From Candidatus Poribacteria bacterium (GTDB lineage: Bacteria > Poribacteria > WGA-4E > JAJDTR01), in contig CBDCTK010000002.1 of the NCBI GenBank assembly GCA_965222225.1, positions 4,320,001 to 4,384,000 on the forward strand: 64,000 bases of DNA. The letters are read 5' to 3'. Under the pieces are notes generated by a model that saw only the letters and a list, made by a program, of their open reading frames with translations, did no database searches and was not told where the DNA came from. How positions within the stretch are numbered: position 1 is the stretch's first letter; every line of letters begins with the position of its first letter. Positions 1 to 64,000 of the stretch are shown piece after piece. Made by a program: the position numbers and the translations under genes.

Positions 1-475
1 CTTCGTCAATAATCCCCTCGGGGCGTTGAGGCCACGGATAAACCATGTGCCATGCGAACCCGCCGGATAGCGCCGGGATGACATCGGTGCCCATGTTGAC
101 CGAGGCGTAAACGCATTTCTTTAATTCTCCCGATGCCCATTCGGTTCTGGCATCACCCTTCAAGCCCTCTGGATGGAACATTTCAAACATGACCTCGTAA
201 GCCGGATGCACCGCGAGAACCTGTCCCGCGAGATAGCCTCCTAACTCCGATGGCTCAAGCCCAATTTCTTTTAATTTGCCCTTATAATCATCACAGTACG
301 TTTTCGATTGCGCCGCCCGGTCAAGATCGATAATCCGCTTGTCCCACGTCGGGATTTGTACACCTACGTATCCCAAACCTGCGACCCATCGTCCAATGTT
401 TTCGATGTTATTGTACGGTTTTTCATCTCTCATAAACTGGGCAAGCAGTATGGCTGGGCCCTTCATCTTCGGCAT
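1..475 (-). CDS. Sugar-phosphate isomerase/epimerase (xylose-isomerase-like TIM barrel), 3' end outside window
   Basis: Not in the ORF track because it runs off the edge. Manual translation gives MPKMKGPAILLAQFMRDEKPYNNIENIGRWVAGLGYVGVQIPTWD...GQVLAVHPAY...SGGFAWHMVYPWPQRP. GGAG SD upstream. Confidence 0.8.
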   Translation of the reverse strand, partial: MPKMKGPAILLAQFMRDEKPYNNIENIGRWVAGLGYVGVQIPTWDKRIIDLDRAAQSKTYCDDYKGKLKEIGLEPSELGGYLAGQVLAVHPAYEVMFEMFHPEGLKGDARTEWASGELKKCVYASVNMGTDVIPALSGGFAWHMVYPWPQRPEGIIDE

Positions 476-1024
476 GGCTTATTCATCACTCCTATTTAGT
501 AGATTGTTCAGACAAGGGGCTAATATTTCCCACGCGAGCTAGTATATCACTCGAGAAGTGCCCTGTCAAACTTGGCGGTTGCGACCAAAACGAAATCACC
601 ACCGATTCTGACGGAACAGATATACCTCACATTTCCCACCTAGTCTGGCGCAGCTTTCCCTTGTGGCGGGAGCCGCGCACGACTCTTGATTTGCGATGTG
701 CCTTCATCCCCGTACCCCACTTTCTTTGTGGTTACAGTTTCACATTTTTCTTCCGCCAACTAGCTGGCTGTGCTATAATCGGGATTAGATGCTTCGGAAA
801 CTTGCGACGCTATAGTAAAGGACGGAACTTCATGTGAAGTGATCTCGGAGCGAGAATATAGGCGGATTGTTGTACCGAGTTTACACTCTAACATTTCGCT
901 TGGCGCGGACCTACGCGCGAACGATTCGGGACAGAATACCGGCGAATTTAGGTGTTTTGGACGTTCAATTGGCTCACGCTTGCGGTTCTTTGCCCAAGTC
1001 TCAACGATATCAAAGGATTAGAGA

Positions 1025-1876
1025 ATGGCAGACCAAAGTTTTAGACTTACAGAATACCAGATTAACTTTTTTGACGTTTTCGGCTACCTTAGTTTCCCCG
1101 GGTTAGTTGCCGACCGAATAGAAGAACTTCAACAAGAGTTCGAGAACGTTTGGGCGGAGCGCGGCGGTGGACATGACGGCAATCCGCATGCGGGCAACGC
1201 CCGCTCATGCATTGTACCCTTCATTGATCAAAGCGAAGTGCTCTGCACGCTGCTTGATGATTACCGAATTCTTGCTATCGCCAAAACAGTGCTGGGCGAC
1301 GATTTCAACTACATGGGAAGCGATGGAAACTTTTATGTCGGTGATACAGGCTGGCACTCTGACGGAGCACATGGTCCCGGCGACCCAATGCACATCAAAA
1401 TCGCATTCTACCTCGATACCCTGACTGGGGACACGGGTTCCTTACGAGTTATCCCCGGGAGTCATCGATTGGGAGACCATTATGCGGACGCCCTTAGTGG
1501 GCAAATCAAGCAGAGCCAAGATCTATGGGGCATTCACGGGCGTGATGTTCCCGCCACTATCTTCAACACCCAACCGGGAGATGTTGTGGTGTTCAATCAC
1601 AACTGCAAACACGCGGCATTTGGCGGCGGGGGTCGCCGCCGTATGTTCACTATGAACCTGTGTCAGCGGCACCCTGAGGACCGTCTACAAGATTTGCGCA
1701 ACTACATTAGTGGCGGCGCCCGCTTCTGGATTGAACGCGTCTATGGAGAGAAAATGGTGAAAACCGCAGGGCCCGGGCGTATGCAACACCTTGAACAGGT
1801 GATGGCAAACGATGGACACCTTGCCGAAATGTCGCGTCAGGCGCGGGCCAAAATGGACGAACCCTCACGTGGTTGA
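1025..1876 (+). CDS. Phytanoyl-CoA dioxygenase (PhyH) family Fe(II)/2OG oxygenase
   Basis: 'LTEYQINFFDVFGYL' N-terminus, WHSD iron motif, 'LRVIPGSH', 'QPGDVVVFNHNCKHAA'. Confidence 0.85.
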   Translation: MADQSFRLTEYQINFFDVFGYLSFPGLVADRIEELQQEFENVWAERGGGHDGNPHAGNARSCIVPFIDQSEVLCTLLDDYRILAIAKTVLGDDFNYMGSDGNFYVGDTGWHSDGAHGPGDPMHIKIAFYLDTLTGDTGSLRVIPGSHRLGDHYADALSGQIKQSQDLWGIHGRDVPATIFNTQPGDVVVFNHNCKHAAFGGGGRRRMFTMNLCQRHPEDRLQDLRNYISGGARFWIERVYGEKMVKTAGPGRMQHLEQVMANDGHLAEMSRQARAKMDEPSRG

Positions 1877-1920
1877 CAATTCCTGTTCCATACGCCTATG
1901 TCTTACCAGTTATTCATGTA

Positions 1921-2826
1921 ATGACGCAACGAGATAATAGCAACGACAATATTGAAGCTGACTACACTCCGATCGTCGCCGACAATGAGCCGACTCGGTT
2001 TCTACACGAAAGCCCGATTGAGATAGTTTGCCCGGTTGAATTCACCAATCCTCCCGAATATGCCTTGTTCGACTTTGATGGCACGTTGAGCCTCGTACGC
2101 GAGGGGTGGATGGACGTGATGATCCCGATGATGGTCACGGTTCTGCTTGAAACGGGAACCCAGGAATCACGAGATCAGTTGCACAGCCTTGTTTACAAAT
2201 TTGTGACCGAGCTAACGGGCAAGCAAACAATCTATCAGATGATTCGATTGAAGGAGGAAGTAGCACTTCGCGGAGGGAATCCGGCAGATCCTCTTGAGTA
2301 CAAACATGAGTATCACAACCGCTTGATGGAGCGCATAAACTCGCGGCGAGAAGGTCTCCGGACTGGTCGAAATACGCCTACTGATATGCTTGTCCCCGGA
2401 AGTTTGGATTTGCTTAACGCTCTCGAACAGAAGGGCGTAAAAATGTATCTCGCAAGCGGCACCGACGAAGGCTACGTACGCGAGGAAGCTGCGTTGCTGG
2501 AAATCGACTCGTACTTTGGGGAAAATATCTACGGCGCCATTGATGATTACCAGTCATTTTCAAAAGCACACGTCATTCGTAGCATTCTCAACAATGAGAA
2601 TGTTGTGCCTTCCAAGCTCGTGGGTTTCGGCGACGGATACGTCGAAATCCTGAACGTGAAAGAGGCAGGGGGTACAGCAGTCGGTGTCGCAAGCGACGAA
2701 TCCGGGCGCAGCGGCAAACCCGATAGTTGGAAACGTGAAAGACTAATCGGGGTCGGAGCCGATTTGATCGTGCCAGACTTTCGCCACCACGAAGATTTGG
2801 TTGAATACCTTTGGCCGTCCCGTTAA
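1921..2826 (+). CDS. HAD-superfamily hydrolase/phosphatase
   Basis: Motif I 'FDFDGTLS', motif II 'LASGT', motif IV 'GFGDG'. ORF open from 1873; ATG at 1921 preferred, start uncertain. Confidence 0.8.
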   Translation: MTQRDNSNDNIEADYTPIVADNEPTRFLHESPIEIVCPVEFTNPPEYALFDFDGTLSLVREGWMDVMIPMMVTVLLETGTQESRDQLHSLVYKFVTELTGKQTIYQMIRLKEEVALRGGNPADPLEYKHEYHNRLMERINSRREGLRTGRNTPTDMLVPGSLDLLNALEQKGVKMYLASGTDEGYVREEAALLEIDSYFGENIYGAIDDYQSFSKAHVIRSILNNENVVPSKLVGFGDGYVEILNVKEAGGTAVGVASDESGRSGKPDSWKRERLIGVGADLIVPDFRHHEDLVEYLWPSR

Positions 2827-2976
2827 TTTGATACCTCGGTGCGGCCTCGTTCCGCCTAGCCTGAAGGTAACACATAAGAGGATAGATAATCGCGATCGCT
2901 TTTGAGCACATGCTCCAGCGAGCAGTAAAGTAAAGTTGATAGAAAACGTCCACCAATACACAACTCGGAGAAAGCC

Positions 2977-4044
2977 ATGAAAGCAGCAGTGTTTTACCAA
3001 CCCAATGTTCCCGTGTCCATTGAGGAGCTCGAAATTGAAGCGCCGCGCACAGGCGAAGTCCTAATTGACATTGTGGGCGCGGGTGTTTGTCACAGCGATT
3101 ACCACTTCGTGGATGGCCACGTAAAACGTGAGGTAACACCATGGGTCATGGGTCATGAAGGCGCAGGCGTGGTCTCAGAGATCGGTCCTGGTGTCACCAG
3201 CCTCACCCCCGGCGACAAGGTCATTCTCTCCCTCGACGCAATGTGTGGTTACTGCCGCAACTGCAGCCAAGGGAGTCCCGCACTGTGTGAGACACATCCA
3301 GATGTCCCTGTCAGTCGCATGAAGAAGAATGGGCAACCGATTTACCACATCAGGCCAACATTTGTGGAGCAGACCATAGCCCTGGCCAATGCCTGCGTCA
3401 AAGTTCCAAGCGATACTCCATTAGAAAAGACGTGTCTCATTAGCTGCGCAGTTATTACCGGTATAGGCGCGGTCGTAAACAGGGCGAAAGTCGAAACGGG
3501 AGCCACGATGGCCGTATTCGGTTGCGGCGGCGTCGGACTCAATGCCATTCAAGGCGGCGTCTTGGCGTCTGCGGGAAAAATCATCGCCGTTGACAAAGTT
3601 CCGTACAAGTTGGAGCTAGCTGAACAATTCGGTGCTACTCATTTTGTCAATGCTGCCAACGAGGACCCCGTCCAGAGAATCAAGGAGATAACGGGCGGTG
3701 GTGCAGACTACGCCTTTGAAGTTGTCGGCTTCCCTGCCTTAGTTCGACAGGCAATCGACTCGGTTCGCACAACCGGGACGGCTGTTGTGGTCGGCGTGCA
3801 GCCGACGGGTCAAGATGTTTCTGTTGACGGCTGGCACCTATTGCTGGACCGTACTTTAATGGGAGGTTGGCACGGCGCAGCGCGGGCTCGGGTTGACTTT
3901 CTTTGGCTGCTCGACCTCTACAACCAAGGGAAAATAAAACTCGACGAATTAATTTCGCGCTACCGGCCACTGGACGAACTCAACGAGGCATTTGATGACA
4001 TGAACCAAGGCAAGGTCGCGCGCAGTGTAATCGTATTTGACTGA
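2977..4044 (+). CDS. Zn-dependent alcohol dehydrogenase (MDR family)
   Basis: 'GVCHSD', 'GHEGAG', structural Zn CxxCxxC...C, 'GCGGVG' Rossmann motif; GGAGA SD. Confidence 0.92.
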   Translation: MKAAVFYQPNVPVSIEELEIEAPRTGEVLIDIVGAGVCHSDYHFVDGHVKREVTPWVMGHEGAGVVSEIGPGVTSLTPGDKVILSLDAMCGYCRNCSQGSPALCETHPDVPVSRMKKNGQPIYHIRPTFVEQTIALANACVKVPSDTPLEKTCLISCAVITGIGAVVNRAKVETGATMAVFGCGGVGLNAIQGGVLASAGKIIAVDKVPYKLELAEQFGATHFVNAANEDPVQRIKEITGGGADYAFEVVGFPALVRQAIDSVRTTGTAVVVGVQPTGQDVSVDGWHLLLDRTLMGGWHGAARARVDFLWLLDLYNQGKIKLDELISRYRPLDELNEAFDDMNQGKVARSVIVFD

Positions 4045-4125
4045 TTAGTTTGTAGTAGTGCAATTCAACCCGCGTGCAGGTGAAAGCCTTGACTACAATC
4101 CGTGAAGTTTTGCGCGTTCAAATTC

Positions 4126-4157
4126 TCTGACCACTGGCTACTAACCACTGACCACTG
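4126..4157 (+). repeat. Short heptamer tandem repeat (CTGACCA/CTGGCTA/CTAACCA/CTGACCA)
   Basis: Seen directly just upstream of the 4167 ATG. Confidence 0.55.
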
Positions 4158-4166
4158 TTTTTCCAC

Positions 4167-5282
4167 ATGCCTTTTCCCCAATTAGATCGCTTTGCTGTCC
4201 GCATGCAGCCGCTTTCAGCGAGGATAAACAAGAAGCACATCGTGCGCGACCATGTCCCTGCCGATGCTGAACCGAAGCAGTTGAGTACAACTGCTCAATC
4301 GTTGATTAGCGAATGCGCAGAGCGTGTAAGGGAGGCTCGACGACAAGATCGTCCGGTGATTATTGCCTTCGGTGCCCATGCCATCAAAAATGGACTCGCA
4401 CCCGTTTTCTTGCGTCTGATAGAGGGCGGATGGGTCACCCATTTGGCGACCAACGGCGCCGGGATTATCCACGACTGGGAGTTTGCATTTCAAGGCAAGA
4501 GTTGCGAAGATGTAGCACTCATGGTGCAGCAGGGGCGGTTCGGCAACTGGGAAGAAACCGGATTCTATATCAACCTTGCGCTCAACGTTGGCGCTTATGA
4601 AGGCAAGGGATATGGAGAATCAGTCGGTGCCCTGATTCAGAACGAGGGGTTATCCATTCCGGCAGCTGACGAATTGGAGAGTTTTGTCCGGGGCGAGATT
4701 GCCCAACAGCCCGAGGCGGTAGCCGGTGCTGCCGATCTGCTTGGAGTACTGCAGAAATTTGACCTTCCGAGCGGTGCGTTAAACATTCCCCATCCGTGGA
4801 AAAAATTCAGTATTCAAGCAGGCGCCTTCCGTCACGGCATCCCATTCACCGGTCACCCCATGATTGGACACGACATCATCTATAACCATCCGATGAATTG
4901 CTGTGCCAGTCTCGGTCGAGCCGCTCAACGCGATTTTTTGACCTTCGCCGAAAGCGTCAGCCGTTTGAATGGTGGCGTTTATATATCTGTCGGCTCGGCA
5001 ATCATGAGCCCAATGATTTTCGAGAAATCGCTATCTATGGCGCAGAATCTAGCTATCCAGAACGGCGGATACATCAACGACCATTTCATCTTGGTGAACG
5101 ATCTCGCCGAGTCAGATTGGGATTGGTCACAAGGAGAGCCGCCGGAAGAAAATCCCGCCTACTATTTGAGGTACAACAAGACATTTAGCAGGATGGGCGG
5201 GACAATGCGATATCTTCAAGCAGACAACCGAGACTTCCTACTCGCTCTGTTGCGGCAACTCACAAGGGGGGTTAATACTTGA
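4167..5282 (+). CDS. Deoxyhypusine-synthase-like fold protein (GSU2086-like), function unknown
   Basis: 'FGAHAIKNGL...THLATNGAGIIHDWE', 'IGHDII', 'VGSAIMSPMIFEK' resemble this family as I recall it. Confidence 0.6.
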   Translation: MPFPQLDRFAVRMQPLSARINKKHIVRDHVPADAEPKQLSTTAQSLISECAERVREARRQDRPVIIAFGAHAIKNGLAPVFLRLIEGGWVTHLATNGAGIIHDWEFAFQGKSCEDVALMVQQGRFGNWEETGFYINLALNVGAYEGKGYGESVGALIQNEGLSIPAADELESFVRGEIAQQPEAVAGAADLLGVLQKFDLPSGALNIPHPWKKFSIQAGAFRHGIPFTGHPMIGHDIIYNHPMNCCASLGRAAQRDFLTFAESVSRLNGGVYISVGSAIMSPMIFEKSLSMAQNLAIQNGGYINDHFILVNDLAESDWDWSQGEPPEENPAYYLRYNKTFSRMGGTMRYLQADNRDFLLALLRQLTRGVNT

Positions 5283-6331
5283 ATACCGCATTACTATCCC
5301 AAGATCGACTTCATCAACTCATCAAACGCTTCGACAGTTGTCGCATTGCCGTGCTAGGCGATTTCTTTCTGGACAAATACTTAGACACGGATCCGACGCT
5401 TGTGGAAACCAGTGTTGAAACCGGCAAAGAAGCTCATCAAGTCGTTAGTATCCGTTGCAGTCCGGGCGCCGCCGGAACGGTCATCAATAACCTAGCCGCC
5501 CTAAATCCGGGGGTACTCCATGCTATTGGCATCACCGGCGACGACGGTGAAGCCTTTGAATTGCGGCGCGGACTGGCTGCACGCAACTGTACCACCGATC
5601 GTCTAATCAGGTCGCCTTCGCACAACACGCCCACATACCTCAAGCCGAGAAATAACTCGATCCCGGGTTTAGCCGGAGAAATATGCCGCTATGACACAAA
5701 AAACCGAGATGTCATGTCTCCTGAACTAGAAATGCGACTTGTTGGGGCGCTTGACGTGCTCCTGCCAGAGCTTGACGCCGTAATCATTTTGGACCAGGTT
5801 GAGGAGGCCGTAGGCGGCGTGCTTTCTACCGCCATTCGTGATGCCGCCATTGAGCGCGCTAGGCGCTTTCCGGGAGTTGTCTTCTGGGTGGATAGCCGAG
5901 AGCGCGTCCACGATTTCCGACGCATGACGCTAAAATCAAATGAATACGAAGTCCTCGGCATGAAACAACCTCCGCCGGGAACAACGGTTGACTTGAATCA
6001 AGTATATGATGAAGCGCGAATACTCCGGCAGAAAAACGGCGCACCGGTCGTTGTCACGTGCGGCGACAAGGGCGTCTTAATTAGCGATCCCGAATGGATG
6101 TGGGTGCCATGTGTACAAATAGACGGCGAAATTGATGCCACCGGGGCTGGGGATAGTTTCAACGCCGGAGCCACCCTTGCTCTTGCCGCCGGCGCTTCCC
6201 TCGCCGAAGCCATGGTCGTCGCCCACCTCGTCGCATCAATTACCATCCAACAACTCGCTACGACCGGCGTCGCGCGCCCGGACCAGTTACCGGACCGATT
6301 AAGTCTTTGGATTCAGCAGCAAAAGGAATAA
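5279..6331 (+). CDS. PfkB/ribokinase-family kinase resembling the RfaE/HldE kinase domain
   Basis: 'IAVLGDFFLDKY', 'PGAAGTV', 'DATGAGD' PfkB signature; 4-bp overlap with the upstream gene. Confidence 0.82.
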   Translation: MNTALLSQDRLHQLIKRFDSCRIAVLGDFFLDKYLDTDPTLVETSVETGKEAHQVVSIRCSPGAAGTVINNLAALNPGVLHAIGITGDDGEAFELRRGLAARNCTTDRLIRSPSHNTPTYLKPRNNSIPGLAGEICRYDTKNRDVMSPELEMRLVGALDVLLPELDAVIILDQVEEAVGGVLSTAIRDAAIERARRFPGVVFWVDSRERVHDFRRMTLKSNEYEVLGMKQPPPGTTVDLNQVYDEARILRQKNGAPVVVTCGDKGVLISDPEWMWVPCVQIDGEIDATGAGDSFNAGATLALAAGASLAEAMVVAHLVASITIQQLATTGVARPDQLPDRLSLWIQQQKE

Positions 6332-6335
6332 CAGT

Positions 6336-6905
6336 ATGGATAAACCGTCATTTGCTTTCCAATACCTTGATTCTCTCTCAGGTGTCCTCCGGGCAATCGA
6401 TGCCTCCCAAGTCCAGCACGCAGTTGAAACTTTGCGAGATGCACGCGACCGAGGAAGCACTATCTACTCGTGCGGCAACGGCGGGAGCGCAAGCATCGCT
6501 TCACAGATGGTTGTTGATCTCGTGAAAGGTGGCTCCTACGGCAAGCAGACCCGTCGTATCAAGATGATTGGACTAACCGATAGCATTTCCACGATAACCG
6601 CCTACGCCAACGATGTGAGTTATGATTCGGTGTTTGTGGAGCAACTCAAGAACTGGGCAACCCCCGGCGACGTTCTCATCGCCATTAGCGGTAGCGGCAA
6701 CAGCCAAAATGTGTTGAGTGCCGTTGAATACGCCAACGACTGCGGCGTGATCACCATTGCGTGCACCACCGCCGAAGGTGGAAAACTCAAGGATCTCGCC
6801 CGTGTCCCACTCCTCGTCCCGTCCTCACACATGGGTCACCTCGAAGATTGTTTTTTCGCTATGACGCACGTTCTTTGCTACGCATTCATTGAAGATCGGG
6901 TGTAA
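6336..6905 (+). CDS. gmhA: SIS-domain phosphoheptose isomerase (GmhA-like)
   Basis: 'CGNGGSA', 'TAYAND.Y..VF..Q', 'GDVLIAISGSGNS.NV'. Confidence 0.8.
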   Translation: MDKPSFAFQYLDSLSGVLRAIDASQVQHAVETLRDARDRGSTIYSCGNGGSASIASQMVVDLVKGGSYGKQTRRIKMIGLTDSISTITAYANDVSYDSVFVEQLKNWATPGDVLIAISGSGNSQNVLSAVEYANDCGVITIACTTAEGGKLKDLARVPLLVPSSHMGHLEDCFFAMTHVLCYAFIEDRV

Positions 6906-7022
6906 CATGCACGGGAGAATGTCGCTTGTACAGAAACGGTCTCTGCGCTATACAACACGAGCGACGTGCAATACCTACTTCAGATGCGCGGTGCACATAC
7001 TGGAGTGAATGAGGTCATCTGC

Positions 7023-8963
7023 ATGATAAGAAAAAGCCTGCCTCTTTTTAGTTTTAGTCTAATTTTGGTATCTGTTCTGTTCTTACAAGACATTTCCGCG
7101 CAGGATCCTACCCAGTTGGGACTACCCGAAGGTGCGAGAGCGCGACTCGGTAAGGGTCAAATATCTGGAAATATTGCATTCTCGGCGGATGGGGCGCGAC
7201 TAGCGGTGGCAGGTAGCATCGGTATTTGGGTGTATAATGCGGACACCGGCGCCGAAATCACCCTGCTCGCCGGGCACAAAGCACCTGTCAGCTCTGTTGC
7301 TTACTCTTTCAATGGTACTACGCTTGTCAGTGGAAGTGACGAGGATAACTCAATTCGTATGTTGGATGCGCGTAATGGAGAACTCAAGAAGACCATTAAG
7401 GATAAGAAGACTCATCAATGGCATAATAAGAATTCCATGGCAATCTCCCCAGATGGGACCACGCTTGCCTATGGATCCTATAAAGAAATTCATTTGTGGG
7501 ATGTGCACATTGGACAATACAAGAAAACCCTTCAAGGACACACAAATGACGTCACTTCCCTAGCGTTCTCTCCTGATGGCCGTACGCTTGCTAGCGGAGG
7601 AGACAGAACGATCCGGTTGTGGAATGTACAAACGGGAGAACACAAGAAGACCATTCCAGGGCATATACTTACGGTCGGTTCCGTGGCGTTTTCCCCTGAT
7701 GGCCATACGCTTGCTAGCGGAGGATACAGAACGATTCGGCTGTGGAATGCCCAAACTGCGGAACACGTGCGGACGCTAGAAGGACATACCAGTAGCGTTT
7801 CGTCCGTTGCTTTCTCTCCGGATGGTCTTACGCTTGCCAGTGGCAGTTGGGACTCGACGATACGGTTGTGGAATGTCTCTTCTGGCGGACACCAGCGAAC
7901 GCTTAAGGGACACGGGGATAGTATTACATCGGTTGTGTTTTCTCCTAATGGTGTCACGCTTGCCAGCGCAAGTAGAGACAACACTGTTCGGTTGTGGGAT
8001 GCGCGTACTGGAGAACACAAACACACCCTTGAAGGGTATATGGGTGGCGTGAAATCCGTAGCGTTTTCGCCTCATGGGTATATGCTTGCCAGCGGGAATG
8101 GCGACAACACGATTCGGTTATGGGATGCCCGAACTAGGGAACACAAACGAAGCTTTAAGGGGCATACAGATGCCGTCTCGACTGTAGCGTTTTCCCCCGA
8201 TGGTTTCACGCTTGCTAGTGGGAGTTGGGACTCGACGACACGGTTGTGGGGCGCCTATACCGGGGAACACAAACGCACGCTTAAGGGTCATACCGGTCGT
8301 GTCACGTCCGTTGCGTTTTCTCCTAGTGGTTTAACGATTGCGAGCGGGAGTACTGGGAATCACATTGAGAAAGACGACACGATTCGGTTGTGGAACGTCC
8401 AAACTGGCGAACACCGGCACACGCTTAAGGGGCATAGGCTCGGTGTATCGTCGGTTGTTTTTTCGCCCGACGGTTTAACAATAGCTAGTGGAAGTGCAGA
8501 TGCGACGATTCGGTTATGGGATTCTCACACTGGGAAACACATCCGGACCCTTAATGGGCACACGGATTTTGTTCTTGGTGTTGCATTCTCTCCCGATGGA
8601 AGCACCCTTGCAAGTGTTGCAGGTTTAGACCGTAGCATTTGGTTGTGGGATGCCCACACAGGCCAACGTAAGCGGAGCCTTGAGGTCCCTACGGGTGTGG
8701 TCAGATCTGTTGCGATTTCCCCCGATAGCCGTATACTTGCAAGTGGATTTGCAGCCATGCCCGATCTATCGTACGACACCGCGATCCGATTGTGGGACGC
8801 GGAGACGGGAAAACACCTTCAGACGCTTGAAGGACATACAGATAGTGTCCATTCCGTCGCGTTTTCCGTAGACGGTCGGACGCTTGCAAGTGGAAGTTGG
8901 GATGGGACCATTCTGCTGTGGGACTTGGCAGCCGACAAGAACGTACTCGGAATTATGCAGTAA
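7023..8963 (+). CDS. Secreted WD40-repeat protein (~14 repeats)
   Basis: Signal peptide, 'QLGLPEGARARLGKG', repeated 'GH..V.SVAFSPDG.TLASGS.D.TIRLWD'. ATG 7023 with GAGG SD. Confidence 0.92.
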   Translation: MIRKSLPLFSFSLILVSVLFLQDISAQDPTQLGLPEGARARLGKGQISGNIAFSADGARLAVAGSIGIWVYNADTGAEITLLAGHKAPVSSVAYSFNGTTLVSGSDEDNSIRMLDARNGELKKTIKDKKTHQWHNKNSMAISPDGTTLAYGSYKEIHLWDVHIGQYKKTLQGHTNDVTSLAFSPDGRTLASGGDRTIRLWNVQTGEHKKTIPGHILTVGSVAFSPDGHTLASGGYRTIRLWNAQTAEHVRTLEGHTSSVSSVAFSPDGLTLASGSWDSTIRLWNVSSGGHQRTLKGHGDSITSVVFSPNGVTLASASRDNTVRLWDARTGEHKHTLEGYMGGVKSVAFSPHGYMLASGNGDNTIRLWDARTREHKRSFKGHTDAVSTVAFSPDGFTLASGSWDSTTRLWGAYTGEHKRTLKGHTGRVTSVAFSPSGLTIASGSTGNHIEKDDTIRLWNVQTGEHRHTLKGHRLGVSSVVFSPDGLTIASGSADATIRLWDSHTGKHIRTLNGHTDFVLGVAFSPDGSTLASVAGLDRSIWLWDAHTGQRKRSLEVPTGVVRSVAISPDSRILASGFAAMPDLSYDTAIRLWDAETGKHLQTLEGHTDSVHSVAFSVDGRTLASGSWDGTILLWDLAADKNVLGIMQ

Positions 8964-9126
8964 ACATTCTAGGACTGCGTAAGAGCTTGTTTTGAAGATA
9001 GATAACAAAGCCTTTTTTGGGCATTCGAGTGCTATTACCTGTGGAATCTCTATCGCACGGAATTTTCTATCGCGCTCATTATTCATTTGCTTGATCGCAG
9101 TGCACATCCTACAGGATAGTGCATTT

Positions 9127-9329
9127 GACTGACCAATACTATCGCTACGATGACTAGCTACGCCAACGACGTGATTACCATCGCGTGTACCACCGCAGAA
9201 GGCGGGAAGCTCAAAGATCTCGCTCGCATCCCGCTTCTCGTTCCGTCTTCACACATGGGTCACCTAGAAGACTGCTTCTTCGTTATGACACACGTGCTCT
9301 GTTACGCATTCATTGAAGACCGTGTTTAA
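9127..9329 (+). pseudogene. Degenerate second copy of the gmhA 3' part with an internal in-frame deletion
   Basis: 9171-9329 encodes VITIACTTAEGGKLKDLARIPLLVPSSHMGHLEDCFFVMTHVLCYAFIEDRV*, 50/52 aa identical to 6747-6905. Confidence 0.9.
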
Positions 9330-9591
9330 TGTAAGTCGGCGTGATTTGTTCGTAGGAGAATTGGTTGTCAACGGCCTCTACTTTTGCACGCTAACCGCGG
9401 GCGATTTCACTGCCACTCGGAGAATGTTGGTCAGCAAGCAGTCTGTCCGCCAATCGTCAATATGGTAGAGAGCTGACTGCACGCCATCGCGAAACGCCCG
9501 TGATTATCTTCTGTTTGTAGGGGTGTCCCTTGTGGGAACTGCCCACCATCCCTGCATTCATACACAATCGTAACTCCGTGACTACATCACT

Positions 9592-10809
9592 ATGAAAATA
9601 ACCGACCTCAAGACATACGTAGTCGCCAATCCGCCTCCCCACCGCGGCGGTCCTTATTTTGTCTTCTTGAAACTGACCACCGATGACAACGTGCATGGCT
9701 TCGGAGAGGTGTATGGCGTGCCGTTCCAACCCGGCAAAGTTGCCCAACTCATTGAGGACGTTGTAGAACGATACGTCATAGGATGGGATCCATTCAAGAT
9801 TGAAAAACTCTGGCGGATAGTTTACTCCAGCGGGTACACGCAACACCCCGACCTAACGTTGGTAGGAGTGCTTAGCGGAATTGAGATAGCCTGCTGGGAT
9901 ATAATCGGCAAAGCCCTAAACCAACCCATCTATAACCTGCTTGGCGGGCAGGTTCACGAGAAACTCCGCTCTTACACCTACCTGTACGCCATATCCGACG
10001 AGGCTCCCGCAACCGATAACATCCATGACCGCAGGATACCTACCAACCTGCACAGTGACCCCGACCTCGCGCCGGAACGAGCCGCCGCCTACGTTAAGCA
10101 AGGCTTTACCGCCCTTAAGTTTGACCCCGTTTTGGGAATGTCTGCCTTTGATCCGCGACAGCTTTCTCTAGAAGTGCTGGACAACGCCGAGCTTGTCACA
10201 AAGAACATTCGCGAGGCGGTCGGAAACAGGTGCGACCTCCTCATTGGCACTCACGGACAAATGACCACGTCCAGCGCGATTCGTCTAGCTAAACGATTAG
10301 AACCGTTCGACCCGCTCTGGTTCGAGGAGCCGGTACCGCCTGAAAATAAATCTGAAATGGCGCGTGTCGCGCAATCTACCAGCATCCCGGTGGCTTCCGG
10401 CGAACGCTTGACTACAAAATACGAATACGTTGAACTCCTCCAAAAGCAAGCCGCCGCGATTCTTCAACCCGCCCTTGCAAGAGTTGGAGGAATTCTAGAA
10501 GCAAAGAAGATTGCGGGTATGGCGGAGGCGCATTACGCGCAAATTGCCCCCCACCTTTACTGTGGTCCCATTGAAGCCGCCGCCAACATACAACTCGGAA
10601 CATGCAGCCCCAATTTCCTTATCCAAGAAAGCATCGAATCGTTCGGTGGATTTCATGCCGAACTTCTCAAAGAACCCATCAGATGGGAAGACGGCTACAT
10701 CATACCCTCCGACAAACCCGGTTTAGGCGTTGAATTGGACGAGGAAGTCGCGGCACAGCATCCGTATACCGGCACAATCTTTCCCGAAATGACCGACAGG
10801 CCTATCTAG
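9592..10809 (+). CDS. Mandelate racemase/muconate lactonizing (acid-sugar dehydratase-like) enzyme
   Basis: 'IEIACWDIIGKALNQPIYNLLGG', KFD, 'WFEEP', 'GER', 'APH', 'KPGLGVELDE'. Confidence 0.9.
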   Translation: MKITDLKTYVVANPPPHRGGPYFVFLKLTTDDNVHGFGEVYGVPFQPGKVAQLIEDVVERYVIGWDPFKIEKLWRIVYSSGYTQHPDLTLVGVLSGIEIACWDIIGKALNQPIYNLLGGQVHEKLRSYTYLYAISDEAPATDNIHDRRIPTNLHSDPDLAPERAAAYVKQGFTALKFDPVLGMSAFDPRQLSLEVLDNAELVTKNIREAVGNRCDLLIGTHGQMTTSSAIRLAKRLEPFDPLWFEEPVPPENKSEMARVAQSTSIPVASGERLTTKYEYVELLQKQAAAILQPALARVGGILEAKKIAGMAEAHYAQIAPHLYCGPIEAAANIQLGTCSPNFLIQESIESFGGFHAELLKEPIRWEDGYIIPSDKPGLGVELDEEVAAQHPYTGTIFPEMTDRPI

Positions 10810-10941
10810 CGTAGATTTCGGTCACACGTTGTGTGTTCCGATTATCCACTGATAAAAGGCGCTATGGGGACCGACCGAAACGTGTCGCGAGATACGGGGC
10901 AACCCACTCTCGCAACTGTCAATATCAGGAGCCAACCTACC

Positions 10942-12306
10942 ATGACTGGAGTCATATTTTTCTTAACACAATCTTTACTACAAGCCAAAACCGATACTCC
11001 CGGACCAAATACGCCCTCATCCGTGACTGAAGCTTCGAGCAAAGGACCGACCAAGGCCAACAAACCCGGAGGGTGGAAATGGGATGTGACAATCTATGAT
11101 CGTCCCGGCTGGTCAACGCCGTGGATTGGGGGTCCCAAACTCATTGGGGACGAAATTCTCATCCAGTGTATTTCACACCCGGAAGATATCTACTACGATG
11201 ATTGGTATGCGGAAGAGAGCGACACAGTCACACTGTCTTCGATTGATGGCGGCCTGACTTGGAAGGAAACTTCTAACGAACGATTTGCGAGCGAACCAAC
11301 GAGCTCCTCTGATGACATATTGGTCGATGTATCCACATACTCCGCCCTCACGAACGAAGAAGACCAGGAAAGAAAACGGAGATTGGAGGCTGCCGGGCTT
11401 GGGCATTTATACGATACAACCCTCGGCAGCGGGCCGTCAGGTTGGCTAATCTACCCCGATTCAATGGCAGCCGAACTCAAGGCAAAAGGATATTCCGTTT
11501 TCGACGAGCATCCGACCATTCCCGAAGGGCAAGCCGCGGTTCACGCACGAGCGATAAAGGGGTGGTATTCTACAGACCGTGGGAGGACTTGGGCCGATGC
11601 GGACATTCAAGGGTTACCGATTTTCGGACATGGGCCCGTCCCTAATGGAAGCCTTGAGCTGTCCGACGGTACCAGACTCGAATTCTTTTACGGATGCGAA
11701 CTTCATGAGCAGATGCGGTCGGTTTACGTGCTCCGTTCAACCGACCACGGGGTGAACTGGCATACAGTCAGGATACCTGCCGATCCTGAATTGTCCCTGA
11801 CTGAAACTTCAATGGTGGCTTTCCCCGGCGGTAGAGTGCACATGATGATGAGATGCGACGTTGGCGAGGGTTATATCTACTCGACAAATTCCAACGATGG
11901 CGGCTTGACGTGGAGTGCGGCGGAGCGCACGCCCATACGTGGTCAACCGCTCCTACTACTCAAACTACGGGATGGGGGGATACTTTGCACCTATTGCCAT
12001 CGCTTATTTCCCGGCGGAATACGATCCTGTCTGAGTTACGATGAAGGGGAAACCTACGAATTCGAAAATGAAAAAATCTTGAGAGACGACGTGATTCCCG
12101 GTCCCTGGATTTCCCCGTGCGGTCCCCCCTCAATTGAACTTGATGATGGCACAATCTTCACCGTATACACGTTACCGAAAGTAACCAAGTTGAAGCCGGG
12201 GGAAACAGCCGACGGAGGTCTGTTCAGTGTTCGCCCGAAGTACCACTGCTATGTTGCAGGCAGCCGTTACACCCTAAACTACGTCCGCCCTCTACCCGGG
12301 ATGTGA
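10942..12306 (+). CDS. BNR/Asp-box sialidase-like beta-propeller protein
   Basis: Five Asp-boxes (SIDGGLTW, STDRGRTW, STDHGVNW, SNDGGLTW, SYDEGETY); AGGAG SD before ATG 10942. Confidence 0.78.
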   Translation: MTGVIFFLTQSLLQAKTDTPGPNTPSSVTEASSKGPTKANKPGGWKWDVTIYDRPGWSTPWIGGPKLIGDEILIQCISHPEDIYYDDWYAEESDTVTLSSIDGGLTWKETSNERFASEPTSSSDDILVDVSTYSALTNEEDQERKRRLEAAGLGHLYDTTLGSGPSGWLIYPDSMAAELKAKGYSVFDEHPTIPEGQAAVHARAIKGWYSTDRGRTWADADIQGLPIFGHGPVPNGSLELSDGTRLEFFYGCELHEQMRSVYVLRSTDHGVNWHTVRIPADPELSLTETSMVAFPGGRVHMMMRCDVGEGYIYSTNSNDGGLTWSAAERTPIRGQPLLLLKLRDGGILCTYCHRLFPGGIRSCLSYDEGETYEFENEKILRDDVIPGPWISPCGPPSIELDDGTIFTVYTLPKVTKLKPGETADGGLFSVRPKYHCYVAGSRYTLNYVRPLPGM

Positions 12307-12460
12307 CCCGTGTCCCGGTTCGTAGCAAGGTGATTGAATGCGAGTCCGTAATATGGGGTCGTTCATCCCTTTTGTCCAACCCTCTCCGACCCAGCGTTGT
12401 TTCCCCTCCACTGCTGTAGCCTGAATTCGTGCGAGAGACTTAATGATGACGAGAACGCTG

Positions 12461-12489
12461 TTGACAGCCGCTAAGGACATGTCTATAAT
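12461..12489 (+). promoter_or_regulatory. Perfect sigma70 consensus promoter TTGACA-N17-TATAAT
   Basis: ttgaca gccgctaaggacatgtc tataat, upstream of the 12811 CDS. Confidence 0.6.
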
Positions 12490-12810
12490 GTCAACGTCAT
12501 ACAGCCTGTGCACCACTTCAATGATACCACGGAGAAGTGCTACGACGTTTCTGGCAACTACTCTATCAAGGGGACCACGCACATTAGAATGGACAGAGCA
12601 ATCGCAAGAGGTATCTGTCCAACAGTTGTCAATCCTCTGTACATACGTCGAGGTGAAGACAGCTTCGGTCCGCAAACCGGTATTTTACCGGATTTGCCTG
12701 AGAATCAGAAATGTGGAGGCCTTGTAAAGAATTGTACTCTTCATGTCGTAATCGTAGCCAGTTTGTTTGTGATACCAAGTCTCATTATGGGAACGGAGGT
12801 AAACAGCGCC

Positions 12811-14586
12811 GTGGCTTCAGAGTTTATTGACACACCAAATGCACGCTACGTCACCCAAATGGACATGTGTCAGCCCCAACAAGCTCTCTCGGATAGAATG
12901 GAACAGGGCAAATGGCAACTGATAACGTACGAAACCGAGGAATTGAAGGGTACCATGGTCGGGGCGCCGCCCATCATCAATGCCCCCAATCTCACCATAC
13001 CGCTAGATGCTTCCGGCTGGCACAAGGTCTACATTGGCTACTGGAATCCGTCCCATCTGTACGAGGACGACGCAATTATAAAGGTCAAGTTAAGTGACCA
13101 ACCGGCTTTTCGTATCTTTCATGAAGACGTGAGCGCCGACAGGCAGGATTCCACCTTCCTGCGCGAAGCGTTTTTTGACTACGCGGACCTTACCGGTCGA
13201 AGTCTGGTAATCGGCAAGTCAAACGGTATCTTGGGCAAACAGATGTTCTTTGCGTATGTCAAGTTGGCCCCCATGAGCGCCGAGGAGATTGACCGAGTCA
13301 TCAAAGATCGAGCGGATAGGTGCACGCGAAAACTAGCCGTCAGTATTGATGGAGCCAGCTACCTTCACCTGTGCGAGTTTAGTAGCCCCAATGACATACT
13401 CTCTCTTGTCGAACCTTATCGCAACTCCGACGTGGGGAGAATCTTCTGGGCAGTCTGTTACGGCGCACTCACCAACTATCCCACTTCGGTTAAAGGGGCG
13501 CAATATCGGGCAGAAGGTGCATGGCCGAATCTTCTCGATCAGGCTTATAGCGATCGTGACCGTGGCATCACGTCTAGGCATCAAGGCGAAAAACAGACGT
13601 TGAACACGCTCAGAACTTTGGCTGTCGACGGGCTCATCCCCCAGCAGTTGGCTGCCGACCACGTTCATAGCATGGGGGTGGGCATCAAGTTCGATTTGAT
13701 GTTTCGCATGGGCATCCTCGGAAATCTTCCGCGGCAACCCGACAGGGGCGATTTTGTCTCCGTGCACCCCGAGTACCGTCAAGTGCTCCGAGACGGCACG
13801 GTGATTGAAAAAGCCAGCTACGCTTTCCCCGAGGTGCAGCAACTGATGCTCAATCTCATTCGAGAGGCAACAACCCTGATTGACGCTGATGGGATTAATC
13901 TCTGCTATACCCGCGGTCCCCGATTTCTCTCGTATGAGCAACCGATACTAGATGCCTTTACTAGCAAGTATGGCGAGGATGCCCGCAGCGTGGATCCCGA
14001 GGATCCGCGCTTACTTGAGGTTCGCGCCGGCATTATGACGGACTTTATGTACAAGGTGCGTCAGACGCTTGATGAAGTAGGCGCCGAGAAGGGCAAACGA
14101 CTGGAATTGTCAGTCTGGGCTTGGCCGCATGACCAAAACGTTTGGCTCGGGAAACGCCCGATTGACGAAGGACTCGATATTCAAGCGTGGATAAAGGCGG
14201 GGCTGTTGGATAGTGTTGTCTCTCGAGGCAATGATCCCGAACGTGGAATATACGGCATCGACAGCGATTACATTTCGCTCGGCAAAGCGCATAACTGCAA
14301 GTTCACTTTGGGTGATGGCGAATACATGCACGCGCTTGGCGAAGAGAGAAGACAGCACTGGTTATTAGCCGCCAGAGAGGCGGACGTTGAATACTTCGCG
14401 TACTGGGATGCGGATTTTGCACAAATCAATCCGGAGCTCTGGGCTTGGCTGCGCTGTATAGGCCACGAGGAAGAGCGGCTCAACTGGGATCACGAAGCCC
14501 ATAAAATCAAATCCATACTTCTCCACACCATTGACGGGATTGATGTCCTGCAGGGCTTGTCCCAAACGGTGTATTCGGGCGGTTAG
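12811..14586 (+). CDS. Putative glycoside hydrolase-like TIM-barrel protein (GHL10-like)
   Basis: ORF open from 12508; GTG at 12811 with GGAGG SD. 'HPEY', 'SYAFPEVQ...LI.E', 'DADGINL', 'GLDIQAWIKAGLLD'. Confidence 0.55.
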   Translation: MASEFIDTPNARYVTQMDMCQPQQALSDRMEQGKWQLITYETEELKGTMVGAPPIINAPNLTIPLDASGWHKVYIGYWNPSHLYEDDAIIKVKLSDQPAFRIFHEDVSADRQDSTFLREAFFDYADLTGRSLVIGKSNGILGKQMFFAYVKLAPMSAEEIDRVIKDRADRCTRKLAVSIDGASYLHLCEFSSPNDILSLVEPYRNSDVGRIFWAVCYGALTNYPTSVKGAQYRAEGAWPNLLDQAYSDRDRGITSRHQGEKQTLNTLRTLAVDGLIPQQLAADHVHSMGVGIKFDLMFRMGILGNLPRQPDRGDFVSVHPEYRQVLRDGTVIEKASYAFPEVQQLMLNLIREATTLIDADGINLCYTRGPRFLSYEQPILDAFTSKYGEDARSVDPEDPRLLEVRAGIMTDFMYKVRQTLDEVGAEKGKRLELSVWAWPHDQNVWLGKRPIDEGLDIQAWIKAGLLDSVVSRGNDPERGIYGIDSDYISLGKAHNCKFTLGDGEYMHALGEERRQHWLLAAREADVEYFAYWDADFAQINPELWAWLRCIGHEEERLNWDHEAHKIKSILLHTIDGIDVLQGLSQTVYSGG

Positions 14587-14866
14587 CCCGATCCCGATCG
14601 GTTGTAGAACGAATCCGAAATCGGGAAAACACGGGGACAGATAATACCATTTCCCGATATTTGAAATGCATTAATAGCGTTACTCAAATCTTACCGATGT
14701 GGGGCAAGAAGATCTCTATCGCACTCACTATCCGTTCGCTCGATCCCCGCCTACGGGTTTGGTGTGCGGGGTAATAGTTGGTATCGGTAATTTCATAACA
14801 GTATGATTGAAAAACATCATACGCAATATTATTCAAGCGAAATAGTATAACGACTAGCGGAGAAAT

Positions 14867-15685
14867 ATGGGATTCCAACTCACAGACCAACACATTGAAG
14901 ACTTTCATATGTTGGGATACACGGTATTTCGTAAGATTCTTCCCACATCCCTGATTCGAGATCTTCGTCAAGTGAGCCACACCGCGAGAAAAATTGCCCG
15001 TGAACGACTGGGACCGCAAACTCAACGGCTTCAGCCAGTCGGAAACTTCGACATCGATCAACAACCCTTCGTCGACTATGCTGAACTGCCGGATCTCTTA
15101 AAGGCATTCACCGAGTTGTTATCCCCGCGTCATCGACACGGTAACAGAAACCATCTCGGAATCCTAATTGAGCCAGCGGAAGAACCTTACTGTACAGCGT
15201 GGCACCGCGATTGGCGTGATAACCTGCGAGGTTTAAAGCTGGAACGATGGAATCAGCGATTCCAAGATATGAACCTCTTCAATCAAATAAACTGTGCGCT
15301 CTACAACGATAGTTGCACGTGGCTCGTGCCGGGTAGCCACTTGCGGCACGATCTGTCTTGCGAAGCGGAACGGTTTCCCGACCGCCCAATCTGCGGTCCA
15401 AATCTGGAGGACAAGATTGCAGAAGAGCGGGAGAAAATCTGTCTGGAATACTGTCGAAGCATGCCCGGCGGCGTCCAAGTGCACCTGGAAGCAGGTGATT
15501 TTGCTCTTTATCGAAGTTCGCTGTGGCATATAGGAAACTATGTTCCCTACAGCATCCGAGCGACACTCCACGACAGCGCCATGACGCCGGAATTCGAGGC
15601 ATGGAGTCTACAGGTACAGCAGGAGGCATCCGAGCGTCGAGAAGCTGGTGTAGTGATGGACAACCCCAACACCAATCGGCTCTAA
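14867..15685 (+). CDS. PhyH-family dioxygenase
   Basis: 'LTDQHIEDFHMLGY', WHRD, 'LVPGSH', 'LEAGDFALY...WH'. Confidence 0.85.
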   Translation: MGFQLTDQHIEDFHMLGYTVFRKILPTSLIRDLRQVSHTARKIARERLGPQTQRLQPVGNFDIDQQPFVDYAELPDLLKAFTELLSPRHRHGNRNHLGILIEPAEEPYCTAWHRDWRDNLRGLKLERWNQRFQDMNLFNQINCALYNDSCTWLVPGSHLRHDLSCEAERFPDRPICGPNLEDKIAEEREKICLEYCRSMPGGVQVHLEAGDFALYRSSLWHIGNYVPYSIRATLHDSAMTPEFEAWSLQVQQEASERREAGVVMDNPNTNRL

Positions 15686-15749
15686 CCTATGGTACGGACA
15701 CCCTCGATCGCCTACACACTGAACTGCGTGAATCCTAAGGTAAAACCTG

Positions 15750-17656
15750 ATGAAAATCCTCCTGTGTTGCAAGCTTAGCCTTCTGTTCATTTCAGTCCTA
15801 TTGCCACAAAGCGCTTTCGCCCAAGATTACACACGATGGGGGTTGCCGGAAGGCGCCACGGCGCGTCTCGGCAAGGGTCAAATATTCAATATCGCGTATT
15901 CACCGGATGGTATTCGACTCGCTGTTGCCAGTTCCGTGGGCATTTGGCTCTACGATGCACGCACGGGCGTCGAATTCGCTCTACTTACCGGGCACACGGG
16001 ACGCCTCTCTAGCGTTGCATTCAGTCCAGATGGCGGGACGCTCGTCAGTGGAAGTGACAACGGTACTATCCATCTGTGGGATGCGCCCACAAGCACTCTA
16101 AAGCTAACATTCAAAGGGCATGGGGATTGGACCACTAGCGTAGCGTTCAGTCCGGATGGCAGGACGCTTGCCAGCACGGGTTTGCACGGGACCATCCGAC
16201 TGTGGGATGCGCTCACAGGCGCACGTAAACAGACTCTCGAAGGGCATATGCGTGTCGTCCATAGTGTAGCGTTCAGTCCGGATGGCGGGACGCTCGCCAG
16301 TGGAAGTAGTGACAACACAATCCGGCTATGGAATGCGGTCACAGGCGCCCACAGCAAGACTCTCAAAGGGCATACAGATTTAGTCAGTAGCATAGCCTTC
16401 AGTCCGGATGGGAGCACACTCGTGAGCGGGAGTTCGGACGGGACCATCCGGTTGTGGGATGCCGTTGCAGGCGCACAAGTGCAGACTCTCGAAGGGCATA
16501 CGGATTGGGTCGGTAGCGTAGCCTTCAGTCCAGACGGCGGGACAGTTGTGAGCGGAAGTGGCGACAAGACCATTCGCTTGTGGAACACCGTCACAGGTGC
16601 ACAGGTGCAGACTCTAAAGGGACATATGCATCCAGTACACAGTATAGCCTTCAGCCTAGATGGCGGGACGATCGCCAGCAGCAGTGACAATACCGTCCGG
16701 CTGTGGAATGCGCTCACCGGTGTGCCAAAGCTAATACTTGAAGGGTATACGGATTGGGTCTCAAGTATAGTGTTTAGTCCGGATGGGGGTACGCTCGCCA
16801 GCGGGAGTTGGTTTGGGACCGTACAGATGTGGGATGCAGTCACGGGTGCTCACAAGCGAACCCTAAAAGGGCATAGGAAATGCGTCAATAGCGTGGCGTT
16901 CAGCCCGGATGGTGGGACTCTCGCAAGCGGGAGTTGGGACTGGACCATCCGTCTGTGGGATGCGCACACGGGTGTCCATAAACAGACGCTCAAAGGGCAT
17001 ATAGGAGACGTTAATAGTCTTGCGTTCAGTCCGGATGGGAGGACGCTTGCTAGTGGGGGTGAACGTACTAGCTTATCTGGAGGTGACAAAACCATACGGA
17101 TATGGGACGCGGTTACTGGCGTTCAGTTGCAGGTTCTCATAGGACATACAAGTTCGGTGAATAGCATATAGCCTTTAGTCCGGATGGCGGAACGCTTGGC
17201 AGTGGGAGTGGATACGCGCTTCGACGTGGGGATGACAACACCGTCCGTCTGTGGGATGCCGTCACGGGCCAATACAAGCGAGTGCTCACCGGTTATACAG
17301 ATGAGGTTACTAGCATAGCGTTTAGTCCGCATGGGAAGACACTTGCTAGTACGAGTAGCGATGAACTCCACTTGCGGGATGCCAGCACGGGCATCCACAA
17401 ATGGATCCGAAAACCAGACTCGGGGGGCCTCTCAAGTGTAGCATTTAGCCCGGACGGAGGCACCATCGCCAGTGGAAGTTACGATGGCACGCTGCTCTTG
17501 TGGGATGCGGTCACGGGCGCCCACAAAAAAACCTTAAAAGGGCATACGAGTTGGGTCACCAGCGTAGCCTTGAGCCCGGATGGAGGGACGCTCGCCAGCG
17601 GAAGCCAAGATGGTACAGTGCTCCTATGGTCAATGACGCCGTACCTACGCAAATAA
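15750..17656 (+). pseudogene. Secreted WD40-repeat protein, frameshifted near 17168
   Basis: 'RWGLPEGATARLGKG' plus WD40 repeats. 'AGC ATA TA GCC TTT AGT CCG' has 2 extra nt. The repeats resume at 17171 in the frame of ORF 17282-17656. Confidence 0.85.
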
Positions 17657-17736
17657 TTTTGTGTAGTACATCCGCCTAATTTACCAGCTAAAACGGTCGG
17701 GGTTATACCGATCACTACTTTGCGGAGGAAAAACTG

Positions 17737-18693
17737 ATGACTGCAATTCAGACCTACATTGATACTTACAATCGCGATGGCTATGTCGTCGTACCGGACG
17801 TTTTCGATCCGGATCGCGCCGCAGCCGCTTTGCGGGACATGGAGAGCTTATTCTATGGAATGAGTTTCGAGGAATATTTGGCAAAGTCGGACAAGGCAGG
17901 AGAAAATGCGCCCCTTGAGTCGGCTTACGGGTTTCAGTTTCCTTGCGGCAAAGACTCTCTCGATTGCCTAATAGAAAACGACTACCTTCTCGACTTGATG
18001 GGAGCACTTCTGGGCGCAGACCAAATAAGGTTCCGTTTCGGCGGATTGTTTCTCCGATCAGGTCCGACCGACACCGTTCCCGGTGGGTCCGGTATCGAAC
18101 ACTCCTGGCAGGGCTATCATACCGACCATCATACAGCCTGCTATTTGCCGCATACACAGGATTCACATTTTAACTGCTATCTGATTGCCGGCGCGCTTCT
18201 TCATGATATCGAAGATGACAATGCTCCCATGCACATCATACCCGGTTCGCATAAGCAGATTCCCGGTTTGATACCGCGTCTAATAGAAGAAGGAATCTTT
18301 AGCCATTGGTGCGCGATTAAAGACATTCGCGAGATCCCGGAATTTGCGGCGCCGGTGCCTGCGAAGGGTAAAGCCGGCAGCGTCTTGTTGCGATCTTCAT
18401 ACGGTGTACACGCCGCCGTCCCCTTCCGAAATAAACGTAACCGGCGGGCGACGTGGGGTTTCACGGTCAGTTCCGCGGCATCAAGCGATTGGATGACACG
18501 CCATATCGGCGAACGCGGACTAGAGACCGAGTTCACGCACGCCTTCTGGGCAAAGACTACGCCCCGCGTCCGATCAGTTTTTGGTTGGCCCATGCCCGGA
18601 CATCCGTATTATACGCGCGAAACGCTCTCCCTTCTCGCCGCTTGGTATCCAGGAATAGATCTTACCCCGTATGAACAGCGCCTAGTTGCCTAA
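17737..18693 (+). CDS. PhyH-family dioxygenase
   Basis: 'YNRDGYVVVPDVF', YHTD, 'IIPGSH', 'GKAGSVLL...VHAA'; GGAGG SD. Confidence 0.82.
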   Translation: MTAIQTYIDTYNRDGYVVVPDVFDPDRAAAALRDMESLFYGMSFEEYLAKSDKAGENAPLESAYGFQFPCGKDSLDCLIENDYLLDLMGALLGADQIRFRFGGLFLRSGPTDTVPGGSGIEHSWQGYHTDHHTACYLPHTQDSHFNCYLIAGALLHDIEDDNAPMHIIPGSHKQIPGLIPRLIEEGIFSHWCAIKDIREIPEFAAPVPAKGKAGSVLLRSSYGVHAAVPFRNKRNRRATWGFTVSSAASSDWMTRHIGERGLETEFTHAFWAKTTPRVRSVFGWPMPGHPYYTRETLSLLAAWYPGIDLTPYEQRLVA

Positions 18694-18930
18694 AACCTGT
18701 TTGAAATGTACATTTGTAGGGTATGTACTGCGATCAAGCGACTGGGCAAGGTGCGCGATAGAGATTCTACCTGCCTCTAAAAGCCCCAGAGGGGTCAAGC
18801 GAACGGATATATCAAGGGAGTGAACAGCGAGTAGGATTTCCTATCGCCTTCGCTATCCGCTCAGTTGATCGATAGGGATCCCAACCTGTCGGGAAGTAGA
18901 GTCGCGATTCGGAGATCTCTCCTACAGTTG
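18694..18930. repeat. Cluster of REP/MITE-like intergenic repeats
   Basis: Contains CCTGTTTGAAA, two oppositely oriented CTATCGC...TTGATCG copies, GCCCCAGAGGGG and GTCGCGATTCGGAGATCTCTCCTACAG. All recur elsewhere in the window. Confidence 0.7.
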
Positions 18931-19006
18931 CAAAAAATCATAAATTTATCCGTAGATTAACACCCTTTTTGACCAATGGGTTCCGCCCAAGCGGAGGAGT
19001 CTTTAC

Positions 19007-21850
19007 ATGAATTCCAGTGCGACGATGAACCTAGACGGGAATAGTTGGCTTTTGAGCACGGATCCCGAAAACGTTGGCAGAAATCTACGATGGTATGATG
19101 AGGTAACAGGTGAGGCAAAGGCTACGCGCGTCCCCGGCATCCTCCAAGAAACCTTTCCAACCTACCACGGCGTTGTATGGTACTGGCATGAGTTTACTCC
19201 GCCGGACAATCCCCATGAAGATGGGCGATATTTGCTGAACTTCTGGCAAGTGGACTACCTCGCCGATGTTTGGGTCAACGGAAAGTACGTAGGGCAGCAT
19301 GAAGGTACGGGAGACCCGTTTACCCTCGACGTGACGGAACCGATCCTGCCGCGTGCCGTGAACCGGGTTGCCGTGCGTGTTTTGAACCCGAAGAATGAAC
19401 CGATCGACGGCATCTCCCTGATGGAGTCTCCCGTCTGGGCTAGAGGAATCCCATGTACTCCGGGCCTCGCCCTCAATTACGGCGGGATTACGGACTCGGT
19501 GGAACTACACATCGTACCCGCAGTTCGGGTTACCGACCTTTTTGTTAAGCCAGACTGGAAAACCGGCAACGTGCACGTGGGTACGAGTCTATACAATGCT
19601 CGAAATCGGACGGTTTCGGCAGAACTCCTCTTTTCCATCGCACCTTCCATCAGCGGGAGTACCTTGAATTCACTGCAACTGCACCGCGAGATTCCATCCG
19701 GCGAGACACTTGTCGAAGCCGAGTTGACGGTGGGGACTCCGCATCTCTGGGAACTCAACGATCCCTACATGTATCGTGTCAGCGTCAGCGCCCGCGAGAA
19801 CCAATCAGCGTCAATAGATGAGCAATCGACCCGTTGTGGCTTTCGAGATTTTCGATTCGAGGACGGCTACTTCCGCCTCAATGAACGCCGCATCTTCGTC
19901 AAGTGTGCTCAGACCGACGCGAGAGCTCCGATTGGGCACCTTGTGGCACATGATCCCGACCTGCCACGACGCGACTTAATCAACTGCAAAGCCACTCGGC
20001 ACAACATGATCCGATCTTTTGGAGGTCAAACTCCGCGCTATCAAATAGAACTCTGCGATGAAATCGGATTGCTCGTGTATCAGGAGCATGCCGCCGCGTG
20101 GCGAATGGAACCATCACCGCAGTTGCCCGACCGATTTCGCAGGTCCGTGCAAGCCATGGTAAAACGCGATCGAAACCATCCGAGCGTCGTCATATGGGGA
20201 ATGCTAAACGAAACGCATAAGGGACCCATTTACGACCAAGCTTTGGCAGGTTTGCCGTATGTTCGGGAACTCGACGATACACGTGTCGTCCTGCTCAACA
20301 GTGGCGACTTCGCCGAAACCGGAAAAACCATCGCCAATTCAAAGCTAGAAGAATGGGAGGCGACGCTCCTCGACGTTCACCCCTACAAAACGGTGCCGCA
20401 TCGCGCAGATGTAATCCAAGAGCTCCGCACGTTGGATAAAGACGGCAAACCCATATTTCACTCGGAGGGAGGAATCGGCAGTGCTATAGACGTCGTGCGT
20501 CTCACACGCCATTACGAACAGTTGGGAAGTACATCCTGCGAAGACGCCGCCGTGGTGCGTCATGTATTAGACCAGTTCACTGCCGATTGGGAACGCTGGA
20601 ATCTCGGCGATACCTTTCCCAATCCCGAGGATTACTTCCACCAGTGCATTGCTTGGATGGCAGAACTGCGTAAGTTGGCTGCCAATGCGCTTCGCGCCAA
20701 TCCGAACTTGATCGCCCACAATATCACGGGACTGGTTGACCCCAGCACAACAGGCGAAGGAATGCTATCCAGTACGTTTCGAGAGCTTAAACCCGGGGTT
20801 ATAGACGCCATGTTCGACGCTTTTGCCCCGTTGCGCTGGTGCTTGTTTGTCGAACCAGTTCAGGTCTACTGCGGGCAACCGATACGCATAGAAGCCGTAT
20901 TGGCGAATGAAGACATGCTCTCGCCGGGGGACTACCCGGTTCGGTTCCAAGTTGTAGGTCCCCAAAATGCCTCTGTCTTTGACCAAACGGTGACGGTCAC
21001 AATTGCCGATACCAAGACCGAACCTGAGCCAAAGTTCGCAACACCTGTGCTTGATGAGCAAGTAGCGATTGACGGGCCGCCCGGGAAGTATCGATTCTTA
21101 GCCACTTTTCAGAAGAATGCGGCAGCAGCCGGTGGAGATATGGAGTTCTATGCCGCAGACGCGGCAGGAATGCCCGAAGTCAAGAACGAAATAGTTCTTT
21201 GGGGCGACGACCCCAATCTTGCGAATTGGCTGGATGCCAATTGCATCGCGGCTCAAGAGTTTGACCCGAGCGCAGATAATTCGCGAAATGTCCTTCTCGT
21301 GGGCACTAGCCCTCCCGCCGCCAAAGCAGAAGCGTTCCGAGAGCTTGTGAAACAAATCGCCCGAGGTTCGCACGCCGTGTTTCTGTCGCCGGAAGTCTTT
21401 CACGAAGGGGATGACCGCACTCGCTGGCTGCCGTTAACGAACAAAGGAGCCGTCGTCGATTTGACTGTAATGTTATACCACAAGGACGACTGGGCAAAAA
21501 TCCATCCGATTTTCGAAGGGCTACCGGCGGGTTGTGTGCTAGATCACACATTCTATCGCGAAATACTTGGGGCGAAAGCATTTTCGGGACAGGACGTTCC
21601 GTCGGAGGTAGTCGCTGGAGCGATAAACACCTGTCTAGGATATAGCTCCGGACTCTCTTTGGCAATCTACAACCTTGGTGAGGGAAGGTTTACGGTCAAC
21701 ACCCTCCGTATCCTTGAGAATCTTGGGGGCGACCCGGTAGCAGAACGCTTGCTGCGGAACTTGCTGAACTATGCTGCACGTCATGTCAATCTGCCGCCAG
21801 CCCCTCTTCCTGACAACTACGACGCTCACCTTAGGGCAATAGGGTACTAG
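19007..21850 (+). CDS. Glycoside hydrolase family 2 (beta-galactosidase/glucuronidase-like)
   Basis: 'GVVWYW', 'ADVWVNG', 'LWELNDPYMY', 'GFR', 'CDEIGLLV', 'RDRNHPSVVIWGMLNE'. Confidence 0.9.
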   Translation: MNSSATMNLDGNSWLLSTDPENVGRNLRWYDEVTGEAKATRVPGILQETFPTYHGVVWYWHEFTPPDNPHEDGRYLLNFWQVDYLADVWVNGKYVGQHEGTGDPFTLDVTEPILPRAVNRVAVRVLNPKNEPIDGISLMESPVWARGIPCTPGLALNYGGITDSVELHIVPAVRVTDLFVKPDWKTGNVHVGTSLYNARNRTVSAELLFSIAPSISGSTLNSLQLHREIPSGETLVEAELTVGTPHLWELNDPYMYRVSVSARENQSASIDEQSTRCGFRDFRFEDGYFRLNERRIFVKCAQTDARAPIGHLVAHDPDLPRRDLINCKATRHNMIRSFGGQTPRYQIELCDEIGLLVYQEHAAAWRMEPSPQLPDRFRRSVQAMVKRDRNHPSVVIWGMLNETHKGPIYDQALAGLPYVRELDDTRVVLLNSGDFAETGKTIANSKLEEWEATLLDVHPYKTVPHRADVIQELRTLDKDGKPIFHSEGGIGSAIDVVRLTRHYEQLGSTSCEDAAVVRHVLDQFTADWERWNLGDTFPNPEDYFHQCIAWMAELRKLAANALRANPNLIAHNITGLVDPSTTGEGMLSSTFRELKPGVIDAMFDAFAPLRWCLFVEPVQVYCGQPIRIEAVLANEDMLSPGDYPVRFQVVGPQNASVFDQTVTVTIADTKTEPEPKFATPVLDEQVAIDGPPGKYRFLATFQKNAAAAGGDMEFYAADAAGMPEVKNEIVLWGDDPNLANWLDANCIAAQEFDPSADNSRNVLLVGTSPPAAKAEAFRELVKQIARGSHAVFLSPEVFHEGDDRTRWLPLTNKGAVVDLTVMLYHKDDWAKIHPIFEGLPAGCVLDHTFYREILGAKAFSGQDVPSEVVAGAINTCLGYSSGLSLAIYNLGEGRFTVNTLRILENLGGDPVAERLLRNLLNYAARHVNLPPAPLPDNYDAHLRAIGY

Positions 21851-21909
21851 CACATGTCAAGACGGTTCCGGATTTTTGGCTCTCACAGATTCCGGCGACA
21901 AGGTATAGT

Positions 21910-23030
21910 ATGCACATTCTTGGTTCCGTTCTGGCATTCTCGGCACTTAGTTTTTGCGTCGGGCAGGAAATCAATTCCCAATTGGTCGAGACAGCTCCCT
22001 CTATTAAGACGTATCGGGTGACGACTTCGCCGGTTATTGACGGAAAATTGACAGACGATTGTTGGCTAGAAGCCGAAGCCGCGACCGATTTCTGGCGGTC
22101 TAACGGCTCATCCCGTATCGAATCATCTGCCTCGGTTCAGCTCGCCTATGACGATGAAAATCTTTTCGTTGGATTCAGGTGCCCATTGCCCAACCCACAA
22201 TCAGTAACAGCCGTCAAAAACCTCAAACCGGATAAGATGTTCGACGGGAACACCGCACCGGTGTTCTTGGATCCACTGTTGGATTATCGGCGCGATGTTG
22301 GTCTTGCCGAAGACCCGGACGCTCTGTTTTACACGCATCCCGGTCCAAAAATATTCCGATTTGCCGTCAACCCCGTTAACGGTCGGTTTTCAGACCTACT
22401 GGGGACTCCGTGGTGGAAAGTTCCTTGGCGGAGCGCCGCGCACATTGGAGACAGTTTTTGGAGTGCGGAGCTTGCGATTCCCTTTGCGTCGCTCGCGTTT
22501 TTCGAGCCGACCGATAGAAGCGGTTTGCAGCCCGGTTGGGAATCAACTTGAGGAGTCAATTTTGCGCTTGATGACACTGTTTGGGTACCAAACTTTGACC
22601 CGCAGGACGCCACTACCCCACTCAGCAAATATAATCCTCTAGCCACCGAATTTGGCGACCCCCTCGCTTATGGCTCCGCTACCGCCATTGACGTGGATCC
22701 GAGTTCGCACCGGTGGGCATATCTGGTCGGAATCGGCCCGAAGATTGTGGGGGAGGTTCCCATTGCCCTCACCATGAGCAACCACACCGGCGCTCATCCT
22801 AAGGTTAAAGTCGTTGCGTCGGCTATCTCTCATAACGACACAGAAGCCGAGGACATATTCCCGCCTCAGAAGGGGATTTGGGAGGTCGCGCCGGAAGGCG
22901 TTCATTGGGCACACGGGAGTTTGTCAATACCACTGAACTCACCGGGGAAGTACCTGCTGCTGTTGTCGGTTCACGATCTGGAAGCCGAGAAGGTGGTAGT
23001 ACATCGCCCCTTGCTAATCGACGAAGTCGA
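21910..23030 (+). pseudogene. Secreted CBM9-like sugar-binding protein with a nonsense codon, truncated at the island edge
   Basis: 'PVIDGKLTDDCW', 'YDDENLFVGF', 'WSAELAIPF'. TGA at 22549 falls at the expected W of 'WGVNF', and the frame continues into ORF 22693-23124. Confidence 0.7.
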
Positions 23031-23031
23031 G

Positions 23032-23401
23032 AGAGGAGCTCTATCAGATCATTCAGGCATCCGAAACCGTCTACGACAAATCCATGAAGATTTACCTCAT
23101 GGCAATGGCAGTCCGACTGTTTGAAATGAAACGCATCCTCAAGCGCACCGGTTCAATCTATCTACACTGCGATCCGACCGCCAGCCACTACTTGAAACTG
23201 GTTATGGATAGCCTGTTTGGAAAGAACCTTTTTCGGAATGAGATTACATGGAGACGACACTCTAGCGTAACCAAAGGAAGTCAACACGCTCCCAAAACAT
23301 GGGGAACTACAACAGATACTATCCTGTTTTATGCCGGTAAGAATGCCAAACTCGCCCCATATCGAGATATGCCGGAATCGGACCGGAGAGAGCGGACGTG
23401 A
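23032..23401 (+). pseudogene. Internal fragment of an N4C/N6A site-specific DNA methyltransferase
   Basis: EELYQIIQASETVYDKSMKIYLMAMAVRLFEMKRILKRTGSIYLHCDPTASHYLK..D..FG..FRNEI.W; the DPPF and FxGxG motifs are absent. Confidence 0.82.
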
Positions 23402-23619
23402 TGCGAGAGATAGTATGGGATTTTCCTATGGGTCCAATGGAGCGGACGCTGTGGTGGGTGGGGAGCGCGGCGGACGTGACGACGGGGATAGTGGAGTTAC
23501 TGAAGGAAGCGAAAAACCTCCAGGAAGCGATGGTCGAAGTGGTTGAGGTGCTGCACAGTAACCTACAAGCCGATCCGGACCTGAGCGGATTATACGATCC
23601 GCTGGGGACGCTGAATTAG
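23398..23619 (+). CDS. Hypothetical protein
   Basis: 73-aa ORF overlapping the upstream stop; no motif recognised. Confidence 0.3.
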   Translation: MMREIVWDFPMGPMERTLWWVGSAADVTTGIVELLKEAKNLQEAMVEVVEVLHSNLQADPDLSGLYDPLGTLN

Positions 23620-24057
23620 GGAGCCAAGTCGATTTCAGTCTGCCAAATCTGAAGACTCTCTGTTATAATATGGTGAACCTTTCAGGTGGGGGAAAGTCAC
23701 TGTTCTGACCCGAGCAGCCCCCGCCACCCTTTGACTGCGGATGAGAAGGCTCGTAGAGGTACTATTCATAGAAAGGTTTATCCCGTGAGGAACAGACCTA
23801 TGACGCCTAATCGTGCGTTCATAGTTAATTGCCGAATCGAGTCGGATGTGGACGAGCATGAGTTGGTTCGCCGCCGCCGCAGATGAAATGCAGGTTTCGG
23901 ACATCACGCCGGCGGAACACGCTTGCTCGAGGCCTAGTTCATCGAATGTCGGCAAGTTGACTTGGACTTGGGAGACGTGGGCTGAGGAAGATTCGCCGAA
24001 ATCATCGGCTTAGTCGTATTCTGTTTTGTTTTTTCAAGCATATTTTGCGAGGATTGT

Positions 24058-24636
24058 ATGCCAGTTGAAGAAAAATCAAACACGCCACCGACCTCTTTAT
24101 CGCGCCGCGATCAATTGCGTCTTAAGGAATACGACTCTCTCAACTTTTGGAATGATAACGAAAGCAAAGTTAATCTTGCCATAGATGCACTTCCTATATC
24201 TGTGATTGGTGGAATTGCGTATATCTTTTCGAAGATCGAATGCCCGTCCAACATACAGATAATAGTTGGAGTCGTCGCCTCGATACTAGTCGTAATTTTA
24301 TGGCTTGTTCTATCCAAAAAATATAGTGACCGCGTGGATAAAAGGTTTAAGTGGATGCAAGAGATAGAGCGGGAGCTCGGTTTTAGTGCACATATCAGGA
24401 TGACTGTCTTTATAAAAGCCAGCTTCTTGCAACACCACCTATCACACCTACGTGCTAGGCTAGTGATTGTCGCGATTGTTGTGGCCTCGGTGCTGATAGC
24501 CGGCCCCAAAATCATTGACGTCAGTATGGGTATTATCGTGCCTGTTGCACTTTCCGTGGCGGCAACTATTATTTTCATCGATAAGGTGTGGAGTTGTTTT
24601 AAGAAGGTCTATAGATATTTGTGTGGGAGAAAGTAA
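24058..24636 (+). CDS. Hypothetical membrane protein (~4 TM)
   Basis: Hydrophobic segments around 'KWMQEIERELG'; GAGG SD. Confidence 0.65.
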   Translation: MPVEEKSNTPPTSLSRRDQLRLKEYDSLNFWNDNESKVNLAIDALPISVIGGIAYIFSKIECPSNIQIIVGVVASILVVILWLVLSKKYSDRVDKRFKWMQEIERELGFSAHIRMTVFIKASFLQHHLSHLRARLVIVAIVVASVLIAGPKIIDVSMGIIVPVALSVAATIIFIDKVWSCFKKVYRYLCGRK

Positions 24637-24685
24637 GTCGGATGGTGGGCTTCAGAAAGATTTAGAAATAGCATTGAGGAAGACA

Positions 24686-25468
24686 ATGTATATAGAATTT
24701 GCCCTAAGAGCTAAAAATCATGTTAAGCGCGTACAAGAAGCTCTGTTTTCCATAGAAAATGCTCTAAAGAAAATTGATAGTGACGACAATGATTATGTAA
24801 ACATCACCAGAGCTGAATTGATTAGAAGGGCGTTGGTTCATGACAATGATAAGTGTGAAGACGACCATATAATCGAGGGGAAAAAAGTTCCGCGCCACTT
24901 TGCCGAATGCACAGTGTGGTGCGACTGTTTTTTTGGTCAGGGTGGGGCGGACCTTGAGTACGGCTCTGAAGCATATCGCAAATTACATTCAGAGGCAGGT
25001 AAGGGGCTAGATATTTTACGCCGTCATAAAGAGATTAACGATCATCACCCAGAATACTACGACGACCGCAATGACATGAAATTTATACAGCTAATTGAAA
25101 TGGTCTGTGATTGGTGGGGTGCTACTGCTTACAGTAATGACAGTCCGCTTGATAGGTTTCTAGAAAGTTGCGATGTCAATTTGTGTAAATACAAATTTAA
25201 CAGTTACCAAAGATTCGTGATAGAACGAACTCGTGATTTCATAGCTAAAGATGACACACATTTGATTAAAATCATTTTCACTGGTTGTGTTAATTACGAT
25301 AAAAGTTCTATCCAACCATTTACGTCAGTTAGTGATTTTGAAGTTCAATTCTATAAACAGCTGAAAGATTTTCTCAAAGATAGAATAGCTTTATTGAACC
25401 AAGCCGAAGCCAGGGGAAAATTAAAAATGAAAGACCTAATCATCAACAGAACGGATCTCATTGATTGA
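24686..25468 (+). CDS. HD-fold protein (DUF5662-like)
   Basis: 'H..V...HDNDK', 'HKEINDHHPEYY', 'M...LIEMVCDWWGA'; GAGG SD before ATG 24686. Confidence 0.7.
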   Translation: MYIEFALRAKNHVKRVQEALFSIENALKKIDSDDNDYVNITRAELIRRALVHDNDKCEDDHIIEGKKVPRHFAECTVWCDCFFGQGGADLEYGSEAYRKLHSEAGKGLDILRRHKEINDHHPEYYDDRNDMKFIQLIEMVCDWWGATAYSNDSPLDRFLESCDVNLCKYKFNSYQRFVIERTRDFIAKDDTHLIKIIFTGCVNYDKSSIQPFTSVSDFEVQFYKQLKDFLKDRIALLNQAEARGKLKMKDLIINRTDLID

Positions 25469-26408
25469 CGTATTCATGAAGATAGAGAGATGGGCGATCA
25501 TGATTAACAATAAAACTGTAGCGGTGTCTGGCGAGAACAAATTAGGAATACGCGACGTGCTTGAGGCACACGGTTTTGATTTGCACAGTAAATTTAGGCT
25601 TGTCAGGCACGCGCCTGATCCCACAAGGTATGATCGAAATGCGCTAATCGCGAGTCCCTGGTTTCTTCTATACCAGGCTATTCAAGTTGAACCTGTTTAT
25701 GGTGATAGCGATGTCATCGTAGTGTTTGTCTTCGATGGCGGGACACGAGCCAAGCTCTTTGGAATCTATAGTGTATTAGAGATGCGTGGTTTAAGACCGC
25801 GTGACATTCCGGAAAACTGCCCGTATAAAGAGAGTTGGCAATCTTATGAATACTTTTATGAACTTGAACATCTGTCCGAATATGCGGATTTAGATGGGCG
25901 CGTTGTTATTGACTGGGGTAAAGCCACGCAATCGTGGGTACAAGGATCTTATCCGGATAAAGATAAACCTGTTCTTGAGATATTACCTTTGAGCCGGGCA
26001 GCGCGCATATTGCAGCCATTTTCCGATTATCTGGATTTTACACTATCTCATGCGGAACTAAGGGGCATGATAGAGAATCCGGTCGCACACGCCGATTGGC
26101 AAGCAAGTTTGTCGGCGGTAGCAGGCGTTTATTTGATTCTCGCTGAAACCACCGGACAGCTTTATGTTGGATCAGCGTACGGTGAGAACGGGATTTGGGG
26201 GCGATGGGAGGACTATGCTGCCAATGGACACGGAGGAAACACATTACTTGAGGAGATGATTGACGCGAACGGAGAATATCCAGAGTCGTTTCGATATTCG
26301 GTGCTTCAGATCTTGCCCAAGAGCACGATAAACACTGAGGTCATTCGGTGGGAACAACGATACAAACAGAAACTAGGCAGCCGAGCAGTCGGTCTCAATT
26401 TGAATTGA
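25461..26408 (+). CDS. GIY-YIG nuclease family protein
   Basis: C-terminal 'GVYLI....GQLYVGSAYG..GIWGRW..Y' and 'E..YK..LGS...GLN.N'. Confidence 0.85.
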   Translation: MIDVFMKIERWAIMINNKTVAVSGENKLGIRDVLEAHGFDLHSKFRLVRHAPDPTRYDRNALIASPWFLLYQAIQVEPVYGDSDVIVVFVFDGGTRAKLFGIYSVLEMRGLRPRDIPENCPYKESWQSYEYFYELEHLSEYADLDGRVVIDWGKATQSWVQGSYPDKDKPVLEILPLSRAARILQPFSDYLDFTLSHAELRGMIENPVAHADWQASLSAVAGVYLILAETTGQLYVGSAYGENGIWGRWEDYAANGHGGNTLLEEMIDANGEYPESFRYSVLQILPKSTINTEVIRWEQRYKQKLGSRAVGLNLN

Positions 26409-26696
26409 CCGCGAGCGCGGAATCGCATAATGATTGGGATATTTGTAAAGGCGGGTAGCGAACCTACCCCCATGATTTGGATAGAAAATAAGGTGATTTA
26501 AGAAATAAAATTCGACTAATTCTGGTCGGATTTCCACGCTGGAGCCAAATTGTATGTTGGAAGGAAGCCGCTTCGGCACGGTGAGAAGGAGGGCAAAGAT
26601 TCCTTCACCCAGACTCCTTCCTTTTTTGCCCGCCTGCTTGGGCTTCGCCCTGAAAATCCATTCCGGGGCTACAAATTCAAAGGATGGCGGGTGGGG

Positions 26697-29546
26697 CTAG
26701 GTACTAAAACTATATTTTTGTTCGCGTTTCTGAAAAGCTTCTTTTCCACCCTCCAACACTTCGTAAACGTGCTGACGTTGTCCCTTCCTAAACAATATGG
26801 CTTCTTGTTTAGCTTCCGATAACTCAAAACTATTTTCCAAGGCACCAGAAACATATTCAAATTTGAATTGTTTGTTGTCCCTCCCTTTCTGTTGTCCTGC
26901 TTGATTCGCAACGATTACCTGTTCGGCATCCGCGCCAACAACCAAATTAGGATTGTGCGTTACTATAACTATTTGCCGTTGCTTTTTCTTGTTTTTGACG
27001 AACGAAACCAGTTCATCATAAACCGATCTATTGTCCAGGTCGTCCTCTGGCTGGTCCAATAATATCGGCCATTCCTCGTTACTCAAGTCAATAAGTAACC
27101 GGAGCAGTACAAGCCCCTTTTTGCCGGGAGACATCTTGTCCAAGGGATCATTCTTGTAGGTTATTTCGAAATCCAAATCAAAATAATCGTCCAATATCTT
27201 CGTCACTGCATCTTTCGCGGACCTGTTTTTTATCGTTTTTATGTTTCCGTCTACAACGCCACTTAGAATTTCTGTGATAAAGCTGACATGTGTGCTTGGG
27301 TCAAATTGATATTCATATTCATCCTTCCAATGTGCATCGCTAATGTTGCGTTTTATGTCCGACGTGTTTAGAACACTCTGTATAACTTCGTCGTTAAATC
27401 GCTCCGCATTAAAACCCACCGAGACATCCAACGATATAGATATATCTTCAAAACTATTTTCATACTTCTCAAACTCATTTCTTGCCGCATCGTAGCCGCT
27501 AAAAATTTCTCTGTAGGTTTCAATAAGGGATTTCTTTTCCTTGTCATAAAGATTCTTTTTTGATTCCAAGCTTTTCTTTTCAAGCGCAATCTTGTCCAGT
27601 TTTTTCTGCTCGTTGCTTATGGCTTCATTTTTCTTTTTCAATTCGTCCTGCAATTTAACCCTTGCCATAAATGGCGCGAGGTCTTTCTTAATTTTTTCAA
27701 GTTCCTTTTGATGAAGTTTTATTTTTGCGTCAACAGAAGTAATTATCTTATCAGTGCCCGCCAAAAGGTTTGTCTTTATTTGACCAATCCCAGCAAGCCC
27801 TTGAGTAAACTCATTCTTAATTTCCTCGTTGCCAAGATACGACGCTTGCACATCGCGCAATTCCTCTAAATTCTCTAATTGCTGGGATAAATCTTGCCTG
27901 AAAGAAGTAAGGTTCTTTTTGTCATCAGATAATACAGCGATGATCGTTGTTGTGCCTTTCTCCTTCTCTAACAGAGCCGCATAATCTTTAATTTCTTGCT
28001 CGGACAGGCCGGATTTTGATTTGATGCCATCGGCCTCCTTCTGTAGTTGGGCAATGTACTTTTTTATGCCCTTTTCTTCACCTAATTGTTTTATATTTTG
28101 CTCTATCTCTTCGATTTCCTGCTTCATCTGATAAAGATTGGCAACGCTTGCTGAAATTGATATTGATAGCCTTTTAATCTTGGTAAGAATGATTTCGTAA
28201 TGCTCGCGTAAATTCTCATCTTGTAACAGGACATCTCTAACAAACTGATTCAGTGTATCTCGGCCTATAACATCCTTCTCGGACAGCTTATTGAGATAAT
28301 TTTGTGGTATATAAAGGATTTTTCTGTTTCCCGCATCTTTTTCCCCCTCAACGCGCTTTAGGCGGGTAATGTCACCATCAGCCCATTCGACTTCAAAATC
28401 AAACTTCTGCAATTCGTCAAATCTGTATTGAGTAACAGCAGGAGGGTCGCCAAATCTGTATTCTACTTCGTGTCTATCGATAGTTTTCGCCATGTAGTAA
28501 AGAAGTAGGGACTTTCCAGTTGATTTCCCGCCAATTATTGTCGCTAGATTTTGATTGATCTCGATAGGATCCGAGGGAAAATCATGGTTGCCTGTGTTAT
28601 CTATAAATTGCACTTTGTCAATGAGATGGTAGGACTTTTTCGGTTCCGGTTTTTCATAACCGAAGGCAACGCGATCAACTGGTTCAAAAATTGTCTGTCT
28701 TAACCCTTCAAATGTTGTATCAGCCTTTATCCAGCTGAAGCCGTATCTCTCAACATCGTTGCTTTCTTGGACCGGCAACGTGAATTTCTTACCGAGTTGA
28801 ATTTCGCAATTATCGAAAGTGTGGCAATCGGATGTGGAAATCACTGGTTTTGGCTTAGCTTTTTTGTCCTTATTTTCATACCTATCTTCGTCGAAATAAT
28901 AGCCCCTGTCTTCGTCGTGGCCGAAGAATAAATCACAGAATTCATCAAAATCGTCCGATAGTGCCTTCTTGATGTTTGCATTTGCAATTGCGCGGTTACT
29001 GCCCATTCCCCTTGCTACACCAGCAATAAGAAATGGTTTGTCATTCCCAAAAGAGTCTTTTAGTGAATCGTCCAACGCTTTCTTCGTGACGCATATGCTA
29101 TCGTATCCGCCACAAGCGGTGATATCAGCGTCCGTACAGTAGGCCACCGCGCCATTTGTCATCCTATCCCTTAAGGGAAGACGAGTAAGAAAATCCTCGA
29201 TTGTGGTAATATCGTACTCATCATCAAAAATCAAATGACACTGAAGTTGCTCGGAAACTCTATTCACGCTTATATCTAGCCGAAGCTCGACACACGGAAA
29301 AAACCTTCTGTTTTTTAGTTCTGCGATGTCCTCTATCTTTGTTTTCAACGCTATATAGCTGGCAATAGAAAAATAATCAGTTATACCAAAGACTGATACA
29401 TCTGATTTCTTGATATATTCAATGAACCTTTCCCAGACATCAACGCCACGGTCGGGCTTATATTGGTCTGCGTGTTTAGCTCCAGGGACATGGATTTGTA
29501 GGTCCCACTTTCTCCACTCTGACCCTTTTGGATAATTATTATTCAT
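26697..29546 (-). CDS. PHP-domain + AAA/ABC ATPase (TrlF/Ppl-like), probable anti-phage protein
   Basis: 'GSEWRKWDLQIH', 'GITDY', 'TSDCH', 'WIKADTTFEGL', Walker A 'GGKSTGKS', coiled coil, 'MSPG', 'LLDQPEDDLDN', 'VTHN'; AT-rich. Confidence 0.85.
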   Translation of the reverse strand: MNNNYPKGSEWRKWDLQIHVPGAKHADQYKPDRGVDVWERFIEYIKKSDVSVFGITDYFSIASYIALKTKIEDIAELKNRRFFPCVELRLDISVNRVSEQLQCHLIFDDEYDITTIEDFLTRLPLRDRMTNGAVAYCTDADITACGGYDSICVTKKALDDSLKDSFGNDKPFLIAGVARGMGSNRAIANANIKKALSDDFDEFCDLFFGHDEDRGYYFDEDRYENKDKKAKPKPVISTSDCHTFDNCEIQLGKKFTLPVQESNDVERYGFSWIKADTTFEGLRQTIFEPVDRVAFGYEKPEPKKSYHLIDKVQFIDNTGNHDFPSDPIEINQNLATIIGGKSTGKSLLLYYMAKTIDRHEVEYRFGDPPAVTQYRFDELQKFDFEVEWADGDITRLKRVEGEKDAGNRKILYIPQNYLNKLSEKDVIGRDTLNQFVRDVLLQDENLREHYEIILTKIKRLSISISASVANLYQMKQEIEEIEQNIKQLGEEKGIKKYIAQLQKEADGIKSKSGLSEQEIKDYAALLEKEKGTTTIIAVLSDDKKNLTSFRQDLSQQLENLEELRDVQASYLGNEEIKNEFTQGLAGIGQIKTNLLAGTDKIITSVDAKIKLHQKELEKIKKDLAPFMARVKLQDELKKKNEAISNEQKKLDKIALEKKSLESKKNLYDKEKKSLIETYREIFSGYDAARNEFEKYENSFEDISISLDVSVGFNAERFNDEVIQSVLNTSDIKRNISDAHWKDEYEYQFDPSTHVSFITEILSGVVDGNIKTIKNRSAKDAVTKILDDYFDLDFEITYKNDPLDKMSPGKKGLVLLRLLIDLSNEEWPILLDQPEDDLDNRSVYDELVSFVKNKKKQRQIVIVTHNPNLVVGADAEQVIVANQAGQQKGRDNKQFKFEYVSGALENSFELSEAKQEAILFRKGQRQHVYEVLEGGKEAFQKREQKYSFST

Positions 29547-29548
29547 AT

Positions 29549-29803
29549 TTATCTCCCACATTTGATGCGATTATCTTGCTTGCACAACGTGTGGCAGTTC
29601 TCTGCTGTTGTTTTTCCGCCCTCATGCCAAGGGGTAATGTAATCGGCTTCCATATCTTCATTTACCCACTTGTCTTTCTTATTCTCGCCTTTGCAGAACG
29701 GACAAATGCCTTTTTGCCCCTCGTACGCTTCTCGCTTCATTTTGTCGGTGAAAGTGCGCATAGAGAGATGCTTTTCTTCACCTGCGAGTACATAAGGATA
29801 TAT
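29549..29803 (-). pseudogene. C-terminal HNH endonuclease fragment (DUF262-HNH type) cut by an IS
   Basis: IYPYVLAGEEKHLSMRTFTDKMKREAYE.Q.GICPFC...MEADYITPWHEGGKT...NC..LC...N. The usual DH is DY. The 5' part is replaced by an IS3 end. Confidence 0.78.
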
Positions 29804-29804
29804 G

Positions 29805-30031
29805 TGTGATTACCCCAAAACTAGACAGTTGAATAGGAGATCAATTCGACTAGAAAAATGGTCATCATATGAGCGAAAATAGGACTCGAAACCCCAAGAA
29901 AAAGAAAGGCGTTTCTCCACCATGTCCCGTAGAAAACAGCGTGATGGCCGATTCAAAGCGCAAGTGGCGTTTGAAGCTATCAAGAATCAGCAAACTATCA
30001 GTCAGATTGCCAGTGAATACGATGTCAATCC
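29805..30031 (+). mobile_element. IS3-family remnant (left IR + truncated OrfA)
   Basis: IR-like TGTGATTACCCCAAAACTAGACA; ORF 29922 'RKQRDGRFKAQVAFEAIKNQQTISQIASEYDVNP'; no OrfB. Confidence 0.75.
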
Positions 30032-30321
30032 AGCATCATCCCTTCCCATAACAACCTCCCTATTGCAGCAACAGCGTATAACAGTTGCAATTAACCTCTT
30101 AGGGAATTTTACCATAATGCAAATAGGAAAGCACTAAGGATTAATGAGTTTTTTGATAATCACGTTTCCCCTGTGTTGTTCGGTTACATCTGCCTGTGGC
30201 ATAACCGTTTGCACATTTTCACCTATTCCCATTAGCATTCTTTATGATAACATACGTTCGCATTAAACCTACAACCCGCAAACTAGTAGTCGCCAAAAAT
30301 CATGTGTGACGTGAAACTGTA

Positions 30322-30723
30322 TTGGAGCATTTGAAGATGATTCAAACCGTCATAAACCGATTGGCATGGAACAGTCTCTTGATTAAAGGCTGGAGCATGA
30401 CGCTCATAGTGGCTATGGTGTTGGTCGCGAGGAAGGATGTGGAAAACCCATATTTTGTCATTCCCCTAATTCTTCCCGCCCTAGTATTCTGGTTTTTGGA
30501 CGGATATTTCCTGCAGCAAGAAAGGTTGTTTAGAAAATTGTACGACGAGATTAGAGGCGAATGCGACACGGATTACAATATGGGTGTTGGTAGGTACAAC
30601 ACTGAAGTACGTTGGTTAAAGACAACCTTTTCAAGGACGTTAATTCCTTTCTATTTGATGGAGATTGCCATAGTAGTTTTTCTGTTTTTTGTAGTTGGCG
30701 CGAACACTTCTCCGACGACATAA
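30322..30723 (+). CDS. Small multi-TM protein (HL.MIQ.VI.R...NS..IKGW family)
   Basis: 'FWFLDGYFLQQERLFRKLYD' and ~3 TM segments; start uncertain. Confidence 0.65.
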   Translation: MEHLKMIQTVINRLAWNSLLIKGWSMTLIVAMVLVARKDVENPYFVIPLILPALVFWFLDGYFLQQERLFRKLYDEIRGECDTDYNMGVGRYNTEVRWLKTTFSRTLIPFYLMEIAIVVFLFFVVGANTSPTT

Positions 30724-31184
30724 CCAGCTCGTTATACAGAGGCACAATGAATTCAGCTTTAGAGGAGTCACCGCCGCACACGTGACCAGGACTCACGGGG
30801 CTTCCTCTCGCTTGGAGTCTGGAGCATCAAAGCCTGCGCCGTTACATTCAGTAACGTTAAAATCCCGCTGATAATCCGCAACAAGCACTACAAACACGAA
30901 GCAATATATTCCTCAATCGCCATCATGACCGGCCTACATCTATAATCTCAAAAAACTGCAATTCGCTGGCCTTGCGATCCTGATTCGTTTTTTTAACTCC
31001 GACAGACATGAATTGTGGTTAATTACAAGACTGTACAGTAACGTGGACAAATTCCGTGGTATTTCCAGTGCGCGATGGGCCCGATACTGCTTGGCGACCC
31101 GCGGACACTCCTAGAGAACTGAGCCCTGACTTTCGAGACGTTTAGCCAAGCGAATGAATTGGGTTAGAATAAGGAGAGATAGAG

Positions 31185-31928
31185 ATGAAACGGATTTTGT
31201 TTACTTTTGTTGTAGTGGTTACAGCACTTAATCTAGCGATTGCGCAAACGGGTAAAATCTATCCGGTGACAATAAATTCCGCTGAGCAGGTGTATGATGG
31301 TGACACCATTCAAGATGTAATGCTTAAAGTCTCGGATGCGTCTACTGCGTATGGTGAAGTGTGGCCGGGGGTTTATAAGCGTCCAGATGGAATCTATGTC
31401 AAGTTTGATTTACGCATAAATGGGATAGATACCCCGGAAATACGCCCAAGTCTAAAATCCCGCGATGGTACATCAAGGACAAAAGCTAGTCGTGATGCAG
31501 AAAAGAACATGGCATTGCAGGCAAGGTTGTTTGTAATTGACGTGCTTAAAACCAACAGTAATCGATTTAGCGTAGAGAATCCAAAGTTAGGTAAATATGC
31601 CGGACGTATGGTTGCTGATGTGAAGGTCGGCGAAATCAATCTTGCGGATTACCTTCTACAATCTGGTCTCGCCAAACCCTACAACGGAGGACAAAAGCCT
31701 TCATGGGACAAAAGCATCAACACCGCACGGCAAACTAGCAAGGTAACAAGACAACACGTCGGCCAAGCCCAACAAGAAAGCACCTCGTCCGAAAGTGTAT
31801 ACATTACAGGAAAAGGAAAAAAATATCATAGGAAGGGGTGTCGCTACCTGAAACACGACATCAAAATGCTGACACCGCAAAAAACGGAGAAAAATGGGTA
31901 TTCGCCTTGCTCCGTTTGCAACCCGTAA
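31185..31928 (+). CDS. Secreted thermonuclease (SNase) with C-terminal Ada-like metal-binding motif
   Basis: Signal peptide, 'VYDGDTI', 'RINGIDTPE', 'GKYAGR', 'GLAKPY'; 'VYITGKGKKYH..GCRYL...GY.PC.VC.P'. Confidence 0.88.
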   Translation: MKRILFTFVVVVTALNLAIAQTGKIYPVTINSAEQVYDGDTIQDVMLKVSDASTAYGEVWPGVYKRPDGIYVKFDLRINGIDTPEIRPSLKSRDGTSRTKASRDAEKNMALQARLFVIDVLKTNSNRFSVENPKLGKYAGRMVADVKVGEINLADYLLQSGLAKPYNGGQKPSWDKSINTARQTSKVTRQHVGQAQQESTSSESVYITGKGKKYHRKGCRYLKHDIKMLTPQKTEKNGYSPCSVCNP

Positions 31929-32223
31929 TGAATTACTCTGTCGTTGGTTAAGTTGCGGAGTCAAATCACGGATTATAGATGGCAAGCGATTTGGGGAAGG
32001 TTGCACGCACCGCCGTCCGATGAATGACCCTCGTTGTACTCACTGACACGATTGAAACACTCCCTTTCGGACTGGTGGCAAGCCCCGACGGCTATTCCGA
32101 GTTTCATCAAGTGGCTACAGGAGAACGCACGCTTTCGCGCGGATATGAAATACAAGGGCGGATCGCTTCGATTAACCGAGCCGGATATTCAAGTCCAACT
32201 ATAGAAGGTAAGGAGATTTTCCG

Positions 32224-32745
32224 ATGAAACTACTTTTACTCATTGCCGCTTTGATAAGCCTGTCGTCCTGCGCTTCAATTGAAAATCTTGGTCAAGCCCT
32301 TGGTGGTGGCGGGGTGGAACCCGTCGACGGCAAATACTACATAGAATTGACGTATTTTAAAGAATCGACGACCAAACACCACTTCAAGGGGAAGTCCCCC
32401 GCACAGGTTATGAAGAATCTCTCTGAAAATGCCTTTCTTAGAGAACAGCCGAAATATCTTTCTCGTGGTCGCGCCCAGGCGTATTATTACTGCCTTGACT
32501 CACCCCGGTTTGTTCGCTATGTCCAGCTACATACGGCAGCCCCGATAAAGAACATCGATGTCTATGTCTGGGAGGGGGAGAACTGGGTGATTGTCCGTCA
32601 ACTGTCAAAACCGATTAGCGCTAAAACTCGTATCGGCATCAATAGGCGCACGAGCGCTATTCGTGTTGTCCAAAAGACCGTGGACCTGGGACGAAAGCCG
32701 ATGGACAGGATTACGGACTTTGATGTATACGTCCAGAAAAAGTGA
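32224..32745 (+). CDS. Hypothetical lipoprotein
   Basis: Lipobox 'LSSC' after a hydrophobic leader; AAGGAG SD. Confidence 0.7.
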   Translation: MKLLLLIAALISLSSCASIENLGQALGGGGVEPVDGKYYIELTYFKESTTKHHFKGKSPAQVMKNLSENAFLREQPKYLSRGRAQAYYYCLDSPRFVRYVQLHTAAPIKNIDVYVWEGENWVIVRQLSKPISAKTRIGINRRTSAIRVVQKTVDLGRKPMDRITDFDVYVQKK

Positions 32746-33031
32746 GGATAGGCAAAAGGAACAACATCGATGAGTAAACTTCAAGACCTCGCCGCTCTCA
32801 TGCGCGATTCATCCGAACAACGAAGAAAAGGAGGTGATGATCGGTCTCCGTTCTCAGAGCGTCAGACGCCAAGACAAGCGCCGCGGTCGAGAGAAAGACG
32901 TTGACCTCACCGCCGTGTGCGATCACTGTCACGCCATGCTCCACCGAAAGTACGATCAACGCCGGTTGCGTTCTTTCTCGACTCACCCTCCCCTTTTGCT
33001 AACTTATACCGATGTTACTTCGATACCCTTG

Positions 33032-33229
33032 TCAGGGAGCGCAAGGATATAATCGGACGGATCTTTGTCGTCGTCCGTCCGTGTCGATCCGTTCGCTTTG
33101 CTTATAGTCCGCCAAAAAAGTCTCAATGATTCGCCGCATCGTTTGACCAACGGTCCTGTCGGTTTGCTCGGCAACCTCGCGTAACTCCTCGAGCACTTGC
33201 GGCGGCAATCGAAGAGAGCACACTTTCAT
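33032..33229 (-). CDS. Ribbon-helix-helix (CopG-like) DNA-binding protein
   Basis: 'VCSLRLPPQVLEELREVAEQTDRTVGQTMRRIIETFL' fits beta-alpha-alpha; GAGGT SD. Confidence 0.65.
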   Translation of the reverse strand: MKVCSLRLPPQVLEELREVAEQTDRTVGQTMRRIIETFLADYKQSERIDTDGRRQRSVRLYPCAP

Positions 33230-33482
33230 TACCTCGTCCTTTTCCTTTTTCGGGCGTCCGCGTATTGGCTCGCTCGTTTTTTCCCCCGCGTCTCCGTTGC
33301 CGGCTTTACCGCCCTTCCATTTTACCCTATCCCTCGCTCCAGTGCAAACCGTTAGAATTAACGTAATTTTTCGTATACTTTTATGTTGACGCTCTCAACC
33401 ACCATTACTTATAATTCCCGTTGAGCCAACAAAACTTCCCCGACAATACACTACTAACATTTTGCGACTATAATGAATCTCC

Positions 33483-33531
33483 TCTCCTTTACTTCCCATC
33501 TTTGAAACGGGCGATTGCGCCCCGTTCCGCC
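33483..33531. repeat. 49-bp direct repeat, copy 1 (recombinase 3' end + stop + SD)
   Basis: tctcctttacttcccatctttgaaacgggcgattgcgccccgttccgcc; 47/49 identical to 34888-34936. Confidence 0.92.
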
Positions 33532-34421
33532 ATTTCCGCCTTCGCGTAATGCGCCGGCATGTCCGCAGACTTCCATCTGCCCGCCGTCTGCATGTCCACA
33601 ACCGACGCCCCCGCCCGTGCCAATGATACCGCAGACCCTACACGGAGCGAGTGTCCACTGATGAATCCTTCCACGCCGGCTTCGGCAGACCACCGCTTGA
33701 TTGCGTCTCTCGCTCCGTTTGCCGTCAATCTGCCTTTGCCCAGGTGTTGCTGGTATCGCACTCTCCGGAACAATGCGCCGCGATCGATTCCCGACTTCCG
33801 CAGGTAACGCTTAATCACCCGCCGCGTGGATTCGCAGATATACAACGCCTCGCCGCGACCTTCCTGATCGGTCTTACTAGACTTGATCCGGAGCGTACTC
33901 CCCTTGATGTCCCCGACATTGACCGCAACCACTTCCGAGATACGCAACAGGCAATCGCTCATCAGGTTAATCAGCACAGAATCCCTCAGCCCCGCCAACG
34001 TCCGAGACGCTTCTGCGAAACTGGAGACCCGCTCCACATCCTTCCATGTCAACCCGTCCACTTGACCGCGACCGCGTTCCTTGCCTTCGCGCCGTATCCC
34101 CGCCAGTGTCCGCAAGGTGATTGCCCCTACCACATCCGGACGATCGATATTCTTGGCTTGCCACTTGACCGCCGCCACAACTTGAGCAATCGTGCTAGGG
34201 GCTTTGCCGCACTGGTGGAGTTGCGTGATGTATTCGGCAACCACGGCGTCTTTGAGAGGTTCGCTATTCGCTCGCTTCATTGCATACAGCCATGCGTTCA
34301 ACTCCACTAACGCCCTTCGATACGCTTTGAGCGTGTTATCCGATACGCCGGCTTTGATCAACTCCTTCGTGTCCACACTGATTGCGACTGCGTTCTTTTG
34401 CCCGATTGCCAATGCGTCCAT
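33489..34421 (-). CDS. Cre-like tyrosine recombinase, intact
   Basis: N-terminal 'S.NT.KAY' core-binding domain; catalytic R (LLRISE), K (SKTDQ), HSLR, Cre-type W (GRWKS), Y (HYA). Confidence 0.92.
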   Translation of the reverse strand: MDALAIGQKNAVAISVDTKELIKAGVSDNTLKAYRRALVELNAWLYAMKRANSEPLKDAVVAEYITQLHQCGKAPSTIAQVVAAVKWQAKNIDRPDVVGAITLRTLAGIRREGKERGRGQVDGLTWKDVERVSSFAEASRTLAGLRDSVLINLMSDCLLRISEVVAVNVGDIKGSTLRIKSSKTDQEGRGEALYICESTRRVIKRYLRKSGIDRGALFRRVRYQQHLGKGRLTANGARDAIKRWSAEAGVEGFISGHSLRVGSAVSLARAGASVVDMQTAGRWKSADMPAHYAKAEMAERGAIARFKDGK

Positions 34422-34437
34422 GATCCACCCCCCCCCG

Positions 34438-34881
34438 TTAATCCGACAACCAGATTTGTCCGTTCTTGCCGTTCAGCATGACAAACCCGTTATTCTTGTC
34501 AACGCCCATCAATGCGCCGCGGTCGATCGATGGGTTCTTGTCATTAACCGCGACGAACCCGCCATGCCCTCCGATCGACATCCGAGCGTCGCCTTTGTGT
34601 CCCGCGACATTGATTCGCCCTCCGGTTTTATCGATGGTCATGATCGCGACGCCCTTCTCGCCATATACTACGACACTCCCGCCGTGTTCTTCGCTATTGA
34701 TGACAACGCTGGCGTAGCCGTCCGCACCTCGCACTCTAACCTCATCACAGGTTATCGTCCCAAACTCCGCATCCTTCACATCGTTTTGCGCTCCGAGTGG
34801 CGCGAACGAACCCGCCGCCATCACCAGAACCGCCCCGACAACGCCACCAATTATCGCCGCATAGATCGCGTCTTGTTTCAT
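34438..34881 (-). CDS. Membrane-anchored 'FGxITC' beta-repeat protein, paralog 1
   Basis: N-terminal TM, 'EFGTITC', repeated 'EHGG.V.V.G.KG' strands; its SD lies inside repeat copy 2. Confidence 0.75.
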   Translation of the reverse strand: MKQDAIYAAIIGGVVGAVLVMAAGSFAPLGAQNDVKDAEFGTITCDEVRVRGADGYASVVINSEEHGGSVVVYGEKGVAIMTIDKTGGRINVAGHKGDARMSIGGHGGFVAVNDKNPSIDRGALMGVDKNNGFVMLNGKNGQIWLSD

Positions 34882-34887
34882 CTGTTT

Positions 34888-34936
34888 TCTCCTTTACTTT
34901 CCATCTTTGAAACGGGCGATCGCGCCCCGTTCCGCC
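34888..34936. repeat. 49-bp direct repeat, copy 2
   Basis: tctcctttactttccatctttgaaacgggcgatcgcgccccgttccgcc. Confidence 0.92.
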
Positions 34937-35556
34937 CGCTCTATTATTTTAGCTAATCGCCGTGTTACCCACACCATCAGCAGCACAATGGCGAGCAAGC
35001 CAAATGCTTGTCCGCCACTTTCTCGTCCTTCCACTATCTTCGGTACCGCTTCGGTCACGGCTCGGACACTGCTGACGAGTATATCCCCCATACCGATCAC
35101 GGCGGCGCCGACCATACCGCTCCTGCCGGCACGTTTCTCTTGGGTCTCCCACCACTCTTTCGTTACCGGTCTCCAATCCCCCTCGATGGCAGACTCGCCG
35201 AACCGCTTGGGCGCGTCGGCGTAACGGCGCAGCCTAGCCGTGCCTTGCCCAATCCGCTGTCGCGCTTCGTTGTAGGTATGCCCTTCGCCCATCTCGTCGA
35301 AGATGAACTCCGCATCGCCGATAGAGAGTTCGCCCGATATCAGACGGCTCGCCAAGTCCTGTCCGTCCGGGTGTTCGTCCCACCACTTGTCAAGGTCCAT
35401 ATCCGCAAAGTTCTTGCCGGTGGTATCCGATTCTGGCATTGGATTTACTTGCTCAACTGCGCTCGGTTCGTTGAGCAGCGAAATGCAGGTCCCGATGATT
35501 ATTCCGACCAGCACGCCGCCTGCTATCCTGTAATACAGTCGCACTCTTGGCTTCAT
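34894..35556 (-). CDS. Membrane protein ending in the recombinase's last 13 residues (AERGAIARFKDGK)
   Basis: N-terminal and C-terminal hydrophobic helices; GGAGGTG SD; C-terminus encoded by repeat copy 2. Confidence 0.7.
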   Translation of the reverse strand: MKPRVRLYYRIAGGVLVGIIIGTCISLLNEPSAVEQVNPMPESDTTGKNFADMDLDKWWDEHPDGQDLASRLISGELSIGDAEFIFDEMGEGHTYNEARQRIGQGTARLRRYADAPKRFGESAIEGDWRPVTKEWWETQEKRAGRSGMVGAAVIGMGDILVSSVRAVTEAVPKIVEGRESGGQAFGLLAIVLLMVWVTRRLAKIIERAERGAIARFKDGK

Positions 35557-35624
35557 GATTCCATCACCTCCATGCAGCGTGTTATTTCCTCGATAGTCTC
35601 GTTAGTTTTAAGAGCTAGATTTTT

Positions 35625-36212
35625 TCAGTCCAACGTAGCCAACTTCCCGTTCTTGTCCGTCGTCGTCACCTCTCCGTTGCCGTCTTCTTTAACACCCATT
35701 GCAGCGCCGGATTTTCCATCCTCGCCAACCACGCGGACGACACCACCATCTTTATCAACGAACATCGACGCGCCGGATATTCCTCCAGACACGCTGACAG
35801 CGCCGCCATATTCATAGATTCGCATCGACGCGCCGCTGGTTAGTGTATCCTTGTCAGCCACGTGGATGTAACCGCCGCCATAAATTCCCATTTCTGCCCT
35901 GGCTTTTCCCTCCTCGCCAACCACGCGGATGCGCCCGCCATGTTCATCAACGACCATTGACGCGCCGGTTTTTCCATCCTTGCTATAAACGCGGACGACA
36001 CCGCCCTTGCCGTATTCATCACCGCGCATTTCCGCGCCGAGCTCTCCCTCCGCGTCAACCACCTTTATCTCCCGACAGGTTATCGTTCCGAACACCGCAT
36101 CCGGAGCGTTATTAAACGCCCCGCTCGGAGAGGTCAACCCCGCCGCCAACATGCCAACCAACATCAAGAACCCACCCAACGCGATATATCCCAATTTCTC
36201 TCGGTATTTCAC
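35625..36212 (-). CDS. Membrane-anchored 'FGxITC' beta-repeat protein, paralog 2
   Basis: TM, 'VFGTITC', ~22-aa 'A.M..DEHGG.VRV...DGK' repeats, ending 'DKNGKLATLD'; AAGGAG SD. Confidence 0.78.
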   Translation of the reverse strand: MKYREKLGYIALGGFLMLVGMLAAGLTSPSGAFNNAPDAVFGTITCREIKVVDAEGELGAEMRGDEYGKGGVVRVYSKDGKTGASMVVDEHGGRIRVVGEEGKARAEMGIYGGGYIHVADKDTLTSGASMRIYEYGGAVSVSGGISGASMFVDKDGGVVRVVGEDGKSGAAMGVKEDGNGEVTTTDKNGKLATLD

Positions 36213-36225
36213 GATGCTTCTCCTT

Positions 36226-36360
36226 TCATTTCAGCGTTTCCAAGCGATAGCCGTTCTTGTCCCAAGTATTTACCGCACCGTTCCCAAACCCATTAACGCC
36301 TGTTGCGGCTCGGTTTGGTGTACATGGCAAAAGACCTGGACGCGCCCGCCATGTGCATAA
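36226..36360 (-). pseudogene. C-terminal remnant of a fourth 'FGxITC' paralog
   Basis: Manual translation AATGVNGFGNGAVNTWDKNGYRLETLK* versus AMMAVNEYGNGAVGTWDKNGYRLATLK* of 38087-38776. 'HGGRVQVF' lies upstream in a shifted frame. Confidence 0.82.
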
Positions 36361-36401
36361 TCAATCTTCTTAGCTCTTCAGAGCGCTCAATCCAAGCCGC
36401 G

Positions 36402-36728
36402 TTATCGCGTTATCTTGTAATACCCTGTGGCTGGCGACTCCAGTAGCCCGCGCCTGACAAGAGATCTACATGGGGCATTGCAGAGATGGTAGAAAACGTT
36501 GTCCCCATTCGGGTAACGCCTATTCCTCTGTTCCGTGGTAAGGGTAAACTGCTCTGCCAACGCATCCACAATTTTCTTACATCTGTGTTCTCCACCCCTT
36601 GCAACGTACCGAACGATAGCCTCTTCAATGTCACTATCCTCAGGCATATCAGGGTGTACCATCCTTTCCATAATGAATCTCCTTGTTTTAACATGATGAT
36701 GCTCCTGGGCGAACGATGGCATTACCAA
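36402..36728 (-). CDS. Stand-alone Mrr N-terminal (winged-helix) domain protein
   Basis: 'IVDALAEQFTLTTEQR....PNG..VF.......L...GLLESP..GYYKIT'; no nuclease domain follows. Confidence 0.72.
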   Translation of the reverse strand: MVMPSFAQEHHHVKTRRFIMERMVHPDMPEDSDIEEAIVRYVARGGEHRCKKIVDALAEQFTLTTEQRNRRYPNGDNVFYHLCNAPCRSLVRRGLLESPATGYYKITR

Positions 36729-37268
36729 CCCCCAGCGAGTCAGCCGACAACCTAAAATTGCGATTGTCTAAAGTAATAATTGACTATCTACGGTATCGAA
36801 GAACATAAAGCAATACCGAAAACTTTTATCCATTGCTACTTTTCACTAAAGAACCAATCAAGCGGCTGAATAAGGAGCAACCGAGTGAATAACGAGGGAT
36901 CAAAGGAATGAATAATGACTGCGATAGAAAGTCTTGATAGTGATCCCAATGAGATAGAACTCCCATAGAGGTTCCCTGCGCACCAGTCTCTAGATAGCCT
37001 TCTTCCTAGACAAGCCTGCGAACTATACGCCGGGAGCAAGCGAAATGACCAGACACTAGACTTCCCGGTTTACGCGCCGACAAAGTGAAAATGTTCTGTG
37101 AGAAATGAAAATTGAAAAAATTCTGTGTGAATTTATGTGCAGGCAAGGCTTAATATCGCAAGGGTACCCAGATCGGGGATCGCATCTCTTGGCGCGACAC
37201 GGTTGATGCTCTGAGATTGCCGACTGGGAAAAGGGAAGGCAAAGATACTGGGAAACCATCACCCATCA

Positions 37269-38073
37269 TCACTTCCCATAGAAGAACCGAGCCACCGCCC
37301 CCCGTTCCGCCAGCTCCGCCCGCGCATAATGCGCCGGCATCTTTGGACCCTTCCATCTCCCCGCCGTCTGCATATCCACCACCGAGGCCCAGCTTGCGCC
37401 AACGACACCGCAGCCCCCACACGAAGCGAGTGTCCGGAGATGAATCCCGCAACACCCGCTTCGGCAGCCCGGCGCTTAATCGCGTTCCGAGCTCCGTTCA
37501 CCGAAAGCCTATCTGGTGTGATATGCTTCTGCCAGCGCACTCTCCGGAACAGAGCGCCCTCCTCTATCCCGGCAGCTTTACGATACTTCCGAATTACTTT
37601 GTGAGTCGGAGCTCCGACATACAACGCCACGCCTTCGCCCTCCTGATCCGCCTTACTGGCGCGAACCGTGAGCACCTTGCCGATATCCTCGACGTTGACC
37701 GCGACCACCTCCGAGATTCGCAACAAGCAATCGCTCATCAGCCGCATCATCGCCGAATCCCTCAGCCCCGCCAATGTCTTGCTCGCTTCCGCAAACGAAC
37801 ACACGCGCTCCATGCCCACCCGCGTTAGCCCGTCCACCTGACCGCGGCAACCGCTTGAGCGATAGTCGCCGGCGATCTCCCCGCAGTATGCAGCTCTGCA
37901 AAATATTCCGCCAACAGCCGATCATCAAGACCCCGACCCCCCAGCCAGTTTTCCAGCTTCTTCAGTGCGTGCCGATACGCTTTCAGCGTGTTATCCGACA
38001 CACTCGCCCGAATCAGATGTGCCGTACCTACCGATACCGGCATGTTTGCTTCTACTCGTGTTAGTTGATTCAT
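37269..38073 (-). pseudogene. Second Cre-like tyrosine recombinase, disrupted
   Basis: Clearly homologous to 33489-34421. It has an internal deletion (AAV to RGQVDG) and two apparent 1-nt losses in G runs. The restored end reads HYARAELAERGAVARFFYGK*. Confidence 0.88.
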
Positions 38074-38086
38074 AATTCGCCCTCTT

Positions 38087-38776
38087 TTACTTCAACGTTG
38101 CCAATCGATACCCATTCTTATCCCAGGTGCCAACCGCGCCGTTCCCGTACTCATTCACGGCCATCATCGCTTGTCCTTCTGAATCTCCCTTGCCTTGAAC
38201 GGAGACGAATCCACCATTGTCATTGACGCCAATAATCGCCCCGCCGGTGTCCATCTCTTTGCCCACAGCACCTAGGAAACCGCCCTGCTCGTTGATTTCC
38301 ACCGATGCCTTTCCTCTGTTCTCTCCCTTGCCATAAACCGAGAGATGTCCACCGTGCTCATTAACCCCTATAACTACATGCTTTCTTAGAAGGTTGCCGT
38401 AAATTTCGACTGTTCCATCGCGCGTTTGTCCGTTCATAAATCCCAATTGTACGCTTTTAACAGAGGCGGCATCACGATTCTCCATACGGGGAAAGCACAT
38501 TATATGCCCTCCATACTCACCAGCCTCCATAAACACACCGCGGAGATACGTAGGCGTGTTCGACCAGATTCCAACAATGCCACCAGTTTCCCCAGAACCG
38601 AGCTCAACCATCGGACGCCCCGCAGGATTAATCACCTTCAACCCCGTACAAGTTATTTCCCCAAACCTATCCGATTGACCTTGCACTCCAAGCGGGAAAA
38701 ACGAACACACCACCATCGTCAACACCGCTCCAACACATCCGCCTATTACCGCATACAACCGCTCTTTTGCTTTCAT
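38087..38776 (-). CDS. Membrane-anchored 'FGxITC' beta-repeat protein, paralog 3
   Basis: TM, 'RFGEITC', 'GVNEHGG.L.V.GKG' repeats; ends 13 bp upstream of the second recombinase. Confidence 0.8.
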   Translation of the reverse strand: MKAKERLYAVIGGCVGAVLTMVVCSFFPLGVQGQSDRFGEITCTGLKVINPAGRPMVELGSGETGGIVGIWSNTPTYLRGVFMEAGEYGGHIMCFPRMENRDAASVKSVQLGFMNGQTRDGTVEIYGNLLRKHVVIGVNEHGGHLSVYGKGENRGKASVEINEQGGFLGAVGKEMDTGGAIIGVNDNGGFVSVQGKGDSEGQAMMAVNEYGNGAVGTWDKNGYRLATLK

Positions 38777-38891
38777 GCGTTTATCCTTTCATGCGAAAAC
38801 AATAATTCTTCAACTATAAATAACCGTAATCACCTAGACTCCAACTAGATGCGGTCTATTAAGAACTTTGCCCTGGCATACTACCTGCGCT

Positions 38892-39752
38892 TTAGCTGTT
38901 TAGCACGCCAATCGCCTTAAAACAAGTCAGCGCTAACCTTCGAAATTGACTTAGGTAACACTCTTGCTCATCTCTCTGCCAGTCTTGTGGTACATTCGCT
39001 GGATGGCCCGCTTCGTTCCGATTTAGGCGGTATATGTTAGCCAATCCCTCCAACTTCCCCTTGAGTTCACTTCGCAATGTTGGATCCAAGGATTTGAATA
39101 AGTCGGTTGCCTTATCCACTAAGTGACGTGTTAATGCGGATATATTGGGCTTGCTGTCAATATCGCCCTTGCATTGCGGATTGCATAGAATTACCGCTTC
39201 CGCAAGACACTTTATAGTTCTCTCGGACGCTGCTCCGAGACAGATAACCGAGGAAATATAATTTCCGTTTTGGCAAGTACGCAGACTCTCCAAGTAATAC
39301 TGCTCCACAACCCCATCGAGATTGGGAATCTCCTTTTTCAGTGATTGCACAATCTCAAGTGATTGCACAATTTCATAGGGATCATCCACTAAAATCATTA
39401 TCCCGTCATCAAACTCCGACTTTTCACCGACGGACGTGAGACGAACACTACCATGTACAGTGGGAACATAACCTTCGCAACACCACTAATTTGCCTCCAT
39501 CAGCAATCCCCGTTGCTTGAGCCGCCCAATTGCTTCGTAAAACTTAAAAAGAAACGACTTATTTTTTTTGATATAACTACCATCGTCATCCTCCTTTCCA
39601 TACCTAGACTTCCGGGGGCAAAGTTGATTCTGCAAATCCTCTAAGCCGATACAGGGTAGATGCCGCTCTTTTTTCAAAAAGCAAAAAATAACTCGTGTAA
39701 GTTCCTCTATAGTGCACTGCTCCCTCTGTGTCTTATCCAACGCAAAATTCAT
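38892..39752 (-). pseudogene. HEPN-like (RxxxxH) protein split by one in-frame TAG
   Basis: ORFs 39486-39752 and 38892-39398 share a frame (MEAN*WCCEG...DGIMILVDDP); C-terminal 'RNEAGH'; GGAGA SD. Confidence 0.6.
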
Positions 39753-39886
39753 AACATTTCTCCTTCTAATCGTGCGAACTTAGTTTGGTTGTCGTTCTTT
39801 ACTGAAATTGACGGAATGTCAATCCAGCAATAAACAAACCTCGCAAAACCATCGTATTGTGTATAAGGGAAATACAACCAAGTGAA

Positions 39887-40669
39887 TTACTTCTCACTCT
39901 CCTTTGCCTTATCCCAGATTTCGTCGAGGCCTGCCAAATCGTAATCCTTGAATGAATCGCCGCGGCGTTCCAGTTCCTTCTCCATCGCCTTGAAACGACC
40001 GACAAACTTGCGATTTGCCTTCCGTAGCGCCTCCTCCGCCTGCACATCCAGAAATCGACACAAATTGACAATCGAAAATAGGAGGTCGCCAATCTCCAAC
40101 TCAATCTCTTTAGGGTTACTATCTTGGATGCTCGCCTTCAATTCGGCAATTTCTTCGTCGATTTTTGGGAGCACGTCTGAAATGTCGTTCCAGTCGAATC
40201 CCACGCGGGCGGCTTTGCGCTGAAGCTTCTGCGCTCGTTGCAGGTTCGGCAAGTGGTCAGGAACCCCGTCAAGAACGGATTTGCGATCTTCATAGCCCGA
40301 TTCACTTCGCTTAATCCGTTCCCAGTTCTTAAAAACCTGATCCGTATTGTTCGCGTCTTGGTCGCCGAAAACGTGCGGATGGCGGCGGATGAGTTTCTCT
40401 GTAAGTATCTTGATGACATCGCCGATGTCAAATTCTCCCTCATCTCTTGCGATTTGTGCGTGCAGCATGACATTGCCAAGGAGATCGCCGAGCTCTTCCC
40501 GTAGTTTCGTTGAATTTCCGGCGTCAATCGCTTCAACAACTTCATAGGTTTCTTCAATGAGATCTGGTTTAATCGATTCGTGAGTCTGTTCGCGGTCCCA
40601 CGGACAGCCGTTTTCACTTCGCAGCGTGGCAAAGACTTGCACCAGTTGATTGAAAAGTTCTTTGTGCAT
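39887..40669 (-). CDS. mazG: Nucleoside triphosphate pyrophosphohydrolase MazG
   Basis: 'LR...GCPWDREQT', 'EE.YE', 'EELGDLL', 'KLIRRHPHVF', 'GFDW', 'E.GDLLF'. Confidence 0.95.
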   Translation of the reverse strand: MHKELFNQLVQVFATLRSENGCPWDREQTHESIKPDLIEETYEVVEAIDAGNSTKLREELGDLLGNVMLHAQIARDEGEFDIGDVIKILTEKLIRRHPHVFGDQDANNTDQVFKNWERIKRSESGYEDRKSVLDGVPDHLPNLQRAQKLQRKAARVGFDWNDISDVLPKIDEEIAELKASIQDSNPKEIELEIGDLLFSIVNLCRFLDVQAEEALRKANRKFVGRFKAMEKELERRGDSFKDYDLAGLDEIWDKAKESEK

Positions 40670-40714
40670 AATGAAACTATCCTTATGAATTGAGTGTTGA
40701 GAATTTCGGGGTTA

Positions 40715-40783
40715 GTTTACTACCGCCACCACTGTCTGTCAAGTCGGAAAACCTTTGACAGGCTAGGGACAAGGTGATATGAT
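40715..40783. promoter_or_regulatory. Back-to-back sigma70-like promoters between the two MazG-family genes
   Basis: Plus strand: TTGACA(40755)-N17-TATGAT. Minus strand: TTGACA(40742)-N16-TAAACT. Confidence 0.55.
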
Positions 40784-40845
40784 TCGCTAGGCTAGGACTG
40801 TTTATAGAGAGCGCATTTTATGATTCTAGTTTCATAGAGGATGAA

Positions 40846-41199
40846 ATGGAGTATACACTCAAGAATTGCCAAGAATTAGTAGATGAATGGATTCAAACCA
40901 TCGGTATCCGATATTTCTCCGAGTTGACGAATATCGCCATCTTAATGGAGGAGGTAGGAGAGTTGGCGCGGATTGCGGCTCGCGAGTACGGCGATCAGAG
41001 CTATAAGGAATCTGACAAGTCGGTCAACTTGGCTGAGGAGATGGCGGATGTGCTGTTCGTGCTCGTCTGTTTGGCGAATCAAACGGGGGTGGATTTGGAA
41101 GAGGCGTTTCGTAAATCAATTGAAAAGAAGACCAAGCGTGACAAGATCCGACATCGGGAAAACACAAAACTCTTTTCAGCGAAAGCCTCCGAGGGTTAA
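40846..41199 (+). CDS. MazG-like nucleotide pyrophosphohydrolase (YpjD-like)
   Basis: 'YFSELTN.A.L.EEVGELAR', 'EEMADVLFVL.CLANQTG.DL'. Confidence 0.9.
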   Translation: MEYTLKNCQELVDEWIQTIGIRYFSELTNIAILMEEVGELARIAAREYGDQSYKESDKSVNLAEEMADVLFVLVCLANQTGVDLEEAFRKSIEKKTKRDKIRHRENTKLFSAKASEG

Positions 41200-41208
41200 G
41201 TTTCCATT

Positions 41209-41787
41209 ATGAGCATGTTCCGCGAGCATTACATCGGCGGATTAATTGCCTACACGCTGTTCTTCGTACTTTCGTTCGGCGCTTCAATCTTCGGTCAGTT
41301 CGCGATGCAGGTGCCGCTTGAGCGAAATCCCACAATCCCTTTCAATCCGTGGGGCATTGGAGCGTGTTTTGTGGTTGCGGTGCTCTCGGGACTTTGGCCC
41401 GACGTGGACATCAAAAGCCGGAGTCAGCAGATTTTTTATCGAATTTTCCTCATATTTAGCACCATATTGATTCTTCGAAAGCAGTACTTCCAATCGGCAG
41501 TCTTGGGGATTTTTGCCATGCTGCCACTTCTCGGTAAACACCGCGGTTGGACACATTCCCGACTAACGATGCTGCTTTTGCCTGCCGTATTCCTCATACT
41601 ACCATTTTATTTTGAGGGCACTGTGGTCAGTTTCGACAACTTGAAGTCGTCCCAGAATCTGGATCTTTTTCGGTCAGGACTCCCTTTCTACACGGCGAGT
41701 TTGGTTGGGTATGCGACACATTTGCATTTGGACGGCATCCTATTGCACGCTCGAAAATCGCAGCAGCGGATGGCGAGATCCCGGTAG
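41209..41787 (+). CDS. Membrane-bound metal-dependent hydrolase (YdjM-like)
   Basis: 'PDVD', 'HRGWTHS', 'GY.THL.LD' plus TM segments. Confidence 0.82.
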   Translation: MSMFREHYIGGLIAYTLFFVLSFGASIFGQFAMQVPLERNPTIPFNPWGIGACFVVAVLSGLWPDVDIKSRSQQIFYRIFLIFSTILILRKQYFQSAVLGIFAMLPLLGKHRGWTHSRLTMLLLPAVFLILPFYFEGTVVSFDNLKSSQNLDLFRSGLPFYTASLVGYATHLHLDGILLHARKSQQRMARSR

Positions 41788-41894
41788 CAGAGCCCAAACA
41801 CAATCGTTCTGGGCGAGTCTGACTCAGATAGTGGAATCTGGGCTTTTTCCGGTTTTCAAACTCAATTTTCAAACTCGGAAGGAGAGGCGGAATT

Positions 41895-42494
41895 GTGTTT
41901 GATTTTTGCCGCAGTATTTTACCCATCGCTACCGCGTTTGTCATCGCCGGGTGTGCCGATAATTCGGATCGGATGGATCTGAGGGTAGGGTTTTTTTTCA
42001 CTGAAGGCACTCGATCTCTAATAATGCCCTTTGAGCCCTATCACTATCCTGTCATGGATGTGAAAGACGATTTACGCGTGGGCAAAGACGTAGTATTAGC
42101 ACTTGCTAGGGCGTCTCGGCGCATTTTCGCTTCCGTTGAGGTGTTAGATTCATGTCCAACGCCGGAGTTGATAGTCGATAGACGGCTTAACCTTGTCATC
42201 ATAGCGCACGCTTTGCCGGGAGGAGGATCGCTTGGCTATCGGGGAGACGGTGTCCAAAATAGCAGCGAGGCTAGCAGGTCTCTGACTGCCAAACTGGCAT
42301 TTTACAGTCCTGAAATGATAGAAATCGCCGCTGTTACGGCGTCTGGAGAAGGGAAAGCTACGGCTAAAGGGATTCTGTTTGACTCCAGAAGGAGAGCTTT
42401 TGTCGGTGCGGTGAAGGCAGCCATCCGGAATCTTGGAGACGATGTGGCGCTGCAGATGTCTTCCAATCCTGAGATTCGCAAAACGGTGAAGTGA
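41895..42494 (+). CDS. Hypothetical lipoprotein
   Basis: Lipobox 'IAGC'; GGAGAGG SD. Confidence 0.6.
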   Translation: MFDFCRSILPIATAFVIAGCADNSDRMDLRVGFFFTEGTRSLIMPFEPYHYPVMDVKDDLRVGKDVVLALARASRRIFASVEVLDSCPTPELIVDRRLNLVIIAHALPGGGSLGYRGDGVQNSSEASRSLTAKLAFYSPEMIEIAAVTASGEGKATAKGILFDSRRRAFVGAVKAAIRNLGDDVALQMSSNPEIRKTVK

Positions 42495-42691
42495 ATGGAC
42501 ATGATTATTGGTTTGTAGTCCAAACATAAAATGAGGAAGGTATCAAAGGAAACCAAGGGGGCGGTTCTTCTACATATTTATCAGCGGTGTGATAGGCGTC
42601 GTCGGCTTGATTGCCATCATCAGGTGTGACGGCTTGGATAAAAAGGAGAGCGTATTCTCACGTAGATAGGTTTGTTCTAATTCCTGCCTCC

Positions 42692-42790
42692 GTAAGAGTG
42701 ATTTCCGAATTGCGTCCTGTCTGGAATCAGAGTCGCGATCAGGAGATCGCTCCTACAGAAGACGCGTGTTAATTGCGCTACTACAAACTG
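42692..42790. repeat. Inverted GTAG-type REP doublet plus a second REP type
   Basis: gtaagagtgatttccgaattgcgtc pairs with gtcgcgatcaggagatcgctcctac; acgcgtgttaattgcgctactacaaa matches 4048-4075 in reverse. Confidence 0.65.
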
Positions 42791-42913
42791 AACAACGTAA
42801 GTCCTATATGTAAAATTCTTAGTTTGTAATGACTTATAGACAGTCTTCTATTGTGCCCTGGAAAGGTACAAGAAGCGGAGGACGCGATCTATGAACCATT
42901 CTGAAAAAAACAG

Positions 42914-42942
42914 TTGAACGCTTAACACATATATAGTATAAT
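42914..42942 (+). promoter_or_regulatory. Sigma70-like promoter for tcmP
   Basis: TTGAAC-N17-TATAAT, ending 17 bp before ATG 42960. Confidence 0.55.
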
Positions 42943-42959
42943 TAGGGCAAGAAAAAGTA

Positions 42960-43826
42960 ATGGCTCAACATAAATTTGGTGGTGGTTGGACGAATGTAAA
43001 ACTAGAGCACGTACGCAAGTATCTCCGTGCTTACACAACTATAATGAATAGCTTTCATTTCCGTTTTGCCTATATTGATGCGTTTGCCGGGACGGGGTAT
43101 AGGACACTCAAAGAGAGTGACAATGCTACGGAATTGATGCTACCTAAAATGTTTGAGGAAGAGGTGCAGGAATTCCTTAATGGTTCCGCGCGGGTTGCGC
43201 TTGAGGTTACCCCTCGATTTGACAAATACATATTTATCGAGAAAGACGAAACTCACTTTAGCGAACTGCAGCAGTTAAAGGAACAGTTTTCAGATCTGCA
43301 AGCGGACATTGAACTCGTTCAGGATGAGACGAATACCTACCTTCAAAAATTGTGTGGTCACAATTGGCTCCGTGGGCAACGGCGAGCCGTGTTGTTCCTT
43401 GATCCCTATGGAATGGAGGTTAAGTGGAAAACAATAGAAGCAATCGCGAATACCCAAGCCATTGATTTGTGGCTACTTTTTCCCCTCGGAATTGCTGTAA
43501 ACAGGCTGCTGCGGAATGATGGCCAAATTGATCTAGCTGTACAGAATACACTCAACGAGTTTTTTGGAGCCGAAGACTGGTTTGAAGAGTTCTACAGGGA
43601 GGATGAAACACCCTCCCTTTTTGAAAACCTTCCGGGACAACAGAAGGTTGCAGATTTCAATTCAATTGAAACTTATTTCATTAGGCGTCTAGAATCAGTC
43701 TTTACGGAAGTTGCGAAGAATCCCCTGCGCCTATACAATAGCCGGAATAATCCACTGTACCTGCTCTGCTTTGCGGCGGGCAACTCAACTGCTGTAAAAA
43801 TTGCTCAAGACATCTTGAAACCGTAA
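42960..43826 (+). CDS. tcmP: Three-Cys-motif partner protein (methyltransferase-like fold)
   Basis: 'GG.WT..KL..V..YL..Y', 'YIDAFAGTG', 'GSA', 'FLDPYG', 'N....PLY.L.FA'. Confidence 0.85.
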   Translation: MAQHKFGGGWTNVKLEHVRKYLRAYTTIMNSFHFRFAYIDAFAGTGYRTLKESDNATELMLPKMFEEEVQEFLNGSARVALEVTPRFDKYIFIEKDETHFSELQQLKEQFSDLQADIELVQDETNTYLQKLCGHNWLRGQRRAVLFLDPYGMEVKWKTIEAIANTQAIDLWLLFPLGIAVNRLLRNDGQIDLAVQNTLNEFFGAEDWFEEFYREDETPSLFENLPGQQKVADFNSIETYFIRRLESVFTEVAKNPLRLYNSRNNPLYLLCFAAGNSTAVKIAQDILKP

Positions 43827-43832
43827 TCAAAA

Positions 43833-44663
43833 ATGGCATCGGAATCAAAAATAGAGTGGACGGAATCGACATGGAATCCGGTACGCGGCTGTGCTCGTGT
43901 CTCGGAAGGCTGCCGTTTCTGCTACGCGGAACGTATCGCCCAACGTTTCGCCGGCAAGGGTTTAGCCTATGAGGGACTTGCTATTCAAACGAAGGCTGGA
44001 CCGCGCTGGACAAATCGCATTAAGTATGTACCACACCTCTTAGAACAGCCGTTGAAATGGAAAAAACCCAAATTGATTTTCGTCAATTCTATGAGCGATC
44101 TTTTCCATGATGCAGTGCCTGTTGCCTATATCCGTAAAGTCTTTGACGTGATGCGCCAAGCGACTTGGCATCAATTCCAAGTGTTGACGAAACGCGCAGA
44201 GCGTTTACTGGAACTAAACCGTAAACTGGAGTGGTCCGACAATATTTGGATGGGTGTGAGCGTCGAAAATGGCGATTATCAGTTTCGCATAGATTTGCTG
44301 CGTCAGAGCAAGGCGCGCTTCAAGTTTCTCTCGCTTGAACCCTTACTTGGCCCCCTTCTGGAATTGGATCTTACGGGAATCGACTGGGTGATTGTTGGAG
44401 GCGAGTCGGGGCCCGGTGCGAGGCCGATGAAGGAGGATTGGGTGCTGGAAATCCAAGATAACTGCAAAGCGTCCGGTGTTCCATTTTTCTTCAAACAGTG
44501 GGGCGGCGTGCGCAAAAAACGAGCGGGACGGGAACTTCAGGGACGGACATGGGACGAATTGCCTGTAGCGATGAGGGATAGACCCCAATCGAGTAGAGGA
44601 GAAGATGAGAAATCACCTTCGCTGTTTCCTTATTCTATCCGAGTAGAAGGAGTGGTAACTTGA
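43833..44663 (+). CDS. Phage Gp37/Gp68 family (DUF5131) three-Cys protein
   Basis: 'IEWTE.TWNP..GC..VS.GC..CYA', 'FVNSMSDLFH', 'LTKR', 'WVIVGGESG', 'FFFKQWG'. Confidence 0.92.
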   Translation: MASESKIEWTESTWNPVRGCARVSEGCRFCYAERIAQRFAGKGLAYEGLAIQTKAGPRWTNRIKYVPHLLEQPLKWKKPKLIFVNSMSDLFHDAVPVAYIRKVFDVMRQATWHQFQVLTKRAERLLELNRKLEWSDNIWMGVSVENGDYQFRIDLLRQSKARFKFLSLEPLLGPLLELDLTGIDWVIVGGESGPGARPMKEDWVLEIQDNCKASGVPFFFKQWGGVRKKRAGRELQGRTWDELPVAMRDRPQSSRGEDEKSPSLFPYSIRVEGVVT

Positions 44664-46273
44664 GAAGAATTCAAATCGCTAGATTCAGTGAGTTGGAAGA
44701 TCGACAGCCCATTCACGCGCTGGTCGGCGTTGTGGATCTGGTAGTCGTCAAGTATAATGATGACATCTCGGTACTGTACGGCAGATGCCTTCATCGCGGT
44801 GCGCTACTTGCCGACGGTCACATTGATGGACACAATCTAATTTGCGGGGTACACAACTGGGACTATCGCTACGACACGGGAATCAGCGAATACCATAACG
44901 AAGAGCGGTTGGAGAAATTCACAACGTGGGTTGAGGATGATAGGGTTCTAGTTGATGAAGATGAGATTCTCAGGTGGGAGAAGAATAATCCTCAGCCGTA
45001 CAAGCGTGACGAGTATCAGGGGGAATATCAGGATATACATGGTACGCCCGACGAGCCGTATGTAGATTATATCCGTCACCTCGCAAGTCACGGCTTATCC
45101 AAGGTGGGGCATCACGGCCGGGTGGATGCGATGGGCGTTCCACGGGACCAACTTCCAAAATGGGATGGCCTGCAATTCGTTACCGCCCAACTTCACAAGT
45201 TTCCGCAGTTGGATGATGTCGAGGTTGGTACCGAGCTTGTCATTGGGCCAAGAGCAGGGAAACCGCTCACTCTTGACATACCGATTTTTGTGTCGGACAT
45301 GAGTTTTGGCGCGCTGTCTGCCGAGGCGAAAACCGCCTTAGCACGGGGCGCAGAGATGGCGGGTACAGGGATATGTTCCGGCGAGGGTGGTATGCTCCCG
45401 GAGGAACAGGCTGAGAACAGCCGTTACTTTTACGAGTTGGCTTCGGCCAGGTTCGGTTTTTCGTTCGATAAACTAAACCTTGTGCAAGCCTTTCATTTCA
45501 AAGGGGGGCAAGGTGCCAAAACAGGTACCGGCGGTCACCTGCCGGGTGAGAAGGTGCAAGGGAAGATTGCCGAGGTGCGTGGTCTGATTGTCGGGCAACC
45601 GGCGGTCTCGCCCGCTCGATTCCCGGATTGGGATAGTTTGGATGATTTCAAGGGATTTTCCAGCGAGGTTCGCAAGGAGACAGGCGGCATCCCAATCGGT
45701 TTCAAGTTGTCGGCTCAGCACATTGAAGCAGATATCGAAGCGGCTCTCCAAGTCGGGGCCGATTACATCATTCTCGATGGTCGCGGCGGCGGGACAGGGG
45801 CAGCGCCGCTCATTTTCCGGGACAACATCTCGGTGCCGACAATGCCCGCCATCGCGCGCGCGCGGAAGTATTTGGATGAAACTGGGAACAGCGATGTTAC
45901 CTTGATTGCAACGGGCGGGCTGAGGAGTCCCGCGGACTTTTCGAAGGCGCTCGCACTAGGCGCGGACGGGGTGGCAATCGCAAATTCGGCAATGCAGGCG
46001 ATCGGTTGTGTGGGCATGAGAGCTTGCCATACCAACAATTGTCCGGTAGGGATCGCGACGCAGAAGGAGAGTCTTCGGGCGCGCCTCATCGTGGACGAGG
46101 CGGCTGCGCGGCTCAACCGCTTTCTCGGCGCGGCAACCGAATTGATGCAGACGCTTGCCCGTGCCTGTGGGCACGTGCATCTAAATCAGTTTTGTGCGGA
46201 CGACCTTACCACTTGGAATCGCGATATGGCTTATTTGACGGGCGTGAAATACGCCGGCGTGGTTGCGTTATAA
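44660..46273 (+). CDS. Rieske [2Fe-2S] + FMN-binding glutamate synthase-family protein
   Basis: 'CLHRG...CGVHNW' Rieske motif; 'MSFGALS', 'GEGG', 'GQGAK.GTGG', 'DGRGGGTG', 'C...RACHTN.CPVG'. Confidence 0.9.
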   Translation: MRRIQIARFSELEDRQPIHALVGVVDLVVVKYNDDISVLYGRCLHRGALLADGHIDGHNLICGVHNWDYRYDTGISEYHNEERLEKFTTWVEDDRVLVDEDEILRWEKNNPQPYKRDEYQGEYQDIHGTPDEPYVDYIRHLASHGLSKVGHHGRVDAMGVPRDQLPKWDGLQFVTAQLHKFPQLDDVEVGTELVIGPRAGKPLTLDIPIFVSDMSFGALSAEAKTALARGAEMAGTGICSGEGGMLPEEQAENSRYFYELASARFGFSFDKLNLVQAFHFKGGQGAKTGTGGHLPGEKVQGKIAEVRGLIVGQPAVSPARFPDWDSLDDFKGFSSEVRKETGGIPIGFKLSAQHIEADIEAALQVGADYIILDGRGGGTGAAPLIFRDNISVPTMPAIARARKYLDETGNSDVTLIATGGLRSPADFSKALALGADGVAIANSAMQAIGCVGMRACHTNNCPVGIATQKESLRARLIVDEAAARLNRFLGAATELMQTLARACGHVHLNQFCADDLTTWNRDMAYLTGVKYAGVVAL

Positions 46274-46707
46274 GCAGAACATCCGGGATGGAGCGAGTAA
46301 TCAACGGATATTCTTCTTGAGCGCTTGTCGGCGCGAAGCGTAGAGATCCACTTGCGCTCGCTGGCCTCTCTGGTCGCTAACAGGATTTCTCGCTATCAAT
46401 ATATGACATTGAACTTGCGCGTTTCGGACTCTTGAAGCCAGTATGACTTTTGGAAGAAACCGAGTTTTCAAGAAAAAAGGCATTTCTATCGCGCTCCCTG
46501 TCCGGTCGCTTGATCCCACTCTGGGGCTTGTGATGTTCGTGCAAAGAGTGTAAGGGACAAATCAGGGCTACGACAATCATATATCGGTTTCAAGGCCAGT
46601 ACTGTTACGGCGAATGGAAATTAAATCGAATGACCTCCCGATTCTGCCTGAACAATCTTTACTTTGCAGAAAAAGCGGGTTTTTGTCATCCGTGGGCGTA
46701 ATTCTTA

Positions 46708-48594
46708 CTAATAATGGAAGCGTTGCAGGCGAAGTCCCTTCTCGTACTCACGCCGTCGTTCTTGCGTCTCGGGATCGTCGCTCACCTCTGCTGCCGCGAT
46801 GTCCCACCACACGCCAGAATCCGGTAGGTAGTGATGGGGCTCAACATCTGCGACTATCACACAGGTTTGACGCTCGCCGCGGGCTTCCCGCAAGGCATGG
46901 CGCATGCCATCCGGTGTTGTTACATGCCATGAGCGCGCACCAAAACTCGCCGCGTTTTGCGCGAAGTCAATCTTCGTGTATTCGCCTTCAAGCCGATTCT
47001 TCTCACCATCCCGTGCCCGGAACTCATTGCCAAACCTGCGCCCTGCGCGGAGCATCTGCAAAGCGCTGATGGATTGGAAACCGTGATTTTCGGACACAAT
47101 CACGGTAAGCTTCAAGCCCTCTTGCATCGCCGTTACCAATTCCGTGGGGTTCATCAGATAGGTGCCGTCACCGATAAACACATAAACTTCCCCTTCCGGC
47201 TGTGTCATGCGGACTCCGAGTCCCGCAGGCATTTCGTAGCCCATACATGAATAGCCAAATTCAAGATGGCACTTCCGACCGCCTGTGGCATCCCACATCT
47301 TGATTAAATCTCCGGGCGTCGTTCCGGCGGCAGCGACAATCGTGTCCCCCGGCTGAGCCTGCTCGTTTACTACTTGGATTAACTTGCCTTGGCTCATTGC
47401 CTCGCCGGCGACTTCCTCCGACACAGCGGCGCCGAGTTGTTCTGTCCACTCCCGATTCAGGCGTTCTATTTCGCTAGTGTACGCCGTGTCAGGCTGAATC
47501 CCCACGCCCTCAGCGGCTTGCGTTAATGCCACTAGCGCCTCTCGCGCATCTGCGACTATGGGCACTCCGCTCTGCTTGTAGGCGTCGTGTCCTCCAACAT
47601 TGATATTGACAAATTTCACCCGAGGGTGATTGAACGCCGTTTGAGAGCCGGTCGCAAAATCCATCATGCGGCATCCGACGCTGATAACCAAGTCTGACTG
47701 ACTCGAGATTTTGGCTGCGGCAGGTGTGCCACTGACGCCCTGCCCTCCCAGAAGCAGCGGAGATGGGTTGCGCATTGCTCCTTTTCCGGCAAAGGTCTCG
47801 CTAACAGGGACACCGAATTTGGTGGAGAAGTCCTCAAGTGCCTTCCACGCCTCCGAATAATGGACGCCGCCGCCGGCAATTATCATCGGGCGTTCCGCCG
47901 CCCGTAACAGTCTCACAGCTTCGATAATGCGCTGCGGATCTGGTACGCGCCGTTCTACTCGCCATTCGCGTCGTTCAAAGAAATCCACGGGGTAATCGTA
48001 TGCATGAGCCTGCACGTCCTGCGGCAGTGAGATGGTGACGGGGCCCGTGTCGGCAGGATCTGTCAGTACCCGCATGGCTTCGGGAAGCGCGGTCAGGAGT
48101 TGCTCCGGTCGGGTGATGCGATCGAAAAACCGACTAACAGGTCGAAAACAGTCGTTGACGCTGACGTCGGCGGAGACAGGGTGTTCGAGTTGCTGCAACA
48201 CAACTCCCTGATATCGCGTGGCGTAGTAGTCGGATGGCAACAGTAGAACGGGCAGCCGGTTGGTGGCAGCCGTGGCTGCTCCGCTAATCATGTTCGTTGC
48301 TCCGGGGCCTATGGACGAGGTACAAGCGAGGGTAGCGAGTCGATAGTTAGCCTTCGCGAAACCGAGAGCAGTGTGCACCATGGACTGTTCGTTTCGGGGC
48401 TGGCGATACGGCAAGTCTTCGCCGTATTCGTACAGTGCTTGACCGAGACCGGCGACGTTGCCGTGCCCAAATATACCGAAGATGGATGGTATCAGTCGAC
48501 GGGATTTGCCATCGCGTTCACTGAATTGTACTTGTAGGTATTTGACGAGTGCCTGTGCCATTGTCAAACGAATGGATTCTTGTGATTGTGACAC
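46708..48594 (-). CDS. iolD: 3D-(3,5/4)-trihydroxycyclohexane-1,2-dione acylhydrolase (ThDP-dependent)
   Basis: 'RLTMAQALV', 'FGIFGHGNVAG', 'RNEQSM', 'TSSIGPGATN', 'GYSCMGYE', 'GDGTYLM'. Confidence 0.92.
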   Translation of the reverse strand: MSQSQESIRLTMAQALVKYLQVQFSERDGKSRRLIPSIFGIFGHGNVAGLGQALYEYGEDLPYRQPRNEQSMVHTALGFAKANYRLATLACTSSIGPGATNMISGAATAATNRLPVLLLPSDYYATRYQGVVLQQLEHPVSADVSVNDCFRPVSRFFDRITRPEQLLTALPEAMRVLTDPADTGPVTISLPQDVQAHAYDYPVDFFERREWRVERRVPDPQRIIEAVRLLRAAERPMIIAGGGVHYSEAWKALEDFSTKFGVPVSETFAGKGAMRNPSPLLLGGQGVSGTPAAAKISSQSDLVISVGCRMMDFATGSQTAFNHPRVKFVNINVGGHDAYKQSGVPIVADAREALVALTQAAEGVGIQPDTAYTSEIERLNREWTEQLGAAVSEEVAGEAMSQGKLIQVVNEQAQPGDTIVAAAGTTPGDLIKMWDATGGRKCHLEFGYSCMGYEMPAGLGVRMTQPEGEVYVFIGDGTYLMNPTELVTAMQEGLKLTVIVSENHGFQSISALQMLRAGRRFGNEFRARDGEKNRLEGEYTKIDFAQNAASFGARSWHVTTPDGMRHALREARGERQTCVIVADVEPHHYLPDSGVWWDIAAAEVSDDPETQERRREYEKGLRLQRFHY

Positions 48595-48680
48595 TTTCTA
48601 GCTGCCTCCTTTTTGGTTGTTCACGGTTTAATTATTCTTGGCTGAATCTATCTCGAGTTACGCATGTCAAAGGAAGTTCC

Positions 48681-48972
48681 AGGGGAATCGCATCCAATTT
48701 TTGATTGTAGAGGCCTCCTCTGCCATGCTTTAGACAGGACGTGCAATGAAAAGAGAAGGGGGAAATCGACGATTTAATGAGCGCCGATTCCACAAGAAAT
48801 CGTGACCGGGAGATCGCTCCTACCAGGACCTACACCTGTCGCCCGCTAAGGCTTGGGAGCGTGGGGTATCGGGATTCCTACACACCTTTGATAATCCCCG
48901 ATCGCCTTCGATTTGATTATTGAAGAGGGATTTCTATCGCACTCGCTATCCGCTCATTTTGATCCCCTACAA
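48681..48972. repeat. MITE/REP-like composite repeat, related to 58368-58520
   Basis: aggggaatcgcatccaatttttgattgtagagg matches agggaaatcgcatcagatttttggttgtagagg; also carries GGAGATCGCTCCTAC, ACCTGTCGCCC and TTCTATCGC...TTGATC motifs. Confidence 0.65.
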
Positions 48973-49179
48973 TCAGGTGCGATTGCCCTGAAGGAAGTTC
49001 TCGATCAACCTGAGATAATATGATATACTGTTATGGCGTTGGATGCAACACTTCTCTAAACGAAATCAATTGCATTTGATGTGCGTGTGGGGTACACCAC
49101 GCCGCATTGCAGACTTACGGGCAATCGCAAGCCGTTTATGGGAAATCACCTAGTGCAAAACAGGTGAGTTAGGAGACTA

Positions 49180-49644
49180 ATGATGGCGTTTGATTCAAAA
49201 CTGCAACGACAGATCATGGGCCGCTTTGCAACCGGCGTCACACTTTTGACCGCGCGGTTTGACGAAGAGATCTTGGGTATGACGGCGAACGCGGTAATGT
49301 CACTTTCGCTTGAGCCGCCGCTGATTGTTGTCGCCGTTGACAAGGAGAACTCCATGCACGAGTGCCTGATTCAGGGTAAATGCTTCGCCCTAAATATGCT
49401 GCGTACGGACCAGGAAAAGATTTCGCGTCGATTTGCCATCTCCGGTCCCAAGGATTTTTCGGGGTTGAATCTGACCACGGCAGGCACCGGCGCTCCGATT
49501 TTAGTGGATGCAATTGCTTTTGTAGATTGCAAACTGGTTGAAATCCTTCCCGGCGGGGATCACGACATGTTTGTCGGTGAGCCGGTCGCCGGAGAAACAC
49601 GGGACGGAGAGCCACTGATATTTTACGGCGGCGAATATATGTAA
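49180..49644 (+). CDS. Flavin reductase family protein
   Basis: 'R..MGRFATGVT', 'GMTAN...SLSLEPPL', 'GGDH', 'PLIFY'. Confidence 0.92.
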   Translation: MMAFDSKLQRQIMGRFATGVTLLTARFDEEILGMTANAVMSLSLEPPLIVVAVDKENSMHECLIQGKCFALNMLRTDQEKISRRFAISGPKDFSGLNLTTAGTGAPILVDAIAFVDCKLVEILPGGDHDMFVGEPVAGETRDGEPLIFYGGEYM

Positions 49645-49675
49645 TCGTTAATGCGGTTTCTATAGCGACTTGTAG

Positions 49676-52636
49676 CTATTTTGAAGTACTATCGGGACTA
49701 AGCAAGTAACTAAAGGCGCCTGGCACAGGTTCCACATACGTAAGGCCATCTGACCTCAGGAGTTTCGCTGGCCCTATCTCCTTCCTATCTTCATCTAGCG
49801 CCGTAGCTTGACTCACATCGATTGCAAAACCGCACTCAGAACCATCCACCAGAATCACCTCGTATTTTTTTTCTGGAAGAATCCGGCAGATTCCGACTCC
49901 ATTTCCTGCCGCTTTAGCGAACCGTATAGTCCTACCGCGACTGTCAATGAAGATATATGCGGGCGTGACCGCATAATCGGCTCGGTGCCCCTCAATCTCA
50001 CCGCTAAAGACCTCAATTGCCCCATCCTCAGTCCAGCCAGCGTAACCGTTCGGGGACAGTTCTACTTCCCTTCCGTAGGCGGTTACGACCATAGGTTCGT
50101 TATTTGCGTTGCCGTTTACCACGGTGATGCATCCGTTCCGGTAGCGCGTCACAATCTGGGAGCGCTTGTAGGCGCCGGATGCCACGGCGGTCGTCGTATC
50201 CAACAGATTTCCTGCCGCGTCTGCATATCGTATTTCCGCCACGCTTGAAAGCGTATAGCGGCTCTGCAATTGCTGTAGCATGTAGTAGATGCGCAAGGTG
50301 CGGCGTAGGTCGTCTTCGTACTGGAGAATGCCGACGTGTCCAAACGCAATCGTCGCGGCAATGTGCCGATCGCTGCGTGGATCTTCACCCGAGCGCCCAC
50401 TAGGTTCCGGCTCCTCTCCCCGATAGAACATGCCGTACTCTCCCATGCCGATATTGGAGCAGAGATCGTGGGTTTTCCGAAGCTCAAAGTCCACTAACCA
50501 CGGTCCCCACGCCAACTTCACCTCGCCTGCACGGTCCTGAGCGTAATTCCCATCAATGATACCGCTAAAGATGAAGTGGTGGCCGCCCTCGGAGAATACG
50601 GGGCCGCTGTATACTTCCTTTTGAATCAGCATGGTTTCTCCGTAGGCGTAGAAGGTTGCAGCGAAGGTCGCAGCGCCGGGCACTCGGTAGTCGTAATCTA
50701 CAAAATCCAGAGTGTGGAGTGTGTGCACGTCGAGGTAACTCGCGTTGAATCCGAATTTTTCTTGGATAATTGGCGACAACATCTCACAATATTCGGGTGA
50801 CCGAGCGGGCTTGGCTCGGTAACAGCGACGCCAGCCCCCGTGCATCCGATTGTCCGGCGTACGCGTGATGAGATCAGTGTCCCAGTATTCATTGACGGCC
50901 GCGATATCAAGGAACTGTGTGTAAGGTCCGTAAAGGTAACCGATTTCGTTCCGTAAAGCGCGGGAATAAGCCGCCCATCCGTCATCTCCGCCTTTTTCCG
51001 GGGCGCCGTGGGTTCGGAAGGTGAAACTTTCACCGCTATCGCGCCAGCCGCCTTCATGGTCAGCGATGGTCATTTCGGTTATGCCATAACGGTGGAGCCT
51101 CCTAAAGAAGCGGATGCCGTCTTCTCGCGGTTTTTCGGATTGATGCGACTTCCAGAGTCGGGTTCCCACATCCTTTAGCCACGGGGACTTCGGATTTGGG
51201 ATAGTGGGTAACATCTCCTCGTAACGCGGGGAAACCGTGATAAAGAACCGCTCGTAGCAATCAACCCGCACACCGTCGGTTTTGGGGATGTACCGCGTTC
51301 CCGTGTTGTAGATAACGCCGTCAGGCGTTAGTGCAGGCGAGGGCAGCAGCATTGAGGCGTTGGATAGATACCAATCCGTGTTTCCGGTCAAGAACAATGG
51401 GGCATCTTGTGATCCGGCGACGACGACCGCCGGTCGTCCATCCGGAAGGTAGCCGTTGTAGGTGTAAAACGGATTGGACACCAAGCGTGGATTCTCCAAG
51501 CCGACAGCCTTACCGTATCTTACTTCGGCAACGTTGCCACCGGGGGCAAGCGTGTCAATTACAAGCGACTTATTCCAAAGTCGATACAGATAAATTACGT
51601 CCTGGGTTACCCCTTTGGCTTTCAACCGCCATCGGGAGACCACCTTCTCATCGTGGATGGTGGTGCCTAGATGCTCGGCGGACTCCGCCGGGGAGGGCGA
51701 ATCCGCGTCGGTTGCCAAATATACGCCACCATCGACGCACGGCTGAATTGGACCGCCTCGCCCCTCCCATTCGGCGCTGATGTCACCCAATGTGCCGGTA
51801 CGAGGCTCAAGCCGGTAGATGAGGGTGCCGTCCACGCCCTCATAACGAAACGTGAAACCGTCGCCCTCGGCTTGGACGCTCGTCGTGAACTTGTCCGTCA
51901 GGTTGTCGGGCAAGATGGTTTGCTCGCGTGTTGGAAACGGGAGTTCCCCGGGTCCAGTATTCGTGCCTATTCCTTGTCCGGGGAACATCGGGATACCGCG
52001 TCGAGGACGCGGCTTGAAATACAGCGGTTTGAAGTCTTCAGTGAAGACCGCTAGATTGTCAAAGCAGATTAACCGATCTTCCGGATCGTTGGAATCGTGA
52101 ATGGTGAGCCCGATGAAAGTGGAACCGTTGGCGACGAGTTTGATTTGATCGGGACACAAGCGATAATAGGAGAGAAACCACCCCCAGCTATCCCAATCCG
52201 CACGCATGGGAAAACGCATCTCACTTCCATCCGAAGCATTGAACAGTGCGGTAATCTTTGGGCGATGGCGTTCTTTGCCGTAAAGCCAGCAGGAGACGAC
52301 CTCAAAGCCGTTTTGGATTGGGATGGGGGCTGGCGGACTGGTACGGATTTCGGGATCAGCTCCAGTTTCGCGGTAAGTGAGTTTGGCAACGTATTTTCCC
52401 CAGAGTTGTTGCTCTCGCGAGCGCTTGAATTGGGCATTCGCATTGGTCGTTTCAACCTGCCATCCTGTCAAATCCTCAAAATCGATTAGAGGCGGGTGGG
52501 TATCCTCGGTGCGATTTGCCCATTCCATCTCATAAGGGCGTTGACCGATGACCTCTTCATCCTCTCCCCAGCTTACATTGCTGGTAGCTAGGACGGTTGC
52601 CATAAACATGGTTGTGCATAGGATTTCTGTTGTCAA
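49676..52636 (-). CDS. Large secreted protein, possibly a glycoside hydrolase (GH101/129-like barrel)
   Basis: 986-aa ORF, GGAGG SD, signal-like N-terminus. 'YLDVHT' and 'GPVFSEG' suggest a TIM-barrel GH; family uncertain. Confidence 0.5.
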   Translation of the reverse strand: MTTEILCTTMFMATVLATSNVSWGEDEEVIGQRPYEMEWANRTEDTHPPLIDFEDLTGWQVETTNANAQFKRSREQQLWGKYVAKLTYRETGADPEIRTSPPAPIPIQNGFEVVSCWLYGKERHRPKITALFNASDGSEMRFPMRADWDSWGWFLSYYRLCPDQIKLVANGSTFIGLTIHDSNDPEDRLICFDNLAVFTEDFKPLYFKPRPRRGIPMFPGQGIGTNTGPGELPFPTREQTILPDNLTDKFTTSVQAEGDGFTFRYEGVDGTLIYRLEPRTGTLGDISAEWEGRGGPIQPCVDGGVYLATDADSPSPAESAEHLGTTIHDEKVVSRWRLKAKGVTQDVIYLYRLWNKSLVIDTLAPGGNVAEVRYGKAVGLENPRLVSNPFYTYNGYLPDGRPAVVVAGSQDAPLFLTGNTDWYLSNASMLLPSPALTPDGVIYNTGTRYIPKTDGVRVDCYERFFITVSPRYEEMLPTIPNPKSPWLKDVGTRLWKSHQSEKPREDGIRFFRRLHRYGITEMTIADHEGGWRDSGESFTFRTHGAPEKGGDDGWAAYSRALRNEIGYLYGPYTQFLDIAAVNEYWDTDLITRTPDNRMHGGWRRCYRAKPARSPEYCEMLSPIIQEKFGFNASYLDVHTLHTLDFVDYDYRVPGAATFAATFYAYGETMLIQKEVYSGPVFSEGGHHFIFSGIIDGNYAQDRAGEVKLAWGPWLVDFELRKTHDLCSNIGMGEYGMFYRGEEPEPSGRSGEDPRSDRHIAATIAFGHVGILQYEDDLRRTLRIYYMLQQLQSRYTLSSVAEIRYADAAGNLLDTTTAVASGAYKRSQIVTRYRNGCITVVNGNANNEPMVVTAYGREVELSPNGYAGWTEDGAIEVFSGEIEGHRADYAVTPAYIFIDSRGRTIRFAKAAGNGVGICRILPEKKYEVILVDGSECGFAIDVSQATALDEDRKEIGPAKLLRSDGLTYVEPVPGAFSYLLSPDSTSK

Positions 52637-52965
52637 GGTAGGTTCCTCCTGAACCGGGTGAATAAATTAACAATTTTTGGCGGTAAGTTTCTTATGAGCG
52701 TTCTCTATCACGACAGGATTTCTTTTGGGGGTAACGGTTGTTATTCCATTGCGTTCGAGTCGCAATCGGGAGGGGATCTCTATCGTAGTCCATTGTCCAT
52801 TCCCTTCATCTCAGTAAAAGGGAAGATTAGGGGGATTTGATGATTGTTAACCGCACTCCACAAAAAATGGTGGGCAGTGCCCACCCTACAAAAGTGCGAG
52901 GTCGTAGTGCCAATGACTATGACAATCGTTATTCCCTTACCTTCGTCAGGCTTGGGGAATTGCCG

Positions 52966-53934
52966 TTATTTCGACGTAGCGAGTTTGGCGGCGAGGTTAA
53001 ATGCGCATAAGAAATTCTGTGTGGACGCAATTCCTTTGTAGGCGATGTCGAATCCCGTGCCGTGATCGACAGAGGTCCTGATTATGGGTAAGCCGAGCGT
53101 CACGTTTACGGTGTCGTGGAAGCCGAGCAGTTTCATCGGGATGTGACCTTGGTCGTGGTACATGCACACCACGGCGTCATAGTCTCCTGCCAGGGCTTTC
53201 ATGAAAAGTGTGTCTGGGGAGATCGGACCGTGCGCATCAATGCCTTGGCACTGCGCCTCTTGGATGGCGGGTACAATTTCCTCTATCTCCTCTTTACCGA
53301 AAGCGCCACCCTCGCCCGCGTGGGGATTGAGTCCAGCGACGGCGATCCTCGCGCGGGGGAATAGCTTCCCAGCGGCTGCGCGGGTCATGTGGAGCACTGA
53401 ATGCACACGCTCGCGATTCACGAGGTTTACCGCCTCTTTCAACGAAACGTGGGTTGACACGTGCGTGACAATCAGTTTGGGCGCTACCAGGCTTAACACG
53501 TAATCTGCCACGCCGCACATGTCGGCGATGAGCTCCGTGTGCCCTTGAAAATTCGGGAAGGTATGGCGGCAGGCTGCCTTGTTGATCGGGAGTGTGACAA
53601 TGGCGTCGATTTTCTCTTCTAGTGCGTGTTCGGTAGCGACCTGAACGTAGTTAACCGCGGCAGCCCCAGCTTTCGCCGATATTTTGCCTATTGTGACCTC
53701 CGTCCGTTGGAGTTGTCGGCAGTCAAAGACATTCAGGTGTTCAGGTTTGATGTCTTCCAGTGAGGTAATGGGATTAAGAGCGAGATTGAGGTTAAATTTG
53801 CCGAGGGCGAATTCCAGCACCTCCAGATCACCGAAAACAACGAATGGCTGGGGCAGACTATTGCTCGCAACTGAGCGCAAGAGGATTTCGGGGCCCAGTC
53901 CGCAGGCATCTCCCATGGTTATCCCGATTAGCAC
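52966..53934 (-). CDS. pdxA: 4-hydroxythreonine-4-phosphate dehydrogenase family (PdxA/PdxA2)
   Basis: 'ITMGD..G.GPE', 'T.PINK', 'GHTE', 'GLNPHAGE.G.FG.EE', 'MYHDQGH', 'RTSVDHGT.FDIA'. Confidence 0.92.
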   Translation of the reverse strand: MLIGITMGDACGLGPEILLRSVASNSLPQPFVVFGDLEVLEFALGKFNLNLALNPITSLEDIKPEHLNVFDCRQLQRTEVTIGKISAKAGAAAVNYVQVATEHALEEKIDAIVTLPINKAACRHTFPNFQGHTELIADMCGVADYVLSLVAPKLIVTHVSTHVSLKEAVNLVNRERVHSVLHMTRAAAGKLFPRARIAVAGLNPHAGEGGAFGKEEIEEIVPAIQEAQCQGIDAHGPISPDTLFMKALAGDYDAVVCMYHDQGHIPMKLLGFHDTVNVTLGLPIIRTSVDHGTGFDIAYKGIASTQNFLCAFNLAAKLATSK

Positions 53935-53997
53935 ACTATTGAGACCTCCATGAATAATCGTGCAGGAAATCTGCCAATTCTATTTGTAGACTGCCAG

Positions 53998-55962
53998 TTA
54001 TTCTCCGGAAACATCCCACAACAGAATCGTCCCGTCATGACTCCCACTTGCGAGTGTCGTTCCATCCGGGCTGAAAGCGACGCTCTCAACCCAGCTTGTG
54101 TGCCCAGTGAATGTGCGCTTGTGCTCTCCCGTTGTGGCATCCCAAAGCCGGATGGTTTTGTCCAAGCTCGCACTGGCGAAGATTCCACCATTCGGACTAA
54201 ATGCCACACTCTTGACTAGGTCTTCATGACCAGTGAGTATATGCTTATGGACACCCGTGGCGCTATCCCGCAAACGGACAGTACCGTCGCCACTGCCAGT
54301 GGCAATCGTCCGCCCATCCGGACTGAATGCCACGCTGTTCACATCGTCGATATGCTCGGTGAATATTCGGGGCACATCTGTGTCAAGACCGGTTTTGCTA
54401 CCGGTATACCCGGTGAGTACTTGCTTGGATTCACCCGTTGCTGTATTCCACAGTCGGACGGTACCGTCGGAACTCCCAGTGGCAATCGTGCCTCCATCCG
54501 GGCTGAAGGCAATGCTTTCTATGCTGTCTGTATGCCCGGTAAGGATTAGCCTGCGTATACCTGTTGCTGCATCCCACAGTCGGATAGTATAGTCGTAGCT
54601 ACTACCGGCAATCGTGCCTCCGTCTGGACTGAATGCCTCGCTTTCATTGTCGTCGGAGGACGCGTAAAGTGTCCGCTTGTGTGCGCCTGTGACAGAGTCC
54701 CACAACTCAATGCCTCTCCTACCACGAGTGGCAATCGTGCCTCCATCTGGACTGAATGCCACGTTTTCAAAGTCATGAGAAAAACCGGGAAGCTTCAGCT
54801 TGCGCGTGCCGGTGATAGCGTCCCACAAGTGGATAGAACCACCCCAACCATCGCCATTACCGCTGGCAATCGTGCCTCCATCCGGACTGAATGCCACGCT
54901 CCCGACACTCTGTAAATAACCGGAAAACGTCTGTTTCTCGGCACCGGTGGTAACATCCCATTGGCGAAGGGCGCCGCTGGTATTCACACCGGCAATCATG
55001 CCTCCATCCAGGGTGAATGCCACGCTCTCAACACTATTTAAAAGACCGGAAAGCGTTTGTCTCTGAGCGCCTGTGTTAGCATCCCACAAGCAGAAGGTAC
55101 TCCTCCCACTCGCACTGGCAATCGTTCGTCCATCCTGGCTGAATGCCACGCTCCTAACACTACCTGAATGCCCTGCAAGAGTCATTTTGTGTGCACCTGT
55201 GTTAGCATTCCACAAGCGGAGGGTTCCATCCAAACCGCCACTAGCAATCGTGTCTCCATCCGGGTTGAATGCAACGCTTAAAACGCCGGGTGAATGCCCT
55301 GCAAGAGTCATTTTGTGCGCACCTGTGTTAGCATCCCACAGGCGGGTGGTCTCGTCCCAACTCGCACTGGCAATCGTGCTTCCATCAGGGCTGAAAGCAA
55401 CGGAGTAAACGCGGTCTGAGTGGCCAGTAAGCGTTTTCTTGTGAGCGCCTGTGTTAGCATCCCACAGGTGGACGGTACCGTCCCAACTCCCACTTGCAAT
55501 CGTGTCTTCATCCGGGCTGAATGCAACGCTTAAAACGCCGGGTGAATGCCCTGCAAGAGTCATTTTGTGTGCACCTGTGTTAGCAATCCACAGGCGGATG
55601 GTACCGCCTTTAGTTCCACCAGCAATCGTGTCTCCATCTGGGCTGAATGCAATGCCGTTTGTGTGTCCGGTGCAAAGTGTGACTTCGGCGCCAGTGTGTG
55701 CATCATAAATCCAGATTCCGATTGTACTTGCAACCGCTAACCGTGCCCCATCTGGAGAATAGGTGATTTCGGATGCGTAACCTTTGCCTAGACGCATCTT
55801 GGCGCCTTCCGGCAAACCCCATTGATTGGGTGGATTGTGTTGGTCGGACGCTTTCTGATATTCGGATGCGCTCTGTTTAGGCGAGTCTTGAGAGCAACCG
55901 CTTTGTAGAAGGAGTGCGATAACGAGCGCAAGGCTAAATTTTGAGGAGCGAGTTTTTTTCAT
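53998..55962 (-). CDS. WD40-repeat lipoprotein-like protein (~13-14 repeats)
   Basis: Leader ending 'QSGC', 'QWGLPEGAKMRLGKG', WD40 repeats. Confidence 0.92.
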   Translation of the reverse strand: MKKTRSSKFSLALVIALLLQSGCSQDSPKQSASEYQKASDQHNPPNQWGLPEGAKMRLGKGYASEITYSPDGARLAVASTIGIWIYDAHTGAEVTLCTGHTNGIAFSPDGDTIAGGTKGGTIRLWIANTGAHKMTLAGHSPGVLSVAFSPDEDTIASGSWDGTVHLWDANTGAHKKTLTGHSDRVYSVAFSPDGSTIASASWDETTRLWDANTGAHKMTLAGHSPGVLSVAFNPDGDTIASGGLDGTLRLWNANTGAHKMTLAGHSGSVRSVAFSQDGRTIASASGRSTFCLWDANTGAQRQTLSGLLNSVESVAFTLDGGMIAGVNTSGALRQWDVTTGAEKQTFSGYLQSVGSVAFSPDGGTIASGNGDGWGGSIHLWDAITGTRKLKLPGFSHDFENVAFSPDGGTIATRGRRGIELWDSVTGAHKRTLYASSDDNESEAFSPDGGTIAGSSYDYTIRLWDAATGIRRLILTGHTDSIESIAFSPDGGTIATGSSDGTVRLWNTATGESKQVLTGYTGSKTGLDTDVPRIFTEHIDDVNSVAFSPDGRTIATGSGDGTVRLRDSATGVHKHILTGHEDLVKSVAFSPNGGIFASASLDKTIRLWDATTGEHKRTFTGHTSWVESVAFSPDGTTLASGSHDGTILLWDVSGE

Positions 55963-56288
55963 TAGTGAGTCGGAGGCTACGTGAAAGCCTGCGTGAAAAG
56001 TTGGTGGTAAAGCTATTGTTTGGTCATTTGGGGGACAAAATCATCGGATTTTCAAGACATTTTCCCCAAAATGGCCTCTCTCAAAGACGGATTCGGACTT
56101 TTCAAACAGGCTCTGAATAATAGATGGCAAGTTATTGTTGCCATTCACCCTTCGCCCCTCTGGGGCTTGTAAGAGGGTGGTGGGGTCTTTATCGTTCTCA
56201 CTATTCATTCGCTTAATCGCAGTAAGGGGATTAAGCGTTGATTTGACAATTGTCGATCGCACCCTACAAAATTACGCAAGCGCAAGAA

Positions 56289-56322
56289 AGAAACCGAGTT
56301 TTGCGGAAAAAACTCGGTTTCT
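56289..56322. terminator. Palindromic repeat / possible terminator AGAAACCGAGTTTT-N6-AAAACTCGGTTTCT
   Basis: Strong hairpin just 3' of the Gfo gene; related copies at 57443-57475 and 46455-46480. Confidence 0.6.
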
Positions 56323-56343
56323 AGTTGCCTGAAGCGCAAATCA

Positions 56344-57423
56344 CTACTCTTTCAACCACACGTCTAGGGGGTGTCTCCGTTCCGTTAACGGGATTGCTAC
56401 CCTCGCGCCGAGTCGATGGGATTCGTAGGTGCCGAGAATGAGTTCAAGCGCTTTTACCGCTTGGACGCCGCTTAACGGATGCTCGTCGCCGGTTTCGATA
56501 CACCGAATGAATTCTTCAACGGCGATTCGGTAGACCGAATCCCAACTACCGGGGCTTCGACCGGCGAGTTCAGTCGTCGATAGTTCTATCGGTCGCCAAA
56601 TATTGTCCTCAGGGTTGGCGGACCACAGCGCATCCGTACGATGCATCAGCGGACAGGGGGACTCCGGGACTCGTAACCCCAAGGCTCCCTTTGTTCCAAT
56701 CAATTCAATGCCGAAGTAATCGGGTTCCGCCCTCCAGAACTCGACCGTCGCGGTAACGCCGTTCTTGAATCCCAGAATGGTCGTCGATTTGTCGCCTGTC
56801 ATGGGTCCCATTCCGCCGGGATGGGGTTGAATGTCTTTCGTCGTCGCCGCTTTTCCCTCGGTTGTCACGTAACCATCAAGCCACTCCACATCTCCGGCGA
56901 AAAAACGAGCAGTGTCAAAAAGGTGAGTGCCGAGATTGATTAGACCGTGTCCCGCTGGATACGAATTCCGCAATATCGCCCGAATCGCCAAGAGGTCGCC
57001 GATGTATCCTTCCTCTAGGAGGGTTTTCGCTCGGATGTGGTAAGGGTCGCATCGTCTGATATTGTAGATAGCAAATTGGATTCCCGCTTGATCGCATGCC
57101 GCAACCATTTCGTCGGCATGGCTCAATGAAGTGGCAATGGGTTTTTCGCCCAAGACGTGGATGCCCCGCTCGGCTGCCGCAAGCGTCATGTCGTAACGTT
57201 GGATGGGATTGGTGTCTATTTCGACAATATTCAGATCGGCGTGGGCTAACATTTCTTCGTAGCTTGAGTAAATCGTAGAAACGCCGTGCTCTTGAAACAG
57301 GTCTCTTTCGGTGTCGGTATGGGCGGCGGCTGCGACCAGTTCCACTCGTGGCGCAGCCTTCAAGGCGGAGACATGGGAACTTAGATGTGTTGTTCCGACA
57401 ATACCTATGCGGTAAGTTTTCAT
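56344..57423 (-). CDS. Gfo/Idh/MocA family oxidoreductase
   Basis: 'RIGIVG', 'HVLGEKPIA', 'G.IG.L', 'GTHLFD'. Confidence 0.9.
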   Translation of the reverse strand: MKTYRIGIVGTTHLSSHVSALKAAPRVELVAAAAHTDTERDLFQEHGVSTIYSSYEEMLAHADLNIVEIDTNPIQRYDMTLAAAERGIHVLGEKPIATSLSHADEMVAACDQAGIQFAIYNIRRCDPYHIRAKTLLEEGYIGDLLAIRAILRNSYPAGHGLINLGTHLFDTARFFAGDVEWLDGYVTTEGKAATTKDIQPHPGGMGPMTGDKSTTILGFKNGVTATVEFWRAEPDYFGIELIGTKGALGLRVPESPCPLMHRTDALWSANPEDNIWRPIELSTTELAGRSPGSWDSVYRIAVEEFIRCIETGDEHPLSGVQAVKALELILGTYESHRLGARVAIPLTERRHPLDVWLKE

Positions 57424-57537
57424 CGTGGGGGTCCTAGAATTAAGAACCCAAGTTTTGAAGAAAAAACTCGGTTTCGGTACAAATAGTTCTATTCGAAATG
57501 AATTCTTAAACGGGATTTAAATGTGCGCGGGAGCAAA

Positions 57538-58245
57538 TCAGCGGTTGGGTTTTCCGGAACTCCAGTTCCAATTGTCGGGGGGCCAAAGATTGGTGCCGAC
57601 AACTTTGTCCTTGTTATCCGCTAGTGAGAAACCAGGGGCGTACCAGTCTTTGACTTCCTCAACCCATCGTTTTATGTGAGGGGTGCCTCTGTGATATTCA
57701 AACGCCGCCTTGTTAACATAAACCTCATAAAGATAGAGTGCGGATCGATCTTCTTGGTTTTGGTAGATGTCGAATCTTAGGCATCCCTGTTCTTCGTTGA
57801 CCGATCCAATCGCATCACGACGCAGGGAGTCAATGAAATCGGACACATGATCTTCTTTGATTTTTAGCGGCGCATGGATTACAAACAGGCCTCCGTTAAA
57901 GGCTTCGTCTTCCACTGCGAAGGCACGTTGTGAATCCCAACATGCGTCGCCAACAGGAAATACGGGGCGATACTTTGCATACTGGGGAGGCACGGCTGTC
58001 CAGTTCTTTGTGGTTTGTGAAAACCCTTGGTAGTGAGGAAGGCTCAGATGTTCGTAAAATGCGCCCATATCGTTGTAGATTTGGCACAGACCAAGCTTTG
58101 TCGGGTCGTTCTCATCTTGAATGACATCGTAGCGACGACATCCGGGTTCGCTTTTTACCGTAGTCTTGGCGTTTAGTATTGCCTCGCGGATTACATCGTC
58201 CACGTGTTGCTCTTTCGCATGGAGGGGTATCATTAGAACTTCCAT
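57538..58245 (-). CDS. Tandem ABM/LsrG-like monooxygenase domain protein
   Basis: Two domains: 'EPGCRRYDV...AFYEH...PH' and 'EQGCLRFDI...LYEVY...AF..H..TPH'. Confidence 0.82.
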   Translation of the reverse strand: MEVLMIPLHAKEQHVDDVIREAILNAKTTVKSEPGCRRYDVIQDENDPTKLGLCQIYNDMGAFYEHLSLPHYQGFSQTTKNWTAVPPQYAKYRPVFPVGDACWDSQRAFAVEDEAFNGGLFVIHAPLKIKEDHVSDFIDSLRRDAIGSVNEEQGCLRFDIYQNQEDRSALYLYEVYVNKAAFEYHRGTPHIKRWVEEVKDWYAPGFSLADNKDKVVGTNLWPPDNWNWSSGKPNR

Positions 58246-58672
58246 AGTTTTCCTCTTTTCTCGCAGTTGATTTTACTGCATCCGCAGCGGGGAAGCCGCT
58301 TTCAGAGCAGACCACTATTTTCGTATTTTATCAAGGAGTGATGAAATGGTCAAGACAATTCCTGTTGAGGGAAATCGCATCAGATTTTTGGTTGTAGAGG
58401 TATTTCTGTCTGGTTCTAGACGGAGCGTGTATATAGGGTGAAAACGTGATGTGTGAAACGTCAACAAATGGACGATTCCTGAAGGAATTCTATCGCAGTC
58501 GCTAATCGCTCCTTTGATCGTTCCCTATTTGGTCACTTGATCGGCCAGTTGATTCTTTTGGAGTGAAAGATTTGAAGCTAATGCAGGTTTGAAGCTAATG
58601 CAGGCATGAAATCTGCCGGATTTGCCAATCCAGCAGGACGGGTCAGGACGCAATCGGCAAGTAAGTTTATTC

Positions 58673-58701
58673 TTGAAAATTGAATAAGGGCTTGCTATAA
58701 T
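58673..58701 (+). promoter_or_regulatory. Sigma70-like promoter with extended -10
   Basis: TTGAAA-N17-TATAAT with TGn; ATG follows 11 bp later (near-leaderless). Confidence 0.55.
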
Positions 58702-58712
58702 CGATTAGTCTT

Positions 58713-59930
58713 ATGTCAATTGCTATTCAACCCTACTCATTGAACGTCCCGCAGGACGTGTTGGACGATCTTCGCGAGCGATTGGAACGCACACGCTTGC
58801 CGGGTTCGGTGTCGGGGACCGGCTGGAGTCGAGGTGTGGACTTCGACTACATGGAAGATTTGATTGACTACTGGATTCAAGAATACGACTGGCGTGAACA
58901 GGAAGCAAGACTCAATCGGTATCGACATCTCAAAGCGGACGTTGACGGGCTCGGTATCCATTTCATTCATGAAGAGGGCAAGGGGCCAAATCCCATGCCG
59001 TTGTTCATGATGCACGGGTATCCATGGTCTTTAATTTTGTTGTTGAGAATCCTCCCGATGCTCACCGATCCCGCCTCATACGGCGGGGATCCGGCAGACG
59101 CTTTCACTGTAGTGATCCCGTCCATTATCGGTTTTGGATTCTCGGATTATCCCAATGAGCGGGGTTTTGGGTTCCAGCATCACCCGAGCATATACGACAA
59201 ACTGATGACAAAAGGGCTAGGTTACGAGCGCTACGGAATCGAAGGCGGGGATTGGGGCGGTTTCATTACCGCTCCGTTTGGATACCACCATCCTGAGAAC
59301 TTGATTGGGATTCACCTCAACTGCCTGTTTCCGCGGCTGGGAGATGAACGAGAACCGGAAGACAAAGATCCGGATATCCTGCGCGGACTTGGCATGAAGT
59401 GGGCGCCCGTCAAGCCAAAAGATCCCGATATGCTCCGTTATTGGAAGAACGTTGAGAGGTACTGGATCGATGAAGGCGCCTACTGTCACCAACAGATGAC
59501 GCGCCCTCAAACTCTTGCCATCGGTATGACCGATTCGCCAGCGGGCCTTGCAGCGTGGATTATTGAAAAATGGCGTGCATGGTGTGGCTGGGGCGACGAT
59601 TTCGAGAAACTATTTCCGCGTGATATGCTTATTACCAATGTCATGCTCTACTGGGTGACCAACTCGTTCTGGTCAGCGATACGGCTCTATAGCGAGTCGT
59701 ACTATCACCCGTGGGAGCTTCCGCCGGGTGAGCGAATCGAAGTGCCGACAGCAGTTGCCGCCTATCCTCACGAGTTGGCGCCGATTGTCCGAAAGCGTGC
59801 GGAACGATACTATAACGTAGTGCATTACAACGAGTATCCGGAAGGCGGACACTTCGCGATTCACGAGCGTCCGGAGGAGATGGCGGCGGATCTGCGGGAG
59901 TTCTTCCGACCATTGCGCACGCATAACTGA
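58713..59930 (+). CDS. Epoxide hydrolase (EHN + alpha/beta hydrolase)
   Basis: 'L.DL..RL..TR', 'YDWR..E..LN', 'HGYP', 'GGDWG', 'DSPAGLAAWI.EK', 'GGHF'. Confidence 0.92.
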   Translation: MSIAIQPYSLNVPQDVLDDLRERLERTRLPGSVSGTGWSRGVDFDYMEDLIDYWIQEYDWREQEARLNRYRHLKADVDGLGIHFIHEEGKGPNPMPLFMMHGYPWSLILLLRILPMLTDPASYGGDPADAFTVVIPSIIGFGFSDYPNERGFGFQHHPSIYDKLMTKGLGYERYGIEGGDWGGFITAPFGYHHPENLIGIHLNCLFPRLGDEREPEDKDPDILRGLGMKWAPVKPKDPDMLRYWKNVERYWIDEGAYCHQQMTRPQTLAIGMTDSPAGLAAWIIEKWRAWCGWGDDFEKLFPRDMLITNVMLYWVTNSFWSAIRLYSESYYHPWELPPGERIEVPTAVAAYPHELAPIVRKRAERYYNVVHYNEYPEGGHFAIHERPEEMAADLREFFRPLRTHN

Positions 59931-60061
59931 GCGGCATCGCCCACATACATTCCCTTAAATCGCTTTTCCATTACAATCTTCAATGAATGAAGATTAGCTT
60001 GGCTCCGAGAGAATTACGTTTCACGCATCACGTATTTCGTGATGGCGGACAAGGCGGGTTC

Positions 60062-61441
60062 ATGCAGTGTCTTGGTATTGATATTGGTTCTTCAAGCATC
60101 AAAGGGGCGGTATTGAACCTTGAAGATTGCGCCGTGGGGGAAGTTATCAGGGAGGATTTTCCCGCACCAATTTCGGAACTACCAGTGGGATACTTCGAGG
60201 TGGAGCCTTCTCAAATTCAGGAGACGGTCGAAAGTGTCCTCGTCAAGTTGCTGGAGATAGCTCCGGATGTCTCGAGTATTCACTGGACGGGGCAGATGGG
60301 CGGAGTCATTTTAGCCGACGAGGCGGGCAACGCGCTGACAAATTATATTTCTTGGCGCGACCAACGTATGCTGGAGCCATATCCCTCCGGTGACGGCAGC
60401 TACTATCGGATACTTGAGCAGCGGCTAACTCGAACACGAATGCAGCAGCTTGGCAACGACTGCAAACCCGGCTCTGCGTTTAGCTTGTTATTTTGGTTAG
60501 CGGAACAGGGGGAACTACCCGATTCAGCGATTCCATTGGCTCTCGCCGATTATGTTACGATGAGACTCTTTGATGCGGAACCGGGGACCGAATACACGAG
60601 TGCCCTCGGCACCCTGAACATGCAAACGTGTCTTTGGCATCGGGAGGCGTTCAACGAGTTGGGCATCGGAAAGTTGCACTGGCCACAGTTGACAGATCCG
60701 TATCACGTGGTAGGTGAGATGGCGGTGCACGGTAATGTGATTCCATCTTATCCGTCGGTCGGAGACCATCAATGCGCCCTGGTCGGAATGCGATTGCGGA
60801 AGAACGAGTTGTCCATCAACGTGTCGACGGGTTCGCAAATTAGCTTATTGGCTGACGACTATCAACCCGGCGACTACCAAGTTCGCCCCTATTTCGATCG
60901 ACAGTATCTCAAAACGCTGACTCATTTACCCGCTGGCAGATCGTTAAACGTGCTGGTTGACCTATTGAGTGAGATTCCTCATGCTCAGGGGCTTGAGGTT
61001 GAAGATTCTTGGCTCTACATCACGAAGGCGGCGGCAGCCGCGGAGACCGACCTCAATGTTGACCTTTCTTTTTTCGAGGGACCCATGGGCAGCCGTGGCG
61101 AAATTCGCAATATCACAGTTGATAACTTAAATGTCGGCACGCTCTTTCGCGCGGCTTTCGATAACATGGCGAACAACTATGAGGTATGCGCCTCTCGGCT
61201 TTCGCCGGAAGAAGATTGGAATGGTTTAGTACTTTCGGGCGGGCTTGTAGGAAATTGCGACATTTTGCGCAGATTGATTATTGAGCAGTTTGACTGTTCC
61301 GTTCGTCTATCCGCGACATCCGAAGAGACGATGGAGGGTTTGCTAATATTGGCACTGGTGGCACGTGGACGATTCGACAGCGTGGCAGAAGCAAGTGCGG
61401 AGGTGGAGACTCGGCAAATGGCAATCGGTAATGTCGGCTAA
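60062..61441 (+). CDS. FGGY-family carbohydrate kinase (sedoheptulokinase-like)
   Basis: 'LGIDIGSSSIKG', 'TGQMGG', 'SWRDQR', 'VGDHQCA', 'INVSTGSQIS'; ATG 60062 preferred. Confidence 0.8.
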   Translation: MQCLGIDIGSSSIKGAVLNLEDCAVGEVIREDFPAPISELPVGYFEVEPSQIQETVESVLVKLLEIAPDVSSIHWTGQMGGVILADEAGNALTNYISWRDQRMLEPYPSGDGSYYRILEQRLTRTRMQQLGNDCKPGSAFSLLFWLAEQGELPDSAIPLALADYVTMRLFDAEPGTEYTSALGTLNMQTCLWHREAFNELGIGKLHWPQLTDPYHVVGEMAVHGNVIPSYPSVGDHQCALVGMRLRKNELSINVSTGSQISLLADDYQPGDYQVRPYFDRQYLKTLTHLPAGRSLNVLVDLLSEIPHAQGLEVEDSWLYITKAAAAAETDLNVDLSFFEGPMGSRGEIRNITVDNLNVGTLFRAAFDNMANNYEVCASRLSPEEDWNGLVLSGGLVGNCDILRRLIIEQFDCSVRLSATSEETMEGLLILALVARGRFDSVAEASAEVETRQMAIGNVG

Positions 61442-61545
61442 AAGTCGATGAACGTGTTGCGGGGTGGCACTGCCTGCCATCTTTCGGAGATCACATTTTT
61501 AGTGATTACAACTAAGAATTACACATATAGGATTCATGCAGTTCG

Positions 61546-61634
61546 GTTTGTGGTAGCGCAGTCTATTGCGTGTTTTCTGTAGAAGCGAGTTTTGCTCGCG
61601 TCAGGCGGTCGCGGTCGGGAGATCGCTCCTACAG
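61546..61634. repeat. REP doublet (CTGTAGAAGCGA...TCGCTCCTACAG hairpin)
   Basis: Inverted GTAG-tetranucleotide REP pair, same family as 18901, 42732 and 48800. Confidence 0.65.
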
Positions 61635-61845
61635 TAGGTTTTGTCATAAAAATCTCCAATCATAAAATCGCTAATTTCCCTCCATAATTATGTGTAAACA
61701 TGAATGGAAAAGAATATAAGTTGATAGACTCATTTGCTCGCGACAAACTTCCATAGTCGTCAGTGGCTGGCAGCAGCGGTGACTTAGACCGAACAGTAAA
61801 GCACTTTGATTTCAGCACGACAATCGAGGAAGCGAAGATTCTTAA

Positions 61846-62055
61846 GAGCCTGTTTGAATAATCGGTAGCAAAGCCATAATTGGTTATTTCTAGGAAGTTT
61901 TTTCATGCTTTTATTGTTGTCTGCTACGGACCTGTCGCCCCTCTGGGGCTTAAGTGCACGGGGTTTTGGCGTTTCTATACACCTGTCGCCCCTCTGGGGC
62001 TTTTAGAGGCTGGTGCACAGTGCGCACCCTACAAATGTACTTTTCAAACAGGATC
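61846..62055. mobile_element. 210-bp MITE with IS5-like (IS1031-type) ends
   Basis: TIRs GAGCCTGTTTGAA / TTCAAACAGGATC (12/13), flanked by TAA on both sides; internal duplicated ACCTGTCGCCCCTCTGGGGCTT. Confidence 0.72.
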
Positions 62056-62101
62056 TAAAGGATCGAAAATTGAGGAAATATAATTCTAAAGGAGACAATG
62101 A

Positions 62102-64000
62102 ATGGAACAAGATTTTTCTAACGAAAACCATTGGTCCGATGTGTTTTTCGCCGAAGAACCTCACCCAACGTTGAGTTATCGTTCAGGGATGGTTGTCTAT
62201 GAAGAATCGCTCATCAAGGGAGGCTTCGTGTCCAGAACTTGGAACGGGTCGGGCTACGTCAACGCTTGGGAGGATGTCCGGCTTGACCCGGCTCAACACG
62301 CCGCGCCTCAGTCGTTCTGGCTTGAAATAGACGGGCAACTCCTTGCATCACACTGGGAATGGGTCGATTTTGAGAAGAACGAGGAGACTCGACACGGATC
62401 TCACGGCGAATGTACCTGTCTGCACACTATAGTGACGCTTAGGCATACGGTCCGTCCGGTGACGGTGAAGGTCCACATGCTGTTAGATGCCACGCCGGTT
62501 ATGACTCGATGGCTTGAGATAACCAACACGGGAGATCAACATGCAGCACTCTCGGCGGTGTATCCATGGAGCGGCGTATTGAAATTTTCGGGCCAATGGG
62601 GAAGTCATGGCGTACCGGTAGCGACAGACATGTCAGATCTCTATTCTATCGGATACATGGCTAATTCCGCTTGGGGTGACGAAGGGAATTTCAAATGGCA
62701 CTCGCTTCCAACAGCGGGATACCGCGTGGATGGACGGTATCGCCGAGATCGGCATCGCCACCCGATGTTTGTCCTACGGAATAACGCCACCGGCGAACAT
62801 TTTATCTGTCAACTCGCTTGGTCGGGCGGTTTCTCGTTCGAGTTTGATCTTGATGCGCCTGTTGGCGATGTGGGGCCTTATAGCCTCTTTTTCCGCGCCG
62901 GACCCGATGCGCCACCGCCACATCGTGTCATTGCGCCCGGGGAAACGGTCACGTCGCCTGAAGTTCACTTGGGTATGGTGTTCGGCGACTTGGACGCGAG
63001 TATTCAAGCGATGCATGATCATCTGCGACGCAGCGTGTTCATGCCGCAGCCTAGAGGGCGCGGCGGGTGGATTGAGTCCGGAATCGGTCCCGAGCTTGAA
63101 ATCACTACCGATTATGTCTTTCATCAGATAGAGAACGCGGCGGCTTGGGGCAGCGAGGTTTTCTTTATCGACGCCAGTTGGTATGCACCGCCCTACGGGA
63201 GTTGGTCGACTACAGTCGGCGATTGGGAGGTGGACAGGCAACGTTTTCCGGACGGAATCGGACCGTTCCGCGATCGGTGCCATGAACACGGGATGCTCTT
63301 CGGGCTTTGGATGGATTCCGAGCGCATTGGGCCCGAAAGTCAAATTGCGGTGGAACACCCGGAATGGTTGGCAACCGCCTACGATGGCGAACAAAGACTG
63401 GGACGAATGCTGGACTTATCCAATCCGGATGCGGCGAAATGGATGGAGGAGCAAATTACCCGAGTCATTTCTGAAAATCAGTTGGAGTTTTACCGGTTAG
63501 ATTACAACGTTGGGGGGATTCGTCAAGGCGGCCAAACCGAACGCAACGGCTATGTGGAAAGCCTCTATTGGCGATACTACGAAACGCTCTATGCGATGTA
63601 TGATCGTTTGCGCGCACGATTCCCGGACGTAATTTTGGAAAGCTGCGCCGGCGGAGGGGGACGCACGGATATTGGCATGGTGCGACGCTTTAGTCACTCT
63701 TGGGTCACGGATTGGCAGATTGCTCCGCGTTCTTTTTCCATAACCAACGGGATGACGATGGCACTGCCACCGGAACACGTAGACCGTCTCGTCGCCGGTC
63801 AGAATGGACACATTGTCGCAGAACTCGAATTTCAGTGGCGGTTGTTGCTCTTCGTCAGACCTACGCTGGCGTTCTTTCATCCGCTCGGCGCGAGTTGGAA
63901 TCCTAATCAGCTCGCACGCATTCGGCATTTCATTAACCTATACAAACACTTCGTTCGACCATTCATGAACACCGGACGAATCTATCACCATACGCCTGCC
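62102..64000 (+). CDS. Alpha-galactosidase (GH36-like), runs off window end
   Basis: Manual frame from ATG 62102 (AAGGAG SD): 'EVFFIDASWY', 'DW.VD..RFPDG', 'GMLFGLWMDSE', 'LDLSNP', 'RLDYN', 'ILESCAGGGGRTD'. Confidence 0.85.
   Translation, partial: MEQDFSNENHWSDVFFAEEPHPTLSYRSGMVVYEESLIKGGFVSRTWNGSGYVNAWEDVRLDPAQHAAPQSFWLEIDGQLLASHWEWVDFEKNEETRHGSHGECTCLHTIVTLRHTVRPVTVKVHMLLDATPVMTRWLEITNTGDQHAALSAVYPWSGVLKFSGQWGSHGVPVATDMSDLYSIGYMANSAWGDEGNFKWHSLPTAGYRVDGRYRRDRHRHPMFVLRNNATGEHFICQLAWSGGFSFEFDLDAPVGDVGPYSLFFRAGPDAPPPHRVIAPGETVTSPEVHLGMVFGDLDASIQAMHDHLRRSVFMPQPRGRGGWIESGIGPELEITTDYVFHQIENAAAWGSEVFFIDASWYAPPYGSWSTTVGDWEVDRQRFPDGIGPFRDRCHEHGMLFGLWMDSERIGPESQIAVEHPEWLATAYDGEQRLGRMLDLSNPDAAKWMEEQITRVISENQLEFYRLDYNVGGIRQGGQTERNGYVESLYWRYYETLYAMYDRLRARFPDVILESCAGGGGRTDIGMVRRFSHSWVTDWQIAPRSFSITNGMTMALPPEHVDRLVAGQNGHIVAELEFQWRLLLFVRPTLAFFHPLGASWNPNQLARIRHFINLYKHFVRPFMNTGRIYHHTPA

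Follow-up and report, generated by a model that had tools for sequence, protein, structure and literature searches.

A partly decayed array of envelope-protein and Cre-like recombinase genes in Poribacteria

A gene for a membrane-anchored protein carrying an FGxITC motif (FG), followed by a gene for a Cre-like tyrosine recombinase (REC), constitutes a real and undescribed module of Poribacteria. It is repeated in the stretch of 64,000 nt analysed here (the window), from the genome of a sponge symbiont (Candidatus Poribacteria). The FG genes lie beside recombinase genes that are mostly broken, a state that speaks for an old module of mobile or cassette-like type and not for an established shuffling system. 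The reading we favour, at a probability of slightly under one half, takes the locus to be a tandem array, in part decayed, of a Poribacteria-specific FG-REC module and the fossil of a formerly mobile unit.

Organization of the locus

All open reading frames listed for the array are on the minus strand (Table 1), and the gene order, gaps and remnants given in a preliminary description of this DNA were each found in place. This includes the spacing of 13-16 bp between FG stop and recombinase start, which amounts to 16 nt for FG1/REC1 and 13 nt for FG3/REC2. The interspersed repeat has more than 150 blastn matches in the genome, with a 31-nt core present in 40 exact copies. No tRNA gene lies within the window.

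Table 1. Features of the array and of the island that contains it (window coordinates)
Feature	Position	Strand	Remarks
Strain-specific island holding the array	23031-39886	.	flank matches in 9 other genomes of the genus
UzuA (defence gene)	25461-26408		E 8e-82
Ppl/AriA-like ATPase (defence gene)	26697-29561
ORF173, small protein	32224-32745	+	travels with FG/REC arrays elsewhere
RHH/CopG-like small ORF	33032-33229	-	downstream of REC1; weak RHH_1 match
49-nt direct repeat, copy 1	33483-33531	.	REC1 3' tail, stop codon and ribosome-binding site
REC1, intact Cre-like tyrosine recombinase	33489-34421	-	310 aa; PF00589 and PF02899
FG1, type-B N-terminus and body Y	34438-34881	-	147 aa; FGTITC-coding motif at 34747-34764
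49-nt direct repeat, copy 2	34888-34936	.	TM gene 3' end and FG1 ribosome-binding site
TM protein, two predicted hydrophobic helices	34894-35556	-	220 aa; C-terminus copies the recombinase C-terminal helix
FG2, type-A N-terminus and body X	35625-36212	-	195 aa; motif at 36075-36092
FG remnant, C-terminal part	36229-36312	-	ends 13 nt ahead of the FG2 start
Mrr_N-domain protein	36402-36728	-	Pfam Mrr_N E 4.6e-11; recurrent passenger downstream of REC
Interspersed-repeat copy	36852-36976	.	inserted between REC2 and Mrr_N
REC2, recombinase pseudogene	37259-38073	-	internal deletion and frame shifts
FG3, type-B N-terminus and longest body	38087-38776	-	229 aa; motif at 38648-38665
ORF168, unknown protein recurring with arrays	38892-39398	-
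ORF88, travels with ORF168	39486-39752	-

A strain-specific island contains the array. Matches in 9 other genomes of the genus run up to position 23030 on the left flank and begin at about 39876-39900 on the right; other species of the genus keep both flanks in synteny, but at places far apart. The G+C content is 0.39-0.47 at 24-32 kb of the window. A strain-specific island with defence genes is a point against a working FG/REC system, as are the fragmentary state of most adjacent recombinases, the many FG genes that lack a recombinase neighbour and the negative searches for lox-like, attC and inverted sites described below.

Several passengers accompany the recombinases. The order REC then Mrr_N is also found at loci L009 and L030, and a remnant of the Mrr_N ribosome-binding site and start (repeat family D13) follows the REC1 stop. 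Homologues of ORF173 follow REC on the same strand in L009 (genome G019) and in L041 (own genome, 4.82 Mb), relative to which ORF173 is inverted in the window; its only Pfam match is a weak one to DUF3568, and its N-terminus looks like a lipoprotein signal. ORF168 has paralogues at C2:4231715 (62 %) and, adjoining a REC pseudogene, at C2:4827296 (46 %). The order ORF88-ORF168-FG is kept in G010 (L027; ORF88 identity 58 %) and ORF88-ORF168-REC tail in G122 (L029; 44 %). The ORF described as encoding a ribbon-helix-helix protein exists, but that assignment is weak (RHH_1 E 9e-4, just below the cut-off; Arc E 1.2e-3 in Pfam; PHROG repressor families E 1.5e-4), and at none of the other fetched loci was an RHH-like ORF seen next to REC.

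The FG protein family

FG1-3 have no match in Pfam or in any other protein family searched, and FG2 has none among 50,697 phage records. The FG remnant, proposed as such in the preliminary description, is 71 % identical (E 2.5e-6) to the C-terminal residues 202-229 of FG3. The structure model of FG2 (pLDDT 78) comprises an N-terminal transmembrane helix (residues 3-23) and 14 beta strands. Such a predicted fold, a membrane helix and then a meander of beta hairpins, makes the FG proteins look like variable envelope proteins, and the earlier suggestion of variable surface proteins also agrees with their differing repeat numbers and mosaic architecture. Each FG gene has a start codon and a ribosome-binding site to itself, and all share one orientation. 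FG genes are present in 100 of the 121 Poribacteria genomes and mostly have no recombinase with them: the 51 FG matches of G003 come with a single adjacent recombinase remnant, the 17 of G084 with no adjacent REC. The presence of FG does not depend on REC.

The recombinases

REC1 matches the Pfam families Phage_integrase (E 1e-17) and Phage_int_SAM_1, as do both pieces of REC2. Its best solved relative is Cre (E 3e-13, residues 52-307), and the catalytic residues R160, K183, H257, R260, W283 and Y292 are invariant or nearly so among 30 homologues, so that the Cre-type R-K-HxxR-W-Y set noted earlier is borne out. An identity as integron integrase was rejected (21 bits against an IntI cut-off of 265); together with intergenic gaps of 12-68 nt, too small for attC, this agrees with the earlier statement that the locus is unlike integrons. 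REC2 is indeed a pseudogene: its matches are spread over three frames with two in-frame TGA codons, and about 30 residues are missing after residue 88, as read from the ORFs and the sequence. Contigs of all four sequencing runs compared have one extra base behind position 37387 in REC2.

The REC family is found in 53 of 121 Poribacteria genomes, with 1-10 matches each, and 53 of the 76 rows of the REC tree have no common neighbour. In these respects it behaves like recombinases of mobile elements. A sister clade (n = 15) always lies downstream of another gene, X. The FG-adjacent recombinases do not form one clade, this label requiring 5 changes on a quick tree, on deep branches. The two intact FG-linked recombinases of the genome, REC1 and REC2334, are 76-79 % identical; these copies are thus old and give no sign of a recent burst.

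Recurrence of the module and decay of the recombinases

With adjacency defined as an FG gene at most about 100 nt upstream of a REC place and on the same strand, 21 of 55 places in eight genomes of the genus are FG-adjacent (own genome, G000, 8/19; G019 2/8; G031 3/6; G010 2/4; G017 1/4; G082 1/3; G103 1/5; G115 3/6). By our own arithmetic about 0.01 would be expected by chance, and the association is far beyond chance. Among 86 REC places of at least 200 aligned residues within the fetched loci, FG is directly adjacent at 13, in three families of Poribacteria and including the genera g3, g4, g5 and g10. The repeated FG-recombinase unit claimed for this locus hence recurs in its own genome, in all eight tabulated genomes of the genus and in four other genera. 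REC is tightly flanked on both sides in the window and at L040, L028 and L058; the last, in G101, belongs to a distant REC lineage and keeps a tight FG-REC-FG order, the distance from the REC stop to the FG start being about 7 nt in one reading and 15 nt in another. Arrays of similar order in other states of decay are present at L030 (G115), L009 (G019) and L027 (G010).

The recombinases next to FG genes are for the most part fragments or pseudogenes. At the eight FG-adjacent places of G000, REC1 and REC2334 alone are intact; in other genomes the adjacent genes are mostly stubs of the N-terminus, ranging from residues 1-45 to residues 1-124, or tails, whose first residue lies anywhere from 175 to 284. 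Such scattered end points fit random deletion and not a fixed break site. In G031, 26 FG matches stand against not one full-length match to a recombinase of the FG-linked kind; the sole REC match of near full length in that genome (1251042-1251914, 54 % identity) falls in the X-linked clade of the tree.

Mosaic FG genes

The FG proteins are mosaics in which three body types each occur with two N-terminal types, the switch lying at the FGxITC motif. Body X is joined to type A in FG2, P0001 and P0002 and to type B in P0003-P0005; body Y to type B in FG1 and to type A in P0009, P0010, P0011 and P0014; and body Z to type A in P0012 and to type B in P0024, P0033, P0040 and P0043. The type-B N-termini of P0003-5 share, by eye, only about 55 % identity with that of FG1, and the four forms are therefore not exact reciprocals of one another. 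In run X11, from another sponge metagenome, a contig (depth 23) joins the FG2 N-terminus to the FG1 body, the runs compared consisting of short contigs from mixed strains. At this joint, position 36075, the last base of the FG2 motif, is followed by 34724, with 1350 nt skipped and 22 other letters that encode P0009-type sequence. The X11 allele thereby lacks the segment X body - TM gene - tail - B N-terminus, which is flanked by direct motif copies and carries a recombinase tail but no recombinase body. Moreover, three matches to the B-type N-terminal module (in G031 and G019) stop with the final base of the FG1 motif (34747); that of a paralogue in the own genome stops one base earlier, at 34748.

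At the switch patch, FG1 and FG2 share only 12 nt of uninterrupted identity, which is short for ordinary homologous recombination. The isoleucine codon of the motif is ATA in 25 of 31 genes of the genus and ATT in 14 of 15 genes from genera with few RECs; judging from these letters, the N-terminal module is homogeneous at the DNA level in the latter genera as well. Searches for lox-like (13-8-13), attC and inverted sites at the locus, for inverted repeats at gene borders and for a dyad-symmetric site around the motif in 34 genes all came out negative, as did those for element ends, target duplications and att sites at the loci examined. The lack of inverted sites, which had served to set the locus apart from shufflons, is in keeping with this. 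As to the proposal that recombinases drive the shuffling, the variation of FG was recovered; the drive by the recombinase was not, and most FG-adjacent recombinases are fragments. No recombination site emerged, and neither rearranged reads nor circles were observed.

The TM protein and its recombinase tail

The last 15 residues of the TM protein are those of the REC1 tail, the two copies of the 49-nt direct repeat (family D7) being 96 % identical; copy 1 holds an imperfect palindrome. The junction from tail to FG recurs after the intact paralogue REC2334 (C2:2334180-2334221). The TM protein, which matches no Pfam, NCBIfam, PHROG or PADLOC family, has 19 homologues, and the tail is at the C-terminus in 12 of the 13 aligned. 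The recombinase tail reported earlier is thus real, and it belongs to a conserved protein family and not to a one-off fusion. Its retention across the family is something that simple decay does not explain. When the TM tail was docked on REC1 in a structure model, three runs scored 0.70, 0.70 and 0.00 (best control 0.00). Of 80 solved complexes 58 attain the pass mark, and of 110 mismatched pairs 2 do so. Contact agreement between the runs is at least 0 %, and the partner pLDDT is at least 42. Since the TM tail copies the recombinase's own helix, this pass may only reflect a memory of Cre structures.

Origin of the array and alternative explanations

The module consists of an envelope FG gene (TM helix, FGxITC and a variable number of beta-hairpin repeats of about 22 residues) and, 13-35 nt downstream on the same strand, a Cre-like recombinase gene, often followed by passengers (Mrr_N, ORF168, ORF173, TM protein) and the next FG gene. 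In the history that we favour, the recombinases would be a selfish, once mobile, site-specific family whose tie to FG dates from early in the order. Alternating FG-REC-FG arrays, the present one within a strain-specific island, could have arisen as FG-REC(-passengers) units were inserted or duplicated time and again, and most recombinase copies would afterwards have decayed through internal deletion and frame shifting. What remains of them at the 5' and 3' ends may have been kept because these ends adjoin other genes and provide the ribosome-binding sites of those genes. The FG genes would have stayed open and diversified fast, through changing numbers of repeats and through swaps of N-terminal modules at the FGxITC-coding junction. 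The anatomy, recurrence and decay of the module, the mosaic alleles and the island setting are observed; we infer the mobility, the order of these events and an FG diversification that needs no recombinase. In favour of this history are the recurrence of the unit, the scattered decay, the like-ordered arrays of other species, the resemblance of the REC family to mobile-element recombinases, the independence of FG from REC, the codon homogeneity in genera with few RECs and the island setting. Several observations speak against this fossil reading: the persistence of the tight FG-REC-FG order in a distant REC lineage exceeds what a hitch-hiker requires, the FG-adjacent recombinases are not one clade and carry that label on deep branches, the searches for element ends, target duplications and att sites were negative, the copies are old with no recent burst, the switches occur at a patch with only 12 nt of identity, and the tail is intact on the whole TM-protein family.

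Some of these features would suit an active or recent cassette exchange, which we regard as unlikely. The Cre-like recombinase would act at the FGxITC-coding DNA and/or the tail/ribosome-binding-site/N-terminus module; co-oriented FG genes would recombine so that a body, the next gene or genes and an N-terminal module leave as a circle, and the circle, on inserting into another FG gene, would split it and restore two complete genes. If true, this would yield FG-REC-FG arrays as well as new combinations of envelope N-terminus and body. The occurrence of all three bodies with both N-terminal types, the X11 joint and the motif-bounded, tail-bearing segment missing there, the ends of the B-type module matches, the four tight REC sandwiches and the complete catalytic set of REC1 all argue for it. 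However, the missing segment has no recombinase body, the A|Y allele could equally result from a single deletion between two copies of the motif, and the short mixed-strain contigs are unable to show circles. The same reading is further weakened by the non-reciprocal forms, by the absence of a dyad-symmetric site in the 34 genes, by codon homogeneity in genera with few recombinases and by the death of most recombinases, with G031 keeping 26 FG matches beside no full-length FG-linked kind.

That the recombinase is a domesticated regulator, switching the expression of FG or its neighbours on or off in a phase-variable manner, through excision or inversion of a segment, while the TM protein restrains it, seems to us quite improbable. 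Recombinase genes do adjoin surface-protein families, for instance at Mycoplasma Vpma/Xer1 (PMC2268961, PMC5634654), ORF173 is inverted relative to REC, and the TM tail passed in docking; but co-oriented FG genes each with its own start and ribosome-binding site, gene borders devoid of inverted repeats, a docking pass that may be memory, and a preponderance of pseudogenes unlike a host regulator all weigh on the other side. We attach least credence, and very little, to a remnant of a known element (prophage, integrative conjugative element, plasmid module or integron), such as an integrase-family gene beside a CopG-like ORF in a variable island with defence genes might suggest. PHROG matches were obtained for only 2 of 10 proteins searched (the small repressor-like ORF and the integrase), among plasmid recombinases the best reaches 34 % identity at 94 % coverage, FG2 is unmatched in phage records, the integron-integrase score is far below its cut-off, the gaps leave no room for attC, and the window is without a tRNA gene.

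Comparison with known systems

The Mycoplasma systems employ a single recombinase, which inverts DNA between sites in 5' regions and thereby places one gene at a time under a single promoter; Vsa/HvsR of M. pulmonis is a comparable locus of variable surface lipoproteins with a recombinase. For M. agalactiae, two papers describe the Vpma/Xer1 surface lipoprotein locus with its adjacent tyrosine recombinase (PMC2268961, PMC5634654). The FG arrays share with these loci an envelope multigene family with a conserved N-terminal part, a repeat-rich variable part and a clustered tyrosine recombinase. They differ in that the FG genes are co-oriented with their own starts, that several mostly broken recombinases are interleaved, that no inverted sites were found, and that the proteins are unrelated, FG having no family match.

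REC1 resembles Cre of phage P1 in its catalytic set, with Trp for the second His, and in a homologous C-terminal helix. Unlike Cre/loxP, identity is low, no 13-8-13 lox-like site was found, and the REC genes are chromosomal, multi-copy and beside FG genes, not in a phage or plasmid. The shufflon (Rci/sfx), which inverts C-terminal segments of one gene, likewise has a tyrosine recombinase next to alternative surface-protein segments, whereas the FG locus consists of complete co-oriented genes without inverted repeats. Rci recognises asymmetric sites, according to one report (10.1101/2024.10.25.620183). With integrons the locus shares an array of small, co-oriented genes whose functions are unknown, close to a tyrosine recombinase and within a variable region; the two are set apart by REC1 not being IntI, by the lack of attC-sized gaps and by a recombinase gene that is repeated inside the FG array.

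Finally, tRNA-targeting islands and icd-targeting prophages insert in a gene and carry a replacement end, restoring one 3' end. In the cassette model, an element entering at the FGxITC junction would similarly restore coding on both sides; unlike those elements, the proposed cassette would supply both a 5' and a 3' module and so give two complete genes.

Organisation of the array and of its island

The genome that carries the window has a size of 5.7 Mb, and Poribacteria are uncultivated sponge symbionts. Related genomes found by a pattern scan are all "Candidatus Poribacteria" MAGs, and one recombinase homologue is likewise so named. Between 33.0 and 39.8 kb of the window every gene lies on the minus strand. 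In the direction of the genes, the array starts with ORF88, ORF168, FG3, REC2 (broken), an interspersed repeat, Mrr_N and an FG C-terminal remnant, and goes on with FG2, the TM protein, FG1, REC1 (intact) and a small RHH-like ORF. FG1 to FG3 are membrane-anchored beta-repeat proteins with an FGxITC motif, REC1 and REC2 are Cre-like recombinases, and ORF168 and Mrr_N are small passenger genes. Only 13 nt separate FG3 from REC2 and 16 nt FG1 from REC1. The C-terminus of the TM protein corresponds to the last 15 residues of REC1, and this REC1-like tail sits in a 49-nt direct repeat, the two copies of which are 96% identical.

The stretch around the array that lacks a syntenic counterpart in other species, where both of its flanks are conserved, is listed in the table. 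In those species the flanks (window 23030 and 39887) lie hundreds of kb to Mb apart, as in G019 (0.28 Mb versus 1.73 Mb), and the island is therefore located at a synteny break point. Its G+C is lower. This strain-specific island also contains the Uzume defence gene UzuA and a 954-aa ATPase. There is no tRNA gene within the window, and the window as a whole gives no match in Rfam.

Coordinates of features in the window and of the intact X-linked recombinases in the same genome
Feature	Location	Remark
Island	window 23031-39886
UzuA	window 25461-26408	E 8e-82
954-aa ATPase	window 26697-29561	partial Ppl/AriA/GajA-like matches
SNase-like ORF	window 31185-31928	secreted
TM protein	window 34894-35556	recombinase-like tail
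Interspersed repeat	window 36852-36976	partly tandem
Short repeat family	window 14641-14851	~210 nt
Short repeat family	window 29805-30035	~230 nt
Short repeat family	window 32043-32193	~150 nt
X-linked recombinase L044	G000:C2:460255-461202	intact
X-linked recombinase L115	G000:C2:1313887-1314765	intact
X-linked recombinase L039	G000:C2:3335622-3336533	intact
X-linked recombinase L116	G000:C2:3989323-3990198	intact
X-linked recombinase L117	G000:C2:4161168-4162079	intact

Class of the recombinases

REC1 and the REC2 piece match Phage_integrase (PF00589) with 64.9 and 41.5 bits, respectively (Pfam cut-off 27.1), and REC1 also matches an N-terminal SAM-like domain in Pfam. Among 30 homologues R160, K183, H257, R260 and Y292 of REC1 are invariant and W283 nearly so; these catalytic residues align to the Cre active-site motifs. 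Cre chains are the closest solved structures (E 3e-13, residues 52-307), followed by a XerC-like family at E 1e-4, and REC1 possesses the C-terminal helix characteristic of the Cre type. The residue set and the nearest solved relative thus uphold the Cre-type assignment made in the preliminary description.

REC1 does not belong to the XerC/XerD chromosome dimer resolvases, with 72 bits for XerD (cut-off 330) and 64 for XerC (cut-off 335), and the gene is present in several copies. The integron integrase model TIGR02249 gives REC1 21.2 bits with a cut-off of 265, and judged by their size the gaps between genes (12, 13, 16 and 68 nt) are too short for attC sites; the array is indeed unlike integrons, as had been proposed. 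The same holds for shufflons (Rci), since all array genes are co-oriented and no recurrent inverted repeats were found. No lox-type repeat (two ~13-bp inverted arms with a 6-8 bp spacer) recurs at gene borders, and the tail palindrome is imperfect. Identity with a known prophage or plasmid module, which had been left as a possibility, found no match in comparisons with PHROGs, phages and plasmids: among the 10 proteins searched for prophage, ICE or plasmid genes PHROGs matched just the integrase and a repressor-like ORF, FG2 had no phage match, and plasmid recombinases are at most 38% identical.

The FG protein family

FG1 to FG3 belong to no family in Pfam, NCBIfam, PHROGs or PADLOC. The same is true for eight of nine further hits of the FG profile, the ninth being an ankyrin protein and probably false. 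Following the suggestion that the fold be predicted, an AlphaFold model of FG2 (17-row alignment, pLDDT 78) was obtained, in which a predicted TM helix (residues 3-23) and a disordered linker precede 14 short beta strands arranged in hairpins. Foldseek relates this model weakly to single-layer or hairpin-repeat sheets (OspA, TCP10, MORN) with TM scores of 0.27-0.45 and a best E-value of 6e-3 (OspA), and a profile search of the FG alignment against the PDB returned nothing under E 0.02.

The family occurs in 100 of 121 Poribacteria genomes with 1 to ~50 matches each. Against 1.84 billion representatives its profile gave 4253 matches with E <= 0.001, 252 of them reaching E <= 1e-30. These counts must be read as upper bounds of family size because this Gly-rich profile with its ~22-residue period cross-matches other repeat proteins. 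One of them is P0324, an ankyrin/NACHT giant of 3597 aa matched in 18 stretches at E 2e-36; with an ankyrin protein among the high-scoring hits, the low end of the list of 4253 is not clean. Repeat bodies evolve fast. A search at E <= 1e-8 did not find the FG1 body in nine congeneric species, and in three related family-f2 loci the recombinase ORF is 87-89% identical and ~100 nt of the FG N-terminus align, while the FG bodies are unalignable.

Linkage of FG genes and recombinases

The proposal that FG gene and recombinase form a repeated module is borne out in related genomes. In the genome of the window (G000) an FG gene lies directly upstream and on the same strand at 8 of 19 recombinase places, and in seven further congeneric genomes at 2/8, 3/6, 2/4, 1/4, 1/3, 1/5 and 3/6 places. 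Paralogous arrays of G000 lie at C2: 2.324-2.339 Mb, 4.823-4.832 Mb and 5.489-5.504 Mb. This amounts to 21 of 55 places in eight genomes, where about 0.01 would be expected by chance according to our own arithmetic. Across three Poribacteria families, FG directly adjoins 13 of the 86 recombinase places that have at least 200 aligned residues in the loci fetched around recombinase matches (L001, L002 and L005, duplicates of L008, L007 and L011, were left out of the counts), and 7 of the 13 belong to four other genera, g3, g4, g5 and g10. An FG gene 12-29 nt past a recombinase stop also recurs: from the tail to FG1, from REC2334 (the second intact FG-linked recombinase of the genome) to its FG neighbour, and at L028 and L058. 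The FG family is physically linked to a Cre-like recombinase family in three bacterial families.

Among the 76 intact recombinases of a quick maximum-likelihood tree, those next to FG occupy at least five separate positions, some of them deep; in a clade of 15 rows an unknown gene, X, always comes before the recombinase, and 53 rows share no neighbour. Five sequences were excluded for in-frame stops (L009, L019, L028, L041 and L047), all but L047 being FG-adjacent. Recurrence of the adjacency across genera, together with the scatter of FG-adjacent rows on the tree, makes the tie an old one that is widespread throughout the order, though universal for neither partner.

Decay of the recombinases

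REC1 and REC2334 are the only intact FG-linked recombinases of the genome, the other copies being frame-shifted or reduced to tails or N-terminal stubs (from residues 1-45 up to 1-124). Other genomes show a like picture: G031 has 26 FG matches and its FG-linked recombinases are present as fragments only, G003 has 51 matches and one adjacent recombinase remnant, and none of the 17 matches of G084 is recombinase-adjacent. Tail fragments begin at varied residues (175-284), a scatter that fits what random deletions would produce. Arrays in other genomes resemble that of the window in gene order but differ in their state of decay: FG, REC 1-45, Mrr_N, FG, FG and a broken REC in G115 (L030); FG, REC with a stop, Mrr_N, the passenger ORF173 and FG in G019 (L009); ORF88, ORF168, FG and a REC stub in G010 (L027). 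The complete downstream FG gene of L009 aligns with that of L041 at 81%.

At window position 37387 each of the four other sponge metagenomes has contigs with an additional base, which would remove one frame shift of REC2; this shift is hence either strain-specific or a mistake of the assembly in a short run of G. REC2 keeps its internal deletion of ~30 residues regardless.

Mosaic FG genes

FG genes carry one of two types of N-terminal module, A starting with MKYREKLGYIALGG and B with MK..YA(A/V)IGG, and each of the three body types (X, Y and Z) is found with both. Body X follows type A in FG2, P0001 and P0002 and type B in P0003-5; body Y follows type A in P0009, P0010, P0011 and P0014 and type B in FG1; body Z follows type A in P0012 and type B in P0024, P0033, P0040 and P0043. 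The switch falls at the FGxITC motif, which is encoded at 34747-34764 in FG1, 36075-36092 in FG2 and 38648-38665 in FG3. P0010, for example, combines the N-terminus of FG2 with the body of FG1 at high identity. Three matches to the B-type module in G031 and G019 stop at the final base of the FG1 motif (34747), and that of a paralogue in the genome itself stops one base earlier, at 34748; around the motif, FG1 and FG2 share just 12 uninterrupted identical bases.

One metagenome contains an allele in which the intervening segment is missing. In a contig of run X11 (depth 23) the final base of the FG2 motif (window position 36075) is joined to 34724 in FG1. At the joint 1350 nt are left out and 22 other letters, coding for P0009-type residues, are present. 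The segment absent from this allele comprises the X body, the TM gene, the tail and the B N-terminus, and has a direct copy of the motif at either end. Such evidence comes from short Logan contigs of four runs with mixed strains. Joints with sides of 20-36 nt were not counted, nor was a joint from 34889 to 33490 (13 letters between), all being indistinguishable from paralogues; the latter matches the paralogous REC2334-to-FG junction. Stretches of the locus with low depth were likewise left aside.

Two other candidate sites were considered. The junction between the 3' end of FG and the start of REC was rejected: its spacers are unconserved, and the 3' ends of FG1, FG2, FG3 and the remnant show many synonymous differences. 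The 49-nt tail repeat and several tail-only remnants resemble att copies but were not adopted as such; the fragment starts vary between genomes. Moreover, the gene that follows has its ribosome-binding site within the recombinase tail, and this tail is conserved in the TM protein family, so that its retention by selection fits equally well.

The TM protein

The TM protein has 19 homologues, and 12 of the 13 aligned end in a recombinase-like tail. Both ends of the family, N- and C-terminal, are nearly invariant, and the middle is variable. In other assemblies two TM paralogues seemingly lie on one contig (40913 and 12084 nt), judged from equal sizes only. When REC1 (30-row alignment) was modelled together with TM residues 170-220, three runs scored 0.70, 0.70 and 0.00, the best control reaching 0.00. 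Of 80 solved complexes 58 attain the pass mark used, as do 2 of 110 mismatched pairs; contact agreement in the runs was at least 0% and partner pLDDT at least 42. In the model TM residues 204-218 would contact REC1 residues 126, 156-158, 173-176, 190-198 and 263-280. The C-terminal helix of Cre docks on the neighbouring subunit, and since the tail duplicates the corresponding helix of the recombinase, the docking pass may just mirror likeness to solved Cre assemblies.

X-linked recombinases and repeats

The five intact X-linked recombinases listed in the table belong to a sister clade with ~57% identity to REC1. Gene X (~330 aa), which has no Pfam or PHROG family, comes before every one of them, and the five X-REC copies share 78-91% DNA identity along ~2.3 kb. 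The pairing is seen in 15 of 15 clade members from 11 genomes.

The interspersed repeat of the array consists of ~31-36-nt modules, often enclosed by short complementary ends. Over 150 blastn matches to it lie in the genome, and its 31-nt core is found in 40 exact copies across G000:C2. Direct copies stand on both sides of two X-REC modules (C2:460 kb and 4161 kb), and single copies adjoin two more (C2:1314 kb and 3336 kb). Compared with shuffled sequence it shows no gain in folding (z 0.16). It might be either REP-like or a site for a recombinase. Copies of the three short repeat families of the window are numerous in several or all genomes of the genus (73-91% identity), and none of these families has an Rfam match at the gathering score.

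Interpretation and comparison with known systems

The reading that we prefer, with a probability of slightly under one half (about 0.48), regards the locus as a fossil. An old selfish module of FG gene plus recombinase would have built the alternating arrays, most recombinases would later have been lost, and the FG genes would have gone on diversifying. An alternative that is possible, if on the unlikely side, has the recombinase act at FGxITC or tail junction modules and move cassettes in such a way that both flanking genes are restored. This would account for the tight FG-REC-FG order in distant lineages, for the fixed switch point and for the segment-less allele, but it comes with neither a defined site nor a direct sign of activity. 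The recombinase-driven array of variable surface proteins put forward in the preliminary description is upheld in part: the module recurs and the FG proteins do look variable, with no evidence that the recombinase drives this variation.

A more explicit proposal, which we consider unlikely, places the site of the Cre-like recombinase inside the coding sequence of an envelope protein, at FGxITC, where signal-anchor and repeat body meet. The enzyme would excise or insert a segment made of body, recombinase or passenger genes and a new N-terminal module; insertion would split a resident gene and restore two complete ones, leading to family growth and chimeric proteins, and the TM family with its copied trans-docking helix would bind and modulate the recombinase. 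However, dyad symmetry at the motif is only weak and not clear over 34 genes, the B N-termini found on body X differ from that of FG1, and a single deletion could yield the A|Y form. The Ile codon of the motif is ATA in 25 of 31 genes of the genus, but genome-wide the share of ATA among Ile codons is 14.9%. This bias was rejected as proof of a DNA site and kept only as weak evidence, because in other genera with few recombinases ATT is equally uniform (14 of 15), which makes codon homogeneity at the motif a lineage-wide trait that is not tied to the recombinase. A regulatory switch fits the locus poorly and is improbable; a known element type, likewise a poor fit, is more improbable still. Set against these alternatives, the fossil reading remains the one that we favour.

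If the recombinase does act at the junction, the locus would represent a new way of building and shuffling surface-protein genes via co-oriented sites and a possible source of new Cre-like enzyme/site pairs. If it is inactive there, the locus would be a clear case of a selfish recombinase fossilised within a host gene family, and would still offer a testable example of a membrane protein with a putatively captured recombinase docking helix. At the level of abstracts, searches of the literature on Poribacteria tyrosine recombinases, and broader ones, brought up no description of such a module, which agrees with the earlier remark that no described system has this layout. Mycoplasma switches of the Vsa/Vpma type (Vpma/Xer1) have one expression site and silent genes that lack a promoter or start. 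Here, in contrast, every FG gene comes with a start codon and a Shine-Dalgarno-like sequence of its own, the level at which the two are compared.
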